Source: an uncultured Chloroflexia bacterium (GTDB lineage: Bacteria; Chloroflexota; Anaerolineae; JAAYZQ01). From it: a stretch of DNA of 64,000 nt. This document shows positions 1-64,000 of the stretch, piece after piece. The notes under the pieces were generated by a model. It ran no database searches and was not told the DNA's origin. It saw nothing but the letters and a program-made list of their open reading frames with translations. Both the position numbers and the translations under genes were made by a program. The stretch's first letter is position 1. Every line of letters begins with the position of its first letter. The DNA lies in contig CAVOXA010000010.1 in assembly GCA_963700285.1 (NCBI GenBank), positions 1,312,001-1,376,000 on the forward strand, written 5' to 3'.

Positions 1-492
1 GCCATAGGCAACCTCAACGACGTCCCAACCATCAACCTGATAGCTCTTCTCGTCCATAAGCTGGCCCTGGAGACGCTCATACCACCGCCGAGCCGGATTA
101 CCGAGCAAGGTCCAGAGCATGACAGAACTACATCCGCGTTCTATGAGCTTTCCGGCCGTCGCCTTGAGCAGTGCTGTCCCGATGCCTCTCCCTTGAAACG
201 GTTGGGCCACATGAAGGGCCAGGATCTCTGCACCGTAGCCAGGATAGATATCGTTCTGTACTTTGGCCAGCGCGTACCCAATCACCTGCTTTTCTGCCGA
301 CACAGCCACCAGAACCATGTCATCTGCACTCGCTGAGAGCAACTGGAGCCAATCCTGCTCTTGCTCATCGTAGCTGAACCGCGCAAGATATGTTTCTGGG
401 AACGAGCCTGCATAAGCCGCGCGATAGCTGTCAACCTGGACCTCGGCAATTCCACGGCAGTCTCTGGCATTGGCTTCGCGAATCTCAACCAT
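1..492 (-). CDS. GNAT family N-acetyltransferase (runs off window start)
   Basis: Manual translation from ATG 492 (alternative 507): MVEIREANARDCRGIAEVQVDSYRAAY...ILALHVAQPFQGRGIGTALLKA...NPARRWYERL; QGRGIG acetyl-CoA motif; absent from ORF track because no stop inside window. Confidence 0.85.
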   Translation of the reverse strand, partial: MVEIREANARDCRGIAEVQVDSYRAAYAGSFPETYLARFSYDEQEQDWLQLLSASADDMVLVAVSAEKQVIGYALAKVQNDIYPGYGAEILALHVAQPFQGRGIGTALLKATAGKLIERGCSSVMLWTLLGNPARRWYERLQGQLMDEKSYQVDGWDVVEVAYG

Positions 493-580
493 GAAATTGG
501 TTCTCATCTGTCGCCCTGGGCCTGGTGAGGCCACTGCACTTGTTTTCGCCAAGTCAGGCACCTGGGCGGGAACTCAATGG

Positions 581-2281
581 CTACCCTTCGTCCCAGATGG
601 CGTCCAATTCCTCGTCGGGCACGTCAAACACCTCGCCGTGGGGCGCCAGGGGCTCCTCCGCAAAAAAGCGCGGCAGGCGGTCGGTGGCGGCGGTCAGGCC
701 CGCGCGGCGGTTGAATTCGCGCTCGATGTCGATCACCTCCCGGCCCAGCTCGGCGACCCAGCCCGGCTCCAGCTCGGTGCCATAGGCCGCGTTCAGCATG
801 TCGGTCACCAGTTCCGGACGGCCGCCCGTGGAGCCCAGCAGAAAGGCGCACAGGCCCAGGGCGTCGTAGGCCGTGCGCGCGTACTGGGTGTTGCGCGACA
901 GCGCCACCTGCCCCTCGGCGCTGGTGGTGGTCGACCGGGGCAAAGATGGTCAACCCCGCCGTGTGATCGCCGCCCATGGGCGTCGTGGCAAAGGTCACGC
1001 CCGTGCCCTTGACGCCCCGCGGATCGTAGGCCGGCAGCGCCTGGCCCTTGACCGCCGGCACATGCCGCACGCCCAGCATCCGGCCAACGGTGGCCGTCCC
1101 CTGGCCCAGCAGCCGGCCCAGCACGGTGCCCTGCGCCGATCTCGCGCACCAGTTCGAGGGCCCGCTCCCCGTCGCCGAATTCCAGCATGCCCGCCTCGGC
1201 CGCGACGCCCAACGTCGCGCCGACCTCGATGGTGTCCAGGCCCAGGTCGTTGCATTCCTGGTTGATGCGGGCGATGGTGTCCAGGTCGCCGATGCCCAGG
1301 TTCGAGCCGCACATCACCAGGGTCTCGTATTCCAGCCGCGCCACCAGCCGCTTGCCCTCGGCGTCGGGCACAATGTTGGAGCACTGGATGATGCAGCCGG
1401 CCATGCACTGCTTCGGTGGGCGTGCCCTCGCCGCCGCGGGTCGTGATCAGGTCGTGGAGCGCTTCGCCCGAGATGCGCTCGGCCTCCTCGAAAGCCCCCT
1501 GGCTAAAGTTGCGGGTGGGCAGCGCGCCCAGCGAGTCTGGGTGATCATCACCGTGGATGCCGTGCCGTAGTTGCGCAGCACCTCCACCCGGGGGTTGCTG
1601 CTGACCGCCAGGTGAAAGGCACGGACGGCGGCTTTGAAGGCTTGCGCCGCTTGGACGCGGTCGCTGTCCCTTGCGTACCAGGATCGCTTTCAGTCCCTTG
1701 CTGCCCATCACCGCCGCCAATCCGCCCCGCGCCAGGAAGCGGAAGGGATCGCCCCGCATGTCGGTGGTGCACACCGCCGCCGCCGGGAGCTGCATCTCGC
1801 CCGCCGGACCGATGGCGATCAGGGCATAGTCGCTCGCCAAACTCGGCCTTGAGCCGCGCCGCCAGCGCTTCCAGGCGCAGTCCCCAGTAAGCCTCCGCGG
1901 GCAGGAAAGCGCACCGCCTCCGGCCCGTCCACGACCACCAACCCCGGCGCATCGGCGGGAAAGGTCCCCTCGACGACCAGCGCCCGCAGGTCCAGCCCGG
2001 CCAGCGCACCGGCCACCTCGCCGCCCGAGTTGCTCTCCTTGATGCCGCCCGTCAGCGGGCTCTTGCCGCCCAAGCGACAGCCGGTCGCCGCAGGAGATGC
2101 GCCAGCCGGCCAGCGGGCCGGTGGCCCACACCAGGATGTTGTCCGCCGAAAGCGGGTCGCAGCCCGGATCCACCTCGGCGGCCACCAGCTCGGCCGTCAG
2201 GCGCCGCCCGCCGATTAGTTCATCGCTCCGTGTTTCAATACGAGCCGTCTGGCTGCAGAGATCCACACGCAATAGCTTCAC
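581..2281 (-). CDS. Aldehyde:ferredoxin oxidoreductase (tungsten AOR family), frameshifted
   Basis: Fragments 995-2281, 1819-2073, 1548-2009, 805-1404, 624-1124, 581-943 join up: KSPLTGGIKESNSGG, RGGLAAVMGSKGLKA, EYET, GLDTIE, YDPRG, DRLP. Confidence 0.85.
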
Positions 2282-2338
2282 AGTTCCTCCGTTCTATCGC
2301 CTAGTCCAATCTTGGATACCTGTCAAAGAAGGTATATT

Positions 2339-2410
2339 CACCGCAGAGACAGAGAACGCAGAGAAAGCCCCAAAGATGTTTTAACCCTGTGTCCTCTGTG
2401 TCTCTGCGGT
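2339..2410. repeat. Intergenic palindromic repeat, CACCGCAGAG-type
   Basis: caccgcagagacagagaacgcagag...ctgtgtcctctgtgtctctgcggt inverted arms; related copies at 16510-16585 and 17366-17392. Confidence 0.7.
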
Positions 2411-2419
2411 TTCTATTAT

Positions 2420-3582
2420 TCAATGCCCGTCCCTGTTCATCGCCCGGGATGGTGAGAATTCGGCCAGCCTGGGATCCACCTCACTGCCTGAGACCAGGGC
2501 GGCTATCAATGTGCCGACCAGCGGCGTCAAGACGATGGTGCTCTTGAGCCCGGTAGCCACCACGAGGCCCGCCACCTCGTCCACGGCGCCCAGCAGTGGG
2601 CGGTTGTCAGGGACAAAGGCCACCGGAATGGCCCAGCCCCGTATGACGGCCGCCTGCTGCAGGGCTGGGAAACGCTCGCCCTTGCTTCGCGGGCGATGGC
2701 CGGCAGGGCGGCCGCGGTGACACGCCGGCCCAGCGCCTCGGTCACGAAGGCCGCTTCGCCGATCATGACGTTGCCCTCCGGACGCTGGCGCAGGCAAAAG
2801 CCGACCGCCTGCTCCGTCGATTCCTCCGTCGCCTCAAAAAAGGCCGCGCTGCTGATGGCGTGGCGGGCCAGCGGCGGAAGCGGCTCGGTGATGAGCGCCT
2901 CACCGTGGACCCAGCGCAGCGGCAGGTCCACGCCAGCGGTCAAGGCCAGGGGACGCGCCCAGGCACCGGTCGCCAGGACCACCCAGCCAGCCGCTGCCTG
3001 CCCCCGGCTTGTTGCTACACCGGTCACGCGCCCGCCCTGGACGCTGACCCCGGTAACCTCGGTGTGGGTCCAGACGTCAAGGCCGTGCTGCCGCCCGCGC
3101 AGGGCATAGGCGTGCACCAGCTTGAAGGGGTTGAGGCTGCCTTCGCCGGCGTGATAGAGGGCGCCGGTGACCAATTCCGGTGACAGGCAGGGTTCCAGGC
3201 GGCAGACCTCGTCCTGGTCCAGCAATTGGGCGGGTACGCCCGCCGCCTGCAAGCGGGCCGCACGCTGTTCCATGACCGCCCACTGCTGCTCGTTCTCAAT
3301 GAGCAACAGAGAGCCGGCCCGCCGGAAGTCCAGATCGGTTTCAAGCTCGGCTTCCAGGCCGGAGCACATCTCACTGCCCTGCAGGGATAGCTCCAGGCTG
3401 AGGCCGAACTCGCTGTCCTGGATCTGCACATTGCCAAAGTTCGCGCCCGAGGCCCCCGAGGCCAGGTCTCCCTGTTCGATAAGCAGCGTGCGCATCCCGC
3501 TCCGGGCCAGGTGGTAGGCCGCGGCACTGCCGATCAGGCCGCCGCCCACGACCACCACGTCCCAGCTTTGGCCTGTCATCAA
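2420..3582 (-). CDS. FAD-dependent oxidoreductase, DAO/glycine oxidase family (HcnC/OoxB-like), one frameshift
   Basis: DVVVVGGGLIG dinucleotide motif, GASGANFG; C-terminus continues in ORF 2420-2797 (PDNRPLLG). Confidence 0.85.
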
Positions 3583-4981
3583 GCGCCTTCCTCAGCCAGG
3601 CCGCCGAGGGGGACAGGAACAATGGGCGGGCGCGGCGTCGACTGTCCGGCCGCTTCCACCGGCTGGTCCAGCTCCCGGGCCAGCAGCTCGGCCACCGAGC
3701 TACCACACATGCGCCCCTGGCAGCGGCCCATCCCGGCCCGCGTCAGCATGCGGATGGCGCTTACGGTCGTGGCGCCTTCTTCGACCGCCCGGCGGATCTC
3801 GCCCACCGTGATCTCCTCGCAGCGGCACAGCACCGTGTCGTCGGTCAGCAGCTCGGCCAGGTGCGCGGAGGTCGGAAAGAGGTCGTCCAGCACGGCGGCA
3901 AAGCGCCGCTGGCGGGCCAGGGCCTGCTGCACTTCGCGAGATCCTGCCGGCGGACACGTCCCGGCCCAGCTTTCGGGCGGCGCTCAGCGCGGCCAGCCGT
4001 CCTTCCCAGCTGGGCGACGTCTTTGCCGCCGATGCCCGCGCCATCCCCGGCGACATAGAGCCCTTCCAGCGTCGTCTGCAGTTCCTCGTCGCGCACCGGA
4101 ACGTAGGCCCGCTGTACCGGCTGGTAGCGGTGCTCGCAGCCAGCCAGGCGCGAGAGCTGGACGGATGGCGTGAAGCCGTGGCCCAGGCAGATTGTATCAA
4201 CCGGCACGGTTTCTCCCTCCGGACCGGCAGTCTGCCCACCGCCAATCTGCCTCCTGGCAGACCCGATGACGGCCTGTTCCACCCGGCCGTCGCCCTGGGC
4301 GCGCTGCACCCAGTGGCTCCAGCGGATGCCCACACCGGCTTTGCGCATGGTCCGGAATGCGTCCCACCCCTCCCCCAGGCGCTCCCATTGGCCCCACACG
4401 GCGCCGGCGTGCCGCCAGCCGCTCCAGGGGAAGGGGTTGGCGTCGAGGACGCCTGCCAGCTCGGCCCCGGCCTCGATGAGATGGCGGGCCAGGACCAATT
4501 GCAGCGGGCCCGTGCCGCTCAGCAGGATCCGGCGGCCGGGCAGCAGGTGCTGGTGCTTGACCATGGCCAGTGCCGCGCCGGCCGTCATCACCCCGGGCAG
4601 CGTCCAGCCGGGGAAAGGCACCGGGCGATCGTAGGCGCCGGGGGCCAGGATGACGGTCTGGGCTGCGAGCCTGCGCGGCGTGCCCGGCGGCCCATACAGA
4701 CAGAGCATGGTTGCGCCATCCTCGGGGAAAATGCCCCAGACCGACGTCCCGGCCAGCAAGCGCACGCCCTCCTGGTCCGCAGCGGCCAAGAGCTGCCGGG
4801 CGCTCTCGTCGGGCGCTATGGTCTCGCCCAGCTCGGGAGGCGTTTGTTTGTAATACTGCCCGCCGGGCAGCGCAAAGGCATCGACGAGGGTCACGGACAG
4901 GCCCAGTTCTGCGGCCTGCGCCGCGGCGGCCAGTCCGGCCGGCCCGGCGCCGACCACGGCCAGCGCTATCGACTCAGTCAT
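3579..4981 (-). CDS. FAD/NAD(P)-binding oxidoreductase with C-terminal BFD-like [2Fe-2S] domain (HcnB/OoxA-like), one frameshift
   Basis: VVGAGPAG, ILAPGAYDRPVPFPGWTLPGVM, AGDG; C-terminus CRCEE...RAGMGRCQGRMC in ORF 3579-3932. Confidence 0.85.
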
Positions 4982-5330
4982 GGTCCTGGCCTCCTGTTGC
5001 CACACCGCGCTCGCTGGAGGTTGCCACGCTGCGCTCGCAACGCAGTCTCGATCACCATCCCCTCTGCCACGGGCGTCATGCAGGCCCGCACGTTATCGAT
5101 GCCGTCGATGGTGACCAGGCAGTCAAAACAGACGCCCATGCCGCAGTAGAGACCGCGGGGCGCGTGCTCTTTCTCGGTGTGGCGGAAGGTACCCGCCGGC
5201 CCAGGGCCAGCAGCACGGTGGCCACCGACTCCCCGGCAAAGGCCGCTACCGGCTCGCCGTCGACCACGACAGCCAGCGGCTGTCTGGCCTCCAGGGGGCC
5301 CAGCCTTCTTTTATCTTTGGTGGTGCTCAT
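4978..5330 (-). CDS. Small [2Fe-2S] subunit (HcnA/sarcosine oxidase alpha N-terminal-like), frameshifted
   Basis: VDGEPVAAFAGESVATVLLA, then in another frame RGLYCGMGVCFDCLVTIDG..NVRACMTPVAEGMVI; stop overlaps next start. Confidence 0.8.
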
Positions 5331-5355
5331 TTCACGTTACTCCGTGAGACGAATC

Positions 5356-5437
5356 AGACCTGACAGGTCTCCTGAAATCTCGACGCCGGTCGGTTCTGTC
5401 CAAAACCTGAGGTCCACTCGCAAGACCTGTCAGGTCT
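5356..5437. repeat. REP-like doublet AGACCTG(A/T)CAGGTCT
   Basis: 15-bp palindromes at 5356-5370 and 5423-5437, same as those flanking the transposase at 22072. Confidence 0.8.
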
Positions 5438-6573
5438 GGCAAAACCGGCCCGGCGCAAAGGACGCCAGATCCACAGGCGGGCTCTCGCCCAGTATCATAT
5501 CCGCCATCCACTCGCTGGCCACCGGGACGGCGGTGATGGTCTCCAAAAAGGCTGCCGCCACAAAGAGGTTCTCCCGCTCTGGCAGCCAGCCGACCAGCGG
5601 CTCGTCGTCGGGCGTGAACGACGTGGGAATGCCCCAGGCGCGCAGAGCCCGCACGCCAGCCAGCGCGGGATAGAGCTTGACCAGATCGGCGGCCATGCCG
5701 GCCATGCCCCAGGAGCTGGTCCTGCGATGCAATTCGGGGGTCTTGGCCACCGCTTCGGTGACCACCAACGCCGCCATGCAGGTCCGGGCTAAAGCCGACG
5801 GCGACCGCCTGGTCCCGGCCGTGGATCCGCTCGTAAAAGTCGGCCAGTTCGATGGTGTTGTTCAGGGCCAGCGACACCGGCTCGGTGACAAAGGCTTCGG
5901 CGTGGGTGTGGCTCAGGGGCACGTCGGCGCCGGCCAGCCGGGCCACCTGGGGGGTCCAGGCGCCGCACATGATGGCCACCCGGGCGGCCTCGTACCACTC
6001 GCCCCCGGCCTCAATGGCCGCCACCCGTCGCCCTCTGACGCGCATGGCGGTGACCGGTGTCTGGGGCAGGAGCAACGCGCCGTACCTCCGGGCAGCCTTG
6101 GCGTAGGCCCAGCAGAACAGGAAGGGGTTGAGCAGTCCCTCGACGGCATAGGCCGCCCCCATAAAGCCCTCGGTGTTCAGGTGGGGTTCGGCCTCCTGCA
6201 GCGCCGCCCGGTCCAGAACCTCGGTGGGGATTCCGGCCGCGGTCAGGACCTCGGCGCGCGCTACCCAATCGTCCCACAGGTGCTGCGCGTTGATCAGGGC
6301 CAGAAACCCATTCCGCCGCCACTCGAAGGCGGTGCCTAGTTCCTCTTCCAGGGTCTCCAGCCGGGCCAGCCCCTCGAGGATGAGGCGGATGTTGAGCGGA
6401 TCGAGGTGTCCTTCGGCCACCTGGGCGCGCCCGCTGCAGGCAGCGGATGAGCCCCCGCCCAGATCACCGGCCTGAAGCAGCAGAATACGCGCTCCCTGCC
6501 GGGCCAGGTGGTAGGCGCACGATAGGCCCAGCATCCCCCCACCAATTACGATGACGTCGTAGCTGTCGGGCAT
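5430..6573 (-). CDS. FAD-dependent oxidoreductase, DAO family, one frameshift
   Basis: MPDSYDVIVIGGGMLG; C-terminus in ORF 5430-5777 (FTPDDEPLVG). Confidence 0.85.
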
Positions 6574-6590
6574 GGTTCCTCCCTGCGCGG

Positions 6591-7949
6591 CTATGCCCTG
6601 CGCGGCTGTGCCGCGGGCAGCATCGCGTCGGCGATGTCCAGCGCCTCGTCGAGGATCTGCAGCCCGTCGCGCAACTCCGTCTCGTTGATGCACAGGGGGG
6701 GGATGGGGAACAGGTGGTTCCACTTGACAAAGCAGTGCATGCCCCGTTCCTGCAGGGCCGCCGACAACTGCGGCGCGACCTGGGCATCTTCTGGCGAGGA
6801 GGGCAGTCCCGGCAGCGGCGCCAGCGGCTCCTTGGTCTCCCGGTCCTTGACCAACTCGATGGTCGAAAAGAGGCCAATGCTGCGCACGTCACCCACGCTG
6901 GGGTGCTTGTCCATGATCTCTTCCAGCCCCTCTTTGAGGATCAGGCCCATGGCCTTCGCATTCTCGACCAGCCCCTCATCCCGGTAGACCTCGATGGCGG
7001 CCACGCCGGCGGCCACACCAATCGGGTAGGCCGAGTTGGTCAGGCCCATGGGCAGCCGCCGGTCCTGCCAGTGGTCCGCGAGGGTGCGCGATACCAGCGT
7101 GCCTCCCAGGGGAACATAGCCCGAGGTGATCCCCTTGCCCATGGTGATAATGTCCGGTTCGATGCCCCAGTGGTTCACGCCGAACCACTCGCCGGTGCGC
7201 CCAAAGCCGCTCATGACCTCGTCGGAGACGAGCAGGATGCCGTACCGGTCGCAGATCTCGCGGATGCGCGGCCAATAGTCGTCGGGCGGGATGATGAGCC
7301 CGTTGCTGCCGGTGACCCCCTCCAGCACGATGGCCGCGATGTTGTCCGGTCCCTCAAACTGGACCACCTGCTCCACGTGGCTGATGCACTCGCGGTGGCA
7401 GGTCTCTCGCGTCCAGCCAAAGGGACAGCGGTAGCAATAGGGATCCATGAAATGCACCACGCCCGAGATCAGCGGCTCGACCGCCAGACGGTAGGGATCG
7501 CCTGTCAGGGCCAGCGCGCCGGCCGTCGCGCCATGGAAGGAGCGATAGCGCGACAGGAGCTTGTGCCGGCCGGTGTAGAGGCGGGCGAACTTGATGGCGT
7601 TCTCGTTGGCCTCGCCGCCGCCGGTGGTGAACAGGGTCTTGGTCATATCGCCGGGCGCGATCTCGGATAGCAGTTGGCCCAGCCTCGCCCTGGGCTCGGT
7701 GGCGATCCCGGGATAGGCGTAGGCCATCGTCGCCGCCTGTTCCTGGATGGCGGCGATGATCTTTTGGTTGCCGTGCCCGGCATTGACGTTCATGAGCTGG
7801 GACGAAAAATCCAGGTAGCGCTTGCCATTTGCATCCCAGAAATAGACGCCTTCGGCCCTGGCCGCAGTGAGCGGCTTGACCTGGCTCTGGACGGACCAGG
7901 TGAAAAAGCTGTGCGCCTTGCTCAGGTTGATGATCTGTTCTTGATCCAT
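6591..7949 (-). CDS. Class III PLP aminotransferase (taurine/omega-amino acid type)
   Basis: AEGVYFWDANGKRYLDF, LVSDEVMSGFGRTG, PDIITMGKG; GGAG RBS upstream of ATG 7949. Confidence 0.9.
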   Translation of the reverse strand: MDQEQIINLSKAHSFFTWSVQSQVKPLTAARAEGVYFWDANGKRYLDFSSQLMNVNAGHGNQKIIAAIQEQAATMAYAYPGIATEPRARLGQLLSEIAPGDMTKTLFTTGGGEANENAIKFARLYTGRHKLLSRYRSFHGATAGALALTGDPYRLAVEPLISGVVHFMDPYCYRCPFGWTRETCHRECISHVEQVVQFEGPDNIAAIVLEGVTGSNGLIIPPDDYWPRIREICDRYGILLVSDEVMSGFGRTGEWFGVNHWGIEPDIITMGKGITSGYVPLGGTLVSRTLADHWQDRRLPMGLTNSAYPIGVAAGVAAIEVYRDEGLVENAKAMGLILKEGLEEIMDKHPSVGDVRSIGLFSTIELVKDRETKEPLAPLPGLPSSPEDAQVAPQLSAALQERGMHCFVKWNHLFPIPPLCINETELRDGLQILDEALDIADAMLPAAQPRRA

Positions 7950-8027
7950 ATTATCTCCTCCGTAGCTCAACCTCCCGCAGGTTGGACCGACTGTCCGCAG
8001 TCGGCATCTGCAGGAGGTTCGCTCTGT

Positions 8028-8771
8028 CTAGTCCAAGATCCCAGCGATCCGGAAAAAGTTGGCGATTAGCTCGCGCCCGGCGACTTGGGCCTGTGGATGC
8101 CCTTCAGGGTAGACGAGGTTCACCAGCGGACTGCGGCGGTCATTGGCTGTCTCGGTGTAGCCCTCGGGGTGGAATTGGGTGGCATAGACCGGCTTGTCCA
8201 TCTGTCTCAGCACCTGGATCCGGCAGTCCTGGCTGGAGGCCAGGACCCGAAAGCCCGGCGGGACCTCCTTAACTTCGCAATAGTGGACCTGCAGGAATTC
8301 CGGCGACGCGCCCAGCCCATCAAGGATGGGGTCGGCTTCCACCACGTCCACGGTCATAAAGCCCCACTCCTTCAGGTACCCCGGCGCGGACAAGTCTGTC
8401 ACGTCGGGCTCGCCCGGCCCCAGGCGGCGCATGGGCGCCACCGTTGCCCCGTAGGTCATGGCCGCGAGCTGCAGGCCCCCGCAGAAGCCCAGGATGGGCC
8501 ACCGGGCGCCGCGTATGATCTCGCTCAACCCGGCCAGATCCTCCTGGTCATAGTACTGCCAGTCGGTGGCGTTGCCGCTGATGAGGATGGCCTCAATCCC
8601 CAATTCCTGCAAGCGCTCCTGCGTGACGTCCTGGTAGCGCTGCACGAGGCAGGGCCGGCCCGTCATCGCCTCGACCTTTAGCTTTACGTCCATGCAGTAG
8701 GCCAGGTGGCTTGCCCGGGTCTCGGGGTTTTCCAGCCAGCGCTCGTGCTCGAGGCTCACAAAACAGATCAT
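8028..8771 (-). CDS. Class I glutamine amidotransferase (GMP synthase GATase-like)
   Basis: PILGFCGGLQ nucleophile elbow and QFHPE. Confidence 0.85.
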   Translation of the reverse strand: MICFVSLEHERWLENPETRASHLAYCMDVKLKVEAMTGRPCLVQRYQDVTQERLQELGIEAILISGNATDWQYYDQEDLAGLSEIIRGARWPILGFCGGLQLAAMTYGATVAPMRRLGPGEPDVTDLSAPGYLKEWGFMTVDVVEADPILDGLGASPEFLQVHYCEVKEVPPGFRVLASSQDCRIQVLRQMDKPVYATQFHPEGYTETANDRRSPLVNLVYPEGHPQAQVAGRELIANFFRIAGILD

Positions 8772-9905
8772 AGGATCCCCTCCAATAGGCGCTGGCAGTC
8801 GCCGGCCGTCGCCGGCCGGGGATTATTCGGCAGCAGGACCATGCGCGATGCCTCCTCGGCCATGGCCGGCAGGTCCGGGTCGCTGATCCCGAGCTGGCTC
8901 AGCGTCGACGGCAGGCCCAGATCGCGCATCCAGTCCTTGACCCCGGCGACCGCATCCTCGTCGGTGATGGAGGCCGGCATGCCCAGCGCCTGCAACAGGG
9001 TGGAGCGCTTGTCTCCCAACGCGGGCAGGTTGTAGGCCAGGCCCTGGGGCAGCAGCAGGCCGACACACAGGCCGTGGTGCAGACTGTAGCGACCGGCCAC
9101 AGGACCTGCCACGGAGTGGATGATGCCCAGCCCGCTCTGGTCGAAGGCCAGTCCGGCCATGGCGCTGGCCAGCATCATCTCCTGGCGTGCCGCCAGATCG
9201 TCCCCCTGGTGCGTAGCCCGGGGCAGGTTCTGGTAGGCGCGGCGCAGGGCGTCCAGCGCCAGGGCGTCGGTGATGGGATTGGCCCGGCGGCCCACGTAGG
9301 CCTCCAGGGCGTGGCCAACGACGTCGACGCCGGTGGCCGCTGTCAGGTGCGCCGGCAGGCTCAGCGTCAGCGCCGGGTCCAGGACGGCGGCCCGGGCAAA
9401 GAGGTGGGGGCTGAGCACACCCTTCTTAAAGCGCGTCTCCTCGTCCTCGATGACGGTCACCTTGGTCATCTCGCTGCCGGTGCCCGCCGTGGTCGGCACG
9501 GCCACCATGGGCAGGATGGGCCGGGTGATGGGCCGGCCCCCGAACTGGTAGTCGGCATAGCATCCCGCCGTTGGTCAGCAGCAGCCCCGCGGCCTTGCCC
9601 ACGTCGATGACACTGCCGCCCCCCAGCGCCACCAGGGCCTGGGCATCCGCCTCGCGCGCCAGCTCCAGCGCCGCCTCCACGTCGCGCACAGTCGGGTTGC
9701 CCTGGACCTGGGCAAAGGTGGCCACCTGCCAGCCCTCCGCGCGCAGGGTCCCGACGATCTGGTCGACGAGGCCGATGGCGGCCAGGCCGGCGTCACTGAG
9801 AACTAGCACCCGCTCGACCCCAAGCTCGGTCAGGGTTGCGGGCAGGGCGGTGGATACCGGCTGGCCAAAGACCAACTTTACGGGCGAGTAAAAGCCAAAT
9901 TCCAT
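8768..9905 (-). CDS. Iron-containing alcohol dehydrogenase, one frameshift near 9560
   Basis: GNPTV, ALGGGSVIDVGKA, VPTTAGTGSE, HGLC. Confidence 0.88.
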
Positions 9906-9907
9906 CA

Positions 9908-10867
9908 TCATCCTCTCTCCAGGGTTTGGGATCCCCAGTGTTCTTCCAGGGCAGCTTCGACCTGCCGGCGCGTCGGGATGCCCGCTCGCCCGCCCAGCTC
10001 CTGGCACTTGAGGGCGGCCGTGGCGGCGGCAAAGGCCAGGCACCGCCCGGCCGGCCAGCCCTGCAGGTAGGCGTACAGGTAGGCGCCATGGAACACGTCG
10101 CCCGCGCCGGTCGTATCCACCACGTCGACGGCCAGGGCGGGCTGGTGGATGGGCTGTGGAGCGGAACGCAACGCTGATTCCCAACACCAGCAGCCCCGGA
10201 CCCCGTCGGTGATGACCACCTGGCGCGGGCCGTAGGTCTCCAGCAGCGCGGGCCCGGCTTCCAGCGGATCGGCAAGGCCTGTGTGCTGCTCCGCAAACCG
10301 GCGGGCGACAACCATCAGGTCGACCAGGGGCAGCAGGGTATCGGCCCCGTCCCATTCTATCCCAGCACCGCCGTCAAAGGACACCACGACGCCGGCCTGG
10401 CGCGCCATCTCTGCAGCGCAGCAGGCGGCTTTGAGGTGGACACCGTCGAGGTGCAGCGCCCGCGCCGAGGCGATCAGCGCTGCCGGAACCTCCTCTGGCG
10501 CCAGATCCCGCAGTTCGCCGCGTTCGTACAGGATCGAGCGCTGGCCCGTGGGCTGGTCGACGAGGATGACCGCCGCCGGCTGCTCTCCATCCGTGCGCTC
10601 TGGCGCCTGGCTCGTGTCCACCCCGTGGGCCTCCAGCCCGGCCCGGGTGAGGGCGCCCCAGGTTGTGGGCGCGATGGGCCCCAGGTAGGCCGTCGCAGCG
10701 CCCAGCCTGGCGGCAGCCACCAGGGCGGTGGCCACCGGCCCGCCGCCCTCCAGGAGGATGCGGCGCGCCTGGAATACCTCGTCCTGCCGGGGCAGGCGGG
10801 GGACCAGGGCCATGATATCGATGGTGGCCAGCCCCAGACCCACAATCTCTACCGCGCCGGACGTCAT
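9908..10867 (-). CDS. PfkB family carbohydrate kinase
   Basis: GGPVATA, VVDTTGAGDVFHGA signature. Confidence 0.9.
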   Translation of the reverse strand: MTSGAVEIVGLGLATIDIMALVPRLPRQDEVFQARRILLEGGGPVATALVAAARLGAATAYLGPIAPTTWGALTRAGLEAHGVDTSQAPERTDGEQPAAVILVDQPTGQRSILYERGELRDLAPEEVPAALIASARALHLDGVHLKAACCAAEMARQAGVVVSFDGGAGIEWDGADTLLPLVDLMVVARRFAEQHTGLADPLEAGPALLETYGPRQVVITDGVRGCWCWESALRSAPQPIHQPALAVDVVDTTGAGDVFHGAYLYAYLQGWPAGRCLAFAAATAALKCQELGGRAGIPTRRQVEAALEEHWGSQTLERG

Positions 10868-12018
10868 GCGCTGCCGCTCTCCCAGGTCTGGGTCGTATGG
10901 GCATCGAGGCTGTCCCGGTCCAGCTTGAAGCCAAAGCCGGGCTCCTGAGGCACAGAGATCGTGCCATCGTCGTTGATCAGGTAGGGCTCGGCCAGCATGA
11001 AATCACGCGAGGGTTCGGTCCAGGCCGGCGGGTCGACGGGGAACTCGAACCAGGGGCAGTTGGGCGTCGCGGCCGCCAGGTGCAGGTTGGCCCCCAGGCC
11101 GATGCCGTTGGACCAGGTGTGGGGAATGAACTTTTTGAAAGCCATCTCGGCCATGCCCGCCACTTTGCGAAGCTGGGATATGCCCTCGGAAAAGGCGGCG
11201 TCGGCCTGGATGATGTCGTAGCAGTTGCGCTCGATAAGCTGCCGGTACTCGTGCAGCCCGATGTTCAGCTCGCCGCCGGCGATGGGAATGTCGACCCGCG
11301 CCGTCAGCGCGGAAAGCTGCTCATAGTTGTAGCGGGGCAGCGGCTCCTCCAGCCACAGCAGGTCCAATTCCTCCAGCGCCCGGGCCACCCGCAGCGCATC
11401 GGCAAAGGTCCAAAAGTTGTGGGGGCCGGGGCTGGGCATGACGTGCGACTGGTTGGCGTCGGCCATGAGCGCCAGGTCGTCGCCAAACTCGGCGCGCACC
11501 CGCTGCACGGCGTCGATATCGTCGTCGATGTCGGGGCGGCGCAGGCGCAGCTTGAAGGCGCGAAAGCCCCGCTGGCGCAGCATGTGCAGCCGCTCGATCT
11601 GCTCCGCAGGCTCGCAGACCTCGGCCAGGCTGGCGTAGGCCGGCAGCGAGTCCTGGTAGCCGCCCCACAGGCGGTACACCGGCTGGTTGCAGGCTTGCCC
11701 AATGATGTCCCACAGCGCCATCTCTACGCCCCAGGGATAGGAGCCATCCCGCGCCGCGTGGCGCAGGATGGGGCTGATGCGCTCGATGGCAAAGGGGTCC
11801 TTGCCCAGGATGTAGGGCGACACCAGGTTGGCCACGGTGTGCAGGCCGATGGGGTCGCCGTGGGGCAGCGCCCCCAGGCCCGTAATGCCGTCGTCGGTGG
11901 TCACCTCGACCAGGGTACAGACGTTGTGCTCAAAAGTCCGTCCCGGCGCCCACGAAGGGTGCAGAGGCGCCGGCAGCGGATGGCTCACGATGCGGCAGCG
12001 GATGCGGTCTATCTTCAT
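10864..12018 (-). CDS. Mandelate racemase/muconate lactonizing (enolase superfamily) enzyme
   Basis: GVEMALWDIIG, LMADAN, WLEEP, AGGE; GGAG RBS upstream of ATG 12018. Confidence 0.9.
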   Translation of the reverse strand: MKIDRIRCRIVSHPLPAPLHPSWAPGRTFEHNVCTLVEVTTDDGITGLGALPHGDPIGLHTVANLVSPYILGKDPFAIERISPILRHAARDGSYPWGVEMALWDIIGQACNQPVYRLWGGYQDSLPAYASLAEVCEPAEQIERLHMLRQRGFRAFKLRLRRPDIDDDIDAVQRVRAEFGDDLALMADANQSHVMPSPGPHNFWTFADALRVARALEELDLLWLEEPLPRYNYEQLSALTARVDIPIAGGELNIGLHEYRQLIERNCYDIIQADAAFSEGISQLRKVAGMAEMAFKKFIPHTWSNGIGLGANLHLAAATPNCPWFEFPVDPPAWTEPSRDFMLAEPYLINDDGTISVPQEPGFGFKLDRDSLDAHTTQTWESGSA

Positions 12019-12196
12019 GGCAGGTTCTCCAGGAGGGGGTCGCTGTCTCCAAAGAGCAAGCGGACAGGGGAGCTGGATGCACCATCCTGTGTCGTATGGC
12101 ACAGGTGCCAGCTTTGCTCCTTACACCGGGCGCGAACCCGATCTGGCAGTGACTGCACGTCGTCAGCTCCTCGTTGGTCGTTGCGGATGCAGAGGT

Positions 12197-12225
12197 ATTG
12201 TATCAGATAAGGCCCAGGGTGTCAA
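12197..12225 (-). promoter_or_regulatory. Sigma70-type promoter for the leftward catabolic operon
   Basis: Minus strand TTGACA-17 bp-TACAAT with extended -10 TG. Confidence 0.65.
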
Positions 12226-12401
12226 GGGTGGGTTAACATCACGTGAGGAATAAAGTCAGACTGTACGGGAGGTGAGCCTTTCCCATTGCCAGCCAAAGCC
12301 ATTGTCCCTAACCCGTAGCTGGCGCGAACCTTGCTCGAGCCCCCGTCCCGGGGGCGGACCCAGCCAAGAGGGCGGACACGGGATTGACAACGAACCAATA
12401 T

Positions 12402-12719
12402 CTAGCCTGTCGCGGCATGAGCAAAGGGTCTGACTTCCCGCTCGAGACGAGCACCCAGCAGGTCTTCGGCCACGTCCAGATCATAGTCCACCTGCAAGCC
12501 CAGCCAGAACTCAGGAGACATGTCAAAGAAACGCGCCAGCCTCAGCGCCGTGTCAGCCGTTATGCGGCGCTTGCCCAGCACAATCTCATTGATGCGTCGA
12601 GCTGGTACACCGATGTCAATTGCCAGTCGATTCTGGCTCAAGCCCATCGGCTTGAGGAATTCCTCGAGCAGTACCTCTCCTGGGTGGACAGGATTGAGTT
12701 TATCCTCCGCCATAGTCAC
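12402..12719 (-). CDS. higA: HigA family antitoxin
   Basis: PVHPGEVLLEEFLKPMGLSQNRLA...RINEIV...ITADTALRLARFF...FWLGLQ. Confidence 0.92.
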   Translation of the reverse strand: MTMAEDKLNPVHPGEVLLEEFLKPMGLSQNRLAIDIGVPARRINEIVLGKRRITADTALRLARFFDMSPEFWLGLQVDYDLDVAEDLLGARLEREVRPFAHAATG

Positions 12720-12725
12720 GCCTTT

Positions 12726-12978
12726 CTAGTGGTAGTCAACAATTTCTACCTCGAGCACATCGCCCTCCCACCACTCAAAGCAGATGCGCCATTGCTCGTT
12801 GATGCGAATGCTGTACTGTCCTTCCCGATCTCCTTTTAGCTTCTCCAGGCGATTTGCAGGTGGGACACGCAGATCGTTCAAGGTCACGGCACGATTGAGC
12901 ATCCGAAGCTTGCGCAAGGCGACTTGTTGGATGTCATGCGGCAGCTTGCGGGAACGCTGTCGCGAAAGATCTTCGGTT
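12726..12978 (-). pseudogene. higB: HigB (RelE/ParE family) toxin, N-terminally truncated
   Basis: ..RSRKLPHDIQQVALRKLRML..DLRVPPANRLEKLKGDREGQYSIRINEQWRICF..VEIVDYH; no in-frame start for the usual MIKSF-like N-terminus. Confidence 0.75.
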
Positions 12979-13029
12979 GACGACGGATCGATGAGGACCG
13001 CGGTCCTTGGCCCGATGCGCTGCCCAACA

Positions 13030-13578
13030 CTAAAACGCCGGAGGCGTGATAACCGAGATAAACCGCACCGTCTGGTCCCCCCGGGGCTTCATATCGCGCA
13101 GCATCGCGCCTTCGAAACAGGCGGTATCGCCCGGGCCCAGGAGGTATGCATCGTCGCCCAGCCGGATCTCCAGTTGCCCCTGCAGGACATAGACAAACTC
13201 CTCGGTGGTCTCGCCAAAGCCGGCCAGGGGCCTTTGCTCGCCCGGCTCCCACTCGGTCATGAAGGCTTCCAGCCTCTGGCTGGTGCTGGGGGTCAGTAGC
13301 TGGAAGGCGAGTTCTGTTCCCGACGCGGGCCAGGTGATGCGCATGCGCTCCTGGCGCCTGACGACGGGACTCGCCGCCCCCGGTTCGAGCAGGAAGTGAA
13401 AGACCGGTACCTCGAGGGCCGTGCTGATCTTGTACAGCGAATCGATGGAGGGGCTGGTCACGTCTCGCTCGACCTGGCTGATAAAGCTGGCGGTCAGGCC
13501 GGCGCGCTCCGCCAGCGCGCCCTGGCTGAGGCCCAACTCTTTGCGGCGGGCGCGAATCCGGTCCCCAAGTGGCGGCAT
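13030..13578 (-). CDS. XRE-family HTH regulator with cupin domain (PuuR-like)
   Basis: LGDRIRARRKELGLSQGALAERAGLTASFISQVER; cupin EEFVYVLQG...LGPGD. Confidence 0.9.
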   Translation of the reverse strand: MPPLGDRIRARRKELGLSQGALAERAGLTASFISQVERDVTSPSIDSLYKISTALEVPVFHFLLEPGAASPVVRRQERMRITWPASGTELAFQLLTPSTSQRLEAFMTEWEPGEQRPLAGFGETTEEFVYVLQGQLEIRLGDDAYLLGPGDTACFEGAMLRDMKPRGDQTVRFISVITPPAF

Positions 13579-13616
13579 TCCTTCACCTCCTTGTTGGTTG
13601 TTGCCGATCCCGATCT

Positions 13617-13645
13617 ATTGTAGCAGATACCTTCAATCAAGTCAA
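13617..13645 (-). promoter_or_regulatory. Sigma70-type promoter of the XRE regulator
   Basis: Minus strand TTGACT-17 bp-TACAAT with extended -10 TG. Confidence 0.6.
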
Positions 13646-13733
13646 GCAGCACTTTATATTCTACTAAGAAAAGAGCTTTACTGTAGACAAGTGACATCTA
13701 TGCTTTACTGTGGTTCTGCAAATAAAGCAATAC

Positions 13734-13762
13734 TTGACAAGGGGGCCGGGGTATGATAGAAT
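13734..13762 (+). promoter_or_regulatory. Sigma70-type promoter of the lyase-MttB operon
   Basis: TTGACA-17 bp-TAGAAT with extended -10 TG. Confidence 0.7.
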
Positions 13763-13851
13763 GGCAGCCGTGAACTCGTGCAGTGAACAGCGGATCGCGG
13801 CCGTGGGCGTGATCCAGCCTCAACGAAAGAGCGAAAAAGGGAGAAGGGACG

Positions 13852-14997
13852 ATGAATCGCAAAGAGACCGAGGGCAAAGGGATCGCGACGCGCTGCATCC
13901 ATACCGGCGTTCCGGACGGTGGTTTGTGGGCGCCCGTCAAGACCCCACTCATCATGTCCAACAGCTATGACCTGGGAGGGCTGGCGGTTGCCGACCTGCC
14001 CGCCGAGGCTTTTGTTTACACGCGCAACGGCACGCCCAACGCCCGTTACCTGGAGGAAAAGCTGGCCGACCTGGAGGGGGCCGAGGACTGTGTTCTCACC
14101 GCCAGCGGCGTCGCCGCCATCTCTGGCTCCTTTCTGACGCTGCTGAACACGGGCGACCACATCATCTCCTCCGACGTGGTCTATATCGCCATCCACGACC
14201 TGCTGGTTGAGCATTGCCCCCAGCGTTTGGGCATCCAGACCAGCCTCGTCGATACCTCGGACCTGGCCGCGGTAAAAGCGGCGCTGACGCCCCAGACCAA
14301 GATCATCCACGTCGAAACGCCCGGCAACCCGACCACGCGCATCAGCGACATTGCCGCCCTGGCCGAGATCGCCCGGGAAGCCGGCGCCCTGCTCACGGTG
14401 GACAGCACCTGGTCGGGGTTGCTCAGCCAACAGCCGCTGGAACTGGGCGCCGACCTGGTCTTTCACAGTCTGTCCAAGTACGTCAACGGCCAGGGGGACG
14501 CCGTGGCCGGCGCCGTCCTGGGCAGCCAGGACCTTGTCGACCGGATACGCCAGTTTGCCGTGGTGACGCTGGGTGCTTGCATCAGCCCCTTCAACGCCTG
14601 GCAGATCATGCGCGGCTCAGAGACGCTGCCCCTGCGCCTGGAGCGCCATTCGGCCAATGCCCTGGCCGTGGCCGAGTTCCTCGAAGCCCACCCCAAGGTG
14701 GCCTGGGTGCGCTACCCCGGCCTGCCGAGCCATCCCCAGCACGAGACCGCCAGGGTGCAGATGAGCTACTACTCCGGGATGCTCAACTTTGACATCGTGG
14801 GCGACGCCAGCCAGCGCCTCGAGGTGATCCGCCGGCTCAAGTTCTTTCGCCACGCCACCTGCCTGGGCCACGACGAGAGCCTCATCGCCCTCTATCCATG
14901 GGAAGATCCGAGCTTCTACCGGGTCAGTGTCGGTCTGGAGGATGTCCAGGACCTCATCGACGATCTGGACCAGGCCCTGGCCGTAGTCGAGGTATAA
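13852..14997 (+). CDS. Cys/Met metabolism PLP enzyme (methionine gamma-lyase/cystathionine gamma-synthase family)
   Basis: YTRNGTP, ETPGNPT, VDST, HSLSKYVNG, RYPGLPSHPQH, RVSVGLED. Confidence 0.9.
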   Translation: MNRKETEGKGIATRCIHTGVPDGGLWAPVKTPLIMSNSYDLGGLAVADLPAEAFVYTRNGTPNARYLEEKLADLEGAEDCVLTASGVAAISGSFLTLLNTGDHIISSDVVYIAIHDLLVEHCPQRLGIQTSLVDTSDLAAVKAALTPQTKIIHVETPGNPTTRISDIAALAEIAREAGALLTVDSTWSGLLSQQPLELGADLVFHSLSKYVNGQGDAVAGAVLGSQDLVDRIRQFAVVTLGACISPFNAWQIMRGSETLPLRLERHSANALAVAEFLEAHPKVAWVRYPGLPSHPQHETARVQMSYYSGMLNFDIVGDASQRLEVIRRLKFFRHATCLGHDESLIALYPWEDPSFYRVSVGLEDVQDLIDDLDQALAVVEV

Positions 14998-15000
14998 GAC

Positions 15001-15033
15001 AACCTCCCGCAGGCTTCAAGCCTGCGGGAGGTT
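15001..15033. repeat. AACCTCCCGCAGG palindromic element (hairpin, possibly terminator-like)
   Basis: aacctcccgcaggctt-c-aagcctgcgggaggtt; related copies at 7969-8019 and 42589-42685. Confidence 0.7.
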
Positions 15034-15059
15034 GCCCAGTATTCACACAAGGAGGAAAC

Positions 15060-16495
15060 ATGATCGAGACCCAAGGTTTGAGACAGACGAGCGCCCACTA
15101 CTCTCGGCTGGGCGCCCAAGAGTGCGAAAAGATCCACCGGGCCAGCATCGAGATCCTCGAGCATGTCGGCGTGGAGGTCCACGACGAGAAGGCGCTGGAC
15201 CTGCTGGTCAAAGGTGGGGCCCAGGCCGACGGCATCGTCGTCCGCATCCCGGAGCTGATGGTCCTCAAGGCCCTGGCCGTCACGCCCAAGGGCACGACCC
15301 TGTTCGACCAGAATGGCAAAGTCGCGATTCGAGCCCAGGGCCACAACAGCTACTATGGCGGCGGCTCCGACTGCCTCTACGTCCTGGACCACCGGACGAA
15401 CCAGCGGCGTCTGGCCGTGCTCCAGGACGTGGTCGACGCCCAGATCGTGCAGGACGCCCTGCCTGAGGTCAGCTTTGTGATGTCGGCCTTTCTGCCCTCC
15501 GACGTCGACTCCCGCATCTATGACCGCTACCAGATGGAGGCCATGCTCAACCACACCACCAAACCCATCGTCTTTGTCTCGCCCGACTTTGAAGGCTGCG
15601 AGCTGGCCATCGAGATGGCCGAGATCGTCGCCGGCGGCGCCGAGGCCTTCCAACGCCGTCCCTTTGCCACCTGCTACATCAATGTCACCGACGGTCTGCG
15701 TCGCCAACCAGGAGGCCCTGCAAAAGTGCATGTTCCTGGCCGGCAAGGGCCTGCCCCAATTGTACATCCCCCTGGGCGATGGGCCCCACAGCATCGCCGG
15801 CAACACGGCCTACCAGTGGACCGGGGTGCTGCTGGGCATCGTCCTGGCCCAGCTGGTGCGCGAAGGCTCGCCGGTCGTCGTCCCCGGCTGGGGCGGCGGG
15901 CTCAAGAACATGAAGACCATGGCCAGCTCCTACGGCCAGGCCGATCGCCAGGGCATCGCCCTGGCCATGGGCCATTACTACGGCCTGCCCACCTTTGGCA
16001 TGGCCGGCTGCACCGACTCCAAGGTGCTCGATGCCCAGGCGGGGGCCGAGATCGCCCTCAGCCTGGTGCTGCAGACCCTCGAAGGCGGCCACATCATCCA
16101 CGACCTGGGCTTCATGGACTCGGGCATGCAGGGTTCGCTGGCCCTGATGGCCATCTGCAACGACTGGATCCAGTGGATCCGCCACGCCACCGGCGGCGTC
16201 GACGTCAGCCACGGAGGGCATGGCCCTGGACGTGATCCACGAGCTGGGGCCCAGCGGCGACTACATATCCCACCCACACACCCTGGCTCACTGCCGCGAC
16301 GGCTGCTACCCCACGCTGGTCGACATGGGCAACTATTCACGTTGGGAAGCGCAGGGCTCGTTGGACATGACCCAGCGGGCGGCCAAGATGGTGGACCGCA
16401 TCCTCGAGAAGCACGAGGTCGAGCCGCTGCCGCCCGACGTCCAGCGTGACGTCCACGCCGTAGTCGAGCGCGAAGCCAGCCGCGTCGGCGCCTAA
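15060..16495 (+). CDS. MttB (trimethylamine methyltransferase) superfamily protein, frameshifted
   Basis: IHRASIEILEHVGVEV, YYGLPTFGMAGCTDSKVLDAQAG, IHDLGFMDSG, ALDVIHELGP; ORFs 14898-16235, 15520-16449, 16220-16495. Confidence 0.88.
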
Positions 16496-16509
16496 GCCGA
16501 AAGAGGATT

Positions 16510-16585
16510 CACCGCAGAGGCACAGAGAACGCAGAGTCAAAACCTTCTTTTGGTTTTTTCTATGTGTTCTCCGCGCCTCTGCGGC
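16510..16585. repeat. CACCGCAGAG-type palindromic repeat
   Basis: caccgcagaggcacagagaacgcagag...gtgttctccgcgcctctgcgg. Confidence 0.7.
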
Positions 16586-16613
16586 AAGATCCTGGCTCCA
16601 GGACGGACTGATC

Positions 16614-17353
16614 ATGCGAATCCATGGAAACCGGGGCCTGGGCATTATCATCGTCGACGACGTCTATCCCGGCTTCCCCGGCGACGTGCGCAACGCCAGC
16701 GCCTATCCCTTTCCCATCCAGTACGAGATCGCCCAGGGCGTGGACCTGGTCAAGCTGGTCGTGGACGAGGACAAGTCGCCCTGCCTGGGACCGGTGCTGC
16801 GCGCGGCGCGAGAAACTGGAATCCATGGGCTGCCGGGCCATCGCCGCCGAGTGCGGCTATTTCGCCTACTTTCAGCAAGAGGTCGCCGCCCACGTCAACG
16901 TGCCCGGTGTTCATGTCCAGCCTGTTGCAGGTGCCCTGGGCCCAGCAGCTCATCGGGCCCGACAAGGTCGTGGGCATCCTGGCCGCCTCCTCGCCCTTTC
17001 TGACTGAGGCTCACCTGGCAGCGGTCGGCGTCCAGGTCGGCAGCAATTACGTCGTCGCCGGGGCGATGGACGGCGGCCGCTGCCCGGAATTCGAGAACCT
17101 GTGGATCTCGGACCTGCGCCCCGACCCGCCGCGGGCTGACTATGAGACGGCCGAGCGGGATTTCGTGGCCGTGGGCGTCGACTTTTTCCGGGAGCAGCCC
17201 AACATGGGGGCCATGGTCCTGGAATGCACCGGCTTTCCGCCCTTTGCCCGCGCCCTGCAGCGCGAGATCGATATCCCCCTCTTTAGCTGGGGGACCCTGC
17301 TGGACTATGCCTACTCGGTCGCGGTCCACCGCGACTACTATGGGCATGTCTAG
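16614..17353 (+). CDS. Asp/Glu/hydantoin racemase superfamily protein, frameshifted
   Basis: PGDVRNASAYPFPIQY, AIAAECGYFAYFQ, VFMSSLLQVP, MVLECTGFPPF (two-Cys racemase pattern). Confidence 0.8.
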
Positions 17354-17433
17354 TCGTGGTGGTTGCACCGCAGAGGCGCAGAGAACACAGAGAAAACCAA
17401 AACTGATACACAACAACGAATTTAGAATCAAAC

Positions 17434-17472
17434 GAATTCGAATGGGACGAGCAGAAGGCTCGGGTCAACCTC
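17434..17472 (+). pseudogene. BrnT toxin N-terminal remnant
   Basis: EFEWDEQKARVNL, the typical BrnT start motif, with no start codon; in frame with downstream antitoxin-like ORF. Confidence 0.55.
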
Positions 17473-17751
17473 ATGCGCGCCGAGTACGATTTTCGCGGCG
17501 GTGTTCGTGGCAAACACCACGAGACCTACCGCCAGGGCCACGCCGTCAAGATCCAGACAGAGGACGGAACCGTTGATGTCCGCTGTTACACCCTCGAAGA
17601 CGGCGCGGTCCTATTGGAACCCGAGGTCCGCCAGTATTTCCCCGACTCTGAATCTGTGAACAAGGCTCTCCGCGCGCTAATCGACCTCGTGCCCGCCAAG
17701 CGCAAGGCCGTTGCCGAATCCCAGGATGATTATGAGATAAGCCAGGAATGA
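17473..17751 (+). CDS. Small antitoxin-like protein (BrnT-partner type)
   Basis: MRAEYDFRGGVRGK...VLLEPEVRQYFPDSESVNKALRAL, a pattern typical of small proteins downstream of brnT. Confidence 0.6.
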   Translation: MRAEYDFRGGVRGKHHETYRQGHAVKIQTEDGTVDVRCYTLEDGAVLLEPEVRQYFPDSESVNKALRALIDLVPAKRKAVAESQDDYEISQE

Positions 17752-18039
17752 GCTAACCCCTCGCCCCGAAAAGCCGCAAGGCCTGTCGCGGGCGTCCCCC
17801 TTGACGCCATGTCACTGCCCTGCCACTGATCCTCCAACGCTCGAGCCATGCCCGCGCTGAATCCCTTGGCAAGCTCGGGAGGGGCCTCAGTCGAATCGTC
17901 CGCGACGTGGCGATATCGACACGCTCCAAGCAGCTATCGTCGTTCAGCTACAATTCCGGCCCGTGCACGCTTTGGACTCGAAAGCGACCAGATCTGCGGG
18001 TCCGTGCCTCGTCATACCCCCTGGGCTCGCCTCCATGCT

Positions 18040-18068
18040 TTGCGGATCCACCCCAGCAATGGTATAAT
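18040..18068 (+). promoter_or_regulatory. Putative promoter of the HNH-NACHT cassette
   Basis: TTGCGG-17 bp-TATAAT with extended -10 TG. Confidence 0.55.
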
Positions 18069-18235
18069 AACTACCGGGTGAGTCTGTTGAATGTTGACCT
18101 TCCACCCTCACGGGGACAGCGCCGATGGCAAAGGACACGAAAGCTCACCTGGACGGTTCCGGAGCCATTGCCCAGGACCACAGCCCCTCTGGTTGCCGTC
18201 CGCAGCGTGTGCCGCGCACAAGGAGTACAAAGGCC

Positions 18236-18727
18236 ATGAGAGACGACTTTAACAAGCAAACCATAGAAACCCTGGCGGACAGAGCCGGCAACCGTTGCTC
18301 TAACCCAGAGTGCCGCCAGCCTACCAGCGGCCCGCGCAGCGAGTCGACCAAGACGGTCAACATCGGCGTCGCCGCCCACATCACGGCCGCTTCAGAGGGT
18401 GGCCCTCGCTACGACCCCACGCTCACCCCCGAGCAGCGCCGACACCCCGACAACGGCCTCTGGCTCTGCCAGAACTGCGCCAAGCTGGTGGACAACGACG
18501 CCCTGGCATATCCGGTGGACCTGCTGCAGGTATGGAAGCGCCAGGCCGAAGATACGGCCCGGCAGGAGCTCCAGCGGCGCGGGGCGCCCAAAGACCAGCC
18601 CGGCGCCTCTTCCCGGGTCGTTCACACCGGCAGCGGAGGACTGGCCCAGGACGGCAGCGTGGCCGCCGGCAAGGGTGGCGTCGCCGTAGACGGAGACGTG
18701 CACGGCGATATCCGCATCGGTGGGTGA
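18236..18727 (+). CDS. HNH endonuclease-like effector with C-terminal Gly-rich amyloid-like motif (alternative in-frame start 18125)
   Basis: AGNRCSNPEC...GVAAHITAASEGGPRY...NGLWLCQNCAKLVD; AGGAG before ATG 18236; ends GSGGLAQDGSVAAGKGGVAVDGDVHGDIRIGG*. Confidence 0.8.
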   Translation: MRDDFNKQTIETLADRAGNRCSNPECRQPTSGPRSESTKTVNIGVAAHITAASEGGPRYDPTLTPEQRRHPDNGLWLCQNCAKLVDNDALAYPVDLLQVWKRQAEDTARQELQRRGAPKDQPGASSRVVHTGSGGLAQDGSVAAGKGGVAVDGDVHGDIRIGG

Positions 18728-18742
18728 GGAAGGCAGCAGACC

Positions 18743-21549
18743 ATGACGGACGACCTCGCCAGACGCTTGGCCCAACTTCGAGACGCCTACGAGAGCGGGA
18801 TTCTGGACGACGACACCTACCAGGCGACCATGGCTGCCCTTAGTGCGGAGCCTGACGGGACAGCGATACTGGTTGGCTCTGGGGCCGTCGCCCAAAAGGA
18901 CAGCGTCGCGGCTGGTGCCGGCGGCGTGGCCGTAGGCCAAGACGTGGAAGGTCACATCATCTATGCCGAGCAGGGTGCGACCGTCGTCATCGGCGAGGCG
19001 CCCGGTAAAAATGACCGCCGTGGACCGCGAGTCGGCTCTGGGCCGCTACCTGCACCACGTCATCAGCCGCAACCGCTACTTGCAGTTCCAGGGCATCCGC
19101 TCCGGCGGGCGGCTGGTCCACATCGAGCTGGACCGCATCTACGTCACCCTGCGGGCCACCCGGCAGCGAGTGGTCGCAGGTGGAGGATGACTGGCTGGCT
19201 CACGAGGCGGCCCTGGCGCCCGGCGAGTGCCGCCGCTTGCGCAGGGCACGGCCGTCATGGCCTCCACCGAGACCGTGACCGTCAGCGTCAACGAGGCCCT
19301 GGCCGAGCACTCCCGCCTGGTCGTGCTGGGCGACCCTGGCAGCGGCAAGACGACGCTGCTGCGCTACCTGGCCTTGCTCTATGCCCGCGACCTGGCCGAG
19401 GGTTCGACATCTGGTCCGGGACAAGCTGGGGCTGGACGAGAGCGGCCGACTGCCCATTCTGCTGCCCCTGCGCCAGATCGGCGCCTATCTGCAGGCCCAC
19501 CGTGCTGTCGAGGACGGCACCGAGGGCCACGTCCTGCTGCTCGACTTTCTGTTGCGTACGTTGGCAAATGAGCGCATCACGCTTGCCGGCCGACTTTTTC
19601 GACGAGTGGCTGGCCAGGAGGCAAGGCTGTTATCCTGCTGGACGGGCTGGACGAGGTGGCCGATCCCAACCTGCGGCGGCGGGTCTCCGCCTGGTGGAGG
19701 CCTTCACCCGCGCCTATCCTGACTGCCGCTACGTCGTCACCAGCCGCATCGTGGGCTACACCGGCCCGGCCCGCCTGGGCTGAAGGCTACGCCACGACCA
19801 CCGTGCGCGATTTTACGCATGGCCGACGTAGAGCGCTTCCTGGCCAACTGGCACCGCCTGGTGGCCGTGGGCCAGATGGGACCGGGCGACAGCGCCGAAG
19901 CCTACGCCGCCGAGCAGACCCGACCAATTGCTGCGGGCCATTCGGGCCAACGAGCGCATCCGCGAGCTGGCCATCAATCCCCTGATGCTGACCGTCATCG
20001 CCATGGTCCACCGCGACCGGGTCAAGCTGCCCGACCGCCGGGCCGAGCTCTACGCCGAGGCGGTGGATGTGCTGCTGGGCAAGTGGGAGGAGGCCAAGGG
20101 CGTGCAGGAGGTGCCCATCCTGCGAGGGCCAACCCTTTGACACCGGCGACCGGCGGCTGATGCTGCAAAGCGTGGCCCTGCGCATGCACGAGGCGGAGCA
20201 GAAGGAGGTGGCGTCGGCGACCTGCGCCGCTGGCTGGGCGAGATGTTCCACGAGATCGTGGGCGACTGGCGAGCTGCGGAGCGGGCGGTCAACCGCTTCC
20301 TGCATGTCATCGAGGAACGGACCGGTCTGCTGGTGGCCCGTGGCGAGGGGGTCTATGCCTTCTCGCACCTGACCTTCCAGGAGTACCTGGCCGCCCTGGC
20401 CGTGGCCGCGCGGGACGACTACGTGGCCTACACCCTGACCCGCGTCGCCCGATCCCTGGTGGCGAGAGGTGATCCTGCTGGAAGCCGGCTATCTGAGCTA
20501 TGCAGAGCAAGGAGCGCACCACGCGCTTGATCCGGGCCATCGCCGAACTGGAAGAGGAGCCGGAGCCCTTCACAACCTGGTGCTGGCCGCCGAGTGCCTG
20601 CGCGACGTGGGCGTCGAACCGGGTGGAAGGAAGCCTTTGGAGACAGAGGTGCAACAACGGTTGCGGTCCGAGCTGGAGCGCGGTTCGCCCATCGTAGTTT
20701 CGGCGCGTCTCTGGCAGGTTCAGCCACGCGTTGCCTGGGTTCTGACGAGCGTGGCATCTGGCGGCCGATGGCCGCTGAGCCGCATTGAGCAGTGGCCGAT
20801 TCGGCGTCCGATCGCCGTTTTGGACGAGCCCTACGGCGAGCCGGAGTGGGTTGAGATTCCGGCCGGAGAGTTTTGGATGGGAGAGGAGAGAGACGATTCA
20901 CCGTGTTAACCTTGAGACTTTTCGCATCTCCCGCGTGCCCATCACCAACGCCCAGTACCGACTTTTTTGTGGAGGCAATGGGTCACGAATCACCATACCA
21001 TTGGGAGGAAGGCCGCCCGCCCAAAGGGTCGGAGAGCCATCCGGTGGTCAACGTCACCTGGCACGATGCCCTGGCCTATGCCGCTGGCTGAGCGAGGCGA
21101 CTGGCAAGCAATACTACCCTGCCCTCGGAGGCAGAATGGGAAAAGGCGGCGCGGGGGGACGCGGACAAACGGGTATTCCCCTGGGGCGATGCCTTCGAAA
21201 CGACTCGCTGTAACTGTAGGGAACTAGGATTGGGCAATACCACGCCGGTGGGCATCTTTCCCGAGGGGGCCAGTCCCTACGGTGTTTTGGACTTGAGCGG
21301 CAACGTCTGGGAGTGGACGCGGAGCTTATGGGGGTGACCGAGTACTCGGTTCATACCCGTATGATCCAGAGGGATGGGCGTGAGAACCTGCAGGCCGGAG
21401 ATGACGTCCTCCGGGTGGTGCGTGGCGGGTCGTTCGTCAGTGATCAGAGGGGCGTCCGCTGCGCCTACCGCTTCAGGCACGGCCCGGTCAACAGGCGCAA
21501 CTATGTCGGGTTTCGGGTGGTGGTGGCCCCCGTTACCTCTGGTCTCTGA
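18743..21549 (+). CDS. NACHT/STAND NTPase with C-terminal FGE-sulfatase (CLec-fold) domain, receptor 1; many frameshifts
   Basis: SHOCT-like N-terminus, amyloid-like motif, Walker [77 protein letters not shown]...GFRVVV. Confidence 0.85.
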
Positions 21550-21612
21550 CCCTCCGATCTCTGGATCTCTGATCCGCTGTCCTCTGAAATCGCGCCGAAG
21601 GCGCGATCGCCG
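21408..21612 (+). other. DGR variable region 1 + IMH-like tail + hairpin
   Basis: Aligns ungapped (offset 4298) to 25706-25910; mismatches only at codon positions 1-2; hairpin atcgcgcc-gaa-ggcgcgat 21589-21607. Confidence 0.85.
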
Positions 21613-21624
21613 TGGGCGAAATTC

Positions 21625-22055
21625 AGACCTGACAGGTCTCAGAGAGCCGGTTGGTAGACCAGCAGGCCTGCAAAAAGGAGAGCTGCTGGCCGGCGCAGGT
21701 TCTGCTCAAGACCTGTCAGGTCTGAGGGAGCTGGCTGGTAGAGTAGGGGTCCCGAAAAAGGAGAGCTGCTGGCCGGCGCAGGTTCTGCTCAAGACCTGTC
21801 AGGTCTGAGGGAGCTGGCTGGTAGAGTAGGGGTCCCGAAAAAGGAGAGCTGCTGGCCGGCGCAGGTTCTGCTCAAGACCTGTCAGGTCTGAGGGAGCTGG
21901 CTGGTAGAGTAGGGGTCCCGAAAAAGGAGAGCTGCTGGCCGGCGCAGGTTCTGCTCAAGACCTGTCAGGTCTGAGGGAGCTGGCTGGTAGAGTAGGGGTC
22001 CCGAAAAAGGAGATCTGCTGGTCGGCGCAGGCCCTGCTCAAGACCTGACAGGTCT
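21625..22055. repeat. 83-bp tandem array built on the REP palindrome AGACCTG(A/T)CAGGTCT
   Basis: Palindromes at 21625, 21709, 21792, 21875, 21958, 22041; intervening units near-identical (first one diverged). Confidence 0.92.
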
Positions 22056-22071
22056 GTGGAAGGACTCGAGA

Positions 22072-22665
22072 ATGGTTAAACCAGTGCCACTGCAATACGG
22101 CCAAACCTACCACATCTACAGCCGGGGCAACAACCGGGAAACGATCTTTGTCGAGGAGCGCAACTATCGGCACTTTCTGCGTCTCTACGCTCAGCACGTG
22201 CTGCCAATTGCCGACACTTACGCCTACTGCCTGCTGCCCAACCACTTTCACCTTCTCGTGTACATCAAGGAAATGGACCATCCATCAGCTCCAGATCCAA
22301 AGCGATCACCCAGCCAGTACTTCTCCAACCTCTTGAATGCCTATGCCCGCGCCTTCAACAGGGCCTACCGTCGCAGCGGATCCCTCTTCCAGCGCCCGTT
22401 TGGCCGGAAACTGGTGGCATCCGATGGCTACTTCACCTGGCTTATCGCTTACATCCACCAGAATCCCCAAATGCACGGCATTGTCGATGACTTTCGCGGC
22501 TGGGACTACTCTTCCTACCAGGCTCTGAAGTCGAGCCAGCCGACGCGCCTGAGGCGAGAAGAGGTTCAGGCCCTGTTTGGTGGTCCTCGCGCGTTTTCCA
22601 TCTTCCACGAGCAGCAGATCCCATTGGGCCGGGTAGCTCCTCTGGTAGCTGAGGATTTCGACTAG
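22072..22665 (+). mobile_element. REP-associated tyrosine transposase (RAYT, Y1/HUH)
   Basis: YHIYSRGNNR, YCLLPNHFHLL (HUH), GSLFQ, YIHQNP (catalytic Tyr), WDYSSY; flanked by REP palindromes at 22041 and 22670. Confidence 0.85.
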
Positions 22666-22697
22666 CCCCAGACCTGACAGGTCTTTGGAGGTGAACC

Positions 22698-25600
22698 ATG
22701 GACTTTACCTTTGACACCTGGAAAGAAGCAGCCGCAAACAGGCTGCAAAGCCTTGGCGACCGGCTGGAGCGTTTGAAAACACGGGAAGGGCCCTATCTCC
22801 TCTACGGCACCCTCTGCGGGCTGAGCCTCTGGCCGCTGGTGGAAGCGGCACAGTCCGGGCAGTTGCTGCCCGTGATCATGGCCCTGGGCGGCGTTGCCGG
22901 CGGTGTGGGGGGCAACCTCATCGCCGAGCAAATACAGCGCTGGCAGGACCAGGGCGCCGGGGTCAACGAGGAGACGGTCGCCGCCTGGGTGGTGGAAGGG
23001 GCTGCTGGCAACACCGACCTGCGCCAGGCGTTGGATTCGATCCTGGAGCGGCTCGAAGCGGTTCAGAACGCCGAAGCTGCCCTTGCAGTGGACGACCGGC
23101 AGTGGTTCGCGGGCACGCTTCGCGCGGAGATGGCGCAATTGGGCAACCTCCCCCGCTTTGAGGCGACGCTGATCGGCTCAGGGACCATCGCCCAGGACCA
23201 CAGCGTCGCAGCGGGTGCTGGCGGTGTGGCAGTGGGCCGGGATGTGGGCGGGGATGTCGTGATGCCCGGCGCGCACCAGGAAAAGCACTATCACCCTGCG
23301 CCCACGAGCGAGCAGCAGAGACAGCAAGAAAAAGAGGACCTGGACCGCTACCTGCGCAACCTGCAACGCCTTTGCAATGCCCTGCCCCTCGCCGCGATGG
23401 CTGAAGATGAAACAGTTCATCGCCGGGCCGAGGTCACGCTGAACCGGGTCTATATCTCCCTCAACACGACCGCCCGGGTGCCCTTGACGCAGGATGGCCA
23501 GGACCGCCACAGCCGCGAGCGTCCAGGATTTGGCGATAAAGAACGTCCGCTCACCGCGCTGGAGGCAACTGCCCGGGAAGCCCGCCTGGTCATCCTGGGC
23601 GACCCGGGATCCGGCAAATCGACCTTCGTCAACCACCTGGCCTACCTGCTCGCCGGGGCACGGCTGGGCCAGGGCGAGACCCCCGATGGCTGGCCCCACG
23701 GGCCATTGCTGCCCATCCGCATCCTGCTGCGCGAGTTGGCGGCCGTGCTGCCTGGGGATCAAGATCTCCAGGGCCTGCCTGCCGAAAAGCGGGCCGTCAG
23801 ACTCGTGGACGAGATCTGGAGCCACCTGCGACAGGAAACGGCGAGCACCTACCGGGCCGCGGGCGTGCACAGGATCCTGGAGCGAGAGGTAGACCGCTGC
23901 CAGGCCCTGGTCATTTTCGACGGATTGGATGAGGTGGCTCCGGAACGCCGCGGGATGGTCAGGGATGCGGTGGATGCATTTGGCCAGTTGTGTGGCGAGA
24001 ACCGGGTGTTGGTCACCTGCCGCGTGCGCTCGTACAGCAAGGGCGTTTCTCTCGGCTCCTTTGCCAGTGTCACCCTGGCCCCTTTCGAAGGCGACCAGAT
24101 CGAGGAATTTGTGACACGTTGGTATCAGGCTTTGGCAGATCTGGGCACCATCAAAAGCCAGGAGGCTGAAAAGCGGGCCAAGAACCTCCATGAGGCTGTC
24201 CAGCCCATGCAGGAGCTGGCACGCAATCCGCTGCTCCTGACGACGATGGCCGTGGTGCACACCGCCCAGGTGGAGCTGCCGCGCGAACGGGCCCGGCTGT
24301 ACCAGCGCTGCGTGGATGTGTTGCTCCGGCGCTGGCACAAACACAAGGTTGGAGAAGCACCGCTACTGGATCGACTGGGTGTGAGCGAAGCCGAGCTGCT
24401 GGCTGCTCTACGAGAGGTAGCCTACGAGGCTCATCATAGAGGTGGTACAGAAGAGGAAGGAGACCTGCCCCGCAGCTTGGTGCTCAAGATCATGGCCGGG
24501 CACCTGTCTGGGCACTATGGCCGTGCCGAACAGTTTCTGGAGTACGTTGACGCCCGGGCCGGCCTGCTCATCGGCCGGGGCGGGGCGGAGGAGCCGGTCT
24601 ACAGCTTCCCACACCGGACATTCCAGGAATACCTGGCCGGCTGCCACCTGGCGCTGGGCGGCCGGGATTTTGGCCGCCGCCTGCGGCGCCTGTTGGCTGA
24701 AGGCGATCGCTGGGCGCTGGCCTCTCAACTTGGCGCGGAACACCTTCTGTACAACGTCGGCGACGTCACACGCGTCCTGGATGCGAGCTACACCCTCTGT
24801 CCTGTTGCGGAGCCAGACCTGGAGGAAGCCTGGCGAGGGGTAGCTTGGGCCGGGCAGTTTGCCACGGAGGTGGGCCAGCGAAGGGTCGAGCAGGACGAGG
24901 ATGCGCCAGACGGCGGCGCGGCCTTTCTGCGCCGTCTGGTACCCCGGCTCGTCACGATTCTGGCCCAGGAGAAGCTTGGGCCAGTAGAGCGTGCCGCCGC
25001 CGGGCGCGCGCTGGGGGTCTTGGGTGACCCGCGGCCAGGCTTCGGTGTGGATCCCGAGTCTGGGCTTCCCGATCTTGCCTGGTGTGCGGTGCCTGCCGGT
25101 CCTTTCCCCATGGGCAGCGACGACGAGGATGAACTCGCTTTCGACAACGAGAAACCACAGCATGAGGCGGTGATAGCTTACGACTACCGCATTGCCCAGT
25201 ACCCGCTGACCAACCTCCAGTACGCCGCTTTTGTCAGCGCTCAGGGCTATCAAGAACGCGGCTACTGGACCGGGGCCGGCTGGAAATGGAAAGGCGACAA
25301 GACGGATCCACGCACCTTTGGCGGCTCTTTCGACCTGCCCAACCATCCTGTTGTGGGGCTGAGCTGGTATGAGGCTGTGGCCTTCTGCCGCTGGCTCACA
25401 GAAAAGCTGCGTGAGACGGGTGGCATTACTCAGAATGATGAGATCCGGCTGCCCACGGAGGCCGAATGGGAGAAAGCGGCGCGGGGAACCGGCGGGCAGA
25501 CCTACCCCTGGGGTGACGAGTTTGACCCGGCTCGCTGCAACATGTACGACACAGGGATTGGCAACACCAGCGCGGTAGGCGCCTTTCCTGGTAGTGCGTC

Positions 25601-25847
25601 CCCCTATGGCCTTCTGGACACGAGCGGGAACGTGTGGGAGTGGTGCGGCACCAAATGGTGCGAAAGTTATGAGGAGGAGCCTGACGAGTCTCTGGAAGGG
25701 GATGCCCTCCGGGTGGTGCGTGGCGGGTCGTTCGGCCTTAGTCAGAGGCTCGTCCGCTGCGCCTGCCGCTACTGGTACGGCCCGGACGGCTGGGACTACT
25801 ATGTCGGGTTTCGGGTGGTGGTGGCCCCCGTTACCTCTGGTCTCTGA
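22698..25847 (+). CDS. NACHT/STAND NTPase with C-terminal FGE-sulfatase (CLec-fold) domain, receptor 2 (intact, 1049 aa)
   Basis: N-terminal helical domain, amyloid-like motif, [83 protein letters not shown]. Confidence 0.93.
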   Translation: MDFTFDTWKEAAANRLQSLGDRLERLKTREGPYLLYGTLCGLSLWPLVEAAQSGQLLPVIMALGGVAGGVGGNLIAEQIQRWQDQGAGVNEETVAAWVVEGAAGNTDLRQALDSILERLEAVQNAEAALAVDDRQWFAGTLRAEMAQLGNLPRFEATLIGSGTIAQDHSVAAGAGGVAVGRDVGGDVVMPGAHQEKHYHPAPTSEQQRQQEKEDLDRYLRNLQRLCNALPLAAMAEDETVHRRAEVTLNRVYISLNTTARVPLTQDGQDRHSRERPGFGDKERPLTALEATAREARLVILGDPGSGKSTFVNHLAYLLAGARLGQGETPDGWPHGPLLPIRILLRELAAVLPGDQDLQGLPAEKRAVRLVDEIWSHLRQETASTYRAAGVHRILEREVDRCQALVIFDGLDEVAPERRGMVRDAVDAFGQLCGENRVLVTCRVRSYSKGVSLGSFASVTLAPFEGDQIEEFVTRWYQALADLGTIKSQEAEKRAKNLHEAVQPMQELARNPLLLTTMAVVHTAQVELPRERARLYQRCVDVLLRRWHKHKVGEAPLLDRLGVSEAELLAALREVAYEAHHRGGTEEEGDLPRSLVLKIMAGHLSGHYGRAEQFLEYVDARAGLLIGRGGAEEPVYSFPHRTFQEYLAGCHLALGGRDFGRRLRRLLAEGDRWALASQLGAEHLLYNVGDVTRVLDASYTLCPVAEPDLEEAWRGVAWAGQFATEVGQRRVEQDEDAPDGGAAFLRRLVPRLVTILAQEKLGPVERAAAGRALGVLGDPRPGFGVDPESGLPDLAWCAVPAGPFPMGSDDEDELAFDNEKPQHEAVIAYDYRIAQYPLTNLQYAAFVSAQGYQERGYWTGAGWKWKGDKTDPRTFGGSFDLPNHPVVGLSWYEAVAFCRWLTEKLRETGGITQNDEIRLPTEAEWEKAARGTGGQTYPWGDEFDPARCNMYDTGIGNTSAVGAFPGSASPYGLLDTSGNVWEWCGTKWCESYEEEPDESLEGDALRVVRGGSFGLSQRLVRCACRYWYGPDGWDYYVGFRVVVAPVTSGL

Positions 25848-25910
25848 CCCTCCGATCTCTGGATCTCTGATCCGCTGTCCTCTGAAATCGCGCCGAAGGC
25901 GCGATCGCCG
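25706..25910 (+). other. DGR variable region 2 + IMH-like tail + hairpin
   Basis: Partner of 21408-21612; hairpin at 25887-25905. Confidence 0.85.
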
Positions 25911-25922
25911 CGGGCGCAATTC

Positions 25923-25960
25923 GACCAGACAGGTCTTGTTCTGTAAGACCTGTCTGGTCT
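25923..25960. repeat. Variant REP doublet (gaccagacaggtct / agacctgtctggtct)
   Basis: Inverted pair related to AGACCTG(A/T)CAGGTCT, right after the DGR hairpin. Confidence 0.65.
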
Positions 25961-26075
25961 TATTTCTACTGCGCGCCTCTGAATCCAGCCGGCTTCAGCC
26001 TGCGCTGTCCCGTAGCCTGGGGCTGAAGCCTTACCATGAACAGCCCGCGCTTCAGGTCACCCTGACCCCATCACC

Positions 26076-28061
26076 ACGGCGCTGAAGCGCCGACTACGAA
26101 CGGGCTTGAGCCAGACCAGGTCCCGTTCGTAGTGCGCGTTTCAACGCGCTATCTGAGCCGCGGGTCCAGTTTTCAACCAGAACGGCGCTGAAGCGCCGAC
26201 TACGAACGGGCTTGAGCCAGACCAGGTCCCGTTCGTAGTGCGCGTTTCAACGCGCTATCTGAGCCGCGAGTCCAGTTTTCAACCAGAACGGCGCTGAAGC
26301 GCCGACTACGAACGGGCATGAGCCAGACCAGGTCCCGTTCGTAGTGCGCGTTTCAACGCGCTATCTGAGCCGCGGGTCCAGTTTTCAACCAGAACGGCGC
26401 TGAAGCGCCGACTACGAACGGGCATGAGCCAGACCAGGTCCCGTTCGTAGTGCGCGTTTCAACGCGCTATCTGAGCCGCGGGTCCAGTTTTCAACCAGAA
26501 CGGCGCTGAAGCGCCGACTACGAACGGGCTTGAGCCAGACCAGGTCCCGTTCGTAGTGCGCGTTTCAACGCGCTATCTGAGCCGCGGGTCCAGTTTTCAA
26601 CCAGAACGGCGCTGAAGCGCCGACTACGAACGGGCTTGAGCCAGACCAGGTCCCGTTCGTAGTGCGCGTTTCAACGCGCTATCTGAGCCGCGGGTCCAGT
26701 TTTCAACCAGAACGGCGCTGAAGCGCCGACTACGAACGGGCTTGAGCCAGACCAGGTCCCGTTCGTAGTGCGCGTTTCAACGCGCTATCTGAGCCGCGGG
26801 TCCAGTCTTCAACCAGAACGGCGCTGAAGCGCCGACTACGAACGGGCTTGAGCCAGACCAGGTCCCGTTCGTAGTGCGCGTTTCAACGCGCTATCTGAGC
26901 CGCGGGTCCGGTTTTCAACCAGAACGGCGCTGAAGCGCCGACTATGAACGGGCATGAGCCAGACCAGGTCCCGTTCGTAGTGCGCGTTTCAACGCGCTAT
27001 CTGAGCCGCGGGTCCAGTTTTCAACCAGAACGGCGCTGAAGCGCCGACTACGAACGGGTTTGAGCCAGACCAGGTCCCGTTCGTAGTGCGCGTTTCAACG
27101 CGCTATCTGAGCCGCGGGTCCAGTTTTCAACCAGAACGGCGCTGAAGCGCCGACTACGAACGGGCATGAGCCAGACCAGGTCCCGTTCGTAGTGCGCGTT
27201 TCAACGCGCTATCTGAGCCGCGGGTCCAGTTTTCAACCAGAACGGCGCTGAAGCGCCGACTACGAACGGGCATGAGCCAGACCAGGTCCCGTTCGTAGTG
27301 CGCGTTTCAACGCGCTATCTGAGCCGCGAGTCCAGTTTTCAACCAGAACGGCGCTGAAGCGCCGACTACGAACGGGCATGAGCCAGACCAGGTCCCGTTC
27401 GTAGTGCGCGTTTCAACGCGCTATCTGAGCCGCGAGTCCAGTTTTCAACCAGAACGGCGCTGAAGCGCCGACTACGAACGGGCATGAGCCAGACCAGGTC
27501 CCGTTCGTAGTGCGCGTTTCAACGCGCTATCTGAGCCGCGGGTCCAGTTTTCAACCAGAACGGCGCTGAAGCGCCGACTACGAACGGGCTTGAGCCAGAC
27601 CAGGTCCCGTTCGTAGTGCGCGTTTCAACGCGCTATCTGAGCCGCGGGTCCAGTTTTCAACCAGAACGGCGCTGAAGCGCCGACTACGAACGGGTTTGAG
27701 CCAGACCAGGTCCCGTTCGTAGTGCGCGTTTCAACGCGCTATCTGAGCCGCGAGTCCAGTTTTCAACCAGAACGGCGCTGAAGCGCCGACTACGAACGGG
27801 CATGAGCCAGACCAGGTCCCGTTCGTAGTGCGCGTTTCAACGCGCTATCTGAGCCGCGGGTCCAGTTTTCAACCAGAACGGCGCTGAAGCGCCGACTACG
27901 AACGGGCATGAGCCAGACCAGGTCCCGTTCGTAGTGCGCGTTTCAACGCGCTATCTGAGCCGCGGGTCCAGTTTTCAACCAGAACGGCGCTGAAGCGCCG
28001 ACTACGAACGGGCATGAGCCAGACCAGGTCCCGTTCGTAGTGCGCGTTTCAACGCGCTATC
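26076..28061. repeat. 106-bp tandem array (18 full copies + partial 19th) of GTAG-type REP doublets (REPIN/BIME-like)
   Basis: Unit acggcgctgaagcgccgactacgaacggg(c/t)(t/a)tgagccagaccaggtcccgttcgtagtgcgcgtttcaacgcgctatctgagccgcg(g/a)gtccagttttcaaccaga; starts 26076, 26182 ... 27984; no ORFs in the track across 26086-28001. Confidence 0.95.
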
Positions 28062-28204
28062 GCAGCCCAGGGTCACGTTCACCCCGGCCTGGAGCATGTC
28101 CCAGGCCGGCGCCAAAGGCTGTGGGGGAGCGGAAGCCCTGCGCCTGGGCATACTCCACGTCCACCTATACACAGAACCGGGCGGCTGTCCAGTTGCAGTC
28201 TGCC

Positions 28205-28219
28205 AGACCTGACAGGTCT
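28205..28219. repeat. Solo REP AGACCTGACAGGTCT
   Basis: Exact 15-bp palindrome copy. Confidence 0.7.
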
Positions 28220-28270
28220 CCATAGGACTGTAGATGTGAATTAACAGAGAGCAGCTTCGTTAAGTAATAC

Positions 28271-28299
28271 TTGACGCCAGGGGGTTCGCATGCTATAAT
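28271..28299 (+). promoter_or_regulatory. Sigma70-type promoter
   Basis: TTGACG-17 bp-TATAAT with extended -10 TG. Confidence 0.7.
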
Positions 28300-28379
28300 T
28301 GTCCACGCAGGTCGACCCATCCACCACCGCGCAAAAGCGACCCGCTACCCAATCCAGGCTCAGTCAAGGAGGATGCCAG

Positions 28380-29513
28380 ATGCGCATCACGCGATTCACA
28401 GCCTACCGGTTGGACGCACCCGTCGTCGAGGCGGAGGGCGCCCGGATCTCGGGAGGGCGCAGTTTCAGTGACTATACCACGACCATCGTCAAGGTCGATA
28501 CGGATGCGGGAACAGTCGGCTGGGGCGAGAGCGCGCCCTACGGTCCCCAGTACCTGCCCTACATCGCCGGCGCCATCCTGCCGGGACTGGACATCGTGGT
28601 GCCCAAGCTGCTGGGACAGAATCCCCTGGCCATCCAGGCCATCAACGAGACGATGGACCTGACGCTGTACGGCCATCCCCACGTCAAGACAGCCGTTGAC
28701 ATGGCTTGTTGGGACATCCTGGGCAAACAGGCCGGTCTGCCGCTCTACGAATTGCTGGGCGGCAAGCTGGTCCCGGCCCCCGAGGTCCAGGCTTTCATCC
28801 TGCGTACCCCCGGCGACGCACTCCTGGAAATGATCGACGGCCACCGGGCCAACGGCGTCCACCACTTTTCCAGCAAGTTCTCAGGCGACCTGGAGGTCGA
28901 CATCGAGTACCTGCGCTTCGTGGGCGCCTACATGCGCACGGGAGAATCGATCAGCCTGGACGCGAACCGGGGTTACCGCCTGGACGAGGCGCTGCGCCTG
29001 GTGCGCATGGCCGGCGAGGTGGATCTCATGCTGGAACAGCCCTGCGCCACCATTGAAGAATGCCGCGACCTGAGGCTGCGTGCTGGCGTGCCGGTCATGC
29101 TCGACGAGGAGATCAAGACGGTCCACGACCTGACCCGCGCCTACCACATGGGCGCCATGGATGCCCTGAACCTCAAGATCGGCCGCGTCGGCGGCATTAC
29201 CAAGGCCCGCCTGATCCGCGATGTCTGCGCCAGCCTGCGCATCCCCATCTACATGCAGGACACTGCCGGGACCAGCATTGTTGAAGCGGCTATCGCCCAC
29301 CTTGCCCACTCCACGCCGCCCCGGGCGCTGCTGGCCACCTGGGACGTCCAGGGCATGATGCCGCTCAAGACCGCCGAGGGACGACCCACTTATAAGGACG
29401 GCCGGATCTACGCCTCTGACGGGCCGGGTCTGGGTGTTGAGCCCTTGCTGGACGTGATTGGTGAGCCTGTCGCTGCCTGGGAATTGTCAGGATCACCTGG
29501 AGGACAGATATGA
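28380..29513 (+). CDS. Enolase-superfamily enzyme, resembling cis-3-hydroxy-L-proline dehydratase/hydroxyproline-betaine epimerase group
   Basis: SGGRS...TIVKVDTDAGTVGWGESAPYGPQYLP, KTAVDMACWDILGK, DANRG, EQPC, LDE, NLKIGRVGG; GGAGG before ATG 28380. Confidence 0.8.
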   Translation: MRITRFTAYRLDAPVVEAEGARISGGRSFSDYTTTIVKVDTDAGTVGWGESAPYGPQYLPYIAGAILPGLDIVVPKLLGQNPLAIQAINETMDLTLYGHPHVKTAVDMACWDILGKQAGLPLYELLGGKLVPAPEVQAFILRTPGDALLEMIDGHRANGVHHFSSKFSGDLEVDIEYLRFVGAYMRTGESISLDANRGYRLDEALRLVRMAGEVDLMLEQPCATIEECRDLRLRAGVPVMLDEEIKTVHDLTRAYHMGAMDALNLKIGRVGGITKARLIRDVCASLRIPIYMQDTAGTSIVEAAIAHLAHSTPPRALLATWDVQGMMPLKTAEGRPTYKDGRIYASDGPGLGVEPLLDVIGEPVAAWELSGSPGGQI

Positions 29514-30937
29514 ACACCTTGGCAACGATGCTGAGCCAGGAAGAGGTCGAGGCCGTACACGAAGCCACCCTAGAGATCCTGGAGACCACCGGCCTGCTGG
29601 TCCAGAACCGCGAGGCGCGGGATCGTTTTGCCGCGCATGGCTGCCGCGTCGACGGGAGCACGGGGATCGTCCGTTTCCCCCGGACCGTCGTCGAGGAGCA
29701 CCGCCAGGCGTTTCCCCCCACCTTTACCTTCCACGGCCGCGACCCGGACCTGGACCGTACGCTTCCGGATGACGGCCCGTTGATGATGACCGGCAGCGCC
29801 GCGCCCGACATCATCGATCCCGCCACAGGCGAGGTACGGCGCGCGACTTCGGCCGACATCGCGCGTATGGCCCACCTGGTCAACGAGCTGCCTGGCTACG
29901 ACGTCTTTTCTATTGCCACGACGGCCGACGATGCCCCGCCGGGCCGCCAGGGCTTCACGCGTTTCTATCCATCGCTCAAGCACTGCCTGAAGCCGATCCG
30001 GGCCAGCGCGCCGGCCCTGGCGGACGCGGACGATGTCCTGGAGATGTGCACCCTCATCGCCGGCAGCGAAGACACCTTCTGGGAGCGGCCCTTTGTGGTC
30101 TTTGTCTACTGCGCCACCATCTCGCCGTTGACCATGGACGTCGAATCCACGGAGCGGCTGATGCGCTTCGCCGAACGAGGCATCCCCAGCCAGAGCGTGG
30201 TCACGCCCAACGCCGGCGTGTCGGCCCCGCTGACCCTGTTGGGCACCCTGGCCGTGGCCAACGCCGAGTTTCTGGCCCAATCGGTGCTGGTGCAGATGTC
30301 TCGTCCCGGCACGCCCCTCCTCTACGATACGCTGCCGACCGTCAGTGACATGCGTACCGGGGCCTACGCGCCGGGCGCGATAGAGACGGGCATCCTCACC
30401 ATGGGCTGCGCCCAGATGGCGCGCTTTTACGGTGTGCCCTCGGCCGGCTTTGCGGGCCTGACCAACGCCAAGGTGAACGATGCCCAGGCCGGCTACGAGA
30501 CCGGGCTGTCGGCCATGGCCGCCATGCTGGGCGGCGTGGACCTGCTGGCCATGGGCGGCTTGCTCGATGCCCTGATGGCCTTTGACTTTGGCAAGGCCGT
30601 TGTGGACCACGAAGTCGCCCTGATGCTCAAGCGGGTGGCGCGGGGCCTGGAATTCAGCCCGGACAACCTGGCCCTGGACCTCATCGCCGAGGTGGGCCCC
30701 GGCGGCATCTTTGCCGACCAGCGCCACACGCTGAAACGCATGCGCACGGAGGCGGTGCTGCCCGAGATCGCCGACCGCCGTCCCCGGGACCAGTGGGCCG
30801 CCGCTGGGGGCCGGGATGCCCACAGCCGGGCCCTGGCCAGGGCCAACGAGATCCTGCGCCACGACAACCCCGCGGTGTTTTCACCCGAGGTTGATGCCGC
30901 CATCCGCAGCCGCTTCCAGCTTGACCAGGGAGCGTAG
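29510..30937 (+). CDS. MttB superfamily methyltransferase (non-pyrrolysine)
   Basis: VHEATLEILETTG, ISPL, APLTLLGTLAVANAE, DMRTG, AKVNDAQAGYE; uninterrupted ORF with no in-frame TAG. Confidence 0.92.
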   Translation: MNTLATMLSQEEVEAVHEATLEILETTGLLVQNREARDRFAAHGCRVDGSTGIVRFPRTVVEEHRQAFPPTFTFHGRDPDLDRTLPDDGPLMMTGSAAPDIIDPATGEVRRATSADIARMAHLVNELPGYDVFSIATTADDAPPGRQGFTRFYPSLKHCLKPIRASAPALADADDVLEMCTLIAGSEDTFWERPFVVFVYCATISPLTMDVESTERLMRFAERGIPSQSVVTPNAGVSAPLTLLGTLAVANAEFLAQSVLVQMSRPGTPLLYDTLPTVSDMRTGAYAPGAIETGILTMGCAQMARFYGVPSAGFAGLTNAKVNDAQAGYETGLSAMAAMLGGVDLLAMGGLLDALMAFDFGKAVVDHEVALMLKRVARGLEFSPDNLALDLIAEVGPGGIFADQRHTLKRMRTEAVLPEIADRRPRDQWAAAGGRDAHSRALARANEILRHDNPAVFSPEVDAAIRSRFQLDQGA

Positions 30938-30976
30938 GAGTAGGCTGACCATGAGCACCTCAGCATTAAGCTGTGC

Positions 30977-31005
30977 TTGACACTACGCTGGTTTTGTGGT
31001 ATCTT
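30977..31005 (+). promoter_or_regulatory. Sigma70-type promoter
   Basis: TTGACA-17 bp-TATCTT with extended -10 TG. Confidence 0.55.
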
Positions 31006-31089
31006 ACTGAAAGTCCTCAGCGGGTAGGTCAGGTCAATGGCATACCCGGGGAAACCGATACCACTGTGTAAGGAGCTTTTTGCTTCCCG

Positions 31090-32355
31090 GTGGGTGACAT
31101 GCCCGGGGCGGTCCATGTGAACCAATCAACGTTCGATGTCGAATTCCTTAGCCCTTCGTTGAAACCCTACGGAGGACGGGGAGTAATCTCAGCTTCTAGG
31201 CCAGGCGACTCTGCGTTCACGCCTGTTGGGGCTCCAAACCCCCGGCGATTGACGGCGGTGCGTCAAGGGACGTCTTTCGCGGCCAAGGCGCCTGGCGTTA
31301 TCCTCAGCCATTCCCCGGCAAGTTCAGGGCGCTACATCGGCTCACCCAGCCTAGCCCTTCTTCCCAACGGCGGCTATGTCGCATCGCACGATTTTTTTGG
31401 CCCACAGGCAAACCACACAAAAAGCGCCACCACGGCCGTCTTTGTCTCGGAGGACAGGGGGATCACGTGGCGGCAGACCGCCAGCCTCCGCCCCTCGTTT
31501 TGGGGCAAGCTCTTTGTACACCGGGACAAGCTCTATCTCCTGGGCACGAGCCACGAGTACGGGGACCTGGTCATCCGGCGATCCGAGGATGGCGGCAGGA
31601 TGTGGACAGAACCCGGCGGGCCGGCCACGGGGCTGCTGCGCCAGGGGCGCTATCACTGCGCGCCCTGCCCAACCCTCATTCACAACGGCCGTATTTGGCG
31701 TTCCATGGAAGAGTTTGGCGGGGGAGACTGGGGCAATTTCGCAACTCGGGTCATGAGCGCTCCCATCGACGCCGAGCTTCTGGCGGCCGCCAATTGGACC
31801 TTGAGCCAGGCTTTGCCCAAGCCAGAGGGGTTCTGCTGGCTCGAGGGCAGCGTGGTTTTGGGTCCGGACGGAAAGATCATCAATGTCCTGCGCACCAACG
31901 ATGCCGGCGATGACAGGGCCGCCCTCGTGCATGTGTCCGAAGACGGCCAGGCGCTGGCCTTCGACCCGGGGGCCGACCTCATCGACATGCCCGGCGCCGG
32001 CGCCAAGTTCACCATCCGCTATGACAGCCAGACTGCCCGCTACTGGTCCATCGTGAACAAGCAGACAGAGCCGGTCGCCTATCGCAACAACCTGGTCCTG
32101 GCCTCTTCCGGCGACCTGAAGAACTGGCGGGTGGAAGCGCCCCTCCTCTACCATGCGGACGTCCAGGTACACGCCTGGCAGTATGTGGACTGGCAGTTTG
32201 ATGGCGATGATATGGTCTTTGTCAGCCGTACTGCCTTTGACGACGGCCTGGGCGGCGCCCGGAGCGCCCACGATGCCAATTATCTCACGTACCACCGGAT
32301 TATCGATTTCCGGCGTTTTTCCGGCCCGGACAAGCTCCCGCCCGGGCTCCAGTGA
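31090..32355 (+). CDS. Sialidase-fold/BNR (Asp-box) glycoside hydrolase-like protein; start uncertain
   Basis: YIGSPSL, Asp boxes SEDRGITW and SEDGGRMW, WQYVDW. Confidence 0.75.
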   Translation: MGDMPGAVHVNQSTFDVEFLSPSLKPYGGRGVISASRPGDSAFTPVGAPNPRRLTAVRQGTSFAAKAPGVILSHSPASSGRYIGSPSLALLPNGGYVASHDFFGPQANHTKSATTAVFVSEDRGITWRQTASLRPSFWGKLFVHRDKLYLLGTSHEYGDLVIRRSEDGGRMWTEPGGPATGLLRQGRYHCAPCPTLIHNGRIWRSMEEFGGGDWGNFATRVMSAPIDAELLAAANWTLSQALPKPEGFCWLEGSVVLGPDGKIINVLRTNDAGDDRAALVHVSEDGQALAFDPGADLIDMPGAGAKFTIRYDSQTARYWSIVNKQTEPVAYRNNLVLASSGDLKNWRVEAPLLYHADVQVHAWQYVDWQFDGDDMVFVSRTAFDDGLGGARSAHDANYLTYHRIIDFRRFSGPDKLPPGLQ

Positions 32356-32506
32356 GACAAGCCCAGATCGCACTATCAGCCGCCAGGCTGTAGGTGCGGG
32401 AGCGGAAAGGAGGGACAAAAGAGAGCAAAGAAACACGCTTTTCGCCGAACCAATGGTTGTGGTAATTCTGAGAGCAAAACCATTCTGAAGAGAAGGAGAG
32501 GAAGAA

Positions 32507-35268
32507 ATGAGCAAGAGTATGACCTGGCGTTTTCTATGCGCTGCTGATCGTCCTGGCCGTGCTGGTCACCGCCTGCGGTGGCGCTGCCGAGCCGGCAAGA
32601 GCCCGCTGCCCCCGAGGCCGGTGAGGCCACCCAGGCCCCCGAAGCGGCCGCACCGACCGAAGAGCCCGAGGCTGAGCCTTCGGGCGAGGTGCAGGACTTT
32701 GTGACCTGGTACCAGTTCGACCAGGACAACGAGGACCCGGCCAACGACGAGGCGGTGGGCAACGCCTACCTGCGGGACACGATCCCCCAGTTCAACGAGG
32801 CCTATGACGGCAAGTGGAACTGGGTCAACGTCCCCAAGGCCTGGGACAAGATGCCAGCCGAGCTGGTGGCCGCCGTCATGGCGGGCGGCGACGTCCCCGA
32901 CCTTATGCAGGCGGCGACGCGAGACATGCTGAACCTCGTGCGCAATGGCGACCCTGCAGGACCTGACCGATTGGGCGCAGGCCCAGGACTGGTACGCCGA
33001 CATGGACCCCAACGCCCTCAAGGCCTGCCGGGTCAGGACGGCCGGCTGTACTGCATCCCCATCGCCGAGATCCCCTACGTCACCTTTGTCTGGGCCGACC
33101 TCTTCCCCAACGGCTATCCCACGACGCCCGAAGAGTTCCTGGCCGAGGCCGAGCGGCTGAAAGCCGAAGGGCATCAACATCTGGACCTACTTTGGCTCCA
33201 CCGACTTTGACGGCGACGGCGCCGATCCGCGCCACCTGGACGACCATCTCTGGCTTTGGCGGGACCTACGACGACGGCCAGGGCAACATGCTGCTCAACA
33301 CGCCGGAGAACGTCGCCGCCATCGAGTTCCTGCGCAAGGCTGGCCGTCAAGGAGTATGTGCACCGAGGTCTCCTTTGCCGGCGGCTTCCAGGAGGAAGAG
33401 GCCTTCAAGGACGCTTCGGCGGCCTCCATCCCCACCGGTCTCTTTGGCTACCGCTACATCCGGCCCCTCACGGCGCCCAACGGCAACAAGTACACCAAGG
33501 AGACCGAAGAGGACATGCTGGACGCCATCGAGGCCGGCGACGTCATCCTGGCGCCCTTTGTCGCGCCCGAGGGCAACATGCCCGGCTGCGGCCTGGCGTG
33601 TCGGCGCTGGTCATGCCCAACGGGCGCCAAGAACCTCGAGGCCGCCTACGACTATATCAACTGGCTCATGACCGACCCCGAGCAGAACGCCGACTGGGTG
33701 ATACGGGCTGGCGGCCGGCTATCCCCGCGCTCAGGACGACCTTCGAGCAGCCCGACTTCCAGACCAAGTTCTACCAGCAGGCCAAGGGCGTGGTCGGAAG
33801 CCAGCGCTTGCCGCCCATGGCTAGGGCAGCGCTGACGCGCCGGACGAGGCCAGGCCGCTGATCATGAACGCCGTCTACAAGCTGGTCAAGGAGGACCCGA
33901 CAGCCGACATCGCCACCGAACTGCAGAAGGCTCCGGACGAGTACAATGGCGGCGTGCAGCCGGCCCCGGCCCCAGAACCAACCGCGGTCGAGCCAGCGGG
34001 CGAGGTACAGGACTTTGTGACCTGGTACCAGTTCGACCAGGAGAACGAGGACCCGGCCAACGACGAGGCCGTGGGCAACGCCTACCTGCGGGATACCATG
34101 CCCCAGTTCAACGAGGCCTTTGCCGGCAAGTGGAACTGGGTCAACGTGCCCAAGGCCTGGGAACAAGATGCCTGCCGAGCTGGCGGCGGCCGTGATGGCC
34201 GGCGGCGACGTGCCCGACCTGATGCAGGGCAGCGACTCGAACATGCAGGCCCTGTACGACAACGGCGTCCTGGAAGACTTGAGCGAGTGGGCGCAGGCGC
34301 AGAGCTGGTACGCCGACATGGACCCCAACGCCCTCAAGGCCTGCACCATCGACGGCGGGCTGTACTGCCTCCCCATCGCCGAGGTGCCCTATGTCACCTT
34401 TGTCTGGAACGACCTCTTCCCCAACGGCTATCCCACGACGCCGGAGGAGTTTGAGGCCGAGGCCGAGCGGCTGAAGGCCGAAGGCATCAACATCTGGACC
34501 TACTTTGGCTCCACCGACTTTGACGGCGCCGGCGCCATCCGCGCCACCTGGACGACCATCGCCGGCTTTGGCGGCGCCTACGACGACGGCCAGGGCAACA
34601 TGAAGCTCAACACGCCGGAGAACATCGCCGCTATCGAGTTCCTGCGCAAGGCGGCCCAGGAAGGCTGGACGACCGAGGTCTCCTTTGCCGGCGGCTTCCA
34701 GGAGGAAGAGGCCTTCAAGGACGCTTCGGCGGCCTCGATTCCCACCGGGCTCTTTGGCTACCGCTACATCCGCCCCCTCAAGGCGCCCAACGGCAACGAG
34801 TATACCACCGAGACCGAAGCAGGACATGCTGGACGCCATCGAGGCCGGCGACGTCTCGCTGGCGCCCTTTATCGGCGCCAATGGCAACAAGCCGGGCTGC
34901 GGTCTGGCCGTCTCGGCACTGATCATGCCCGTGGGGGCCAAGAACCCCGAGGGCGCCTACGACTATATCAACTGGCTGATGACGGAGCCCGAGCAGAACG
35001 CCGACTGGGTCATCCGCGCTGCGGCCGGCATCCCGTCGCTGACAACGACCTTTGACCAGCCCGAGTTCGCTTCCAACTTCTACCAGCAGGCCAAGGGTGT
35101 GGTTGAGGCCAGCGCCTGCCGCCCGTGGCAGGGCTCGCTGGCGCGCACGGAAGAGGCCCGGCCTCTCATCATGAACGCCATCTACAAGCTGGTCAAGGAA
35201 GATCCAGACGGCCGACATCGCCGAGGTACTGCAACAGGCTGCCGGACGAGTACAACGCCGGCAACTAG
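32507..35268 (+). CDS. ABC transporter solute-binding lipoprotein with two tandem binding domains, frameshifted
   Basis: Lipobox-like LVTACGG, Pro/Ala/Glu linker, two highly similar domains each starting GEVQDFVTWYQFDQ(D/E)NEDPANDE (~32683 and ~33999). Confidence 0.8.
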
Positions 35269-35280
35269 GACAAGAAACCT

Positions 35281-35384
35281 GTCATTGCGAGCGAAGGCGC
35301 CTTTTGCCGGAGCGAAGCAATCCCCAACTGCTCAAGAGGAGACTGCTTCGTCGCTCGCAAACTGCGCTCGCTCCTCGCAGTGAC
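35281..35384. repeat. GTCATTGCGA-type palindromic element
   Basis: gtcattgcgagcg...gaagcaatc...gactgcttcgtc...ctcgcagtgac; second copy at 48568-48675. Confidence 0.75.
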
Positions 35385-35409
35385 AGGTACCCTACTGTAA
35401 TACACAACG

Positions 35410-35438
35410 GGGTGACGCGGCAGCTAGCCGCGTCACCC
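35410..35438 (+). terminator. Stem-loop after the binding-protein gene
   Basis: gggtgacgcgg-cagctag-ccgcgtcaccc; no clear U-tract, may be an mRNA stabiliser. Confidence 0.45.
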
Positions 35439-35563
35439 TGCCAATCATCTTAGCAGGCGCGTTGTTGAGCCTATAGAGCACCAGAGGGGAGCACCTGCCC
35501 CTGGTACGCTCAGGACGATCTGGCAACCGCCCTGCCCGTTCTTAGAAAGGCTGGGAGGCCCGC

Positions 35564-36507
35564 ATGCTCCAGGCCTGGAGACGGCGTAGAAAAGAGAGCC
35601 GCACCGACAAGTGGCTGCCCTTTTGGTTGATCGCGCCCACCATCATCGTCCTGCTCATCGTCCAGGTCTATCCCGCCATCTATACCGTTTGGCTGAGCAC
35701 CCACGACCGGACGCCGCAGGGCTGGGTGCCGGTGGGCTGGAAAACTATGAGCGGATCCTGGGCACCAGCCTCTTCCGCGAGGCGGTGGGCCACACGGTCG
35801 TCTTTCTCGTTGGCTATGTGGTCGTCACCCTGACCCTTGGCTTTTTCATCGCCTCGATCCTGAACCGCAAGCTGCTCCTGTCCGGCTTTTACCTGACCCT
35901 GCTCTTTATCCCCTGGATCCTGGCCGACATCCTGGCCGGCATCGTCTTTCGCCTGCTGGTCGCGCCCGACTATGGGGTGCTGTCGGGTATCCTGCAGAAC
36001 CCCAACATCTTTCCGCCCAAGGGTCTGTCGATCCTGACGGCGGCAAGGCCCAGTCCCTTGTTCGGCGAGTTCCCCTTTCCACCGTCGCCGGCCATGATCT
36101 ACCTCATCCTGGCCGCGGCCTGGCGCGCCCTGCCCTTTATCACCCTGCTGCTCCTGGCCTCCCTGCAGACCATCCCCAGCGAGGTGATCGAAAGCGGCCG
36201 CATCGACGGCGCCAACAGTTGGAAGATCGTCCGCCATATCACCATTCCCCTGATCCTGCCCACCCTGGTCGTGGCCCTGTTTAGCCTCATCCTGGGCGGC
36301 ATGAATGGCGTGGGCATGGTCTTTAGTCTGACCGGCGGCGGCCCGGGCACCACGACCCACGTGCTGAGCTACCACCTCTATACCCTGGGCTGGACCCGGC
36401 TCCAGTTCGGCCAGGCAGCGGCCCTGGCCCTGATGATCGCCGTCGTCAACTGGCTGCTCATCGGCGGGACGATGCGCATCACCCGCGTGGACGAAAGGAC
36501 GGCCTAG
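35564..36507 (+). CDS. Carbohydrate ABC transporter permease (MalF-like), one frameshift
   Basis: WRALPFITLLLLASLQTIP...ESGRIDGA EAA loop, LTGGGPG. Confidence 0.88.
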
Positions 36508-36508
36508 C

Positions 36509-37446
36509 ATGGCCAAACTACGTCCTCCGTCGCGCAAGACCTGGGACAGTTGGCTGACCAATGGCATCATGATCGCCATCGTTGCGGTCGTCCTGGCGCC
36601 CATCGCCTTGACTCTGATCATCTCCTTCAAAGACCAGCAGGACACCATCCGCAAGCCACCGGTGCTCTTTCCCTGCGACACCGAAACCGATGGCTTTGAT
36701 TTGGGCGCCTGCCGCTGGGCCGTGGAGGGCTATGAGCGGGTGCTGGCCCCCAAACCATCTGAGAGTCGCTGCTGGGCTTTACGCTGACGGGCAAGATGTT
36801 CCGCATCTACGTCCCCAACACGCTGCTCTACGCCTCGGTCACGGCCATCGGGGTCACGGTCCTGGCCGGCATGTCGGGCTTTGCCTTCTCCCGCTATCGC
36901 TTCCCGGGACGGGGCCTGCTGCTGGCCGCCATCCTGGCCATCACCGGCGTGCCCCTGCTGACCAATATCCTGGCCCTCTACCAGATGGGCGTCGTCCTGC
37001 GCAAGTCGCCCTTCCCCTTCAACGACCGGGTCTTTCTCATCGTCGTCTACCTGGGCTTCTTTTTGCCGTTGAGCGTCTGGATCGCCAAGGGCTTTTTCGA
37101 TACCATCCCCCGCGACCTGGAAGAAGCGGCCCTCATCGACGGCGCCTCGGCGCTGGGCGCGCTGCGCCACGTCACCATGCCCGCCGCCCTGCCTGGCCTG
37201 GCCGCCATCTTCCTGTTGACCTTTGTCAACGTCTGGAACGAGTTCCTGGCCGGCTACCTGCTCGTCTCCAAAAACGAACTCAAACCGGTCATGTTTGGCC
37301 TCTATGAATTCCTGGGGGCCAATATCATCAACCTGCAGGTCGTCGCCGCCGCCTGTGTACTGATCGCCCTGCCCATGGTCGTCGTCTTTTTGGTTGCGCG
37401 GCGATCCTTCTTCACGGCCATGGTCGAAGGCGCGGTCAAGGGCTAG
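36509..37446 (+). CDS. Carbohydrate ABC transporter permease (MalG-like), one frameshift
   Basis: FFDTIPRDLEEAALIDGAS, WNEF, GAVKG*. Confidence 0.88.
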
Positions 37447-37499
37447 AGGCGGAAGTTCGCTGTAGGGGTGGGGATGCAGTGTAGGGACGAATATGTAAT

Positions 37500-37526
37500 G
37501 TAGGGGCGGGGTCACCCCGCCCCTAC
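37500..37526. repeat. GTAG-type REP hairpin
   Basis: gtaggggcgggg-tca-ccccgcccctac. Confidence 0.65.
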
Positions 37527-37544
37527 TGACGTAGGCAGAGAACC

Positions 37545-39081
37545 ATGGAAGATGCCATCCTGGGCCTGGATATCGGGACGACTTCTACCAAGGCCGTGCT
37601 GTTCGCCGTAGATGGTGCTGAGCTGGCGACAGCGGAACGGACCTACCCGCTGCACACACCCCAGGCCGGCTGGGTGGAACAGGACCCGGAGGAGCTGTGG
37701 CAGGCGCTGATCCACGTCCTGCGGACCATAGGTTCTGAGGCGGGGCAGCAGTGGCGCATCCTGGCCCTGGCCCTGGCCGCCCAGAGCGGTTCCCTGCTCC
37801 CCGCCAATCAGGACGGGATGCCGGTCTATCCCATCATCACCTGGCTGGACGGCCGCACCGAGGCGCTGGTCAAAAGGTGGCGGGCCGCGGGAGTTCAGGA
37901 GCAGGTCCGGCCCATCAGCGGCTGGCACCTTTATCCCGGCCTGTGCCTGCCGACCATTGCCTGGCTGCGCCAGCATCGGCCAGACGTCTTTGCCGCCGCC
38001 GGGCGCTATTTCTCGGTCAACGATTATCTGGTCCACCGTCTGACGGGCCGATTCTGTACCAACCCCTCCAACGGGGGCGGCATGCAGTTGGAGGACGTCG
38101 CCACAGGCGCTTGGAGCCCGGAACTGTGCGCCCTGGCCGGCATCGAGCCGGACCGGCTCTCGCCCATTCAGCCAGCCGGCGCCATCGTGGGAAGCATCAC
38201 CCCGGAGGTGTGCCGCCTGACCGGCTTGCCATCCGAGACGGTGGTGGTCAACGGCGGGCACGACCAGGGCTGCACGGCCCTGGGCTTGGGGGTGACCTCG
38301 CCGGGCAAGATCCTATTGGGTTGCGGTACGGCCTGGGTCATTACCGGCGTGGTGGAAGCACCCGATGTAAGCGCGCTGCCCGACAGCCTGGACATGAACT
38401 TCCTGCCTACGCCGCAGCAGGCTTCACGGCGCTGGACGGTATCGCAGTCGCTGGGTGGGTTGGGCGCCTCGCTGGAGTGGCTGCTGCGCCAATGGTGGCA
38501 GGGCGCTGATGCGGGTTCAAGCGGGCAGGCCCTGCTCGAGACAGCGCGGAAGGAGGCCTACGCCGCACTGGACAGCGAGCTGACAGGCGACCCGGCCCGG
38601 AGGGGATGGCCTCTTTTTTCGGCCCTTGACCGGAGGGCACAGCGCGCCCGCCGGCGAGCAGCGGGGCGCTGTCCTGGGCCTGCGGCTGGACCACAGCCGG
38701 GCCGATGTGGCCCGTGCCCTCATGGAGGGGGCGGGCTATGAGCTGCGCTGGGCGCTGGGTGCCATCCGGCGCGCCGGGATGCCCATCCAGCAGATGTGGA
38801 TGATGGGCGGCGCGGCGCGGAGCTCGCTGTGGCCCATCATCCTGGCCGATGTCACCGGTGTGCCGCTGGCCCTGCCCCAGTACGAACACTGGCCGGCGAT
38901 GGGCGCGGCCATCCTGGCCGGCTTGGGCACCGGCGCCTTTGAGTCACTGGCCGCGGCGCAAGCGCGCTTTCAGAGACCGGCGCGCCAGGTCGAACCGGAT
39001 CCGGAAACGATGCCGATCTATGATGAATGCTTTGCCATCTATCAGCAGTTGGGTGACCACGCGGGCCTGTCGTTGAGATGA
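37545..39081 (+). CDS. FGGY family carbohydrate kinase, one frameshift
   Basis: LGLDIGTTSTKA, WVEQDP, ITWLDGR, GGHDQ, RALMEG, MGGAARS. Confidence 0.9.
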
Positions 39082-39148
39082 ACCTCGACCGGCCCATGGC
39101 GATAGGGTGATTCAATCGAATGTCAGGTGGCGAATTGAGAAAGCCCTT

Positions 39149-39769
39149 ATGAACGACGCTGCCAGCCAAGGAGCCCAGGTACTTTTCGAAACCGAGCGGC
39201 TAACGCTGCGCCGGTTTGCCGAGGATGATGCCGGCAACCTGTACGAGCTGGATAGCGATCCGGACGTCATGCGCTACCTCAGCGGGGGCGCAGCCACCCC
39301 TCTCGAGGTGATCGAGACGGACATCCTGCCCCGGTTCCTGCGCTACGATGAGCGCTTTCCCGGGTTTGGCTTCTGGGCGGCTATCGACAGGGTCAGCGGA
39401 GTCTTTCTGGGTTGGTTCAGCTTCCGGCCAAGGGACGAGGCCGGCCCCCGCGAGGTCGGGCTTGGCTTCCGACTGCGCAAGGCCGCCTGGGGCAAAGGCT
39501 ATGCCACCGAGGGTACGCGGGCGCTGATCCGCCTGGGCTTTGCCGAGCTGGGTGTGGAGCGCGTGGTCGCCACCACGTACGAGGACAACCTGGCTTCCCG
39601 CCGGGTCATGGAGAAGGCGGGCATGACCCTGACGCGCCGGTTCCGCATGACCACCGCCGACCTTGAGAACGTCGACACCTACCAGTCCGGTGCCCAAGAG
39701 CCATGGGATGGGGACGATGTTGAATACTCGCTCCTGAAGAGCAACTGGAACCAGCGAGAGAGGGAATGA
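39149..39769 (+). CDS. GNAT N-acetyltransferase, RimJ/RimL type
   Basis: FETERLTLR, WGKGYATE, NLASRRVMEKAGM. Confidence 0.9.
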   Translation: MNDAASQGAQVLFETERLTLRRFAEDDAGNLYELDSDPDVMRYLSGGAATPLEVIETDILPRFLRYDERFPGFGFWAAIDRVSGVFLGWFSFRPRDEAGPREVGLGFRLRKAAWGKGYATEGTRALIRLGFAELGVERVVATTYEDNLASRRVMEKAGMTLTRRFRMTTADLENVDTYQSGAQEPWDGDDVEYSLLKSNWNQRERE

Positions 39770-39770
39770 G

Positions 39771-40769
39771 ATGACCAGACCCGTCGTGGCCGTAACCATC
39801 GGCCAGAAACACTACCCGCGCATGATGAGCCAGGCCGCCTGGGACTCCCTGGCCGCCTTTGCCGAGGTCGTCCATCACCCCGGCCAGGAGGCGGCTGACA
39901 AGGACGACCTGCTGGCCCTACTGCCGGCCGCAGACGGCTGCCTCACCAGTTGGGAAGTGGCCCGGCTGGACGCCGATGTGCTGGCCGCCGCGCCCCGGCT
40001 GCGGGCCATGGCCCACATGGGCAGCAGCGTCGGGCGCTTTGTGTCCGACGCCCTCTGGGAGCGGGGCATCCAGGTCACCTCCGCCGGCCCGGCGCTGGCC
40101 CTCGACGTGGCCGAAACCACCCTGGGCCTGATGATCGTGGGCATGAAGCGTATCTGGCCCCTGGGCCAGCACGTGCGCCACGGCGGCTGGCGCGAGAGCG
40201 CCTACTGGCCCTCGCGGGAGCTGCACGGCAAGACGGTGGGCATCGTCGGCGCCAGCCAGGTGGGCCGGCACGTCATCGAGCTGCTGCGCCCCTTTGGCGT
40301 GCGGGTGCTGCTCTACGACCCCTATGTCACCGAGGAGGAAGCCGGGCAACTGGCCGCGGAAAAGGTCGAGATGGATGAGCTGGCCAGCCGCGCCGACGTC
40401 GTCTCGCTGCACGCACCGGGCAAACCCGAAACCCACCACCTGTTGAGCGCGGAGCGCCTGGCATTGATGAAAGATGACGCGCTGCTCATCAACACGGCCC
40501 GCGGCACGCTTATCGATGAGACGGCCCTGGTCGAAGAACTGGCCAAGGGGCGCTTTTTCGCCTTCCTGGATGTGACCGATCCCGAACCCCCGGCTGCCGA
40601 TAGCCCGCTGCGCCAATTGGACAACGTGGTCGTCACCCCCCACCTGGCGGGCTGCATCGAGGACTGCGGCCGCATGGGTGAGATGGCCGTCGAGGAACTG
40701 CGCCGCTTTTTCGCCGGCGAACCGCCCCTGTACCGGGTAGCGCCCGATATGATGGCCAGGATTGCCTGA
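39771..40769 (+). CDS. D-isomer-specific 2-hydroxyacid dehydrogenase
   Basis: KTVGIVGASQVG, INTARG, LDVTDPEP, TPHLAG. Confidence 0.9.
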   Translation: MTRPVVAVTIGQKHYPRMMSQAAWDSLAAFAEVVHHPGQEAADKDDLLALLPAADGCLTSWEVARLDADVLAAAPRLRAMAHMGSSVGRFVSDALWERGIQVTSAGPALALDVAETTLGLMIVGMKRIWPLGQHVRHGGWRESAYWPSRELHGKTVGIVGASQVGRHVIELLRPFGVRVLLYDPYVTEEEAGQLAAEKVEMDELASRADVVSLHAPGKPETHHLLSAERLALMKDDALLINTARGTLIDETALVEELAKGRFFAFLDVTDPEPPAADSPLRQLDNVVVTPHLAGCIEDCGRMGEMAVEELRRFFAGEPPLYRVAPDMMARIA

Positions 40770-40775
40770 GGCGCG

Positions 40776-42581
40776 ATGATTATGTCGCTCCCACCGCCCG
40801 GTACCCTATGCCTGCTGCGTGGTGAACCCAATCCCAACGGCACAGAGCAGGCCCAGCTTTTCCTGCTCGCCGGAGACCCCACGGCCGCTCCCGTGCGCCA
40901 CATCGTCCCGGCTGAGGGGCTGACTCTGCCCCCGGCCCCGGTGGGCCTGGCCGAGCATCCTTTTCGCCTCTGCCTGCTGCACTGCAACGACCTGCACGGC
41001 CACGTCTCGCGTATCACCACCCACGGCGACCGGCCCATCTTTTTCCACGCGGTTTTTTCGCGCATGGTCTGGCGCCTGCGCGAACTGCGACGGCGCTTCC
41101 GCGACGACCCTAACGCGGCCGTGCTCTTTTTGTCGGCCGGGGATGACCTGATGGGCGTTGTCCTTGGCGAGTTGCTGGGCGACGACCCCGAGTCCTACGT
41201 TGTCCACGCGGGCTATCACCTCTACTCGGCCGCCGGTCTGGACGCCGGAGCGCTGGGCAACCACGAGCTGGATGTGGACCTGACCCTGTTGGCCCACGCA
41301 CTGCGGACAGACGCGCATTTTCCCATGCTCTCGGCGAACCTGAGCGGCTGTCGCCAGCTCGCTGGCGTGGTCTATCCTGCCGCCATCCTGGTGGTCAAGG
41401 GTCTGCGGATCGGCATCGTCGGCCTGACCACGCGCGGCCAGGTCAAGCAGCCCAGCAGCGCCAGCCTGTGTATGGCCGATCCCTTGCAGGTGGCCCACAA
41501 CCTGATACCGGCCCTGCGCCCCCTGTGCGACGTTCTGATCGTGCTGAGCCATTTGGGCCACAGCTTGGCTGACAGCACGGCGACCGTCCTCGACGCGGGC
41601 GACATGGAGCTGGCCAAGAGCCTGCCCCCGGGCAGCCTGGACCTCATTGTCGGCGGACACACGCACGACGCCCTGAACGAGAACGGCCTGAGCATCGCCA
41701 ATATTGTGAATGGCGTGCCCATCGTCCAGGCAGGCGCGCTGGGCCGCTTCTTGGGTCAAGTGGACATGAATATTGGGCGGAGTGTCACCGTCACCGACGC
41801 CCAGCTTTCCCTCGTGGACGATCTCCCGGTGGACGAGGACTTTGAGCACCAGTCGGTGCAGCCGCTCCTGGCCCAGGTACGCCCTCTGTTTGCCCGCAGC
41901 CTGGGGAAGGTGGCCGATCACCCTGACCTGAGCACAGGCGCGGTGCGCAACACCTTTGCCTCCCGCGAGTCGGCCCTGGCCAACTTTGTCACCGACGCCA
42001 TCGTCGCCCGCTGCCGCTCGGCAGGCCACGCGGTCAGCCTGGCGGCCATCGATGCCTCGTGCGTGTACAGGGGGCTGCCGGCGGGCGGCCAGCTCACCTT
42101 CGGCGATTGGTTCGACCTGATGCCCTACGCCGACACCATCCGCCTGCTCCCGATCACGGGCAAGCACCTGCAGGCGCTGCTGGATGACAATGCGCGGCGC
42201 GCCGACCGTCCGGGAGAGCCGCATACCGAACGGGGCTTTCTCCAATTCAGCCAGCAGGTACGCTATACCATCGAGTTGGGAGAGAGCCGGAGCCAGGCCC
42301 GGGCGACCAGCGTCACGCTGGATGGCCTCTCCCTTGAGGGGCAGCTAGATCGAAGGTTCTTGTTCGCTTGCACCAGCTTCTGTCGCGAGGCTGCCCTGTC
42401 CTGGGAGCGGTATGCTTGTCGGAATCTGCATATGCCCATCACCGCTTTGGCGGTGGATCCGCCCATTGAGACCGAACTGCTGGTACGCGACGAGATGATC
42501 GCTTTTCTTCAGCAGCACGGCGGCGTCACAAAAGAGGCCGGCGTGCGGCGGGATGGACGCTTGACAGTACTGGAATCTTGA
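40776..42581 (+). CDS. Metallophosphoesterase/5'-nucleotidase (UshA/CpdB-like), no obvious signal peptide
   Basis: LHCNDLHG, SAGDD, LGNHELD, LSHLG, VGGHTH, ESALANFVTDA. Confidence 0.88.
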   Translation: MIMSLPPPGTLCLLRGEPNPNGTEQAQLFLLAGDPTAAPVRHIVPAEGLTLPPAPVGLAEHPFRLCLLHCNDLHGHVSRITTHGDRPIFFHAVFSRMVWRLRELRRRFRDDPNAAVLFLSAGDDLMGVVLGELLGDDPESYVVHAGYHLYSAAGLDAGALGNHELDVDLTLLAHALRTDAHFPMLSANLSGCRQLAGVVYPAAILVVKGLRIGIVGLTTRGQVKQPSSASLCMADPLQVAHNLIPALRPLCDVLIVLSHLGHSLADSTATVLDAGDMELAKSLPPGSLDLIVGGHTHDALNENGLSIANIVNGVPIVQAGALGRFLGQVDMNIGRSVTVTDAQLSLVDDLPVDEDFEHQSVQPLLAQVRPLFARSLGKVADHPDLSTGAVRNTFASRESALANFVTDAIVARCRSAGHAVSLAAIDASCVYRGLPAGGQLTFGDWFDLMPYADTIRLLPITGKHLQALLDDNARRADRPGEPHTERGFLQFSQQVRYTIELGESRSQARATSVTLDGLSLEGQLDRRFLFACTSFCREAALSWERYACRNLHMPITALAVDPPIETELLVRDEMIAFLQQHGGVTKEAGVRRDGRLTVLES

Positions 42582-42588
42582 GGCGCGC

Positions 42589-42685
42589 AACCTCCCGCAG
42601 GTTTTCCCTGGTCGGACACCTGCCCCAAGGCCGGTTCAGTCCAATTCTTCCGGAACGGCCGTCGCTGACAAACCTGCGGGAGGTT
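42589..42685. repeat. AACCTCCCGCAGGTT doublet
   Basis: aacctcccgcaggtt...aacctgcgggaggtt inverted pair. Confidence 0.65.
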
Positions 42686-42745
42686 AAGCCCTGAAGAACC
42701 AGAGCATCTACGTTTGACCATATCAGATCAACGAGAGAGAGGCAT

Positions 42746-43525
42746 ATGACAGTAGAACGCAGAATGAATCGGATTTTCAGGGACGGCCGGGCATTGATCG
42801 TGGCCATGGACCACGGCTTGTTGGACGGCCCCTGCAAGGGCTTGGAGGACCCTGGTCAGACGATAGCCAAGGTCATTGAAGGCGGCGCTGACGCCATCCT
42901 CACCTCCTACGGCGTGGCCCGGCGCTTTGCCCGCGAGCTGGCGCCCATCGGCCTCATCCTGAGGGTCGACGGCGGCGGCACCAGCCTGGGTACAGGTGGT
43001 GGGCCGGGGGCCTTATTCTATGGCGTGGAGGATGCCCTGCGCCTGGGCGCGGATGCCGTGGGCGTCACCGCTTTCCCCGGCGCCGCCGAAGAGATGGAGA
43101 CGCTGGAAACCCTGGCCTCCGTCATCGGCAAGGCCCATGCCTGGGGCCTGCCGGTCATGGCCGAGATGGTCCCCGGCGGCTTTGACAGCGCGCCCGAGTA
43201 CCGCACCCAGGCCAGCATCGCCCTCTCGTCGCGGGTGGCGGCTGAGTTGGGCGCCGATTTCGTCAAGACGCCCTATACGAGCGGCTTTGAGGGTGTCACC
43301 GGCACCTGCTACGTGCCGGTGGTGATCCTGGGGGGAGCCAAGCGCGGCAGCGAGCGCGACATGCTGGTAGACATCAAGGCAGCCGTGGATGCGGGTGGCG
43401 CTGGCGTGGCCATCGGTCGCAACATCTTTCAGGCTGAGGATCCCGCGGCCATGGCCGCCGCAGTGGCCTCCATCCTGCACGACGGCGCCTCGGTGGACCA
43501 AGCGATGGGCATTCTTGGTGGGTAG
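42746..43525 (+). CDS. Class I aldolase, DhnA/LsrF family
   Basis: [18 protein letters not shown] (Schiff-base Lys), [10 protein letters not shown]. Confidence 0.9.
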
Positions 43526-43668
43526 TGAGATTCACGGTCTTTTGCTTTGGCTCACGCTACAAGTTTCGGGACTCCCTGTTGCTGCCATGTAGACAAACTG
43601 GTATATGGCTAGAGCCCCGCTCGTGCTGGACAACAGTCCAGCACATGGACACAGAAATCGGAGGCAAC

Positions 43669-45036
43669 ATGAGCACGATACTCATATCAGGCGGCACGGT
43701 TTTGACCCAAGACGCTCAGGGAACGGTGTATGACCCCGGCTACGTCCTCGTGGAGGACGACCGCATCGTGGCAGTGGGAGAGGGCCAGTACCCGACCTGG
43801 GGCGAGCCGGGGTTCCAGGCCGATCAGGTGATCGACGCCAGCCTGATGGCGGTGATGCCCGGGCTGGTAAACGCCCACAGCCATCTGTTCCAAACCTTCG
43901 TGCGCGGCCTGGCCGACGATAAGCCTCTGCTTCAGTGGCTGGAAACGGCCATCTGGCCGGTCATGCATGCTGTGACCGAGGAAGAGATGTACCTCGCTTC
44001 CCTGCTGGGCATGGTAGAAAACGTCCGCTCGGGCGCGACCTCGATCATTGACAACCAGTACATCCACACCAACAAGGGCAACGACGACGCGGTCTTTCGG
44101 GCCGCCCGGGAGAGCGGAATCCGCTTCATGCTGGCCCGAGGCTGGGCGGACATGAACTACCACCCAGCCTTCATGGAAACGCCCGATACCATCGTGGCCG
44201 AGATGGAGCGCCTTATGGAGACCTGGCAGGGCGCGGAGGGCGGTCGCCTGCGCGTCGAGTTTGGGCCCGTGATCCCCTGGGGCTGCTCCGATGCGGCCAT
44301 GCAGCGAACCTATGCCCTGGCCCAGGAGTGGGGGGTGGGCACCCACATCCACACCGCCGAATCGGAGCCCGAGGTCGAGATGGTCCTTGAGCAGCGAGGG
44401 CTGCGCCACGTCGAGTGGCTGGAGGCCATCGGCTGCCTGGGACCCGATACCCAGTTGGTGCACAGCGTCTGGCTGTCCGCCAAAGAGATCGATATGATCG
44501 AGCAACGCGATGCCATCATCATCCACTGCCCGATCAGCAACATGTACCTGGCTTCGGGCATCGCACCCATCACCGAGCTGCGGCGCAGGGGCGTGGCGGT
44601 GGCCCTGGCCACTGACGGCCCCGGGTCCAACAACTCCCAAGATAACATGGAGGTGCTCAAGTTCACCGCCTGCCTACAAAAGGTGGGCACGCTTGACGCC
44701 ATGTCCCTGCTGCCCGAGGACGTTCTACAGATGGCGACCCGGGGCGGGGCCAGGGCCATGGGCCAGGAGCAGGAGATCGGCAGCCTGGAGTTGGGTAAAA
44801 AGGCCGACATCACCGTGGTGGATCTGAACGCGCCGCACATCATGCCCGTGCACCGCGTGCCGTCGGCGCTGGTCTACAATGCCAACGGCCGCGACGTGGA
44901 CACGGTCATCGCCGATGGGCGGGTGCTGATGCAGGACAAGCGCGTGCTCTTTTTGGACGAGAAGGCATTGTTGGTCGAGTGCCGCGCCGCCAATCGCAGC
45001 CTGTTTGAGCGAGGCGGCGTCCAGGTGGATGGATGA
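43669..45036 (+). CDS. Amidohydrolase, MTA/SAH deaminase-AtzA/TRZ family
   Basis: PGLVNAHSH, HIHTAES, HCPISNMYLASG, ATDGPGSNN; GGAGG before ATG 43669. Confidence 0.9.
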   Translation: MSTILISGGTVLTQDAQGTVYDPGYVLVEDDRIVAVGEGQYPTWGEPGFQADQVIDASLMAVMPGLVNAHSHLFQTFVRGLADDKPLLQWLETAIWPVMHAVTEEEMYLASLLGMVENVRSGATSIIDNQYIHTNKGNDDAVFRAARESGIRFMLARGWADMNYHPAFMETPDTIVAEMERLMETWQGAEGGRLRVEFGPVIPWGCSDAAMQRTYALAQEWGVGTHIHTAESEPEVEMVLEQRGLRHVEWLEAIGCLGPDTQLVHSVWLSAKEIDMIEQRDAIIIHCPISNMYLASGIAPITELRRRGVAVALATDGPGSNNSQDNMEVLKFTACLQKVGTLDAMSLLPEDVLQMATRGGARAMGQEQEIGSLELGKKADITVVDLNAPHIMPVHRVPSALVYNANGRDVDTVIADGRVLMQDKRVLFLDEKALLVECRAANRSLFERGGVQVDG

Positions 45037-45067
45037 GCCATCGTTTTTGCCCTGCTTGTGGGGAAGC

Positions 45068-46651
45068 GTGTCAGAAGCCATAATCGGTCTGGACGTAGGC
45101 ACCACCGTGGCCAAGGCGGTTCTGTTTGATCCTTCGGGTTCAAACTCTTCAGGACAGGCTCCTTTGGGCGCACGCGCATCAGGGCCAGGACTGGCGGGCG
45201 CCGAGATGGGGGTAGCCGCCCAGGCCTATCCACTCCACACGCCGAGGCCAGGTTGGGCGGAACTGGATCCAGAGGACGTCTGGCAGGCGGCGCTGCGGGT
45301 GCTGCGGGCCGTCGCCTCTGGAATCCCGCCGGGAACGCGCATCCGGGCCATCGCCCTGGCCACCCAGGGAGGGACCCTGATCCCCTGCCGGGCGGATGGC
45401 ACGCCCACCTACCGGGCCATCACCTGGATGGACCAACGCGCCCAGGATCTCGTCGCCCAGTGGCGGGCTGAGGGTGTGGCAGATAGGGTGCGGCAGATCA
45501 GCGGCTGGTCGCCGCAGCCGGGCTTGCCGCTGCCATCCATCGGCTGGCTGCGACAGGCTCGCCCCCAGGTTTTCGCCGCCACACGGCGTTTTCTATCAGT
45601 GAACGACTTTTTGGCGCTGCGCCTGGCCGGGCGCCCCGCGACCAATTCCTCCATGGCAGGAGAGATGCTGCTGGCAGACATCACAACCGGGCAGTGGAGC
45701 CAGGAGCTTTGTGAACTGGTGGGCATCGACCCCGGCCAACTATCGCCCATCCTGCCCTCCGAAGCGCCGCTGGGCACACTCCTGCCCGAGGTCGCCGGTC
45801 TCGTGGGGCTGAATCCCCGGACCGTGGTGGTCAACGGCGGGCAAGACCATGCCTGCGAAGCCCTGGCCCTGGGCATGACGTCCAGGGGCGCGGGGATGCT
45901 GGCCTGTGGCACGGCCTGGGTGATCAACGGCGTCGCCGAGTCGCCGTCCGTGGACGCCATCCCGGCCAGCATGGACCTGAACTACCATGTGGTGCCTGGG
46001 CGCTGGGTCGTGTCGCAGTTTCTGGGCGGCCTAGGCGCCTGCCTGGAGTGGTGGTTGAAGCAGTGCGGGCCGGGACAGAGCGCCGGCTCCACTTCGCCGC
46101 GCACCGGGCGGCAAGCCTCAGAGGCTCGGGACGCAGCGTGGGCAGCCCAAAACGAGGCGCTGGCTGACACGGCCCCGGGCTGTGCGGGCCTGGTCTACCT
46201 ACCCCAGACGGGGGCGCGCCAGGTGCCCGGTGCCCCGCAGCTTGGGGGCTTTGCTGGCCTGCGTCTGGATCACTCCCGCGCTGATATGGGGCGAGCTATC
46301 ATGGAGGGGGCCGCCTACGAGCTGAGGTGGGCGCTGGAACGCCTGCAAGGGGCCGGCAAGGCCATTGAGGAGATGTGGATGATTGGCGGCGCGACAGAGA
46401 GCCCGCTCTGGCCCCAGATCGTGGCCGACGTCACGGGCCTGCCCCTTTCTCTGACCCAGTATAGCCACGGTCCGGCGCTGGGCGCGGCCATCCTGGCCGG
46501 GCTAGGCCTGGGGATCTTTGATTCCGTGGAGGCGGGCCGGGCCAGTTTCCGCGTTTCGGCCCGCCTCATCGAGCCCGTGCAGGCCCATGCGCCGGTCTAT
46601 GACAGGCAGTTCGCCGCCTACCAGTGGCTGGCCCGGAGGCTGGCCGCATGA
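45068..46651 (+). CDS. FGGY family carbohydrate kinase (paralogue of 37545)
   Basis: IGLDVGTTVAKA, ITWMDQR, GGQDH, RAIMEG, IGGA; GTG start inferred. Confidence 0.9.
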   Translation: MSEAIIGLDVGTTVAKAVLFDPSGSNSSGQAPLGARASGPGLAGAEMGVAAQAYPLHTPRPGWAELDPEDVWQAALRVLRAVASGIPPGTRIRAIALATQGGTLIPCRADGTPTYRAITWMDQRAQDLVAQWRAEGVADRVRQISGWSPQPGLPLPSIGWLRQARPQVFAATRRFLSVNDFLALRLAGRPATNSSMAGEMLLADITTGQWSQELCELVGIDPGQLSPILPSEAPLGTLLPEVAGLVGLNPRTVVVNGGQDHACEALALGMTSRGAGMLACGTAWVINGVAESPSVDAIPASMDLNYHVVPGRWVVSQFLGGLGACLEWWLKQCGPGQSAGSTSPRTGRQASEARDAAWAAQNEALADTAPGCAGLVYLPQTGARQVPGAPQLGGFAGLRLDHSRADMGRAIMEGAAYELRWALERLQGAGKAIEEMWMIGGATESPLWPQIVADVTGLPLSLTQYSHGPALGAAILAGLGLGIFDSVEAGRASFRVSARLIEPVQAHAPVYDRQFAAYQWLARRLAA

Positions 46652-47475
46652 GGCCGCGATTCAGCCTGGGGGATGTTCAGGCCCTGGTCGTCGACATTGA
46701 CGGGACGCTGCTTCGCGGCTCCCTGCCGCTGCCTGGCCTCGCCCGGTTTTTCGCCTTCCTGCAGTCACGGCAGGTACCCTTTGTCGTGGCCTCCAACAAT
46801 GCGACCAAGACAGCGGCCGCATACCAGGAAATCCTGGCCGGCCTGGGGGCGCCCGTCAAAATCGAACAGATCCTGACCGCGGGAGCGGCCACGGCGCGCT
46901 ATCTGGCTGGCGAGCTGCACCAGGGGGCGAGGCTGTACCTGATCGGCGAGGCCGCGCTGCAATCAGTACTCCGCCAGGCTGGCTTTATCCTGCTGGAAGA
47001 TGCAAGCCAGCCGGCTGACGCGGTCGTCGTCGGTGGGGACTCGGCCTTGACCTACGAAAAACTAAAGTACGCGGCGCTGCTCCTGCAGCGGGGCGCGCGA
47101 TTCGTAGGCACCAATCCCGATCTCCTCTGCCCCACTGAGGAGGGACTGGTACCGGAAGCGGGCACGACCTTGGCCGCCCTTGAAGCCGCGACCGGGACCT
47201 CGCCGGTTGTGATCGGCAAGCCATCCCGCTACCTGTTCGACATGGCGGTGGAGAACATGGGCAGCGAGCGGGCCACGACCGCCGTGCTGGGCGACCGCCT
47301 GGAGACCGACATCCTGGGAGGCCAGCAGGCGGGACTGAGAACCATCCTGGTCTGTACCGGCGTAGACGACGGTTCCACGATCACACAAAAGGGCATCGAG
47401 CCTGATCTGGTAGCGAGCGGGCTCGAAGAGTTGGTGGAACTTTGGACGGCGTCTTTGGAAAATAAGCAGAGATGA
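46648..47475 (+). CDS. HAD-IIA hydrolase (NagD-like)
   Basis: DIDGTL, SNN, TNPD, GKPS, GDRLETDI. Confidence 0.9.
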   Translation: MRPRFSLGDVQALVVDIDGTLLRGSLPLPGLARFFAFLQSRQVPFVVASNNATKTAAAYQEILAGLGAPVKIEQILTAGAATARYLAGELHQGARLYLIGEAALQSVLRQAGFILLEDASQPADAVVVGGDSALTYEKLKYAALLLQRGARFVGTNPDLLCPTEEGLVPEAGTTLAALEAATGTSPVVIGKPSRYLFDMAVENMGSERATTAVLGDRLETDILGGQQAGLRTILVCTGVDDGSTITQKGIEPDLVASGLEELVELWTASLENKQR

Positions 47476-47492
47476 GCGCTACCAATTATCCC

Positions 47493-47640
47493 GTCATCCT
47501 TCGGCTACGCCCAGGACATGCTCTGAGCCGGAGCGCAACGGAGGTGAAGCCTGCCCTGAGCATGTCCTGAGTCATCGAAGGAGCACGAAGGGAATCTTAC
47601 TTGCGCCCAGCCGAGATCCTTCGCTGCCGCCCAGGATGAC
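47493..47640. repeat. GTCATCCT...AGGATGAC palindromic element
   Basis: Inverted termini gtcatcct / aggatgac with internal ccttcg...caggac arms. Confidence 0.65.
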
Positions 47641-47710
47641 GATTGCCCAAGGGCGAGTTTCTTCCACATAGAGTGGCATCCCGCACCATGGAGCACAAGG
47701 GAGACAGTGA

Positions 47711-48490
47711 ATGAAAACCCGTAGGCTTGGCCATATTTTCCGCCCGGACGGACGGGCCCTGATAGTCGCCACGGAGCACGCGGCCATCTTTGGCCCCATG
47801 CAAGGTCTGGAGCATCCCGGCGAGACCATCGAAAAGGTCATCGCCGGCGGGGTGGATGCGGTCATGACTTCTTTTGGCATTGCCCATCACTTTGCCCGTA
47901 CCCTGGCGCCGGTGGGTCTCATTCTGCGCTCCGATGGCGCGCCCACCAGGCTGGGGCCCGACACCGCCGCGCCCATCTGGTTCGACGTCGAGGAAGCCCT
48001 GCGCCTGGGCGCCGACGCGCTGTGCGTGTCCGCCTTCCCGGGGCATCACACCGAGGTGGCGACCCTGGACAGCCTGGCTTCAGTGGCCCGGGAGGCCCTG
48101 GCCTGGGGCCTGGCCGTACAGGCCGAGATGGTGCCCGGCGGCATGGGCGGCGGGCCCGAAACCCGTACGGTGGAAACCGTGGCGCTGGCCGCCCGGGTGG
48201 GGGCGGAACTGGGCGCAGACTGGGTCAAAGTGCCCTACGTCGACGGCTTTGAGCAGGTAACCGGCTCCTGCTACAAGCCGGTCGTCATCATGGGCGGCAG
48301 CCGCCGCGGCAGCGAAGCCGAGATCCTGGCCGAGGTCAAGGCCGCCATGGAGGCTGGCGCCGCCGGCGCGACCATCGGCCGCAACATCTTTGGCGCGGAG
48401 GATCCAGAGGCCATGACCGCGGCCCTGGCGGCCATCATCCATCAGGATGCCTCTGTGGAGGAGGCCCTGTCCATCCTCCGGCGGGAGTAG
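47711..48490 (+). CDS. Class I aldolase, DhnA/LsrF family (second paralogue)
   Basis: [25 protein letters not shown]. Confidence 0.88.
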
Positions 48491-48567
48491 ACGGAACGGT
48501 GTACTCAAAACGTGTGGACGTTCCATGGCCCAGGGCGCCACGCTATCCGAAACGACACCTCCAAAGT

Positions 48568-48675
48568 GTCATTGCGACGAGCGTAGCGAGAGCCAGTCCT
48601 GAGCAAAGCGACAGGAAAGCAATCCCTACATCGGCAACCGGAGACTGCTTCGTCGCCCACGCTCCTCGCAGTGAC
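48568..48675. repeat. GTCATTGCGA-type palindromic element
   Basis: gtcattgcgacgagc...aagcaatcc...gactgcttcgtc...ctcgcagtgac. Confidence 0.7.
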
Positions 48676-48740
48676 AAGATCGACGTCATGCGCAGCGCGT
48701 TAAAGAACACTTACAATGTCAAGCCTCCGTTAATTTGTGC

Positions 48741-48770
48741 TTGACAGTAGTCCGCTTTCTATGTTAAAAT
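48741..48770 (+). promoter_or_regulatory. Sigma70-type promoter
   Basis: TTGACA-18 bp-TAAAAT with extended -10 TG. Confidence 0.6.
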
Positions 48771-48824
48771 GGTGAGCACCTGGAGCCGTTCTGGCTCACC
48801 CTACGATAGTATTGGGGGACGAGG

Positions 48825-50231
48825 ATGTCAGAGATCCATGATCTGCGCTCATTCATCAGCCGCCTGGAAGATGCCGGCCAACTGGTTCGCATCAAGCGGC
48901 AGGTAGACCTGGAATACGAACTGGCCGATATTGCCGCGGCGCTGGAGAGACGCAGGCAGCCAGCGCCCCTCTTTGAGGACGTCCGCGGCAGCCACTGGCC
49001 TGTTTTTGCCTCGGCGGTGGCCAACCAGACCCGCGCGGCGCTGGCCCTGGGCTGCCAGCGAGGGGAGGTCGTTGAGGTCATGAGCCATGCCCTGGATCCG
49101 GCCAACGGCATCCCTCCGGTTCGCGTTGAGGAAGCCGCTGATGTTCCTGCGGCTGCTGACGCATCTGCGGCTGCTGATGCATCAGCAGCCGGGTGGAAGG
49201 CCAACATTGTCACCGGCGATGATATCGATGTGCGCAAGCTGCCCATCCCCACCCACGCCGTGGGTGACGGCGGGCCCTTTATCACCGGGGGCGTTGTCTT
49301 GAGCAAGGACCCCGTCACCGGCCGGGGAAACCTCTCCTACAACCGGATGCAGGTCAAAGGCCCGCGCCAGTTTGGCTTCAACCTCAACGAGTGGCGGCAC
49401 GTGCGCGAGTTCCTGGATGCGCAGGAGGCCAAGGACGAGCCCCTGCAGGTGGCCGTCGCCATCGGTCTGGACCCGGCCATCATGATCGCGGCCGGTGCTC
49501 GCTACGATGACGACGAGTTGCTCATCGCCGGGGCCATCCGGGGCAAGGGCATCCGGGTCACCCGTGGGGTCACGGTGGACGTGGACATTCCCACCAGCGC
49601 CGAGATTGTCATTGAGGGCTACCTGGGCGCCCACGAGCGCCAGGCCGAAGGCCCCCTGGCCGAGTTCCACGGCTACTTTGGCGAGCTTTGGGAGAGCCCC
49701 GTCTTTCACGTCACCGCCGTCTGCTGGCGCGATGAACCCATCTTCCAGACCCTCATCCCCGGTTGGAACGAGCACCTCTATCTGGGCAACGTCCTGCCCC
49801 GTGAGCCACTGCTGCTCACCCACGTGCGCCACGTGGCCCGCAACGTGTCCGGCCTGCACATCCCGCCCTACGCCAGCGGATTCACAGCCATCGTGGCCAT
49901 CGACAAGTTGAACCCCGGCGAGCCCAAGAACGTAGCCCTGGCCGCCTTTGCAGCCCACGTCAACATCAAGTGGTGCATCGTCGTCGACCCCGACGTGGAT
50001 ATCTATGATCCGGCTGACGTGATGTGGGCGCTGACCACCCGGGTGGACTGGAGCCGCGACGTCTTTACCGTGCCCGGCGCTCAGGGCCACGAGATGGACC
50101 CCACCGCCGATGGCCGGGGCGTACATACCAAGATCGGCGTGGACGCTACCTCCAAGGTGGAGCGGCGGGGATACGAGGACCGCGTTCGCTACAGTGCCAT
50201 AGATCTGAGCCAGTTTCTGCCAGGGGTGTAG
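48825..50231 (+). CDS. UbiD family (prFMN-dependent) decarboxylase
   Basis: DLRSFI, LPIP..DGGPFIT, NLSYNR, AEIVIEG, EGPLAEFHGY, VDPDVDI..VMWALTTR, KIGVDAT. Confidence 0.92.
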   Translation: MSEIHDLRSFISRLEDAGQLVRIKRQVDLEYELADIAAALERRRQPAPLFEDVRGSHWPVFASAVANQTRAALALGCQRGEVVEVMSHALDPANGIPPVRVEEAADVPAAADASAAADASAAGWKANIVTGDDIDVRKLPIPTHAVGDGGPFITGGVVLSKDPVTGRGNLSYNRMQVKGPRQFGFNLNEWRHVREFLDAQEAKDEPLQVAVAIGLDPAIMIAAGARYDDDELLIAGAIRGKGIRVTRGVTVDVDIPTSAEIVIEGYLGAHERQAEGPLAEFHGYFGELWESPVFHVTAVCWRDEPIFQTLIPGWNEHLYLGNVLPREPLLLTHVRHVARNVSGLHIPPYASGFTAIVAIDKLNPGEPKNVALAAFAAHVNIKWCIVVDPDVDIYDPADVMWALTTRVDWSRDVFTVPGAQGHEMDPTADGRGVHTKIGVDATSKVERRGYEDRVRYSAIDLSQFLPGV

Positions 50232-50310
50232 TTTGCCCCCAGCGTAGGGCTGACAATGCTCGCGGCACCTTTCTGTGGCGCGGCTACTTTGGAAATGGAT
50301 GGTGAGAACG

Positions 50311-52206
50311 ATGAAAACAGCAATGATTGATCTCTCTGCTTCCAGCGTCGAGATCTTTGAGACGCCGGCCGGGGACCTGCGCCAGTACCTGGGCGGGCGG
50401 GGGCTGGGAGCCAAGCTGCTGTACCAGCGGGTGGGCCCGGACGTCGAGCCGTTCTCGCCGGAGAACGAGCTGATCTTTAGCGCTGGCCCCCTGGCCGGGA
50501 CGCCCTGGCCAACGTCGGCGCGCCTGCACGTGACTTTCAAATCCCCGCTCACCGGCGCCTACGGCTATGCCAACAGCGGCGGATTCTTTGCGGCAGAGAT
50601 GCGCCACGCGGGCTATGACGCCATCATTGTCACCGGCCGGGCCCCCGAGGCGTCGGTCCTGCGCATTGAGGACGGGGCGATCGCGGTGGAACCCGCCCCC
50701 GAGCTGTGGGGCGGTACTACGGCCAAAGTCCACGACACGCTCCTGGGGCCAGAGCCCAAAGCCGGCGCCGGCCGGGTGGCCTGCATTGGGGCCGCAGGCG
50801 AGAACCTGGTCCGCATCGCGGCCATCATCAACGACCACAACCGGGCCGCAGCCCGGGGCGGCCCCGGCGCCGTCATGGGCAGCAAGAACCTCAAGGCCAT
50901 CCACGTCCGGGCCAGCGGTCGGCCCAGCATCCCGCCCCAGTTGCGGGCCGCGGCCAAGGTTGCCACGGCCAAACTCAACCAGGATCCGCGGCTGGATGGG
51001 CTTCGCAGCGTTGGCACCCTATTCCTGATGGATCCCAAAAACATGAGCGGCGACCAGCCGGCCAAGAACCACCAGCTCGGCCAAGTGCCCTTTATCGAGC
51101 AGGTGAACGATGCCGCCATGGACGAATACCTGGTGGCCCACAAGGGCTGCTACGCCTGTCCCATCCGCTGCTCGCGCAAGTCCGTTGTGCCCGAGGGTCC
51201 CTACGCCGTCGAGATCGGCGGGCCCGAGTACGAGACGACCAACGCCCTGGGCCCCATGTGCTGGATCGACGATCCGGAGGCCATCATCTATGCCAACCAC
51301 CTCTGCAACCTGCACGGGCTGGATACCATCTCGACGGGGGTGGTCATCGCCTTTGCCATGGAGCTGCATGAGAAGGGCCTGCTGGATGATCCCGAACTCT
51401 CGCTGGAGTGGGGCGACGCGCAGACCATGCTGGGGCTCATCGAGCGCATTGCCCACCGGCAGGGGCTCGGCGACCTGCTGGCCGAGGGCGTGCGGCGAGC
51501 CGGCCAGCAGCTTGGAGGCGAGGCGGGCCGCTATGCCATGCACGTCAAGGGCATGGAGCTGCCCCGCCAGGAGCCGCGCGTGGCCAAGGGCTTTGGCCTG
51601 GGCCATGCCACCAGCAACCGCGGCGCCGATCACCTGTACGCCCTGCCGGCCATCGACCTGGGCGGCGCCTGGGATATCGCCCAGCGCATCTTTCCGGCCG
51701 AGATCGTGCCCGAGCTGATGGAGACCGACAACGAAAAGTACAAACCGGACATGGTCGTCTATGGCGAGCACTTTTGCGCCGTGACCGACGCCCTGGGCAT
51801 CTGCAAGTTCTCGACGACGGAGGAGTACAGCTTGCTGCCCGACGACGTGGCCCCGGGCCTGGCCGCGGTCTGGGATGAACCGCTGACCGGGCAGGATCTG
51901 CTAGAGATCGGCGAGCGGATCGTGAACCTGGAGCGGCTCTACAACGTTCGAGAGGGCCTGTCGCGGGCCGACGACCAGTTGCCGGGCCGTTTTACCGAGG
52001 AGGCTGTGCCCCTCTATGGCTTTGAGCGCGATCCGGAGACGTCCGAGTTGCAGCAATCCGCCGAACCCATCGGCCAGGGGCAGATCTATAACTTTGACCT
52101 GATGCTGGATCGCTACTACGACCTGCGCGGCTGGTCGCGGGAAGGCGTACCGACGGTGGAGACATTGCGCAGGTTGGGGTTGGAGGCCTATCTCAACGCA
52201 GACTAG
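50311..52206 (+). CDS. Aldehyde:ferredoxin oxidoreductase (tungsten AOR family)
   Basis: KSPLTG, RGGPGAVMGSKNLKA, CYACPIRC, GPEYET, GLDTISTG, RGADH, DALGIC. Confidence 0.93.
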   Translation: MKTAMIDLSASSVEIFETPAGDLRQYLGGRGLGAKLLYQRVGPDVEPFSPENELIFSAGPLAGTPWPTSARLHVTFKSPLTGAYGYANSGGFFAAEMRHAGYDAIIVTGRAPEASVLRIEDGAIAVEPAPELWGGTTAKVHDTLLGPEPKAGAGRVACIGAAGENLVRIAAIINDHNRAAARGGPGAVMGSKNLKAIHVRASGRPSIPPQLRAAAKVATAKLNQDPRLDGLRSVGTLFLMDPKNMSGDQPAKNHQLGQVPFIEQVNDAAMDEYLVAHKGCYACPIRCSRKSVVPEGPYAVEIGGPEYETTNALGPMCWIDDPEAIIYANHLCNLHGLDTISTGVVIAFAMELHEKGLLDDPELSLEWGDAQTMLGLIERIAHRQGLGDLLAEGVRRAGQQLGGEAGRYAMHVKGMELPRQEPRVAKGFGLGHATSNRGADHLYALPAIDLGGAWDIAQRIFPAEIVPELMETDNEKYKPDMVVYGEHFCAVTDALGICKFSTTEEYSLLPDDVAPGLAAVWDEPLTGQDLLEIGERIVNLERLYNVREGLSRADDQLPGRFTEEAVPLYGFERDPETSELQQSAEPIGQGQIYNFDLMLDRYYDLRGWSREGVPTVETLRRLGLEAYLNAD

Positions 52207-52344
52207 GGCCGCTGGCCAACTGGCTTTCCCCACGGTACTCTCCTGCTCTCGTCTGGTCCGTGACCAGACGATTGGTGGCCACTTCAGGCGGATGCAACTG
52301 GACACGGACCAGTTGCGAGCAGATCGCTCGCAAAGGAGGAAACG

Positions 52345-53082
52345 ATGAAAATTCAAGGCAAGACAGCGCTGGTTACGGGTGGCGCCCACCGGGTGGGCAA
52401 GGCCATCGCCATGGAGCTGGCACGGGGCGGGGCCAACCTGGTGGTCAACTATTACAGCTCCGATACAGCAGCCCAGGAAACGGTCAGAGAGGCCGAGGCC
52501 CTGGGCGTGGGCGGGCTGGCCGTCCAGGCCGACGTTGGCGACCTGGGGCAGGTGCGGGCGCTGGTGGCCGCTGCCGCGGACCGGTTTGGGGCGGTGGATA
52601 TCCTGGTCAACAGCGCGTCGATCTGGCAAAAGACGCCGCTGCCCATGGGCGACTTCAGCGGCTGGCACCGCGTGTTGGGCGTGTTGCTCCACGGCTCGAT
52701 CTACCTGGCCGATGCGGTGGCTCCCCTGATGCAGGCGCAAGGAGAGGGGGCCATCGTCAACATTGTGGACCTGGCGGCCTTTAAGCCCTTCACCGGTTAC
52801 GTCGCCCACAGCGTCGGAAAAGCGGGGCTCCTGTCCCTGACCCGCTCGCTGGCGATAGAGCTGGCGCCGGTCGTGAGCGTCAACGCCGTGGCCCCCGGGC
52901 CGGTCCTGCCCCCGCCGGACTATAGTGAGGAGCAGATCGCCCGCATCGCCAAGCGGACGCTGAAGGGTCGCTGGGGCGCGGCCCAGGATATAGCCGGCGC
53001 GGTTCGGTTCCTCGTCGAGTCCAACTATATCACCGGTGAGGTGCTCGTCGTCGATGGCGGCGAGCGCTTGGGGCCCGCTTAG
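52345..53082 (+). CDS. SDR oxidoreductase, pteridine reductase/FolM-like
   Basis: TGGAHRVG, LVNSAS, HSVGK in place of YxxxK, VNAVAPG. Confidence 0.85.
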   Translation: MKIQGKTALVTGGAHRVGKAIAMELARGGANLVVNYYSSDTAAQETVREAEALGVGGLAVQADVGDLGQVRALVAAAADRFGAVDILVNSASIWQKTPLPMGDFSGWHRVLGVLLHGSIYLADAVAPLMQAQGEGAIVNIVDLAAFKPFTGYVAHSVGKAGLLSLTRSLAIELAPVVSVNAVAPGPVLPPPDYSEEQIARIAKRTLKGRWGAAQDIAGAVRFLVESNYITGEVLVVDGGERLGPA

Positions 53083-53131
53083 CGTTTTTACGCGTACCAA
53101 AACGCGGATTGTGGTTCGCGCGAAGCAGGTT

Positions 53132-53429
53132 ATTTGCTCGTGCTGGACCACAGTCCAGCACACCGAACGCAGAGGCCGACGATTTGCTCGTGCTGGACCA
53201 CAGTCCAGCACACCGAACGCAGAGGCCGACGATTTGCTCGTGCTGGACCACAGTCCAGCGCACCGAACGCAGAGGCCGACGATTTGCTCGTGCTGGACCA
53301 CAGTCCAGCACACCGAACGCAGAGGCCGACAATTTGCTCGTGCTGGACCACAGTCCAGCGCACCGAACGCAGAGGCCGACGATTTGCTCGTGCTGGACCA
53401 CAGTCCAGCACACCGAACGCAGAGGCCGA
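53132..53429. repeat. 50-bp tandem array (6 copies) with hairpin GTGCTGGAC-CACA-GTCCAGC(A/G)C
   Basis: Unit starts 53132, 53182, 53232, 53282, 53332, 53382; solo hairpin copy at 43623-43644. Confidence 0.92.
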
Positions 53430-53445
53430 TTTGGAGGATTACCCA

Positions 53446-54480
53446 ATGCCCGAACAACACAACGTCCTATTCCTGACCGATCGCGGCCAATACCACCAGC
53501 AGGTGGCCCTGGACGCAGCGCCGCCCGAGCTGGCGGTGACCATGATGCGCCGGCCGCCCAGGCTGGAGGTCATTCAGGCCCTGCCCGAGTACGAGTTCCT
53601 CATCAGCGAGCGTGCGGGTACGGTGGACGCCGACATGATCGCCGCCGGGCGAAACCTGCGGCTGATCCAGCGCTTGGGCTCGCTGACCTACGACATTGAC
53701 CTGGAGGCGGCGCGGGCAGCGGGCACGCCGGTCGCGGCCTGGCCGGTGGAGACAGCCATCATGGTCGCCGAGCACATGCTGACCCAAATGCTGGTCCTGG
53801 CCAAGCGGCTGGGCGACGTGTCGGCTGTTGCTAACGCGGCAGGCGACTGGGGCCGGCCTTCACTGCGCACCGACGAGGATACCTTTGCCTACGACTGGTC
53901 GCGGCGCAGCGGTGTGCGCCCTCTCTACGAGCAGACGGTGGGCATCCTGGGCTTTGGCGAGATCGGCGCCGAGCTGGTCCGGCGCCTGCGTGGCTTTTGC
54001 CCATCGACCGTGCTCTACCACAAGAGGTCGCGGCTCCCGGAGCACGCCGAGCAGGAGCTGGGCATCACCCACACGTCCAGGGAGCAACTGCTTGCCGAGA
54101 GCGACTATCTCTGTAACCTGCTGCCCTTCTATCCAGAAACCGACACCCTGATCGATGCCGGTTTCCTGGCGGGGATGAAGCAGGGCGCGTACCTGACGAG
54201 CTGCGGCAGCGGCAGCGTCATCGACGAAGGTGCCCTGGCCGCGGCGATCCGCGATGGACACCTGGCCGGCGCCGCCCTCGACACCTTTGAATGGGAGCCG
54301 ATCCGGCCCGACAACCCGCTCTTGCCCCTGGCCAGGGACCCCAACATGAACGTATTGCTCACGCCCCACACCGCGGCCGGCTGCAGCGCCGACGCGGAGG
54401 GCGACCGGACGCGGAGGAGAGATTATACCAACCTGGTGCGGGTTCTGAACGGCGAGCCGCCGCTGCACCGGGTTGCCTGA
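53446..54480 (+). CDS. D-isomer-specific 2-hydroxyacid dehydrogenase
   Basis: VGILGFGEIG, ALDTFEWEP, TPHTAA; GGAGG before ATG 53446. Confidence 0.88.
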   Translation: MPEQHNVLFLTDRGQYHQQVALDAAPPELAVTMMRRPPRLEVIQALPEYEFLISERAGTVDADMIAAGRNLRLIQRLGSLTYDIDLEAARAAGTPVAAWPVETAIMVAEHMLTQMLVLAKRLGDVSAVANAAGDWGRPSLRTDEDTFAYDWSRRSGVRPLYEQTVGILGFGEIGAELVRRLRGFCPSTVLYHKRSRLPEHAEQELGITHTSREQLLAESDYLCNLLPFYPETDTLIDAGFLAGMKQGAYLTSCGSGSVIDEGALAAAIRDGHLAGAALDTFEWEPIRPDNPLLPLARDPNMNVLLTPHTAAGCSADAEGDRTRRRDYTNLVRVLNGEPPLHRVA

Positions 54481-54556
54481 TCGGATGCTGCCTGCAGATG
54501 TCTGGCAGTCCTATTTACACCCCATCCTGAAACGTTATACAAGGAGACATGGAACC

Positions 54557-55354
54557 ATGACTGAGAACCTTCCATCCCGGCGGTTTCCGGGACAAGTGGT
54601 GGTCATCACCGGCGCGGCGCGCGGCATCGGCAAGGCCTGTGCCCTGCGCTTTGCCCGGGAGGGGGCCAACGTGGCCTGCCTGGACCTGCTGGTCGAGGAG
54701 AATGAGGCGGTCGCTGCCGAGTGTACGGCGCAGGGAGTCGAGAGCCTGATCCTGACCTGCAATGTGACCGAGCCGGAGAGTGTGCAGGCCTGCATCCAGG
54801 CCACCCTGGATCGCTGGGGGCGCGTCGACACGCTGATCACGTCGGCTGGCATCTACAGCGGCTCGCCGCTGGCCGAGGTGTCCCTGGCCCAGTGGCAGCG
54901 CCTCATGGACATCAACCTGACCGGCGTCTTTCTCTGCAACCAGGCCGTCGCCCCGGCCATGATCGCACAGGGCTCGGGCAGCATCATCAACATCTCGTCC
55001 ATGGCTGGCAAGACGAGCTGGCCCTCCACGGCCGAATACTCGGCCTCCAAGACGGGCGTTATCGGGCTGACGCGCTCGGTGGCCATGGAGCTGGCCCCGC
55101 ACGGGCCCACGGCCAACGCCGTCTGCCCGGGCAACACGCTGACCGAGATGGTGCACAACGTAGCAGCCAGGCAGGGCGAGCAATTGGGCATGACCGGCGA
55201 GGAGTGGCTGCAGATGCGCGCCAATGACTGTCCCATGAACCGCCTGGCCGAACCGTGGGAGATTGCCGGCGTCTGCGCCTTCCTGGCCTCCCAGGACGCG
55301 CGTTACATCACCGGCCAGGCCCTGGAAGTGGATGGCGGCCTGGTGATGAGCTAG
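54557..55354 (+). CDS. SDR oxidoreductase (polyol-phosphate dehydrogenase-like)
   Basis: TGAARGIG, INISS, YSASK, NAVCPG. Confidence 0.88.
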   Translation: MTENLPSRRFPGQVVVITGAARGIGKACALRFAREGANVACLDLLVEENEAVAAECTAQGVESLILTCNVTEPESVQACIQATLDRWGRVDTLITSAGIYSGSPLAEVSLAQWQRLMDINLTGVFLCNQAVAPAMIAQGSGSIINISSMAGKTSWPSTAEYSASKTGVIGLTRSVAMELAPHGPTANAVCPGNTLTEMVHNVAARQGEQLGMTGEEWLQMRANDCPMNRLAEPWEIAGVCAFLASQDARYITGQALEVDGGLVMS

Positions 55355-55525
55355 GGATAGCGAAGAGAGGTAGGCACAACCACAGCAGCCACAACATGAG
55401 CAGCAGTTCCCCAAAGAAGGTAAACAGAACAATGCTCACATCGTAGTTGGCCAGGAGCAGCAGTCCAAAACCATCTTAAGCCTCCCTTTCCTATGAGGCG
55501 GGACTCGAAACCCCTGCCTTCTGTG

Positions 55526-56254
55526 CTACGATGCGTCTTTGTTATAGATCACGGGCATTTGCCCTTTCCACTTGTTCCACGTGACGTCATCGGTGATCAG
55601 TTCCGCCATAAAGTGGCCAACATTGATTCGACTGGTCTGGCCAGCATCAAAGATTGGGCTTCTGGTAGGCGACGGATGCACCGTATACTCGGTGACCACG
55701 TCTTCATCGATCAGATCGTCAGGGCGAACCGCAACCCACTCAACCGCCACGTCGTTTTGACCGATCACGGTCCGCAAATAGTCCGCAGCCTCTTCATTGT
55801 CCGCCTGTGGAGGCAGCACCAGACGAAGAAGCCCTGTGACAATCTTTTCACCGGCTGACCTTTTTTCATCGAGACCCCGGTTGCTGTTGCCAGTGGTGTT
55901 CATGAGCACAAAGCGGACCGTCGCTTGCGGCTGGTTTGCCTGGATGGCCGTGCACAGCCGCCGGGTGGCGTCAGTCACCAGCCGGCGTGGGTGGCCGTAC
56001 ATGCCTTTCAGGGTCAGATTGTGGCCCAGGCACGAGGCAACGGCATCACACCCCTCAACGAGTTGGGCCAGCTCGGCATCGCTGAGGTCCAGAAGGCTGG
56101 CCTGGACCACGGACAGGTTCTCATACTCCCGGAGATTTTCGGGCAAACTGGCGGTTGACCGCACAACCGCCACCACCTCCTGTCCACGTTCGAGCAGTTG
56201 TTGCACGACCTGCTTCCCGGTCGCTCCATTGGCTCCAACTACAAGTATCTTCAT
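55526..56254 (-). CDS. NAD(P)H-binding atypical SDR (flavin reductase/BVR-B-like)
   Basis: MKILVVGANGATG, WVAVRP, SRINVG. Confidence 0.85.
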   Translation of the reverse strand: MKILVVGANGATGKQVVQQLLERGQEVVAVVRSTASLPENLREYENLSVVQASLLDLSDAELAQLVEGCDAVASCLGHNLTLKGMYGHPRRLVTDATRRLCTAIQANQPQATVRFVLMNTTGNSNRGLDEKRSAGEKIVTGLLRLVLPPQADNEEAADYLRTVIGQNDVAVEWVAVRPDDLIDEDVVTEYTVHPSPTRSPIFDAGQTSRINVGHFMAELITDDVTWNKWKGQMPVIYNKDAS

Positions 56255-56489
56255 CTCACACCTCCCTGGCGATCAGTTTGTCTGTAGCCGTTTTCCAGGG
56301 CTTGGAATCGCAATCCCACTCCCTTGGAGTGGGGTGGCAGGCGAGCGGCACGCCGTGCCCGAAGCCGTCAGTGTCGTCATGTACTGGGCGGCTCGGGGGC
56401 TTGTACTCGCCGTCCGATCCAACGACCCGAGTGTACCATGGTCGATAAATGGCACTACTCATGTCAAGTGACCCACTAGTGCAGTCAGC

Positions 56490-57611
56490 TCATCCTTCAC
56501 TTTCTTCTTTCCGTTCCCCTTGTGGCCGGAAGGCACCCTTGGCCTTTTCCCATATGCCTTGGACTTGTGTCATCGCTTGCTGCTGTTCTTCTTTCTTGTC
56601 CCCGCCGCTGTAGCGCAACAACACCGCTATCATGCGCGTGCCGTCGAAATTCTCCATGATCGTCAAGACCAGCAGTGTGAGCGGTACCGCCAGGAGTGCG
56701 CCGATCCCACCCAGCAGATACCCCCACACGAACAGGCCGACAAATACCACCAAAGGATTGATCCTCAAGCCCTGCCCCATGACCTTGGGCTGGATGAAAT
56801 TCTGCACGCCACCGTTGATCACTACGTAGCCGACAAAGACAACCACCGCCGTGCCCAGGCCGAACTCGGCATAAGCCAGGAGGACCGGGGGAATCAAAGC
56901 GAACCAGAAACCGATGGAGGGGATGTAGCCCATGAACCAGGCCAGCAATCCCCACAGAAGGGCGAAATCCACTCCCAGGATCCACAGAAACACGGTATTG
57001 ATTGCACCCACCAGGAAGTTGATGCCGGTCAGGATGCTCATATAATGGCGGACATCCTCGGTAAGCGTGCTTATCTTGGTAAAGATCGTTGCACGCGGGT
57101 CCAGACCCAGGCGCACTGCTCCGGGAAGCGAAATTGCAGCGCTGATCATGAAAAAGAAGATGAACAAGGCCATGCCGAATTGGACCAACAAGTCCACCAC
57201 GACCGCCGCCACACTTTGAGCAACCGGACCAAATTGGATCGTCAATTCGGTCGTCGAGGCAGGTGTCTCAGTGCCGGTTACCTCGGGCGGCAATGCTTGC
57301 GTGGCGCTGACCGCCGCGTCGGCCATGTACGTTGGCAGTTGGGTGGACAGCTTGGTAACCGAGAAGAATACGGTCACGATGACCAGCCCCAACAATAGCA
57401 CCACCGCCAGGATGGTCAGCAGCAGCGCCAGCCACCCGGGCATCCCGCGCTGGCTCAGGCGGCCGGGAATGGGCAGCACAGTGATGGTGATCACGACAGC
57501 CAGCAAGATTGGGTTCAGGATGAATGCCGTCCCGCGGATTCCGAACAGAACTACGAATATGCTGGCAAGGGCGACGAGGTAAATCACTAACCGACCAGAT
57601 TGATCCTTCAT
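56490..57611 (-). CDS. AI-2E family transporter
   Basis: Hydrophobic; YIPSIG, NFIQPKVMGQGLRINP, GALLAVPLT. Confidence 0.9.
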   Translation of the reverse strand: MKDQSGRLVIYLVALASIFVVLFGIRGTAFILNPILLAVVITITVLPIPGRLSQRGMPGWLALLLTILAVVLLLGLVIVTVFFSVTKLSTQLPTYMADAAVSATQALPPEVTGTETPASTTELTIQFGPVAQSVAAVVVDLLVQFGMALFIFFFMISAAISLPGAVRLGLDPRATIFTKISTLTEDVRHYMSILTGINFLVGAINTVFLWILGVDFALLWGLLAWFMGYIPSIGFWFALIPPVLLAYAEFGLGTAVVVFVGYVVINGGVQNFIQPKVMGQGLRINPLVVFVGLFVWGYLLGGIGALLAVPLTLLVLTIMENFDGTRMIAVLLRYSGGDKKEEQQQAMTQVQGIWEKAKGAFRPQGERKEESEG

Positions 57612-57898
57612 GTGTTCACTGCTTCCTTTCCTGCGAGTTCATGCGAGACTCTGTCACCGGCTTCGGCTTCCGACGAAACATCCAGGTCTTTCTGGAGCGA
57701 GTCTCCGTGCCGTACCCAGATTCATGTCGCCGGTCTGTTGTTCCTACTCGGCCGCAGGGGTTGGCTGCGGCGTCTGAGATGGCCTAGCCGGCCGGACACG
57801 CCCGCCCAGGCCACGCGCCGCCGGCAGCAGGCTATTCTTGTCTAGTTGTCACCCGGGACCGGCAGCCCGATTTGCGCTGCCGGTCCCAGACAGGTTTC

Positions 57899-60264
57899 TT
57901 ACTGCCGTGCCATGGCGATCTTCATGTCCGCTTCCGTATCCGGGATCAGCTCGCCGGATAGATCCAGGGTGACCCGTTTGATCGTTCCGGTGAAGTCGAA
58001 CGCATCGCTGTACTCCTCCGGCGCCACGCGGTCGCCGCCGTCGTAGCCGCAGGTCAGGCCTTCCGTTCCCCACATGGCCAGGATCGAGTAAGGCATGTCG
58101 ATGCTGCCAACCAGCTTGCGGTTGATGTAGAGCTGGCAACGGGCCGGCACCCCGTACCCCTGAGCGGGGTCGGGCTTGCCGGTCGGCTCGAACTCGTAGC
58201 GCAGCTCGACCTCGCCCTCCGGGATCGTCTGGTTGGAATGCACCCAGAACTTGTCGCGGCCGAGGAAGTTGTACAGGAAGTGGAGTTTCTGGTCCTTGAC
58301 AAAGAAGGTGTATCCGCCGGTGTTGCCGCCCTGGGCCAGCAATACCCCCTCCGCACCGCCCGGCGGGATCACGACTTCGGCCGTGATGCTCCAGGGCCGG
58401 TTGTAGGTCTTGGGCGCAGCCGTAAACGGGACCGGCGACCCGCCCTGGTAAAAGACGTACTTGTTCCTCGGCTTGGCGATGGTCGGGCGTTCTACATTGA
58501 GCCGCTGAAGGGCGCTGCCGTCGATGGGCAGCACCTGGTACTTGCCCGCTTCGGCCCACCAGCGGCCGATCATCTCGATCAGCTTGTCGCGCTGCTCGCC
58601 GGCCAGGTTGTGGGTTTCGGAAGTAGTCCTCGTCAATGTGATACAGCTCCCAATCGTGGGTCTCGATATCCACGAGCACCTCGTTAGGGATCGGGGATAC
58701 CGAACTGGCGGCCCTTCTTGGCGGCCTCGGTGAAGCTCGTGCCCGGCCAGGGGCAGACCGCCCGCCAGCCGTCGTGGTAGATGGCGCGGTGACCAAACAT
58801 CTCAAAGTACTGCGTGGGTGGTTGCTGGGCGCAGCCGCCTCGTTGAAGGTGTGGGCAAAGCTGACGCCGTCGATCGGCCGCCTGGCTCACGCCGCGGATG
58901 CTCTCCGGCGCCTCCATGCCCAGGGCTTCCAGCACCGTCGGCACCAGTCGATGACGTGCGCGTACTGCGGCCGCAGCTCGCCGCGGGCCTGGATGCCCTT
59001 GGGCCACGACACGATGCACGGGTCGGTGCGTGCCGCCCCGGTAGGTCTCGCGCTTCCAGCGGCGGAAGGGCGTGTTGCCCGCGTTGGTCCAGCCCCAGGG
59101 GTAGTGGTTGTTGGTCTCCACGCCGCCCAGCTTATCGATCATCTTGAGGTTATCTTCCAGCGATTCCTTGACATTGTTGAAAAAGAACATCTCGTTGAGC
59201 GAACCCACCGGTCCGCCCTCGGAGCTGGCGCCGTTGTCGGAGATGACCATGATCAGGGTGTTGTCCAGCTCGCCGATCTCTTTCAGAAACTCGAGGATGC
59301 GCCCGAAGTGGTGATCGGTGAAGCTGACAAAGCCGGCATAGACTTCCATCAAGCGGGCATAGAGCTGCTTGGCATCGGCCGAGAGCGTATCCCAGACCGG
59401 CACGTCGGGGTCGTGCGCCGACAACTCGGTGCCCGGCGGGATGATGCCCATCTCGAGCTGGCGCTGGTGGACGATCTCGCGGTACTTGTCCCAGCCCATG
59501 TCGAACTTGCCCTTGTACTTGTCCGCCCACTCCTGGGGCACATGGTGCGGCGCGTGGCCGGCGCCCGTGGCGTAATACAGGAAGAAAGGCTTGTCCGGCG
59601 CGTTGACGTGGGCGTCCTGGATGAACTCGATGGCCTTGTCGGCCAGGTCGCTGCTCAGGTGGTAGCCTTCCTCTGGCTGCGCGGGCTGCTCGATGGCGTG
59701 GTTGTCGTAGGTCAGCTCCGGATACCACTGGTTGGTTTCGCCGCCCAGGAAGCCGTAGTAGCGCTCAAAGCCGCGGCCCAGCGGCCAGCGGTCGTAGGGT
59801 CCGGCGGCGGTCGTGTGTTCGGGCGGCGTCAGGTGCCATTTCCCGACGCAGAAGGTGTTGTAGCCCTGCTGCAGCAGCATCTCGCTGAGCATGCCCCTGT
59901 CAAAGGGCAGGATGCCGTTGTAGCCGGGGTAGCCGGTGGAGGTCTCGGTGATCGATGCCAGCCCGAGCGAGTGGTGATTGCGCCCGGTCAGGATGCAGCC
60001 GCGCGACGGCGAGCACAACGCCGTAGTGTGCATGTTGGTGTAGCGCAGGCCGTTGGCGGCCAGGCTGTCCAGCACGGGCGTCTCGACCAGCCCGCCGAAA
60101 CAGGACAACTGCCCGTAGCCGACGTCGTCCAGCACGAAGAAGAGCACGTTGGGCGCGCCCTCCGGGGGGCGCGGCGGCTCCGGCCAGGCCGGTGAGGACT
60201 CTTCGGTGGTACGTCCGATGACGCCGGTGAACGGGGTTCCGTCTTTGTAGGTCTTGATTGCCAT
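57899..60264 (-). CDS. Arylsulfatase (Cys-type), frameshifted near 58600-59050
   Basis: PNVLFFVLDDVG, CSPSR formylglycine motif, GKWH, SDNG; C-terminus in ORF 57899-58636. Confidence 0.9.
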
Positions 60265-60559
60265 TTGATTTCTCCCTTTCGATACAGAGTGTTTATCAGG
60301 TTGGGCGGATTCAGTTTATCTCTGCCCGCTACTTCTACCGCCGCCGATCGTGTCGGTCATCGCGCCTGTCCCGGCGGTGCATATCTGCCTCGGACACTGG
60401 TGAGAGCGGCCGGCCGATGATGGCTTTATCGCTCAGTTGCCGACTGAGCACAGTGTATGCGATTTCGGGTTTGTATTCTTTATATCCCTCCTCTCTTTCT
60501 CCTTTCTATTGATTTTGGGGTCGTACGGTCTCTTCTTTGGTCTGGATTCGCTTTGGCGC

Positions 60560-61918
60560 TCATGGTGCGCCCGTCAGTCTTGTTTGCAGCGCTTCGGCGC
60601 TCCGCTGGATGAGCTGCCGGTCCTCCTCGATCAGCTCGCCGGCCTGGCTTTCCGCCTGGATGAGGCGCACGTGACGCAGCAGCTTCTGGCGCGCCTCAGG
60701 CGTTTTCGCCTCCTGGCCAATGGCATCGATCACCTCCAGCATGTGCAGCAGGACACTGGCATCGTTGCAGCTGGCATGGCGGAGCTTGTCAAAGGCCGCG
60801 CTGAGCAACTCGTCGAAGGTAACCGGCTCGAAAATGAGGCGGAGCTGACCATTCCCGTCGTAGTAATGGCGACTTTTCTCACCCTGGCGGAGGAACAGCG
60901 CCAGACCCTCACCGATGTGATCCAGGCAGGTCATGGCCGTGAAGGGGTCATTGATCGCCGGAGACATGGCGCGTACGGCCATTTCGACGAGCTGGTTCAC
61001 CGCGCACTCGACATCCTGGGTGGGCGTGCGCTGGTTTCCAAGGCGGAAGGCATGTCGAATTTGTTCGGCCCAACGCTCGTCGGCCCGACCGGCGGGCCAA
61101 ACCTGGGCGACCACCGCGCCGCGCCCGACAAAGCGCCCCGGCTGGCGCAGCAAGCGGATGACCAGGTCGTTTTCCCGGGCCAGGGTAAAGATGGTCTCCA
61201 GATCAGCGTATTGGATGTAGCCGGAGTCCCTCACACGAACCGGACAACCATCTGTCTCCAGCAGGGGTTCCGGTGCGCTCTGACCGGTTTGCCTTTGGCT
61301 ATCACCGTCCCAGACCTCATCCGGCATCTCGGCAAGGACCACGTCCCGCAACTGTACGCCCGCCGCAGCCGCGATATTGGGGGCTTGGAGCATGGTGCTG
61401 ATGTGCTGGACGAGCAAGATCAGCGAGGCAAAGGCGGCCATCATCAAGAGCAATCCAAGCGTAGCCGTGAGTTGAGGCCCTCCAGGCTCTATGGGCAGCT
61501 CTATCTCGAGCGGAGGCATGGAAGTGGCAGCCGTGATGCAGTAGACAAACGTAGCCGCAAACATGCCCAGGACGAGTTGGGTGGTGCGATCGCCCAGGAA
61601 AACGCGCAGCAAGCGCGAGCCGTACTGGGCCGCTACGGTCGAAAGGGGCAAGGTGAGCAGCGTGAATACCACCCCGGCGGTGGCCAGGGTGGTGGTGGCA
61701 ATGCTTACCAGGGTTGTGCGCAGTTCACTGATACTGCCCGACAGGACGAGGTTGCTATCCTGTAGCATCTCGTTGGGGATGCGCAGATCTACCCACTGCA
61801 TCGCCCGGGCCAGCACGATCGCTGCCGCAGACATGACCAGTGGGGCGAACCAGAAGCTCACCCTGAGGCGATCCCAGGTATAGCGGACTGTGACCCTTCT
61901 CATGGCGCGTGTTCTCAT
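60560..61918 (-). CDS. DUF2254 family membrane protein
   Basis: SFWFAP, QYGSRLLR, GYIQ, RTPTQD, RAMSPAINDPFTA. Confidence 0.85.
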   Translation of the reverse strand: MRTRAMRRVTVRYTWDRLRVSFWFAPLVMSAAAIVLARAMQWVDLRIPNEMLQDSNLVLSGSISELRTTLVSIATTTLATAGVVFTLLTLPLSTVAAQYGSRLLRVFLGDRTTQLVLGMFAATFVYCITAATSMPPLEIELPIEPGGPQLTATLGLLLMMAAFASLILLVQHISTMLQAPNIAAAAGVQLRDVVLAEMPDEVWDGDSQRQTGQSAPEPLLETDGCPVRVRDSGYIQYADLETIFTLARENDLVIRLLRQPGRFVGRGAVVAQVWPAGRADERWAEQIRHAFRLGNQRTPTQDVECAVNQLVEMAVRAMSPAINDPFTAMTCLDHIGEGLALFLRQGEKSRHYYDGNGQLRLIFEPVTFDELLSAAFDKLRHASCNDASVLLHMLEVIDAIGQEAKTPEARQKLLRHVRLIQAESQAGELIEEDRQLIQRSAEALQTRLTGAP

Positions 61919-62054
61919 GCGGCACCTCTGTTTGGAACGGGATCTCGCTCGCCTGCCGGCGGAACAGGAGGTGTGTGCGCCGGCAGCCAGCCCCGACCCC
62001 ACCTCCAGTCAGTCATTGTTTCCTCTTTTCCGGGTAATTCTTTCGCCGGAGACG

Positions 62055-63768
62055 CTATGTCGTGCCAAAGCGCGCGTGATACGCCGTCACCGCCGCGCGC
62101 ACCGACGGATAGATGCTTTCCTTGCCGATCCGGGTCGTCAAACCCGTCGCCTGCAGGAGGTCACGCAGCGGCCCGTTCGCACGCGCAACCCACAATTCGA
62201 CGCCGAGCCGCTCCAGGCTCGCATCCAGATTCTCCAGCGCCTCCGCCGCCGTCGAATCGAAATCACTGATCGCTTCCGAATCGAGCACAACACATTTTAA
62301 CCCCGCACCGGCGTTGGTGACAAGTTCTTCCAAGCGCTCGGTAAAGAACGCCGCGTTCGCAAATACCAGCGGCGCATCAAATCGATAGACGATCAGTCCG
62401 GGCTCGGTCAGCGTCGTCGTCTTGTCGGCGACGCCGCGATACACGGTGCCGCCGCTGGCGTCCACCTCGTCCAACAGTGCATCGTGCGGCCGCGAGATGT
62501 GATAGATGACGTTGATCAGCGACAGCATCACCGCCACCAGAATGCCCTGCAGGATGCCCACGGTGAGCACGCCGAACGCGGTCACCACCGCCAGCCAGAA
62601 CTCGGCGGGACGCACCTGCCGCAGGAAGCGAAAAGCCGCCACGTCGATCAAGCCGAGCGAAGCGACGATGATGATCGCGCCCAGGGCGACGGTGGGCAGC
62701 GGCGCCAGCAATGGCGTAAGAAAGAGCAGGAAGATGATGGTGAGTGCGGCGGCAATGATCCCCACCCACTGCGATTTGCCGCCCATCTGATCGGCGACGG
62801 ACGTGCGCGACGCGCTGAGTGCGGCCGGAAACCCGGTCAAGAAACCGGCACCGATATTGGCCATACCGATGGCCACGAATTCCTGGTTGGCATCGATCTT
62901 CTGGCCGTGTTTTGCCGCAAAGACACGCGCGGTCAGGATCTCGTCCGCGTAGATCAGGATGGTGAGGGCCAGGGCGGCGGGCAGCAGGGCAAAGATATCT
63001 TGAAGGCTGACAGCCGGAATCGTCAGCCTCGGCAGTCCGGCCGGCACCGCGCCGACGATGGCCACGCCCTTGACCTCCAGATCGAACAGGGCAGAGGCGA
63101 CAATGGCCAGGACGACGACGATGAGCGGGCCGGGCAGCTTACGATTCACGCGGCGCATGATGAGCAGCGCCGCCATGCAGACGACGCCGATGGCGACGGT
63201 GAGCAGGTGCGCTTCGTCAAGGCGGCTAATGAGTTCCGCAACCTGCCGGAAGAACTGGTCGCTCTCCAGCCTGATGCCGAACATCTTGCCCAATTGGCTG
63301 CCGATGACAATAAGCGTCGCGCCAAAGATATAGCCCACCAGGATCGGCTTGGACAAAAAGTCGGTGATGAACCCCAGCCGCGCCACGCGAGCGAGCAGCG
63401 CCAGGACGCCGACAAGGATCGCGGTCAGCGCCGCGAGTGCGGCGTAGCGCGCCGGGTCGCCGCGCGGCCAGCGGCGCAACGGCGGCGGCGGTCATGATGG
63501 CACTCGTCGCTTCAGGCCCCATGACGACTAGGTTGGAGGTGCCAAAGAATGCGTACATCACCATCGCGCCGAGCGCAACGTACAGCCCCGCGACGGGAGT
63601 CACTCCGGCGAGATCGCCATAAGCCATCGCCGATGGCACGAGCACCGCAAACACCGTGACCGCCACAATGAGTTCGGTGCGGAGCAGTGCGGGATTCACG
63701 CCTCGAAAGAGGGCGAGGCCGGGAATGAAACGTGCAATACCGCTGGATGGTGGTGCCGGGTTCTCCAT
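62055..63768 (-). CDS. SulP family anion transporter with STAS domain, one frameshift
   Basis: VPSAMAY..LAG..PVAGLY, RLGFITDFLSKP, NQEF, SRT, YRFDAPLVFANA. Confidence 0.9.
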
Positions 63769-63792
63769 TCATCACCCCTCGTAGTTTGTTTG

Positions 63793-64000
63793 CTACTCTG
63801 CATCCTGGAGAGATTGCGTCTGCCTTTCGGCGCGGCGGGAGGCGAGCAGCACCACGAGCGCGGTCAGCAAGGCGCTGGCACCTACGGCGACGGCAACTAC
63901 GGCCGCGGTTTCCTTTTGCACCAAGACCAACGTAAAGAGCGCCGCGAACAATGGCGCCTTCAAAGCGGCAACAAGTGCGCCCGCCATCGTCGCTGCGACG
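63793..64000 (-). CDS. Chloride channel (ClC)-like membrane protein, C-terminal part (partial)
   Basis: AATMAGALVAALKAPLFAALF resembles the ClC C-terminal helix motif; runs off window end. Confidence 0.55.
   Translation of the reverse strand, partial: VAATMAGALVAALKAPLFAALFTLVLVQKETAAVVAVAVGASALLTALVVLLASRRAERQTQSLQDAE

Follow-up and report, generated by a model that had tools for sequence, protein, structure and literature searches.

A locus in the genome of an uncultured Chloroflexia bacterium (assembly GCA_963700285.1) encodes a small HNH-fold protein and two NACHT-containing receptors, and the same segment of about 30 residues occurs in all three. This arrangement raises the question of whether the segment connects the receptors to the HNH protein, by what kind of contact it could do so, and what the HNH protein would do once recruited. 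The window analyzed here is a 64,000-nucleotide stretch of this genome, and all positions are given in its coordinates.

Three copies of a BASS6 motif in one locus

All three peptides were recovered by translation, with starts at 18629, 18875, and 23175, as in the original prediction. The features of the effector gene and the motif copies are as follows.

18155..18184, + strand: half-copy that comprises just the first pseudo-repeat of the motif and precedes the HNH start; a remnant or a short upstream ORF
18236..18727, + strand: effector gene, 163 aa, with a Cap5/SPARHA-type HNH domain (approximately residues 1 to 110), a variable linker, and a C-terminal BASS6 motif (profile and PDB matches)
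18629..18724, + strand: BASS6 motif, effector copy, running up to the stop codon
18875..18961, + strand: BASS6 motif, receptor 1 copy (residues 45 to 73)
23175..23261, + strand: BASS6 motif, receptor 2 copy (residues 160 to 188)

A comparable half-copy, in a different frame, is present in G263, a second genome of the same genus. Between the HNH stop codon and the receptor 1 ATG at 18743 there are 15 nt, which agrees with the 15-bp gap read from the sequence originally. Both receptor copies lie upstream of the NACHT domains as had been proposed, but they are not at the extreme N terminus of either protein.

Pairwise, the copies share 19 to 20 of 31 residues and 59 to 70% of bases, and different codons encode 10 to 13 of the residues that are identical between copies. 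In 5,000 composition-preserving shuffles, local alignment never scored above 61 and 59, as against 85 and 94 for the real copies. When the effector motif was compared with its G263 orthologue, 11 codons differed synonymously and 2 changed the amino acid. These counts bear out the earlier argument that conservation of the protein over diverged codons reflects selection on the peptide. No fourth full copy turned up when the 7.05-Mb genome was scanned in six frames for the pattern and searched twice by profile, and Pfam and NCBIfam gave no match on the motif copies of the window.

By its sequence, the motif belongs to the known BASS6 family, and both the motif and the two-gene layout have already been published. 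Short motif strings match entries s080, s089, and s090 of class C09 in the supplement of PMC8086366, the README of which gives class C09 as BASS6. The entry C09_s080 comes from a Chloroflexi protein and shares 20 of 31 residues with the receptor 2 copy, as counted by eye and with no profile score. The BASS6 set of that supplement is defined as the Bell side. Membership in RHIM/BASS3 was considered and rejected. The motif of the window resembles the RHIM, PP, and BASS3 motifs in being short, rich in Gly and Val, and located at a signaling position, but the G-hydrophobic-Q-hydrophobic-G core given for those motifs in the preprint text (10.1101/2020.01.06.895854) is missing from all three copies. 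Thus, of the initial description as BASS/RHIM-like, the BASS type was retained through the match to BASS6 members and the RHIM likeness was dropped. In the available text of the BASS literature (10.1101/2020.01.06.895854; 10.1101/2024.11.07.622273), fibrils and cross-seeding are reported for every BASS family tested (BASS1, BASS3, and BASS11), and no experiments on BASS6 were found there.

NACHT-lectin receptors and their variable regions

Downstream of the effector gene, the locus contains two receptors of similar architecture, separated by a repeat array and a transposase-like gene.

18743..21549, + strand: receptor 1, with a SHOCT-like helix, BASS6, NACHT, and an FGS/C-type-lectin domain; approximately 26 single-base indels in this assembly
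21408..21532, + strand: DGR variable region in receptor 1, where template adenines account for 19 of the 21 mismatches to the template repeat of G263; followed by approximately 105 nt common to receptor 2
21625..22056, + strand: 83-bp tandem array, 5.2 copies, adjoining the transposase
22072..22665, + strand: REP-associated tyrosine transposase-like gene (NF047646, E 3e-15, below the cut-off), at the site of the G263 cassette by synteny
22698..25847, + strand: receptor 2, intact, 1049 aa, comprising a helical N-terminal domain of approximately 155 aa, BASS6, NACHT (Pfam, E 1e-9), and FGS/C-type lectin (FGE-sulfatase, E 3e-54)
25706..25830, + strand: DGR variable region in receptor 2, where adenines account for 23 of the 25 mismatches to the template repeat of G263

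The N-terminal helical domain of receptor 2 belongs to no named family, and the Atlas leads for it were all below 0.9. Receptor 1 is broken in both assemblies, that of the window's genome (G000) and that of G263, and aligned with an intact homologue in G355 at 74% identity over 848 residues with 2 stops. Frame switches also occur in 7 of 31 MttB-like loci of the genome, and sequencing error appears the likelier cause of the frameshifts in receptor 1. Public runs yielded relatives for the HNH gene and for receptor 2 but no near-identical receptor 1, and no RNA data are listed among the matching runs. Between G000 and G263, DNA similarity runs through the motif and stops just behind it in both receptors; the NACHT-lectin bodies were thus exchanged at this point, whereas the header stayed constant.

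The 3' ends of both receptors are DGR variable regions, as judged from their substitution pattern. In each protein, a C-terminal CLec/FGS domain coincides with a variable region that differs from the template at adenines, the combination by which DGR targets are recognized. The two genes have a 232-nt 3' end in common, and in their last 47 codons all 18 differences are at codon position 1 or 2. The orthologous locus of G263 has the same HNH-BASS6 gene, and its two receptors are separated by an avd-template-reverse transcriptase cassette; in the window, the transposase-like gene and the repeat array stand in place of this cassette. Neither a template repeat nor a reverse transcriptase was found in the window locus, and no full matching template was found elsewhere in the genome (89% complete). 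Three reverse transcriptase loci are present elsewhere, and the best template-like match there extends over 59 nt, and adenines account for 11 of 16 and 14 of 19 of its mismatches. Because no matching template was found, the receptors look frozen in this genome. Adenine-specific template/target pairs were detected in five further motif-bearing loci (L085, L123, L124, L130, and L134); the target frame has a strong motif copy in three of them and a weak one in another, and in the fifth the copy is out of frame. Rfam returned no match at E 0.1, and no promoter-like site was found.

HNH-fold effector and pairing of the motif across the class

The effector gene has a ribosome-binding site at about 18220. 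Its product matched the PADLOC CBASS endonuclease and SAVED-HNH models (best E 5e-19; PDC-M68A, E 3e-27) and the solved Cap5-like proteins 9om4 (E 1e-9) and 7rwm (E 5e-5), and a Pfam HNH_2 match was below the cut-off. The profile matches stop at about residue 113; no SAVED part was found in the 163 residues, and the combination of a SAVED domain with a CD-NTase neighbor that marks a CBASS Cap5 is absent from the window locus. According to the available text, the cutting form of Cap5 is an HNH tetramer, with His56, His91, and Asp95 (PMC12141522), and in SPARHA a related HNH becomes active on filaments (PMC12738770). By analogy with these homologues, the effector HNH is of a fold type that is switched on by oligomerization. 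The general-base His and the zinc ligands are kept (His48, which corresponds to His56 of Cap5, with Asn73, Cys21, Cys26, Cys78, and Cys81), as is Asp86, which corresponds to Asp95; none of these seven residues varies among 13 close homologues. The position of the Cap5 metal ligand His91 is Ala82 in the effector and Ala, Gly, or Ser in all 114 readable sequences among 120 homologues. Because this histidine is missing, we class the protein as an HNH-fold effector, and its nuclease activity is only predicted. Most members of the family have, further on, an Asp-x-Asp pair that could supply other metal ligands. An AlphaFold model built from the HNH alignment was poor (mean pLDDT, 46) and was left out of the fold search.

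Among the 13 homologues, column conservation was 0.86 for the motif and 0.87 for the HNH domain, with 0.50 for the linker. The BASS6 tail is kept in 11 database homologues (P0002 to P0012), and the HNH protein of locus L146 is 90% identical to that of the window. In other close HNH homologues, BASS6 is replaced by three other beta-rich tails or by an EAD-like helical domain, which in locus L147 is repeated in the upstream ATPase gene (score 226). The HNH domain is fused to a P-loop NTPase in 14 of 100 loci, the 100 being the best 20 of 36 metagenome loci and the best 80 of 356 genome loci. From these arrangements, the HNH domain appears to behave as an effector that needs an NTPase scaffold and is wired to it in several ways. 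Scans of metagenomes (36 loci), genomes (best 80 of 356), and viruses (6 loci) gave no HNH-BASS6 locus other than the same-genus one, and the genomic context of the HNH-BASS6 gene is that of two genomes of one genus (G000 and G263).

Stop-codon readthrough from the HNH gene into receptor 1, which is in the same frame, was also considered and found no support. By inspection, five of 10 close effector-receptor pairs are in frame, near the one-in-three expectation, and two of these five are orthologues. The ribosome-binding site that overlaps the HNH stop codon also speaks against readthrough.

Motif profile matches were found in 33 of 401 genomes of the class and in 4 of 401 genomes of a phylum-wide sample, all of the same class, with the window's genome included in both counts. 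Motif copies were counted in loci from 31 other class genomes, excluding the window's genome and the frameshifted G263, and some weaker class-wide matches fell below the threshold. The 52 copies so obtained, which come from the loci used to build the motif HMM and include kin that are not independent, were divided equally (22 each) between positions ahead of an NTPase domain and positions no more than 45 residues from the end of a non-NTPase protein, with 8 elsewhere. An FGS lectin domain is also present in 19 of the 22 proteins with a copy before the NTPase domain. The eight copies elsewhere include those of a STAND-TPR protein, a TPR protein, and a pentapeptide protein, and those of a caspase and a Bell-like protein in which EAD7 follows the motif.

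Among the effector-side carriers, 12 are Bell-like helical proteins and 5 are caspases; the rest are 2 fragments cut off by contig ends and 3 proteins of other kinds. An NTPase gene lies within 400 bp of 16 of these 22 carriers; by profile, 10 of the neighbors have a strong copy and 3 a weak copy, and the other 3 share a locus-specific tag matched only by pairwise alignment with no null. For the remaining six carriers, no adjacent NTPase was present in the DNA stretch examined, which weighs against the explanation proposed below. In 13 pairs, including that of the window and one with its genes 1.2 kb apart, the mean score of a copy with its own partner was 89.6 versus 74.1 with other partners, a result reached in 0 of 20,000 permutations; shared ancestry and local duplication inflate such within-locus similarity. 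The effector copy of the window ranked 3 of 13, and receptors of two other genomes outscored receptor 1. A lack of effector/NLR pairing bias had been named as an outcome that would speak against the original prediction; instead, 44 of the 52 copies are either at the C terminus of an effector or ahead of the NTPase domain of a receptor, and partners resemble each other more than non-partners. The two-component layout that it described, with one copy at the effector end and one before NACHT, is present in the window and recurs across the class in the carriers with an adjacent NTPase.

The 12 Bell-like carriers are helical bundles of approximately 105 residues with a hydrophobic first helix. They have no family name in the libraries, no fold-search match exceeded Z 5.8, and a PDB sequence search with the Bell-like profile returned nothing convincing; the AlphaFold model of a Bell-like protein was confident for the bundle only. 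The labels Bell-like and EAD-like are our own, given from the architecture and from general descriptions of such domains, with no library match. Longer motif-bearing proteins were not detected at E 0.001 among 100 candidates, in a search weakened by the short, low-complexity query.

Proposed signaling role and related systems

We think it somewhat probable that the BASS6 tag is an amyloid-templating switch from the two DGR-diversified NACHT-lectin receptors to the separate HNH-fold effector, which is predicted to damage DNA once clustered. The lectin tip hypermutated by the DGR would bind an invader molecule, following PMC8195603 and PMC10907252, where, in the available text, such binding is likewise a proposal. 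The NACHT domains of the receptors would then oligomerize. Oligomerization is established for STAND NTPases. BASS6 segments brought side by side may form a cross-beta nucleus, to which the HNH protein would be recruited by its free BASS6 tail at the C terminus, a step shown for BASS1, BASS3, and BASS11 and extended here to BASS6. Stacking would cluster the HNH domains, as the activation of Cap5 and SPARHA needs, and the cell would abort the infection, with catalysis by the HNH domain being uncertain. One effector would serve both receptors, since the genome has no other effector-side carrier. A receptor 1 that is broken in both assemblies, and a genomic context limited to two genomes of one genus, weigh against this explanation.

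A different kind of contact would be made if the tag were a homotypic adaptor, that is, a finite beta-roll or beta-solenoid (e.g., a YadA-head-like trimer) that assembles with the receptor ring and recruits a fixed number of partners as an EAD does, with no self-propagating amyloid. Weak Pfam YadA_head matches (E 0.0008 to 0.03, below the cut-off) in at least 4 of the 31 relatives' proteins scanned point this way; the tag also takes the position that EAD-like domains occupy in other proteins, and two proteins have it stacked with EAD7. Composition also favors it: the motif set is 24% Gly and 19% Ala but only 5% Gln and 3% Asn, a less polar make-up than the enrichment in Q/N/G/V/I that is given for BASS motifs (10.1101/2020.01.06.895854), which counts against an amyloid explanation. 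We nevertheless consider a finite adaptor unlikely. Every tested BASS family formed fibrils and cross-seeded, a PDB search with the motif profile returned nothing convincing and no solved structure matches it, and in the AlphaFold models the motif has a pLDDT below 50, i.e., it is predicted to be unstructured in the monomer, as expected of a templated segment. The beta-solenoid of the original prediction is likewise not seen in these models.

Amyloid templating could also hold with an HNH domain that does not cut and that acts as a DNA-binding or zinc-finger adaptor or as a decoy that damps the receptors, killing being left to the N-terminal helical domain of receptor 2. The family-wide loss of the His91 equivalent would fit this, and the helical domain of receptor 2 is hydrophobic and stands directly before the motif, the same order as in Bell-motif proteins; its match to the Bell-like profile, however, covers the last helix and the motif only. 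The invariant His48, Asn73, Asp86, and cysteines, the alternative metal ligands that the Asp-x-Asp pair could provide, and the effector position taken by the domain in fused NTPases argue for an active enzyme, and we regard a non-cutting HNH protein as improbable. Far less credible still is a motif with no protein-protein role, serving as a flexible Gly/Ala linker or as a DNA homology patch for the exchange of receptor bodies. The DNA similarity between the two genomes that ends right behind the motif in both receptors would be expected of such a patch, but the peptide is conserved though its codons have diverged, the effector motif is a free C-terminal tail that links nothing, and neighboring genes carry matching motif variants.

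The proposed amyloid templating of an HNH effector has its closest published counterpart in the pairs of BASS6 proteins with Bell and NLR partners (10.1101/2020.01.06.895854; PMC8086366). As far as the available parts of these sources go, the window shares with them the motif sequence, the effector C-terminal copy followed by a pre-NACHT copy in a closely spaced collinear gene, and, among its relatives, the presence of the motif on Bell-like and caspase proteins. It differs in having an HNH effector where Bell, hydrolase, TIR2, CHAT, or guanylate cyclase are listed there, a DGR-diversified lectin sensor in place of TPR or WD repeats, internal receptor copies, and one effector for two receptors. 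The Bab/Agp system of BASS11 (10.1101/2024.11.07.622273) is, in the available text, also an adjacent pair with a common amyloid motif, and abortive infection has been shown experimentally for it; its motif family is different, its activator is a TPR-GreA/B-PIN protein, and its effector targets the membrane.

On the receptor side, the STAND NTPase-FGS proteins with EADs (PMC8195603) and the clade-5D DGR targets with NACHT and CLec domains (PMC10907252) resemble the window in combining NACHT and FGS lectin domains, in having two targets per DGR locus, and in coupling separate effectors by a common adaptor, which is a helical EAD there and a BASS amyloid-type motif here. Dore et al. (2024; PMC10907252) noted uncharacterized N-terminal extensions of DGR receptors, and the word "amyloid" occurs once in the main text of that paper, in a reference title only, and once in that of Kaur et al. 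(2021; PMC8195603). On the effector side, the HNH of CBASS Cap5 and SPARHA (PMC12141522, PMC12738770) is homologous and is activated by oligomerization or filament formation, as is proposed for the window. In the available text of these papers, nucleotides or guides control the enzyme, whereas the HNH protein of the window, with no SAVED or APAZ module and with Ala at the His91 position, would be controlled by a templated tail. Neither HNH nor sulfatase occurs in the text of the BASS preprint (10.1101/2020.01.06.895854), the supplementary tables of which could list such pairs. A BASS motif linked to an HNH effector or to DGR targets was not found in the accessible parts of the open full-text literature, including PMC12261475, PMC13506858, PMC7889193, and 10.1101/2022.07.19.500537, subscription journals lying outside this scope. 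The new element is the setting of the motif, with DGR-diversified lectin NLRs to one side of it and an HNH fold of the oligomer-activated type to the other.

This combination joins three lines that the accessible papers treat separately, BASS amyloid signaling, DGR-diversified NACHT-lectin receptors, and oligomer-activated HNH effectors, and names an output route for DGR receptors with uncharacterized N-terminal extensions. The 163-residue protein offers a direct test of amyloid-driven activation of an enzyme fold rather than a pore, and a test case for BASS6. A wider generalization is possible but more doubtful than the switch itself: BASS6 in this Chloroflexota class may be a plug-and-play amyloid bus in which DGR-hypermutated, body-swapped receptors feed one fibril that fires any tagged effector, whether a membrane bundle, a caspase, or an unusual HNH DNase whose metal site is non-canonical, and the tails that replace BASS6 on HNH proteins may be further, unlisted BASS families. 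If this generalization is true, an adaptive-like bacterial receptor repertoire would be wired to an amyloid-activated nuclease.

Junction and flanks of the HNH-receptor locus

The HNH effector gene and receptor 1 lie in one reading frame at 18725-18745, where one TGA and five codons are between them. The same in-frame junction, likewise with one TGA and five codons, was observed in the orthologous locus of G263, a same-genus relative. Across other effector-receptor pairs, the in-frame arrangement showed no enrichment. In receptor 2, the N-terminal helical domain (about 155 residues, 22698-23170) contains a long hydrophobic stretch and matches no named family; it may be an effector that targets the membrane, or else a NACHT N-terminal helical domain. 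Upstream of the locus, a 92-residue ORF (17473-17751) had no library match, and we take it to be similar to an antitoxin. The genes farther upstream at 12402-12917, judged from sequence, are presumably a HigBA-like toxin-antitoxin pair.

Repeat arrays and further DGRs

Two arrays adjoin the receptors, and three other reverse-transcriptase loci adjoining FGS-domain genes were found elsewhere in the same genome (G000):

21625-22665, 83-bp array with a REP-associated tyrosine transposase-like gene, at the position of the DGR cassette in G263
26076-28061, 106-bp tandem array (18.7 copies, 98% identity), immediately after receptor 2
C1:1725000-1728300, reverse-transcriptase locus
C10:224400-228600, reverse-transcriptase locus
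C14:610000-614800, reverse-transcriptase locus

The 83-bp unit is similar to the sequence directly after receptor 1 of G263. The 106-bp array looks like a REP-type array, and related repeats are also present on other contigs of G000. The three reverse-transcriptase loci are further DGRs.

Tag combinations and alternative HNH tails

Among the loci examined in other genomes, three effectors carry two consecutive tags: BASS6 with a second short tag matching the adjoining NACHT protein in L078 (2480-6031), and BASS6 with EAD7 in L127 (4986-6374) and L135 (2387-3445). In L238-L240, the gene after a BASS6 protein that is Bell-like by architecture encodes a STAND ATPase of non-NACHT type, and the N-terminus of this ATPase has no more than the final portion of the motif. 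An HNH homologue and its upstream ATPase in L147 (4042-5699) share a helical domain of about 90 residues, which had no Pfam match; L068 has the same arrangement, and the domain is EAD-like, a label given on the same grounds.

The same HNH domain also bears three other beta-rich C-terminal tails in database homologues (P0013-P0016, P0019-P0023, and P0027), one of which is also present on caspases. Marker strings of this caspase-shared tail were not found in the searched portion of the BASS data set (supplement of PMC8086366). These alternative tails are possibly unlisted BASS families.

What the first reader, a model, noticed from the sequence alone, without database searches (positions are those of the whole stretch)
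21408..25847. Two receptor 3' ends differ exactly as DGR variable regions do; template repeat is predictable
The genes are divergent upstream, yet 21408-21549 and 25706-25847 align without gaps. Codon differences: gtc/ggc, agt/ctt, gat/agt, ggc/ctc, tac/tgc, ttc/tac, agg/tgg, cac/tac, gtc/gac, aac/ggc, agg/tgg, cgc/gac, aac/tac. That is 18 substitutions in 13 codons, all at positions 1-2 and all non-synonymous, with position 3 invariant. Neutral drift gives the opposite pattern; adenine-specific mutagenic retrohoming from AAY codons gives this one. The region (RGGSF...GFRV) is the usual CLec ligand-binding VR. Predicted TR, approximately: CGTGGCGGGTCGTTC-(A/G)AC-AAT-AAT-CAG-AGG-AAC-GTC-CGC-TGC-GCC-TAC-CGC-(A/T)AC-AGG-AAC-nnC-CCG-(A/G)AC-AAC-AGG-AAC-AAC-nAT-nTC-GGG-TTT-CGG. 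No RT, Avd or TR is visible in this window, so these would be remote (trans) targets.
Basis: partly seen in the sequence, partly recalled or inferred. Interest (0 to 1): 0.9.

Follow-up and report, generated by a model that had tools for sequence, protein, structure and literature searches.

The report
Hypermutated receptors that lost their mutator
Two neighbouring genes for likely immune receptors end in tips that differ in the pattern of a diversity-generating retroelement; a sister species has the rewriting machinery between the two genes, whereas this genome has a transposase gene and its repeats in that place, so the tips here are probably frozen.

Summary
In detail: 18 substitutions in 13 codons, split 9/9/0 by codon position. 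The genome assembly holds no template repeat (TR) for these two variable regions (VRs). The congener G001 has avd–TR–RT at the orthologous spot, between the two target genes. Against that TR, VR1 differs at 18 adenines plus 1 other base and VR2 at 22 plus the same 1; all 18 VR1/VR2 differences lie on TR adenines. So these are true DGR variable regions in NACHT–FGE/CLec receptors, but local targets whose core is replaced by a REP array and a RAYT gene, not remote targets. A second syntenic DGR in this genome lost its core at a RAYT/REP junction, two more are broken by RT–TR deletions, and one is intact with a non-matching TR. A core in the unassembled 11% or in a subpopulation is not excluded. 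Both receptors and an upstream HNH nuclease share a BASS-like motif, suggesting amyloid signalling (untested). The kind of system is known (Doré 2024); the RAYT/REP-linked loss and the motif pairing were not found in my searches.

The parts
18236..18727 (+). HNH-type endonuclease (163 aa) with a C-terminal Gly/Ala/Val-rich motif starting at about 18617; candidate effector
   Evidence: PADLOC CBASS/SAVED-HNH endonuclease models E 4e-19; HNH_2 in 18 of 26 aligned homologs at E<=0.1; motif ends 0 aa from the stop
18743..21549 (+). Target gene 1: short N-terminal helix, shared motif (about 18863), NACHT, FGE/CLec with VR1; about 8 frame breaks in the assembly
   Evidence: intact homologs carry PF05729+PF03781; tblastn pieces in three frames; 8 breaks against a 0.35/kb baseline
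21412..21529 (+). VR1 (118 bp homologous to the TR)
   Evidence: 18 adenine mismatches and 1 other (21504) against the G001 TR
21530..21612 (+). VR-specific 3' end (IMH side), TCTGA-rich spacer and hairpin 21589-21607 (8-bp stem, GAA loop); identical behind VR2
21625..22056 (+). REP/REPIN tandem array, 83 bp x 5.2; the first REPIN is orthologous to the one in front of avd in G001
   Evidence: REPIN fold z -5.7
22072..22665 (+). RAYT-like HUH tyrosine transposase, standing where G001 has avd-TR-RT
   Evidence: NF047646 E 3e-15 but 56 bits, below the cut-off of 80; Y1_Tnp weak; synteny
22670..22684 (.). Right-hand REP; homology to G001 resumes at the ribosome-binding site of target 2 (22688)
22698..25847 (+). 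Target gene 2, intact, 1049 aa: N-terminal domain of no Pfam family, shared motif (about 23163), NACHT, FGE/CLec with VR2
   Evidence: PF03781 E 3e-54 and PF05729 E 1e-9; 0 frame breaks; N-terminal 200 aa has no Pfam hit
25710..25827 (+). VR2
   Evidence: 22 adenine mismatches and 1 other (25802, same site as in VR1) against the G001 TR
25828..25959 (+). 3' unit identical to that of VR1 up to 25910, hairpin 25887-25905, then a degenerate REP pair 25923-25959

Best explanation
The two 3' ends are DGR variable regions of NACHT-FGE/CLec receptor genes whose avd-TR-RT core is absent from this locus and from the assembly, likely because it was deleted recently at REP repeats beside an inserted RAYT gene, which would leave both tips frozen. 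Shown: adenine-only mismatch to the congener's TR; the core between the same two genes in G001; REP array plus RAYT in its place here; no cognate TR in the assembly. From established DGR biology: RT-Avd copies the TR RNA, misreads adenines, and the cDNA replaces the VR. Inferred order of events: (1) the 205-bp 3' unit was homogenised between the two genes, (2) retrohoming diversified each copy, (3) a RAYT inserted beside the core, (4) recombination or RAYT nicking between the REPIN behind VR1 and the REPs flanking the RAYT removed the core. Inferred function: the CLec tip binds a foreign ligand, the NACHT oligomerises, and the shared short motif likely templates the same motif on the neighbouring HNH nuclease (BASS-type amyloid signalling) to abort infection.
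For: TR match 18+1 and 22+1 mismatches, p 4e-12 and 1e-15; 31 TR adenines all at codon positions 1-2 and no stop codon reachable. Flanking synteny from window 1 to 18946 and an exact right junction at the RBS of target 2. The same REPIN sits behind VR1 here and in front of avd in G001. No cognate TR: the best non-self candidates have 21 or more non-A mismatches over 101 bp. The only intact DGR (L002) matches its own VR with 0 non-A mismatches but VR1/VR2 with 10 and 12. A second syntenic loss: G000 C10:1.4966-1.4980 Mb has an RT stub, REP and RAYT where G001 C12 has RT-avd-TR. The same layout target-RAYT-target occurs in G019:C244 with a different RAYT type, and a possible intermediate RT-avd-TR-RAYT piece-target in G012:C297. 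Contigs of runs X1 and X2 join RAYT to gene 2 at about 97% identity, so that junction is not peculiar to this assembly. The motif sits at an effector C-terminus and the next NLR N-terminus in the window, L034, L039 and L029. In three pairs the cognate partner scores best, 3 of 3 (two of the pairs were inferred only from equal contig length and source).
Against: G000 is 89% complete with 6.5% contamination, so a TR can be missing from the assembly. Run X1 holds both a RAYT-gene 2 contig (depth 5.8) and a 462-bp avd+TR contig about 87-91% like G001 (depth 3.6), which could be the same population. The 174 sites of the shared block not opposite a TR adenine are identical between the copies: the loss must be very recent, or retrohoming and conversion continue. 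Gene 1 has about 8 frame breaks and G001's avd, RT and VRs carry indels, so these loci may be low-coverage consensus of mixed strains. RAYT is not a dedicated partner: 1 of the 29 best class-wide RAYT loci has an FGE gene within 1.5 kb. The receptor and amyloid steps have no direct test.
Confidence: 0.65

Rival explanations
1. The VRs are still being diversified: the cognate TR (with or without its RT) lies in the unassembled part of the genome and acts in trans, or part of the population keeps the core at this locus as a structural variant.
For: 89% completeness. avd+TR contig and RT pieces at depth 3.6-4.4 in run X1 beside the RAYT-gene 2 contig. X1 and X2 alignments stop at 21436, the first variable codon (weak). 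Zero non-adenine differences between the two 3' units. G001 has a remote VR of this class on C2. Doré 2024 reports both trans activity and coexisting intact variants (PMC10907252).
Against: The core's syntenic place is occupied by RAYT. No avd, TR or RT of this class above 76% identity in 7.05 Mb. Three other cores of this genome are also broken. No match of the class motif in viral contigs (0 loci). The X1 contig may belong to another congener.
Confidence: 0.28
2. The core is present at this locus and the assembler collapsed it across the REP array.
For: A tandem array of near-identical 83-bp units lies at the junction; gene 1 consensus is poor.
Against: The contig is 2.15 Mb long and spans a 2-kb tandem array nearby. 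The same layout occurs in G019:C244, L045 and L117 from other assemblies. No leftover core sequence exists in the assembly.
Confidence: 0.05
3. No DGR was involved: gene conversion made the ends alike and positive selection fixed amino-acid changes.
For: The identical 83 bp beyond TR homology shows that conversion or duplication did occur.
Against: 18 of 18 differences fall on TR adenines (p 2.6e-13), and a non-coding TR beside avd and RT lies at the orthologous locus of G001.
Confidence: 0.01

Closest known systems
Clade 5D two-target STAND/NACHT-CLec DGRs and degenerate DGR loci of Thiohalocapsa PB-PSB1 (Doré et al. 2024, PMC10907252; read parts 1-4 of 9, section 18 and passages; supplements not read)
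   Same: Two targets, each NACHT plus one CLec/FGE with a VR; variable sites at codon positions 1-2; N-terminal shuffling; loci where MITE-like repeat arrays replace the RT or TR.
   Different: There each DGR class kept one complete locus; here 4 of 5 DGR loci found in the assembly are broken and none has an intact cognate core. The repeats here are REPINs beside a RAYT-like gene rather than IS-derived MITEs. The loss is shown against an orthologous intact cassette in a congener.
STAND NTPase-FGS conflict systems (Kaur et al. 2021, PMC8195603; Kibby et al., bioRxiv 10.1101/2022.07.19.500537; passages only)
   Same: NACHT-FGS receptors proposed as DGR-diversified antigen sensors with adaptor domains shared with separate effectors.
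   Different: The adaptor here is a short Gly/Ala/Val-rich motif rather than a folded EAD; the partner is a stand-alone HNH nuclease.
BASS amyloid signalling pairs (Dyrka et al., bioRxiv 10.1101/2020.01.06.895854; sections 7 and 9 and passages)
   Same: A motif of about 30 residues shared by an effector C-terminus and the N-terminus of an adjacent collinear NLR (15 bp apart here); in L029 it ends a small protein whose look-alike clusters carry HetE-N (14-22% of members) and RHIM (19%) (a lead).
   Different: The effector is HNH ('HNH', 'FGE' and 'retroelement' occur 0 times in that text); the sensor is a DGR-varied CLec rather than TPR/WD repeats; the match to BASS1-10 could not be tested because the logos are images.
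RAYT/REPIN systems; TnpA-REP association with prochlorosin genes (Laurenceau et al., bioRxiv 10.1101/2020.03.09.984088; part 1 of 2 read)
   Same: A HUH tyrosine transposase flanked by its REP palindromes, found next to a diversifying gene family.
   Different: Here it stands at the junction of a lost DGR core. That paper's own note withdraws support for a causal link, a caution that applies here too.

Membership tests
DGR target (variable region) | A non-coding TR that differs from the VR only at adenines | tested here: met
   In congener G001: 18+1 and 22+1 mismatches
DGR target (variable region) | TR adenines in AAY-type codons at positions 1-2, no stop reachable | tested here: met
   16/15/0 by position; 18 codons; about 10^17.9 protein variants; no stop
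DGR target (variable region) | VR at the C-terminus of a CLec/FGE fold | tested here: met
   PF03781 residues 796-1041; TvpA 2y3c E 1.2e-7
DGR target (variable region) | IMH at the VR end differing from IMH* of the TR | tested here: met
   Homology to the TR ends at 21529/25827; the following sequence is shared by the VRs and not by the TR
DGR target (variable region) | GC-rich hairpin 3' of the VR (myDGR rule: 7-10 bp stem, GRNA loop, 4-34 bp away; PMC6602519, passages) | tested here: inconclusive
   8-bp stem conserved behind 5 VRs, but with a 3-nt GAA loop and 59 bp away
Active DGR in this genome | Cognate TR with RT and Avd in the same genome | tested here: not met
   None in the 89%-complete assembly
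Active DGR in this genome | Read-level variation at TR-adenine sites | tested here: inconclusive
   Only Logan contigs of related strains were available; none resolves the VR
Clade 5D STAND-CLec DGR (Doré 2024) | Two targets with NACHT/nSTAND and a single CLec | tested here: met
Clade 5D STAND-CLec DGR (Doré 2024) | RT falls in clade 5D | not tested
   No reference RT set on hand; the G001 RT is frame-broken
BASS amyloid signalling pair | Matching motif at effector C-terminus and adjacent collinear NLR N-terminus | tested here: met
   Window, L034, L039, L029; only 3 copies in G000, all at this locus
BASS amyloid signalling pair | [quoted passage not shown] | tested here: inconclusive
BASS amyloid signalling pair | Motif forms amyloid and the NLR side seeds the effector side | not testable with these tools
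   Needs experiment; the complex predictor was not available
RAYT/REPIN | REP-associated tyrosine transposase family score | tested here: inconclusive
   NF047646 56 bits against a cut-off of 80
RAYT/REPIN | Flanked by inverted REP pairs | tested here: met
   7 of the genome's 12 exact REP sites lie at 21625-22684

The most novel reading that the evidence does not exclude
In Anaerolineae, RAYT/REP elements act as an off-switch and spreader for DGR immunity: REPs behind the VR hairpin mark a 3' cassette that is copied onto new receptors, and RAYT-linked deletion of avd-TR-RT locks in a selected receptor pair. These hypermutated NLRs would signal to an HNH nuclease through a prion-like amyloid motif, joining hypermutation, locking and amyloid signalling in one locus.
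Probability: 0.2. Interest if true: 0.8.

Novelty: new variant of a known kind. Interest (0 to 1): 0.5.

Why it matters
It shows that a pair of paralogue ends alone can predict a missing template repeat, here confirmed at 90 of 92 positions, so RT-anchored DGR surveys miss such orphaned loci. It gives a paired natural experiment: one congener has three complete cores, while this genome lacks two of them at RAYT/REP junctions. That makes testable whether DGR diversification is ended by repeat-mediated deletion, and whether receptors then decay or stay under selection. The motif pair points to a specific, testable output (HNH nuclease by amyloid templating) for DGR-varied NLRs, whose effectors are unproven.

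Tried and rejected
L002's TR as source: rejected, 10 and 12 non-A mismatches. The C14 TR remnant as source: rejected, only 31 bp match and its 3' end belongs to the C14 VRs. RAYT as a dedicated DGR accessory gene: rejected; 1 of 29 best class-wide RAYT loci had FGE within 1.5 kb (these were the 29 best non-self loci of the matches listed, several with short flanks), and 1 of 28 VR/TR-selected loci had a RAYT piece within 1.5 kb. Metagenome scan with the class motif: 2 loci, neither with a TR (L039 has a truncated avd, L040 none). Viral contigs: 0. Sequencing runs: no RNA holder listed; only contigs, so no read-level test. AlphaFold model of the HNH protein: pLDDT 48, motif region 27-30, not used and no fold search run. 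Complex prediction of the two motifs: tool not available, nothing folded. Atlas search of the target 2 N-terminus: best score 0.83, a lead only. Pseudogenisation of gene 1 after core loss: unresolved, because G001's loci with a core are also frame-broken. Look-ups of earlier findings returned nothing. Literature searches for the combinations: DGR+amyloid+NLR gave 2 papers with one 'amyloid' each, passage not displayed; DGR+RAYT gave 5 papers, 4 listed, one passage and one part read, neither describing the link; listings showed no such report. Subscription journals and supplements were not covered.
Full report
Observation. The two 142-bp ends align without gaps and differ at 18 bases in 13 codons, 9 at position 1, 9 at position 2 and none at position 3. 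In 32 paralogous codons upstream, position 3 is the commonest difference (17 against 11 and 8). The shared block runs 205 bp, from 21408 to 21612, and includes 63 bp of non-coding DNA with an 8-bp-stem GAA-loop hairpin.

The genes. Gene 2 (22698-25847) is an intact 1049-aa NACHT plus FGE-sulfatase protein, with a weak hit to the Treponema DGR target TvpA. Gene 1 (18743-21549) has the same architecture by homology to intact proteins but about 8 frame breaks against a rough baseline of 0.35 per kb. Named relatives of the gene 2 N-terminus are mostly Anaerolineae or other Chloroflexota (5 of 7 loci), so the host is probably of that group; this is an inference.

No template in this assembly. A scan of both strands of all 22 contigs that forgave only adenine mismatches found nothing better than 21 non-adenine mismatches apart from the two VRs themselves. 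The genome has three RT matches and one Avd. The single complete cassette (L002, target-RT-avd-TR) matches its own VR with 0 non-adenine mismatches but VR1 and VR2 with 10 and 12. The assembly is 89% complete.

The template is in the congener. Of 61 genomes searched with VR1, 22 matched, best the same-genus G001. Its contig C9 is syntenic with window 1-18946 and holds target 1, VR, hairpin, REPIN, avd, TR (317263-317380), RT and target 2, plus a remote VR on C2. Against this TR, VR1 has 18 adenine mismatches and 1 other, VR2 has 22 and the same 1, with no gaps. All 18 VR1/VR2 differences fall on the 31 TR adenines (p 2.6e-13); those adenines lie only at codon positions 1 and 2 and no stop codon can arise.

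What replaced the core. After VR1 the window follows G001 through the hairpin and the first REPIN, then continues as an 83-bp array, a RAYT-like gene (below the family cut-off) and one more REP, and rejoins G001 at the ribosome-binding site of target 2. Contigs of two runs of one study join RAYT to gene 2 at about 97% identity. The N-termini of both targets are syntenic with G001, but the NACHT-FGE bodies are not: the C-terminal 1 kb of gene 2 is closest to G001 target 1 and to its remote target, so modules have been shuffled.

The pattern repeats. At C10:1.4966-1.4980 Mb this genome has an RT stub, a REP and a second RAYT where G001 C12 has RT-avd-TR, with synteny on both sides; that VR has 20 non-adenine mismatches to the G001 C12 TR, so the class diverged there. 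Two further cassettes (C1, C14) fuse RT sequence directly to the 3' part of a TR. A third RAYT lies just upstream of the intact cassette's target. Elsewhere, G019:C244 has target-RAYT-target with another RAYT type, G012:C297 has RT-avd-TR-RAYT piece-target, L045 and L117 have target-RAYT, and G031:C75 has a RAYT 0.9 kb after the RT; L117 was picked by its RAYT. In relatives G001-G060, 3 of 22 RAYT loci lie within about 5 kb of a VR or TR match against 0.06 expected (hand-entered counts, related genomes, no control with other defence genes). Against a dedicated role, only 1 of the 29 best class-wide RAYT loci has an FGE gene within 1.5 kb. I read this as repeated opportunistic insertion that favours deletion, not as a DGR accessory gene.

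What argues for ongoing activity. The 174 sites of the shared block not opposite a TR adenine are identical, while orthologous DNA of G000 and G001 differs by about 10%, so homogenisation and mutagenesis were recent. Run X1 holds a 462-bp avd+TR contig about 87-91% like G001 at depth 3.6, beside the RAYT-gene 2 contig at depth 5.8. It may be the intermediate state, a trans core, or another species. Doré et al. saw both trans activity and coexisting intact variants (PMC10907252). I give this rival 0.28.

Likely output. The gene 15 bp upstream of target 1 encodes an HNH nuclease like those of CBASS effectors. Its last 36 residues are a Gly/Ala/Val-rich motif that recurs near the N-terminus of target 1 and after the N-terminal domain of target 2, and nowhere else in the genome. 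The same C-terminal/N-terminal pairing is in L034, L039 and L029; in L029 the upstream protein resembles clusters with HetE-N and RHIM members (a lead). This is the genomic signature that defines BASS pairs (bioRxiv 10.1101/2020.01.06.895854). Amyloid formation, binding and antiphage function are untested; the fold model was poor and the complex predictor was not available.

Comparison and verdict. DGR-varied NACHT-FGS sensors are described (PMC8195603; bioRxiv 10.1101/2022.07.19.500537), and so are two-target loci and degenerate loci with repeat arrays in place of RT or TR (PMC10907252). The finding works like, and by the TR test is, a DGR target pair; it fails the test for an active DGR in this assembly. 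Not found in my searches: RAYT/REPIN at lost DGR cores, and a BASS-like link from a DGR target to an HNH nuclease. Supplements were not read and could hold such cases. New variant of a known kind; interest 0.5.

Noticed in passing
G000 C1:1725072 (L003, L042) and C14:612319 (L041): Two more DGRs in which RT sequence is fused directly to the 3' part of the TR, removing avd and most of the TR; short sequence identity at the joins suggests microhomology deletion.
   Followed up: partly
G000 C10:1496285-1497800 (L118): VR, RT stub, REP, convergent RAYT, a restriction-endonuclease-like fragment (my reading of the sequence) and a second copy of the RT stub plus REP, in place of the complete DGR of G001 C12.
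   Followed up: yes
window 26076-28061: A 106-bp x 18.7 tandem array of a GTAG-type palindrome; 138 copies in 24 clusters genome-wide, the largest (26 copies) around a distant RAYT-like gene at C22:208385.
   Followed up: partly
window 25497 joined to 21290 in runs X1 and X2: A related strain joins the gene 2 body to a gene 1-type FGE half, showing recombination between the paralogues upstream of the VR.
   Followed up: no
L039:3043-3200 and L040:4350-4961: Metagenome loci of a related VR class: avd cut after about 150 bp and followed by the next target; a VR followed directly by a small helical protein gene with no core.
   Followed up: partly
L037 (G001:C2:1109609-1110600): The remote target of G001 is followed by a tandem array of the same REP as the window's RAYT, though G001 showed no RAYT of that type.
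   Followed up: partly
L034:10450-15800: All three G001 VRs differ from their own TR at the 3' end (two non-adenine sites or 1-nt indels), whereas the window's VRs match it better; sequencing error or drift.
   Followed up: no
L002:1140-1300 and VR 3' ends in L114-L129: Many FGE-target VRs of this class are followed by TCTGA/TCTGG-rich short repeats and then a GC-rich hairpin, a possible shared cis element.
   Followed up: no
window 14898-16449: A probable trimethylamine-methyltransferase-like gene split over two frames (frame breaks at 15699 and 16208), possibly consensus error.
   Followed up: no
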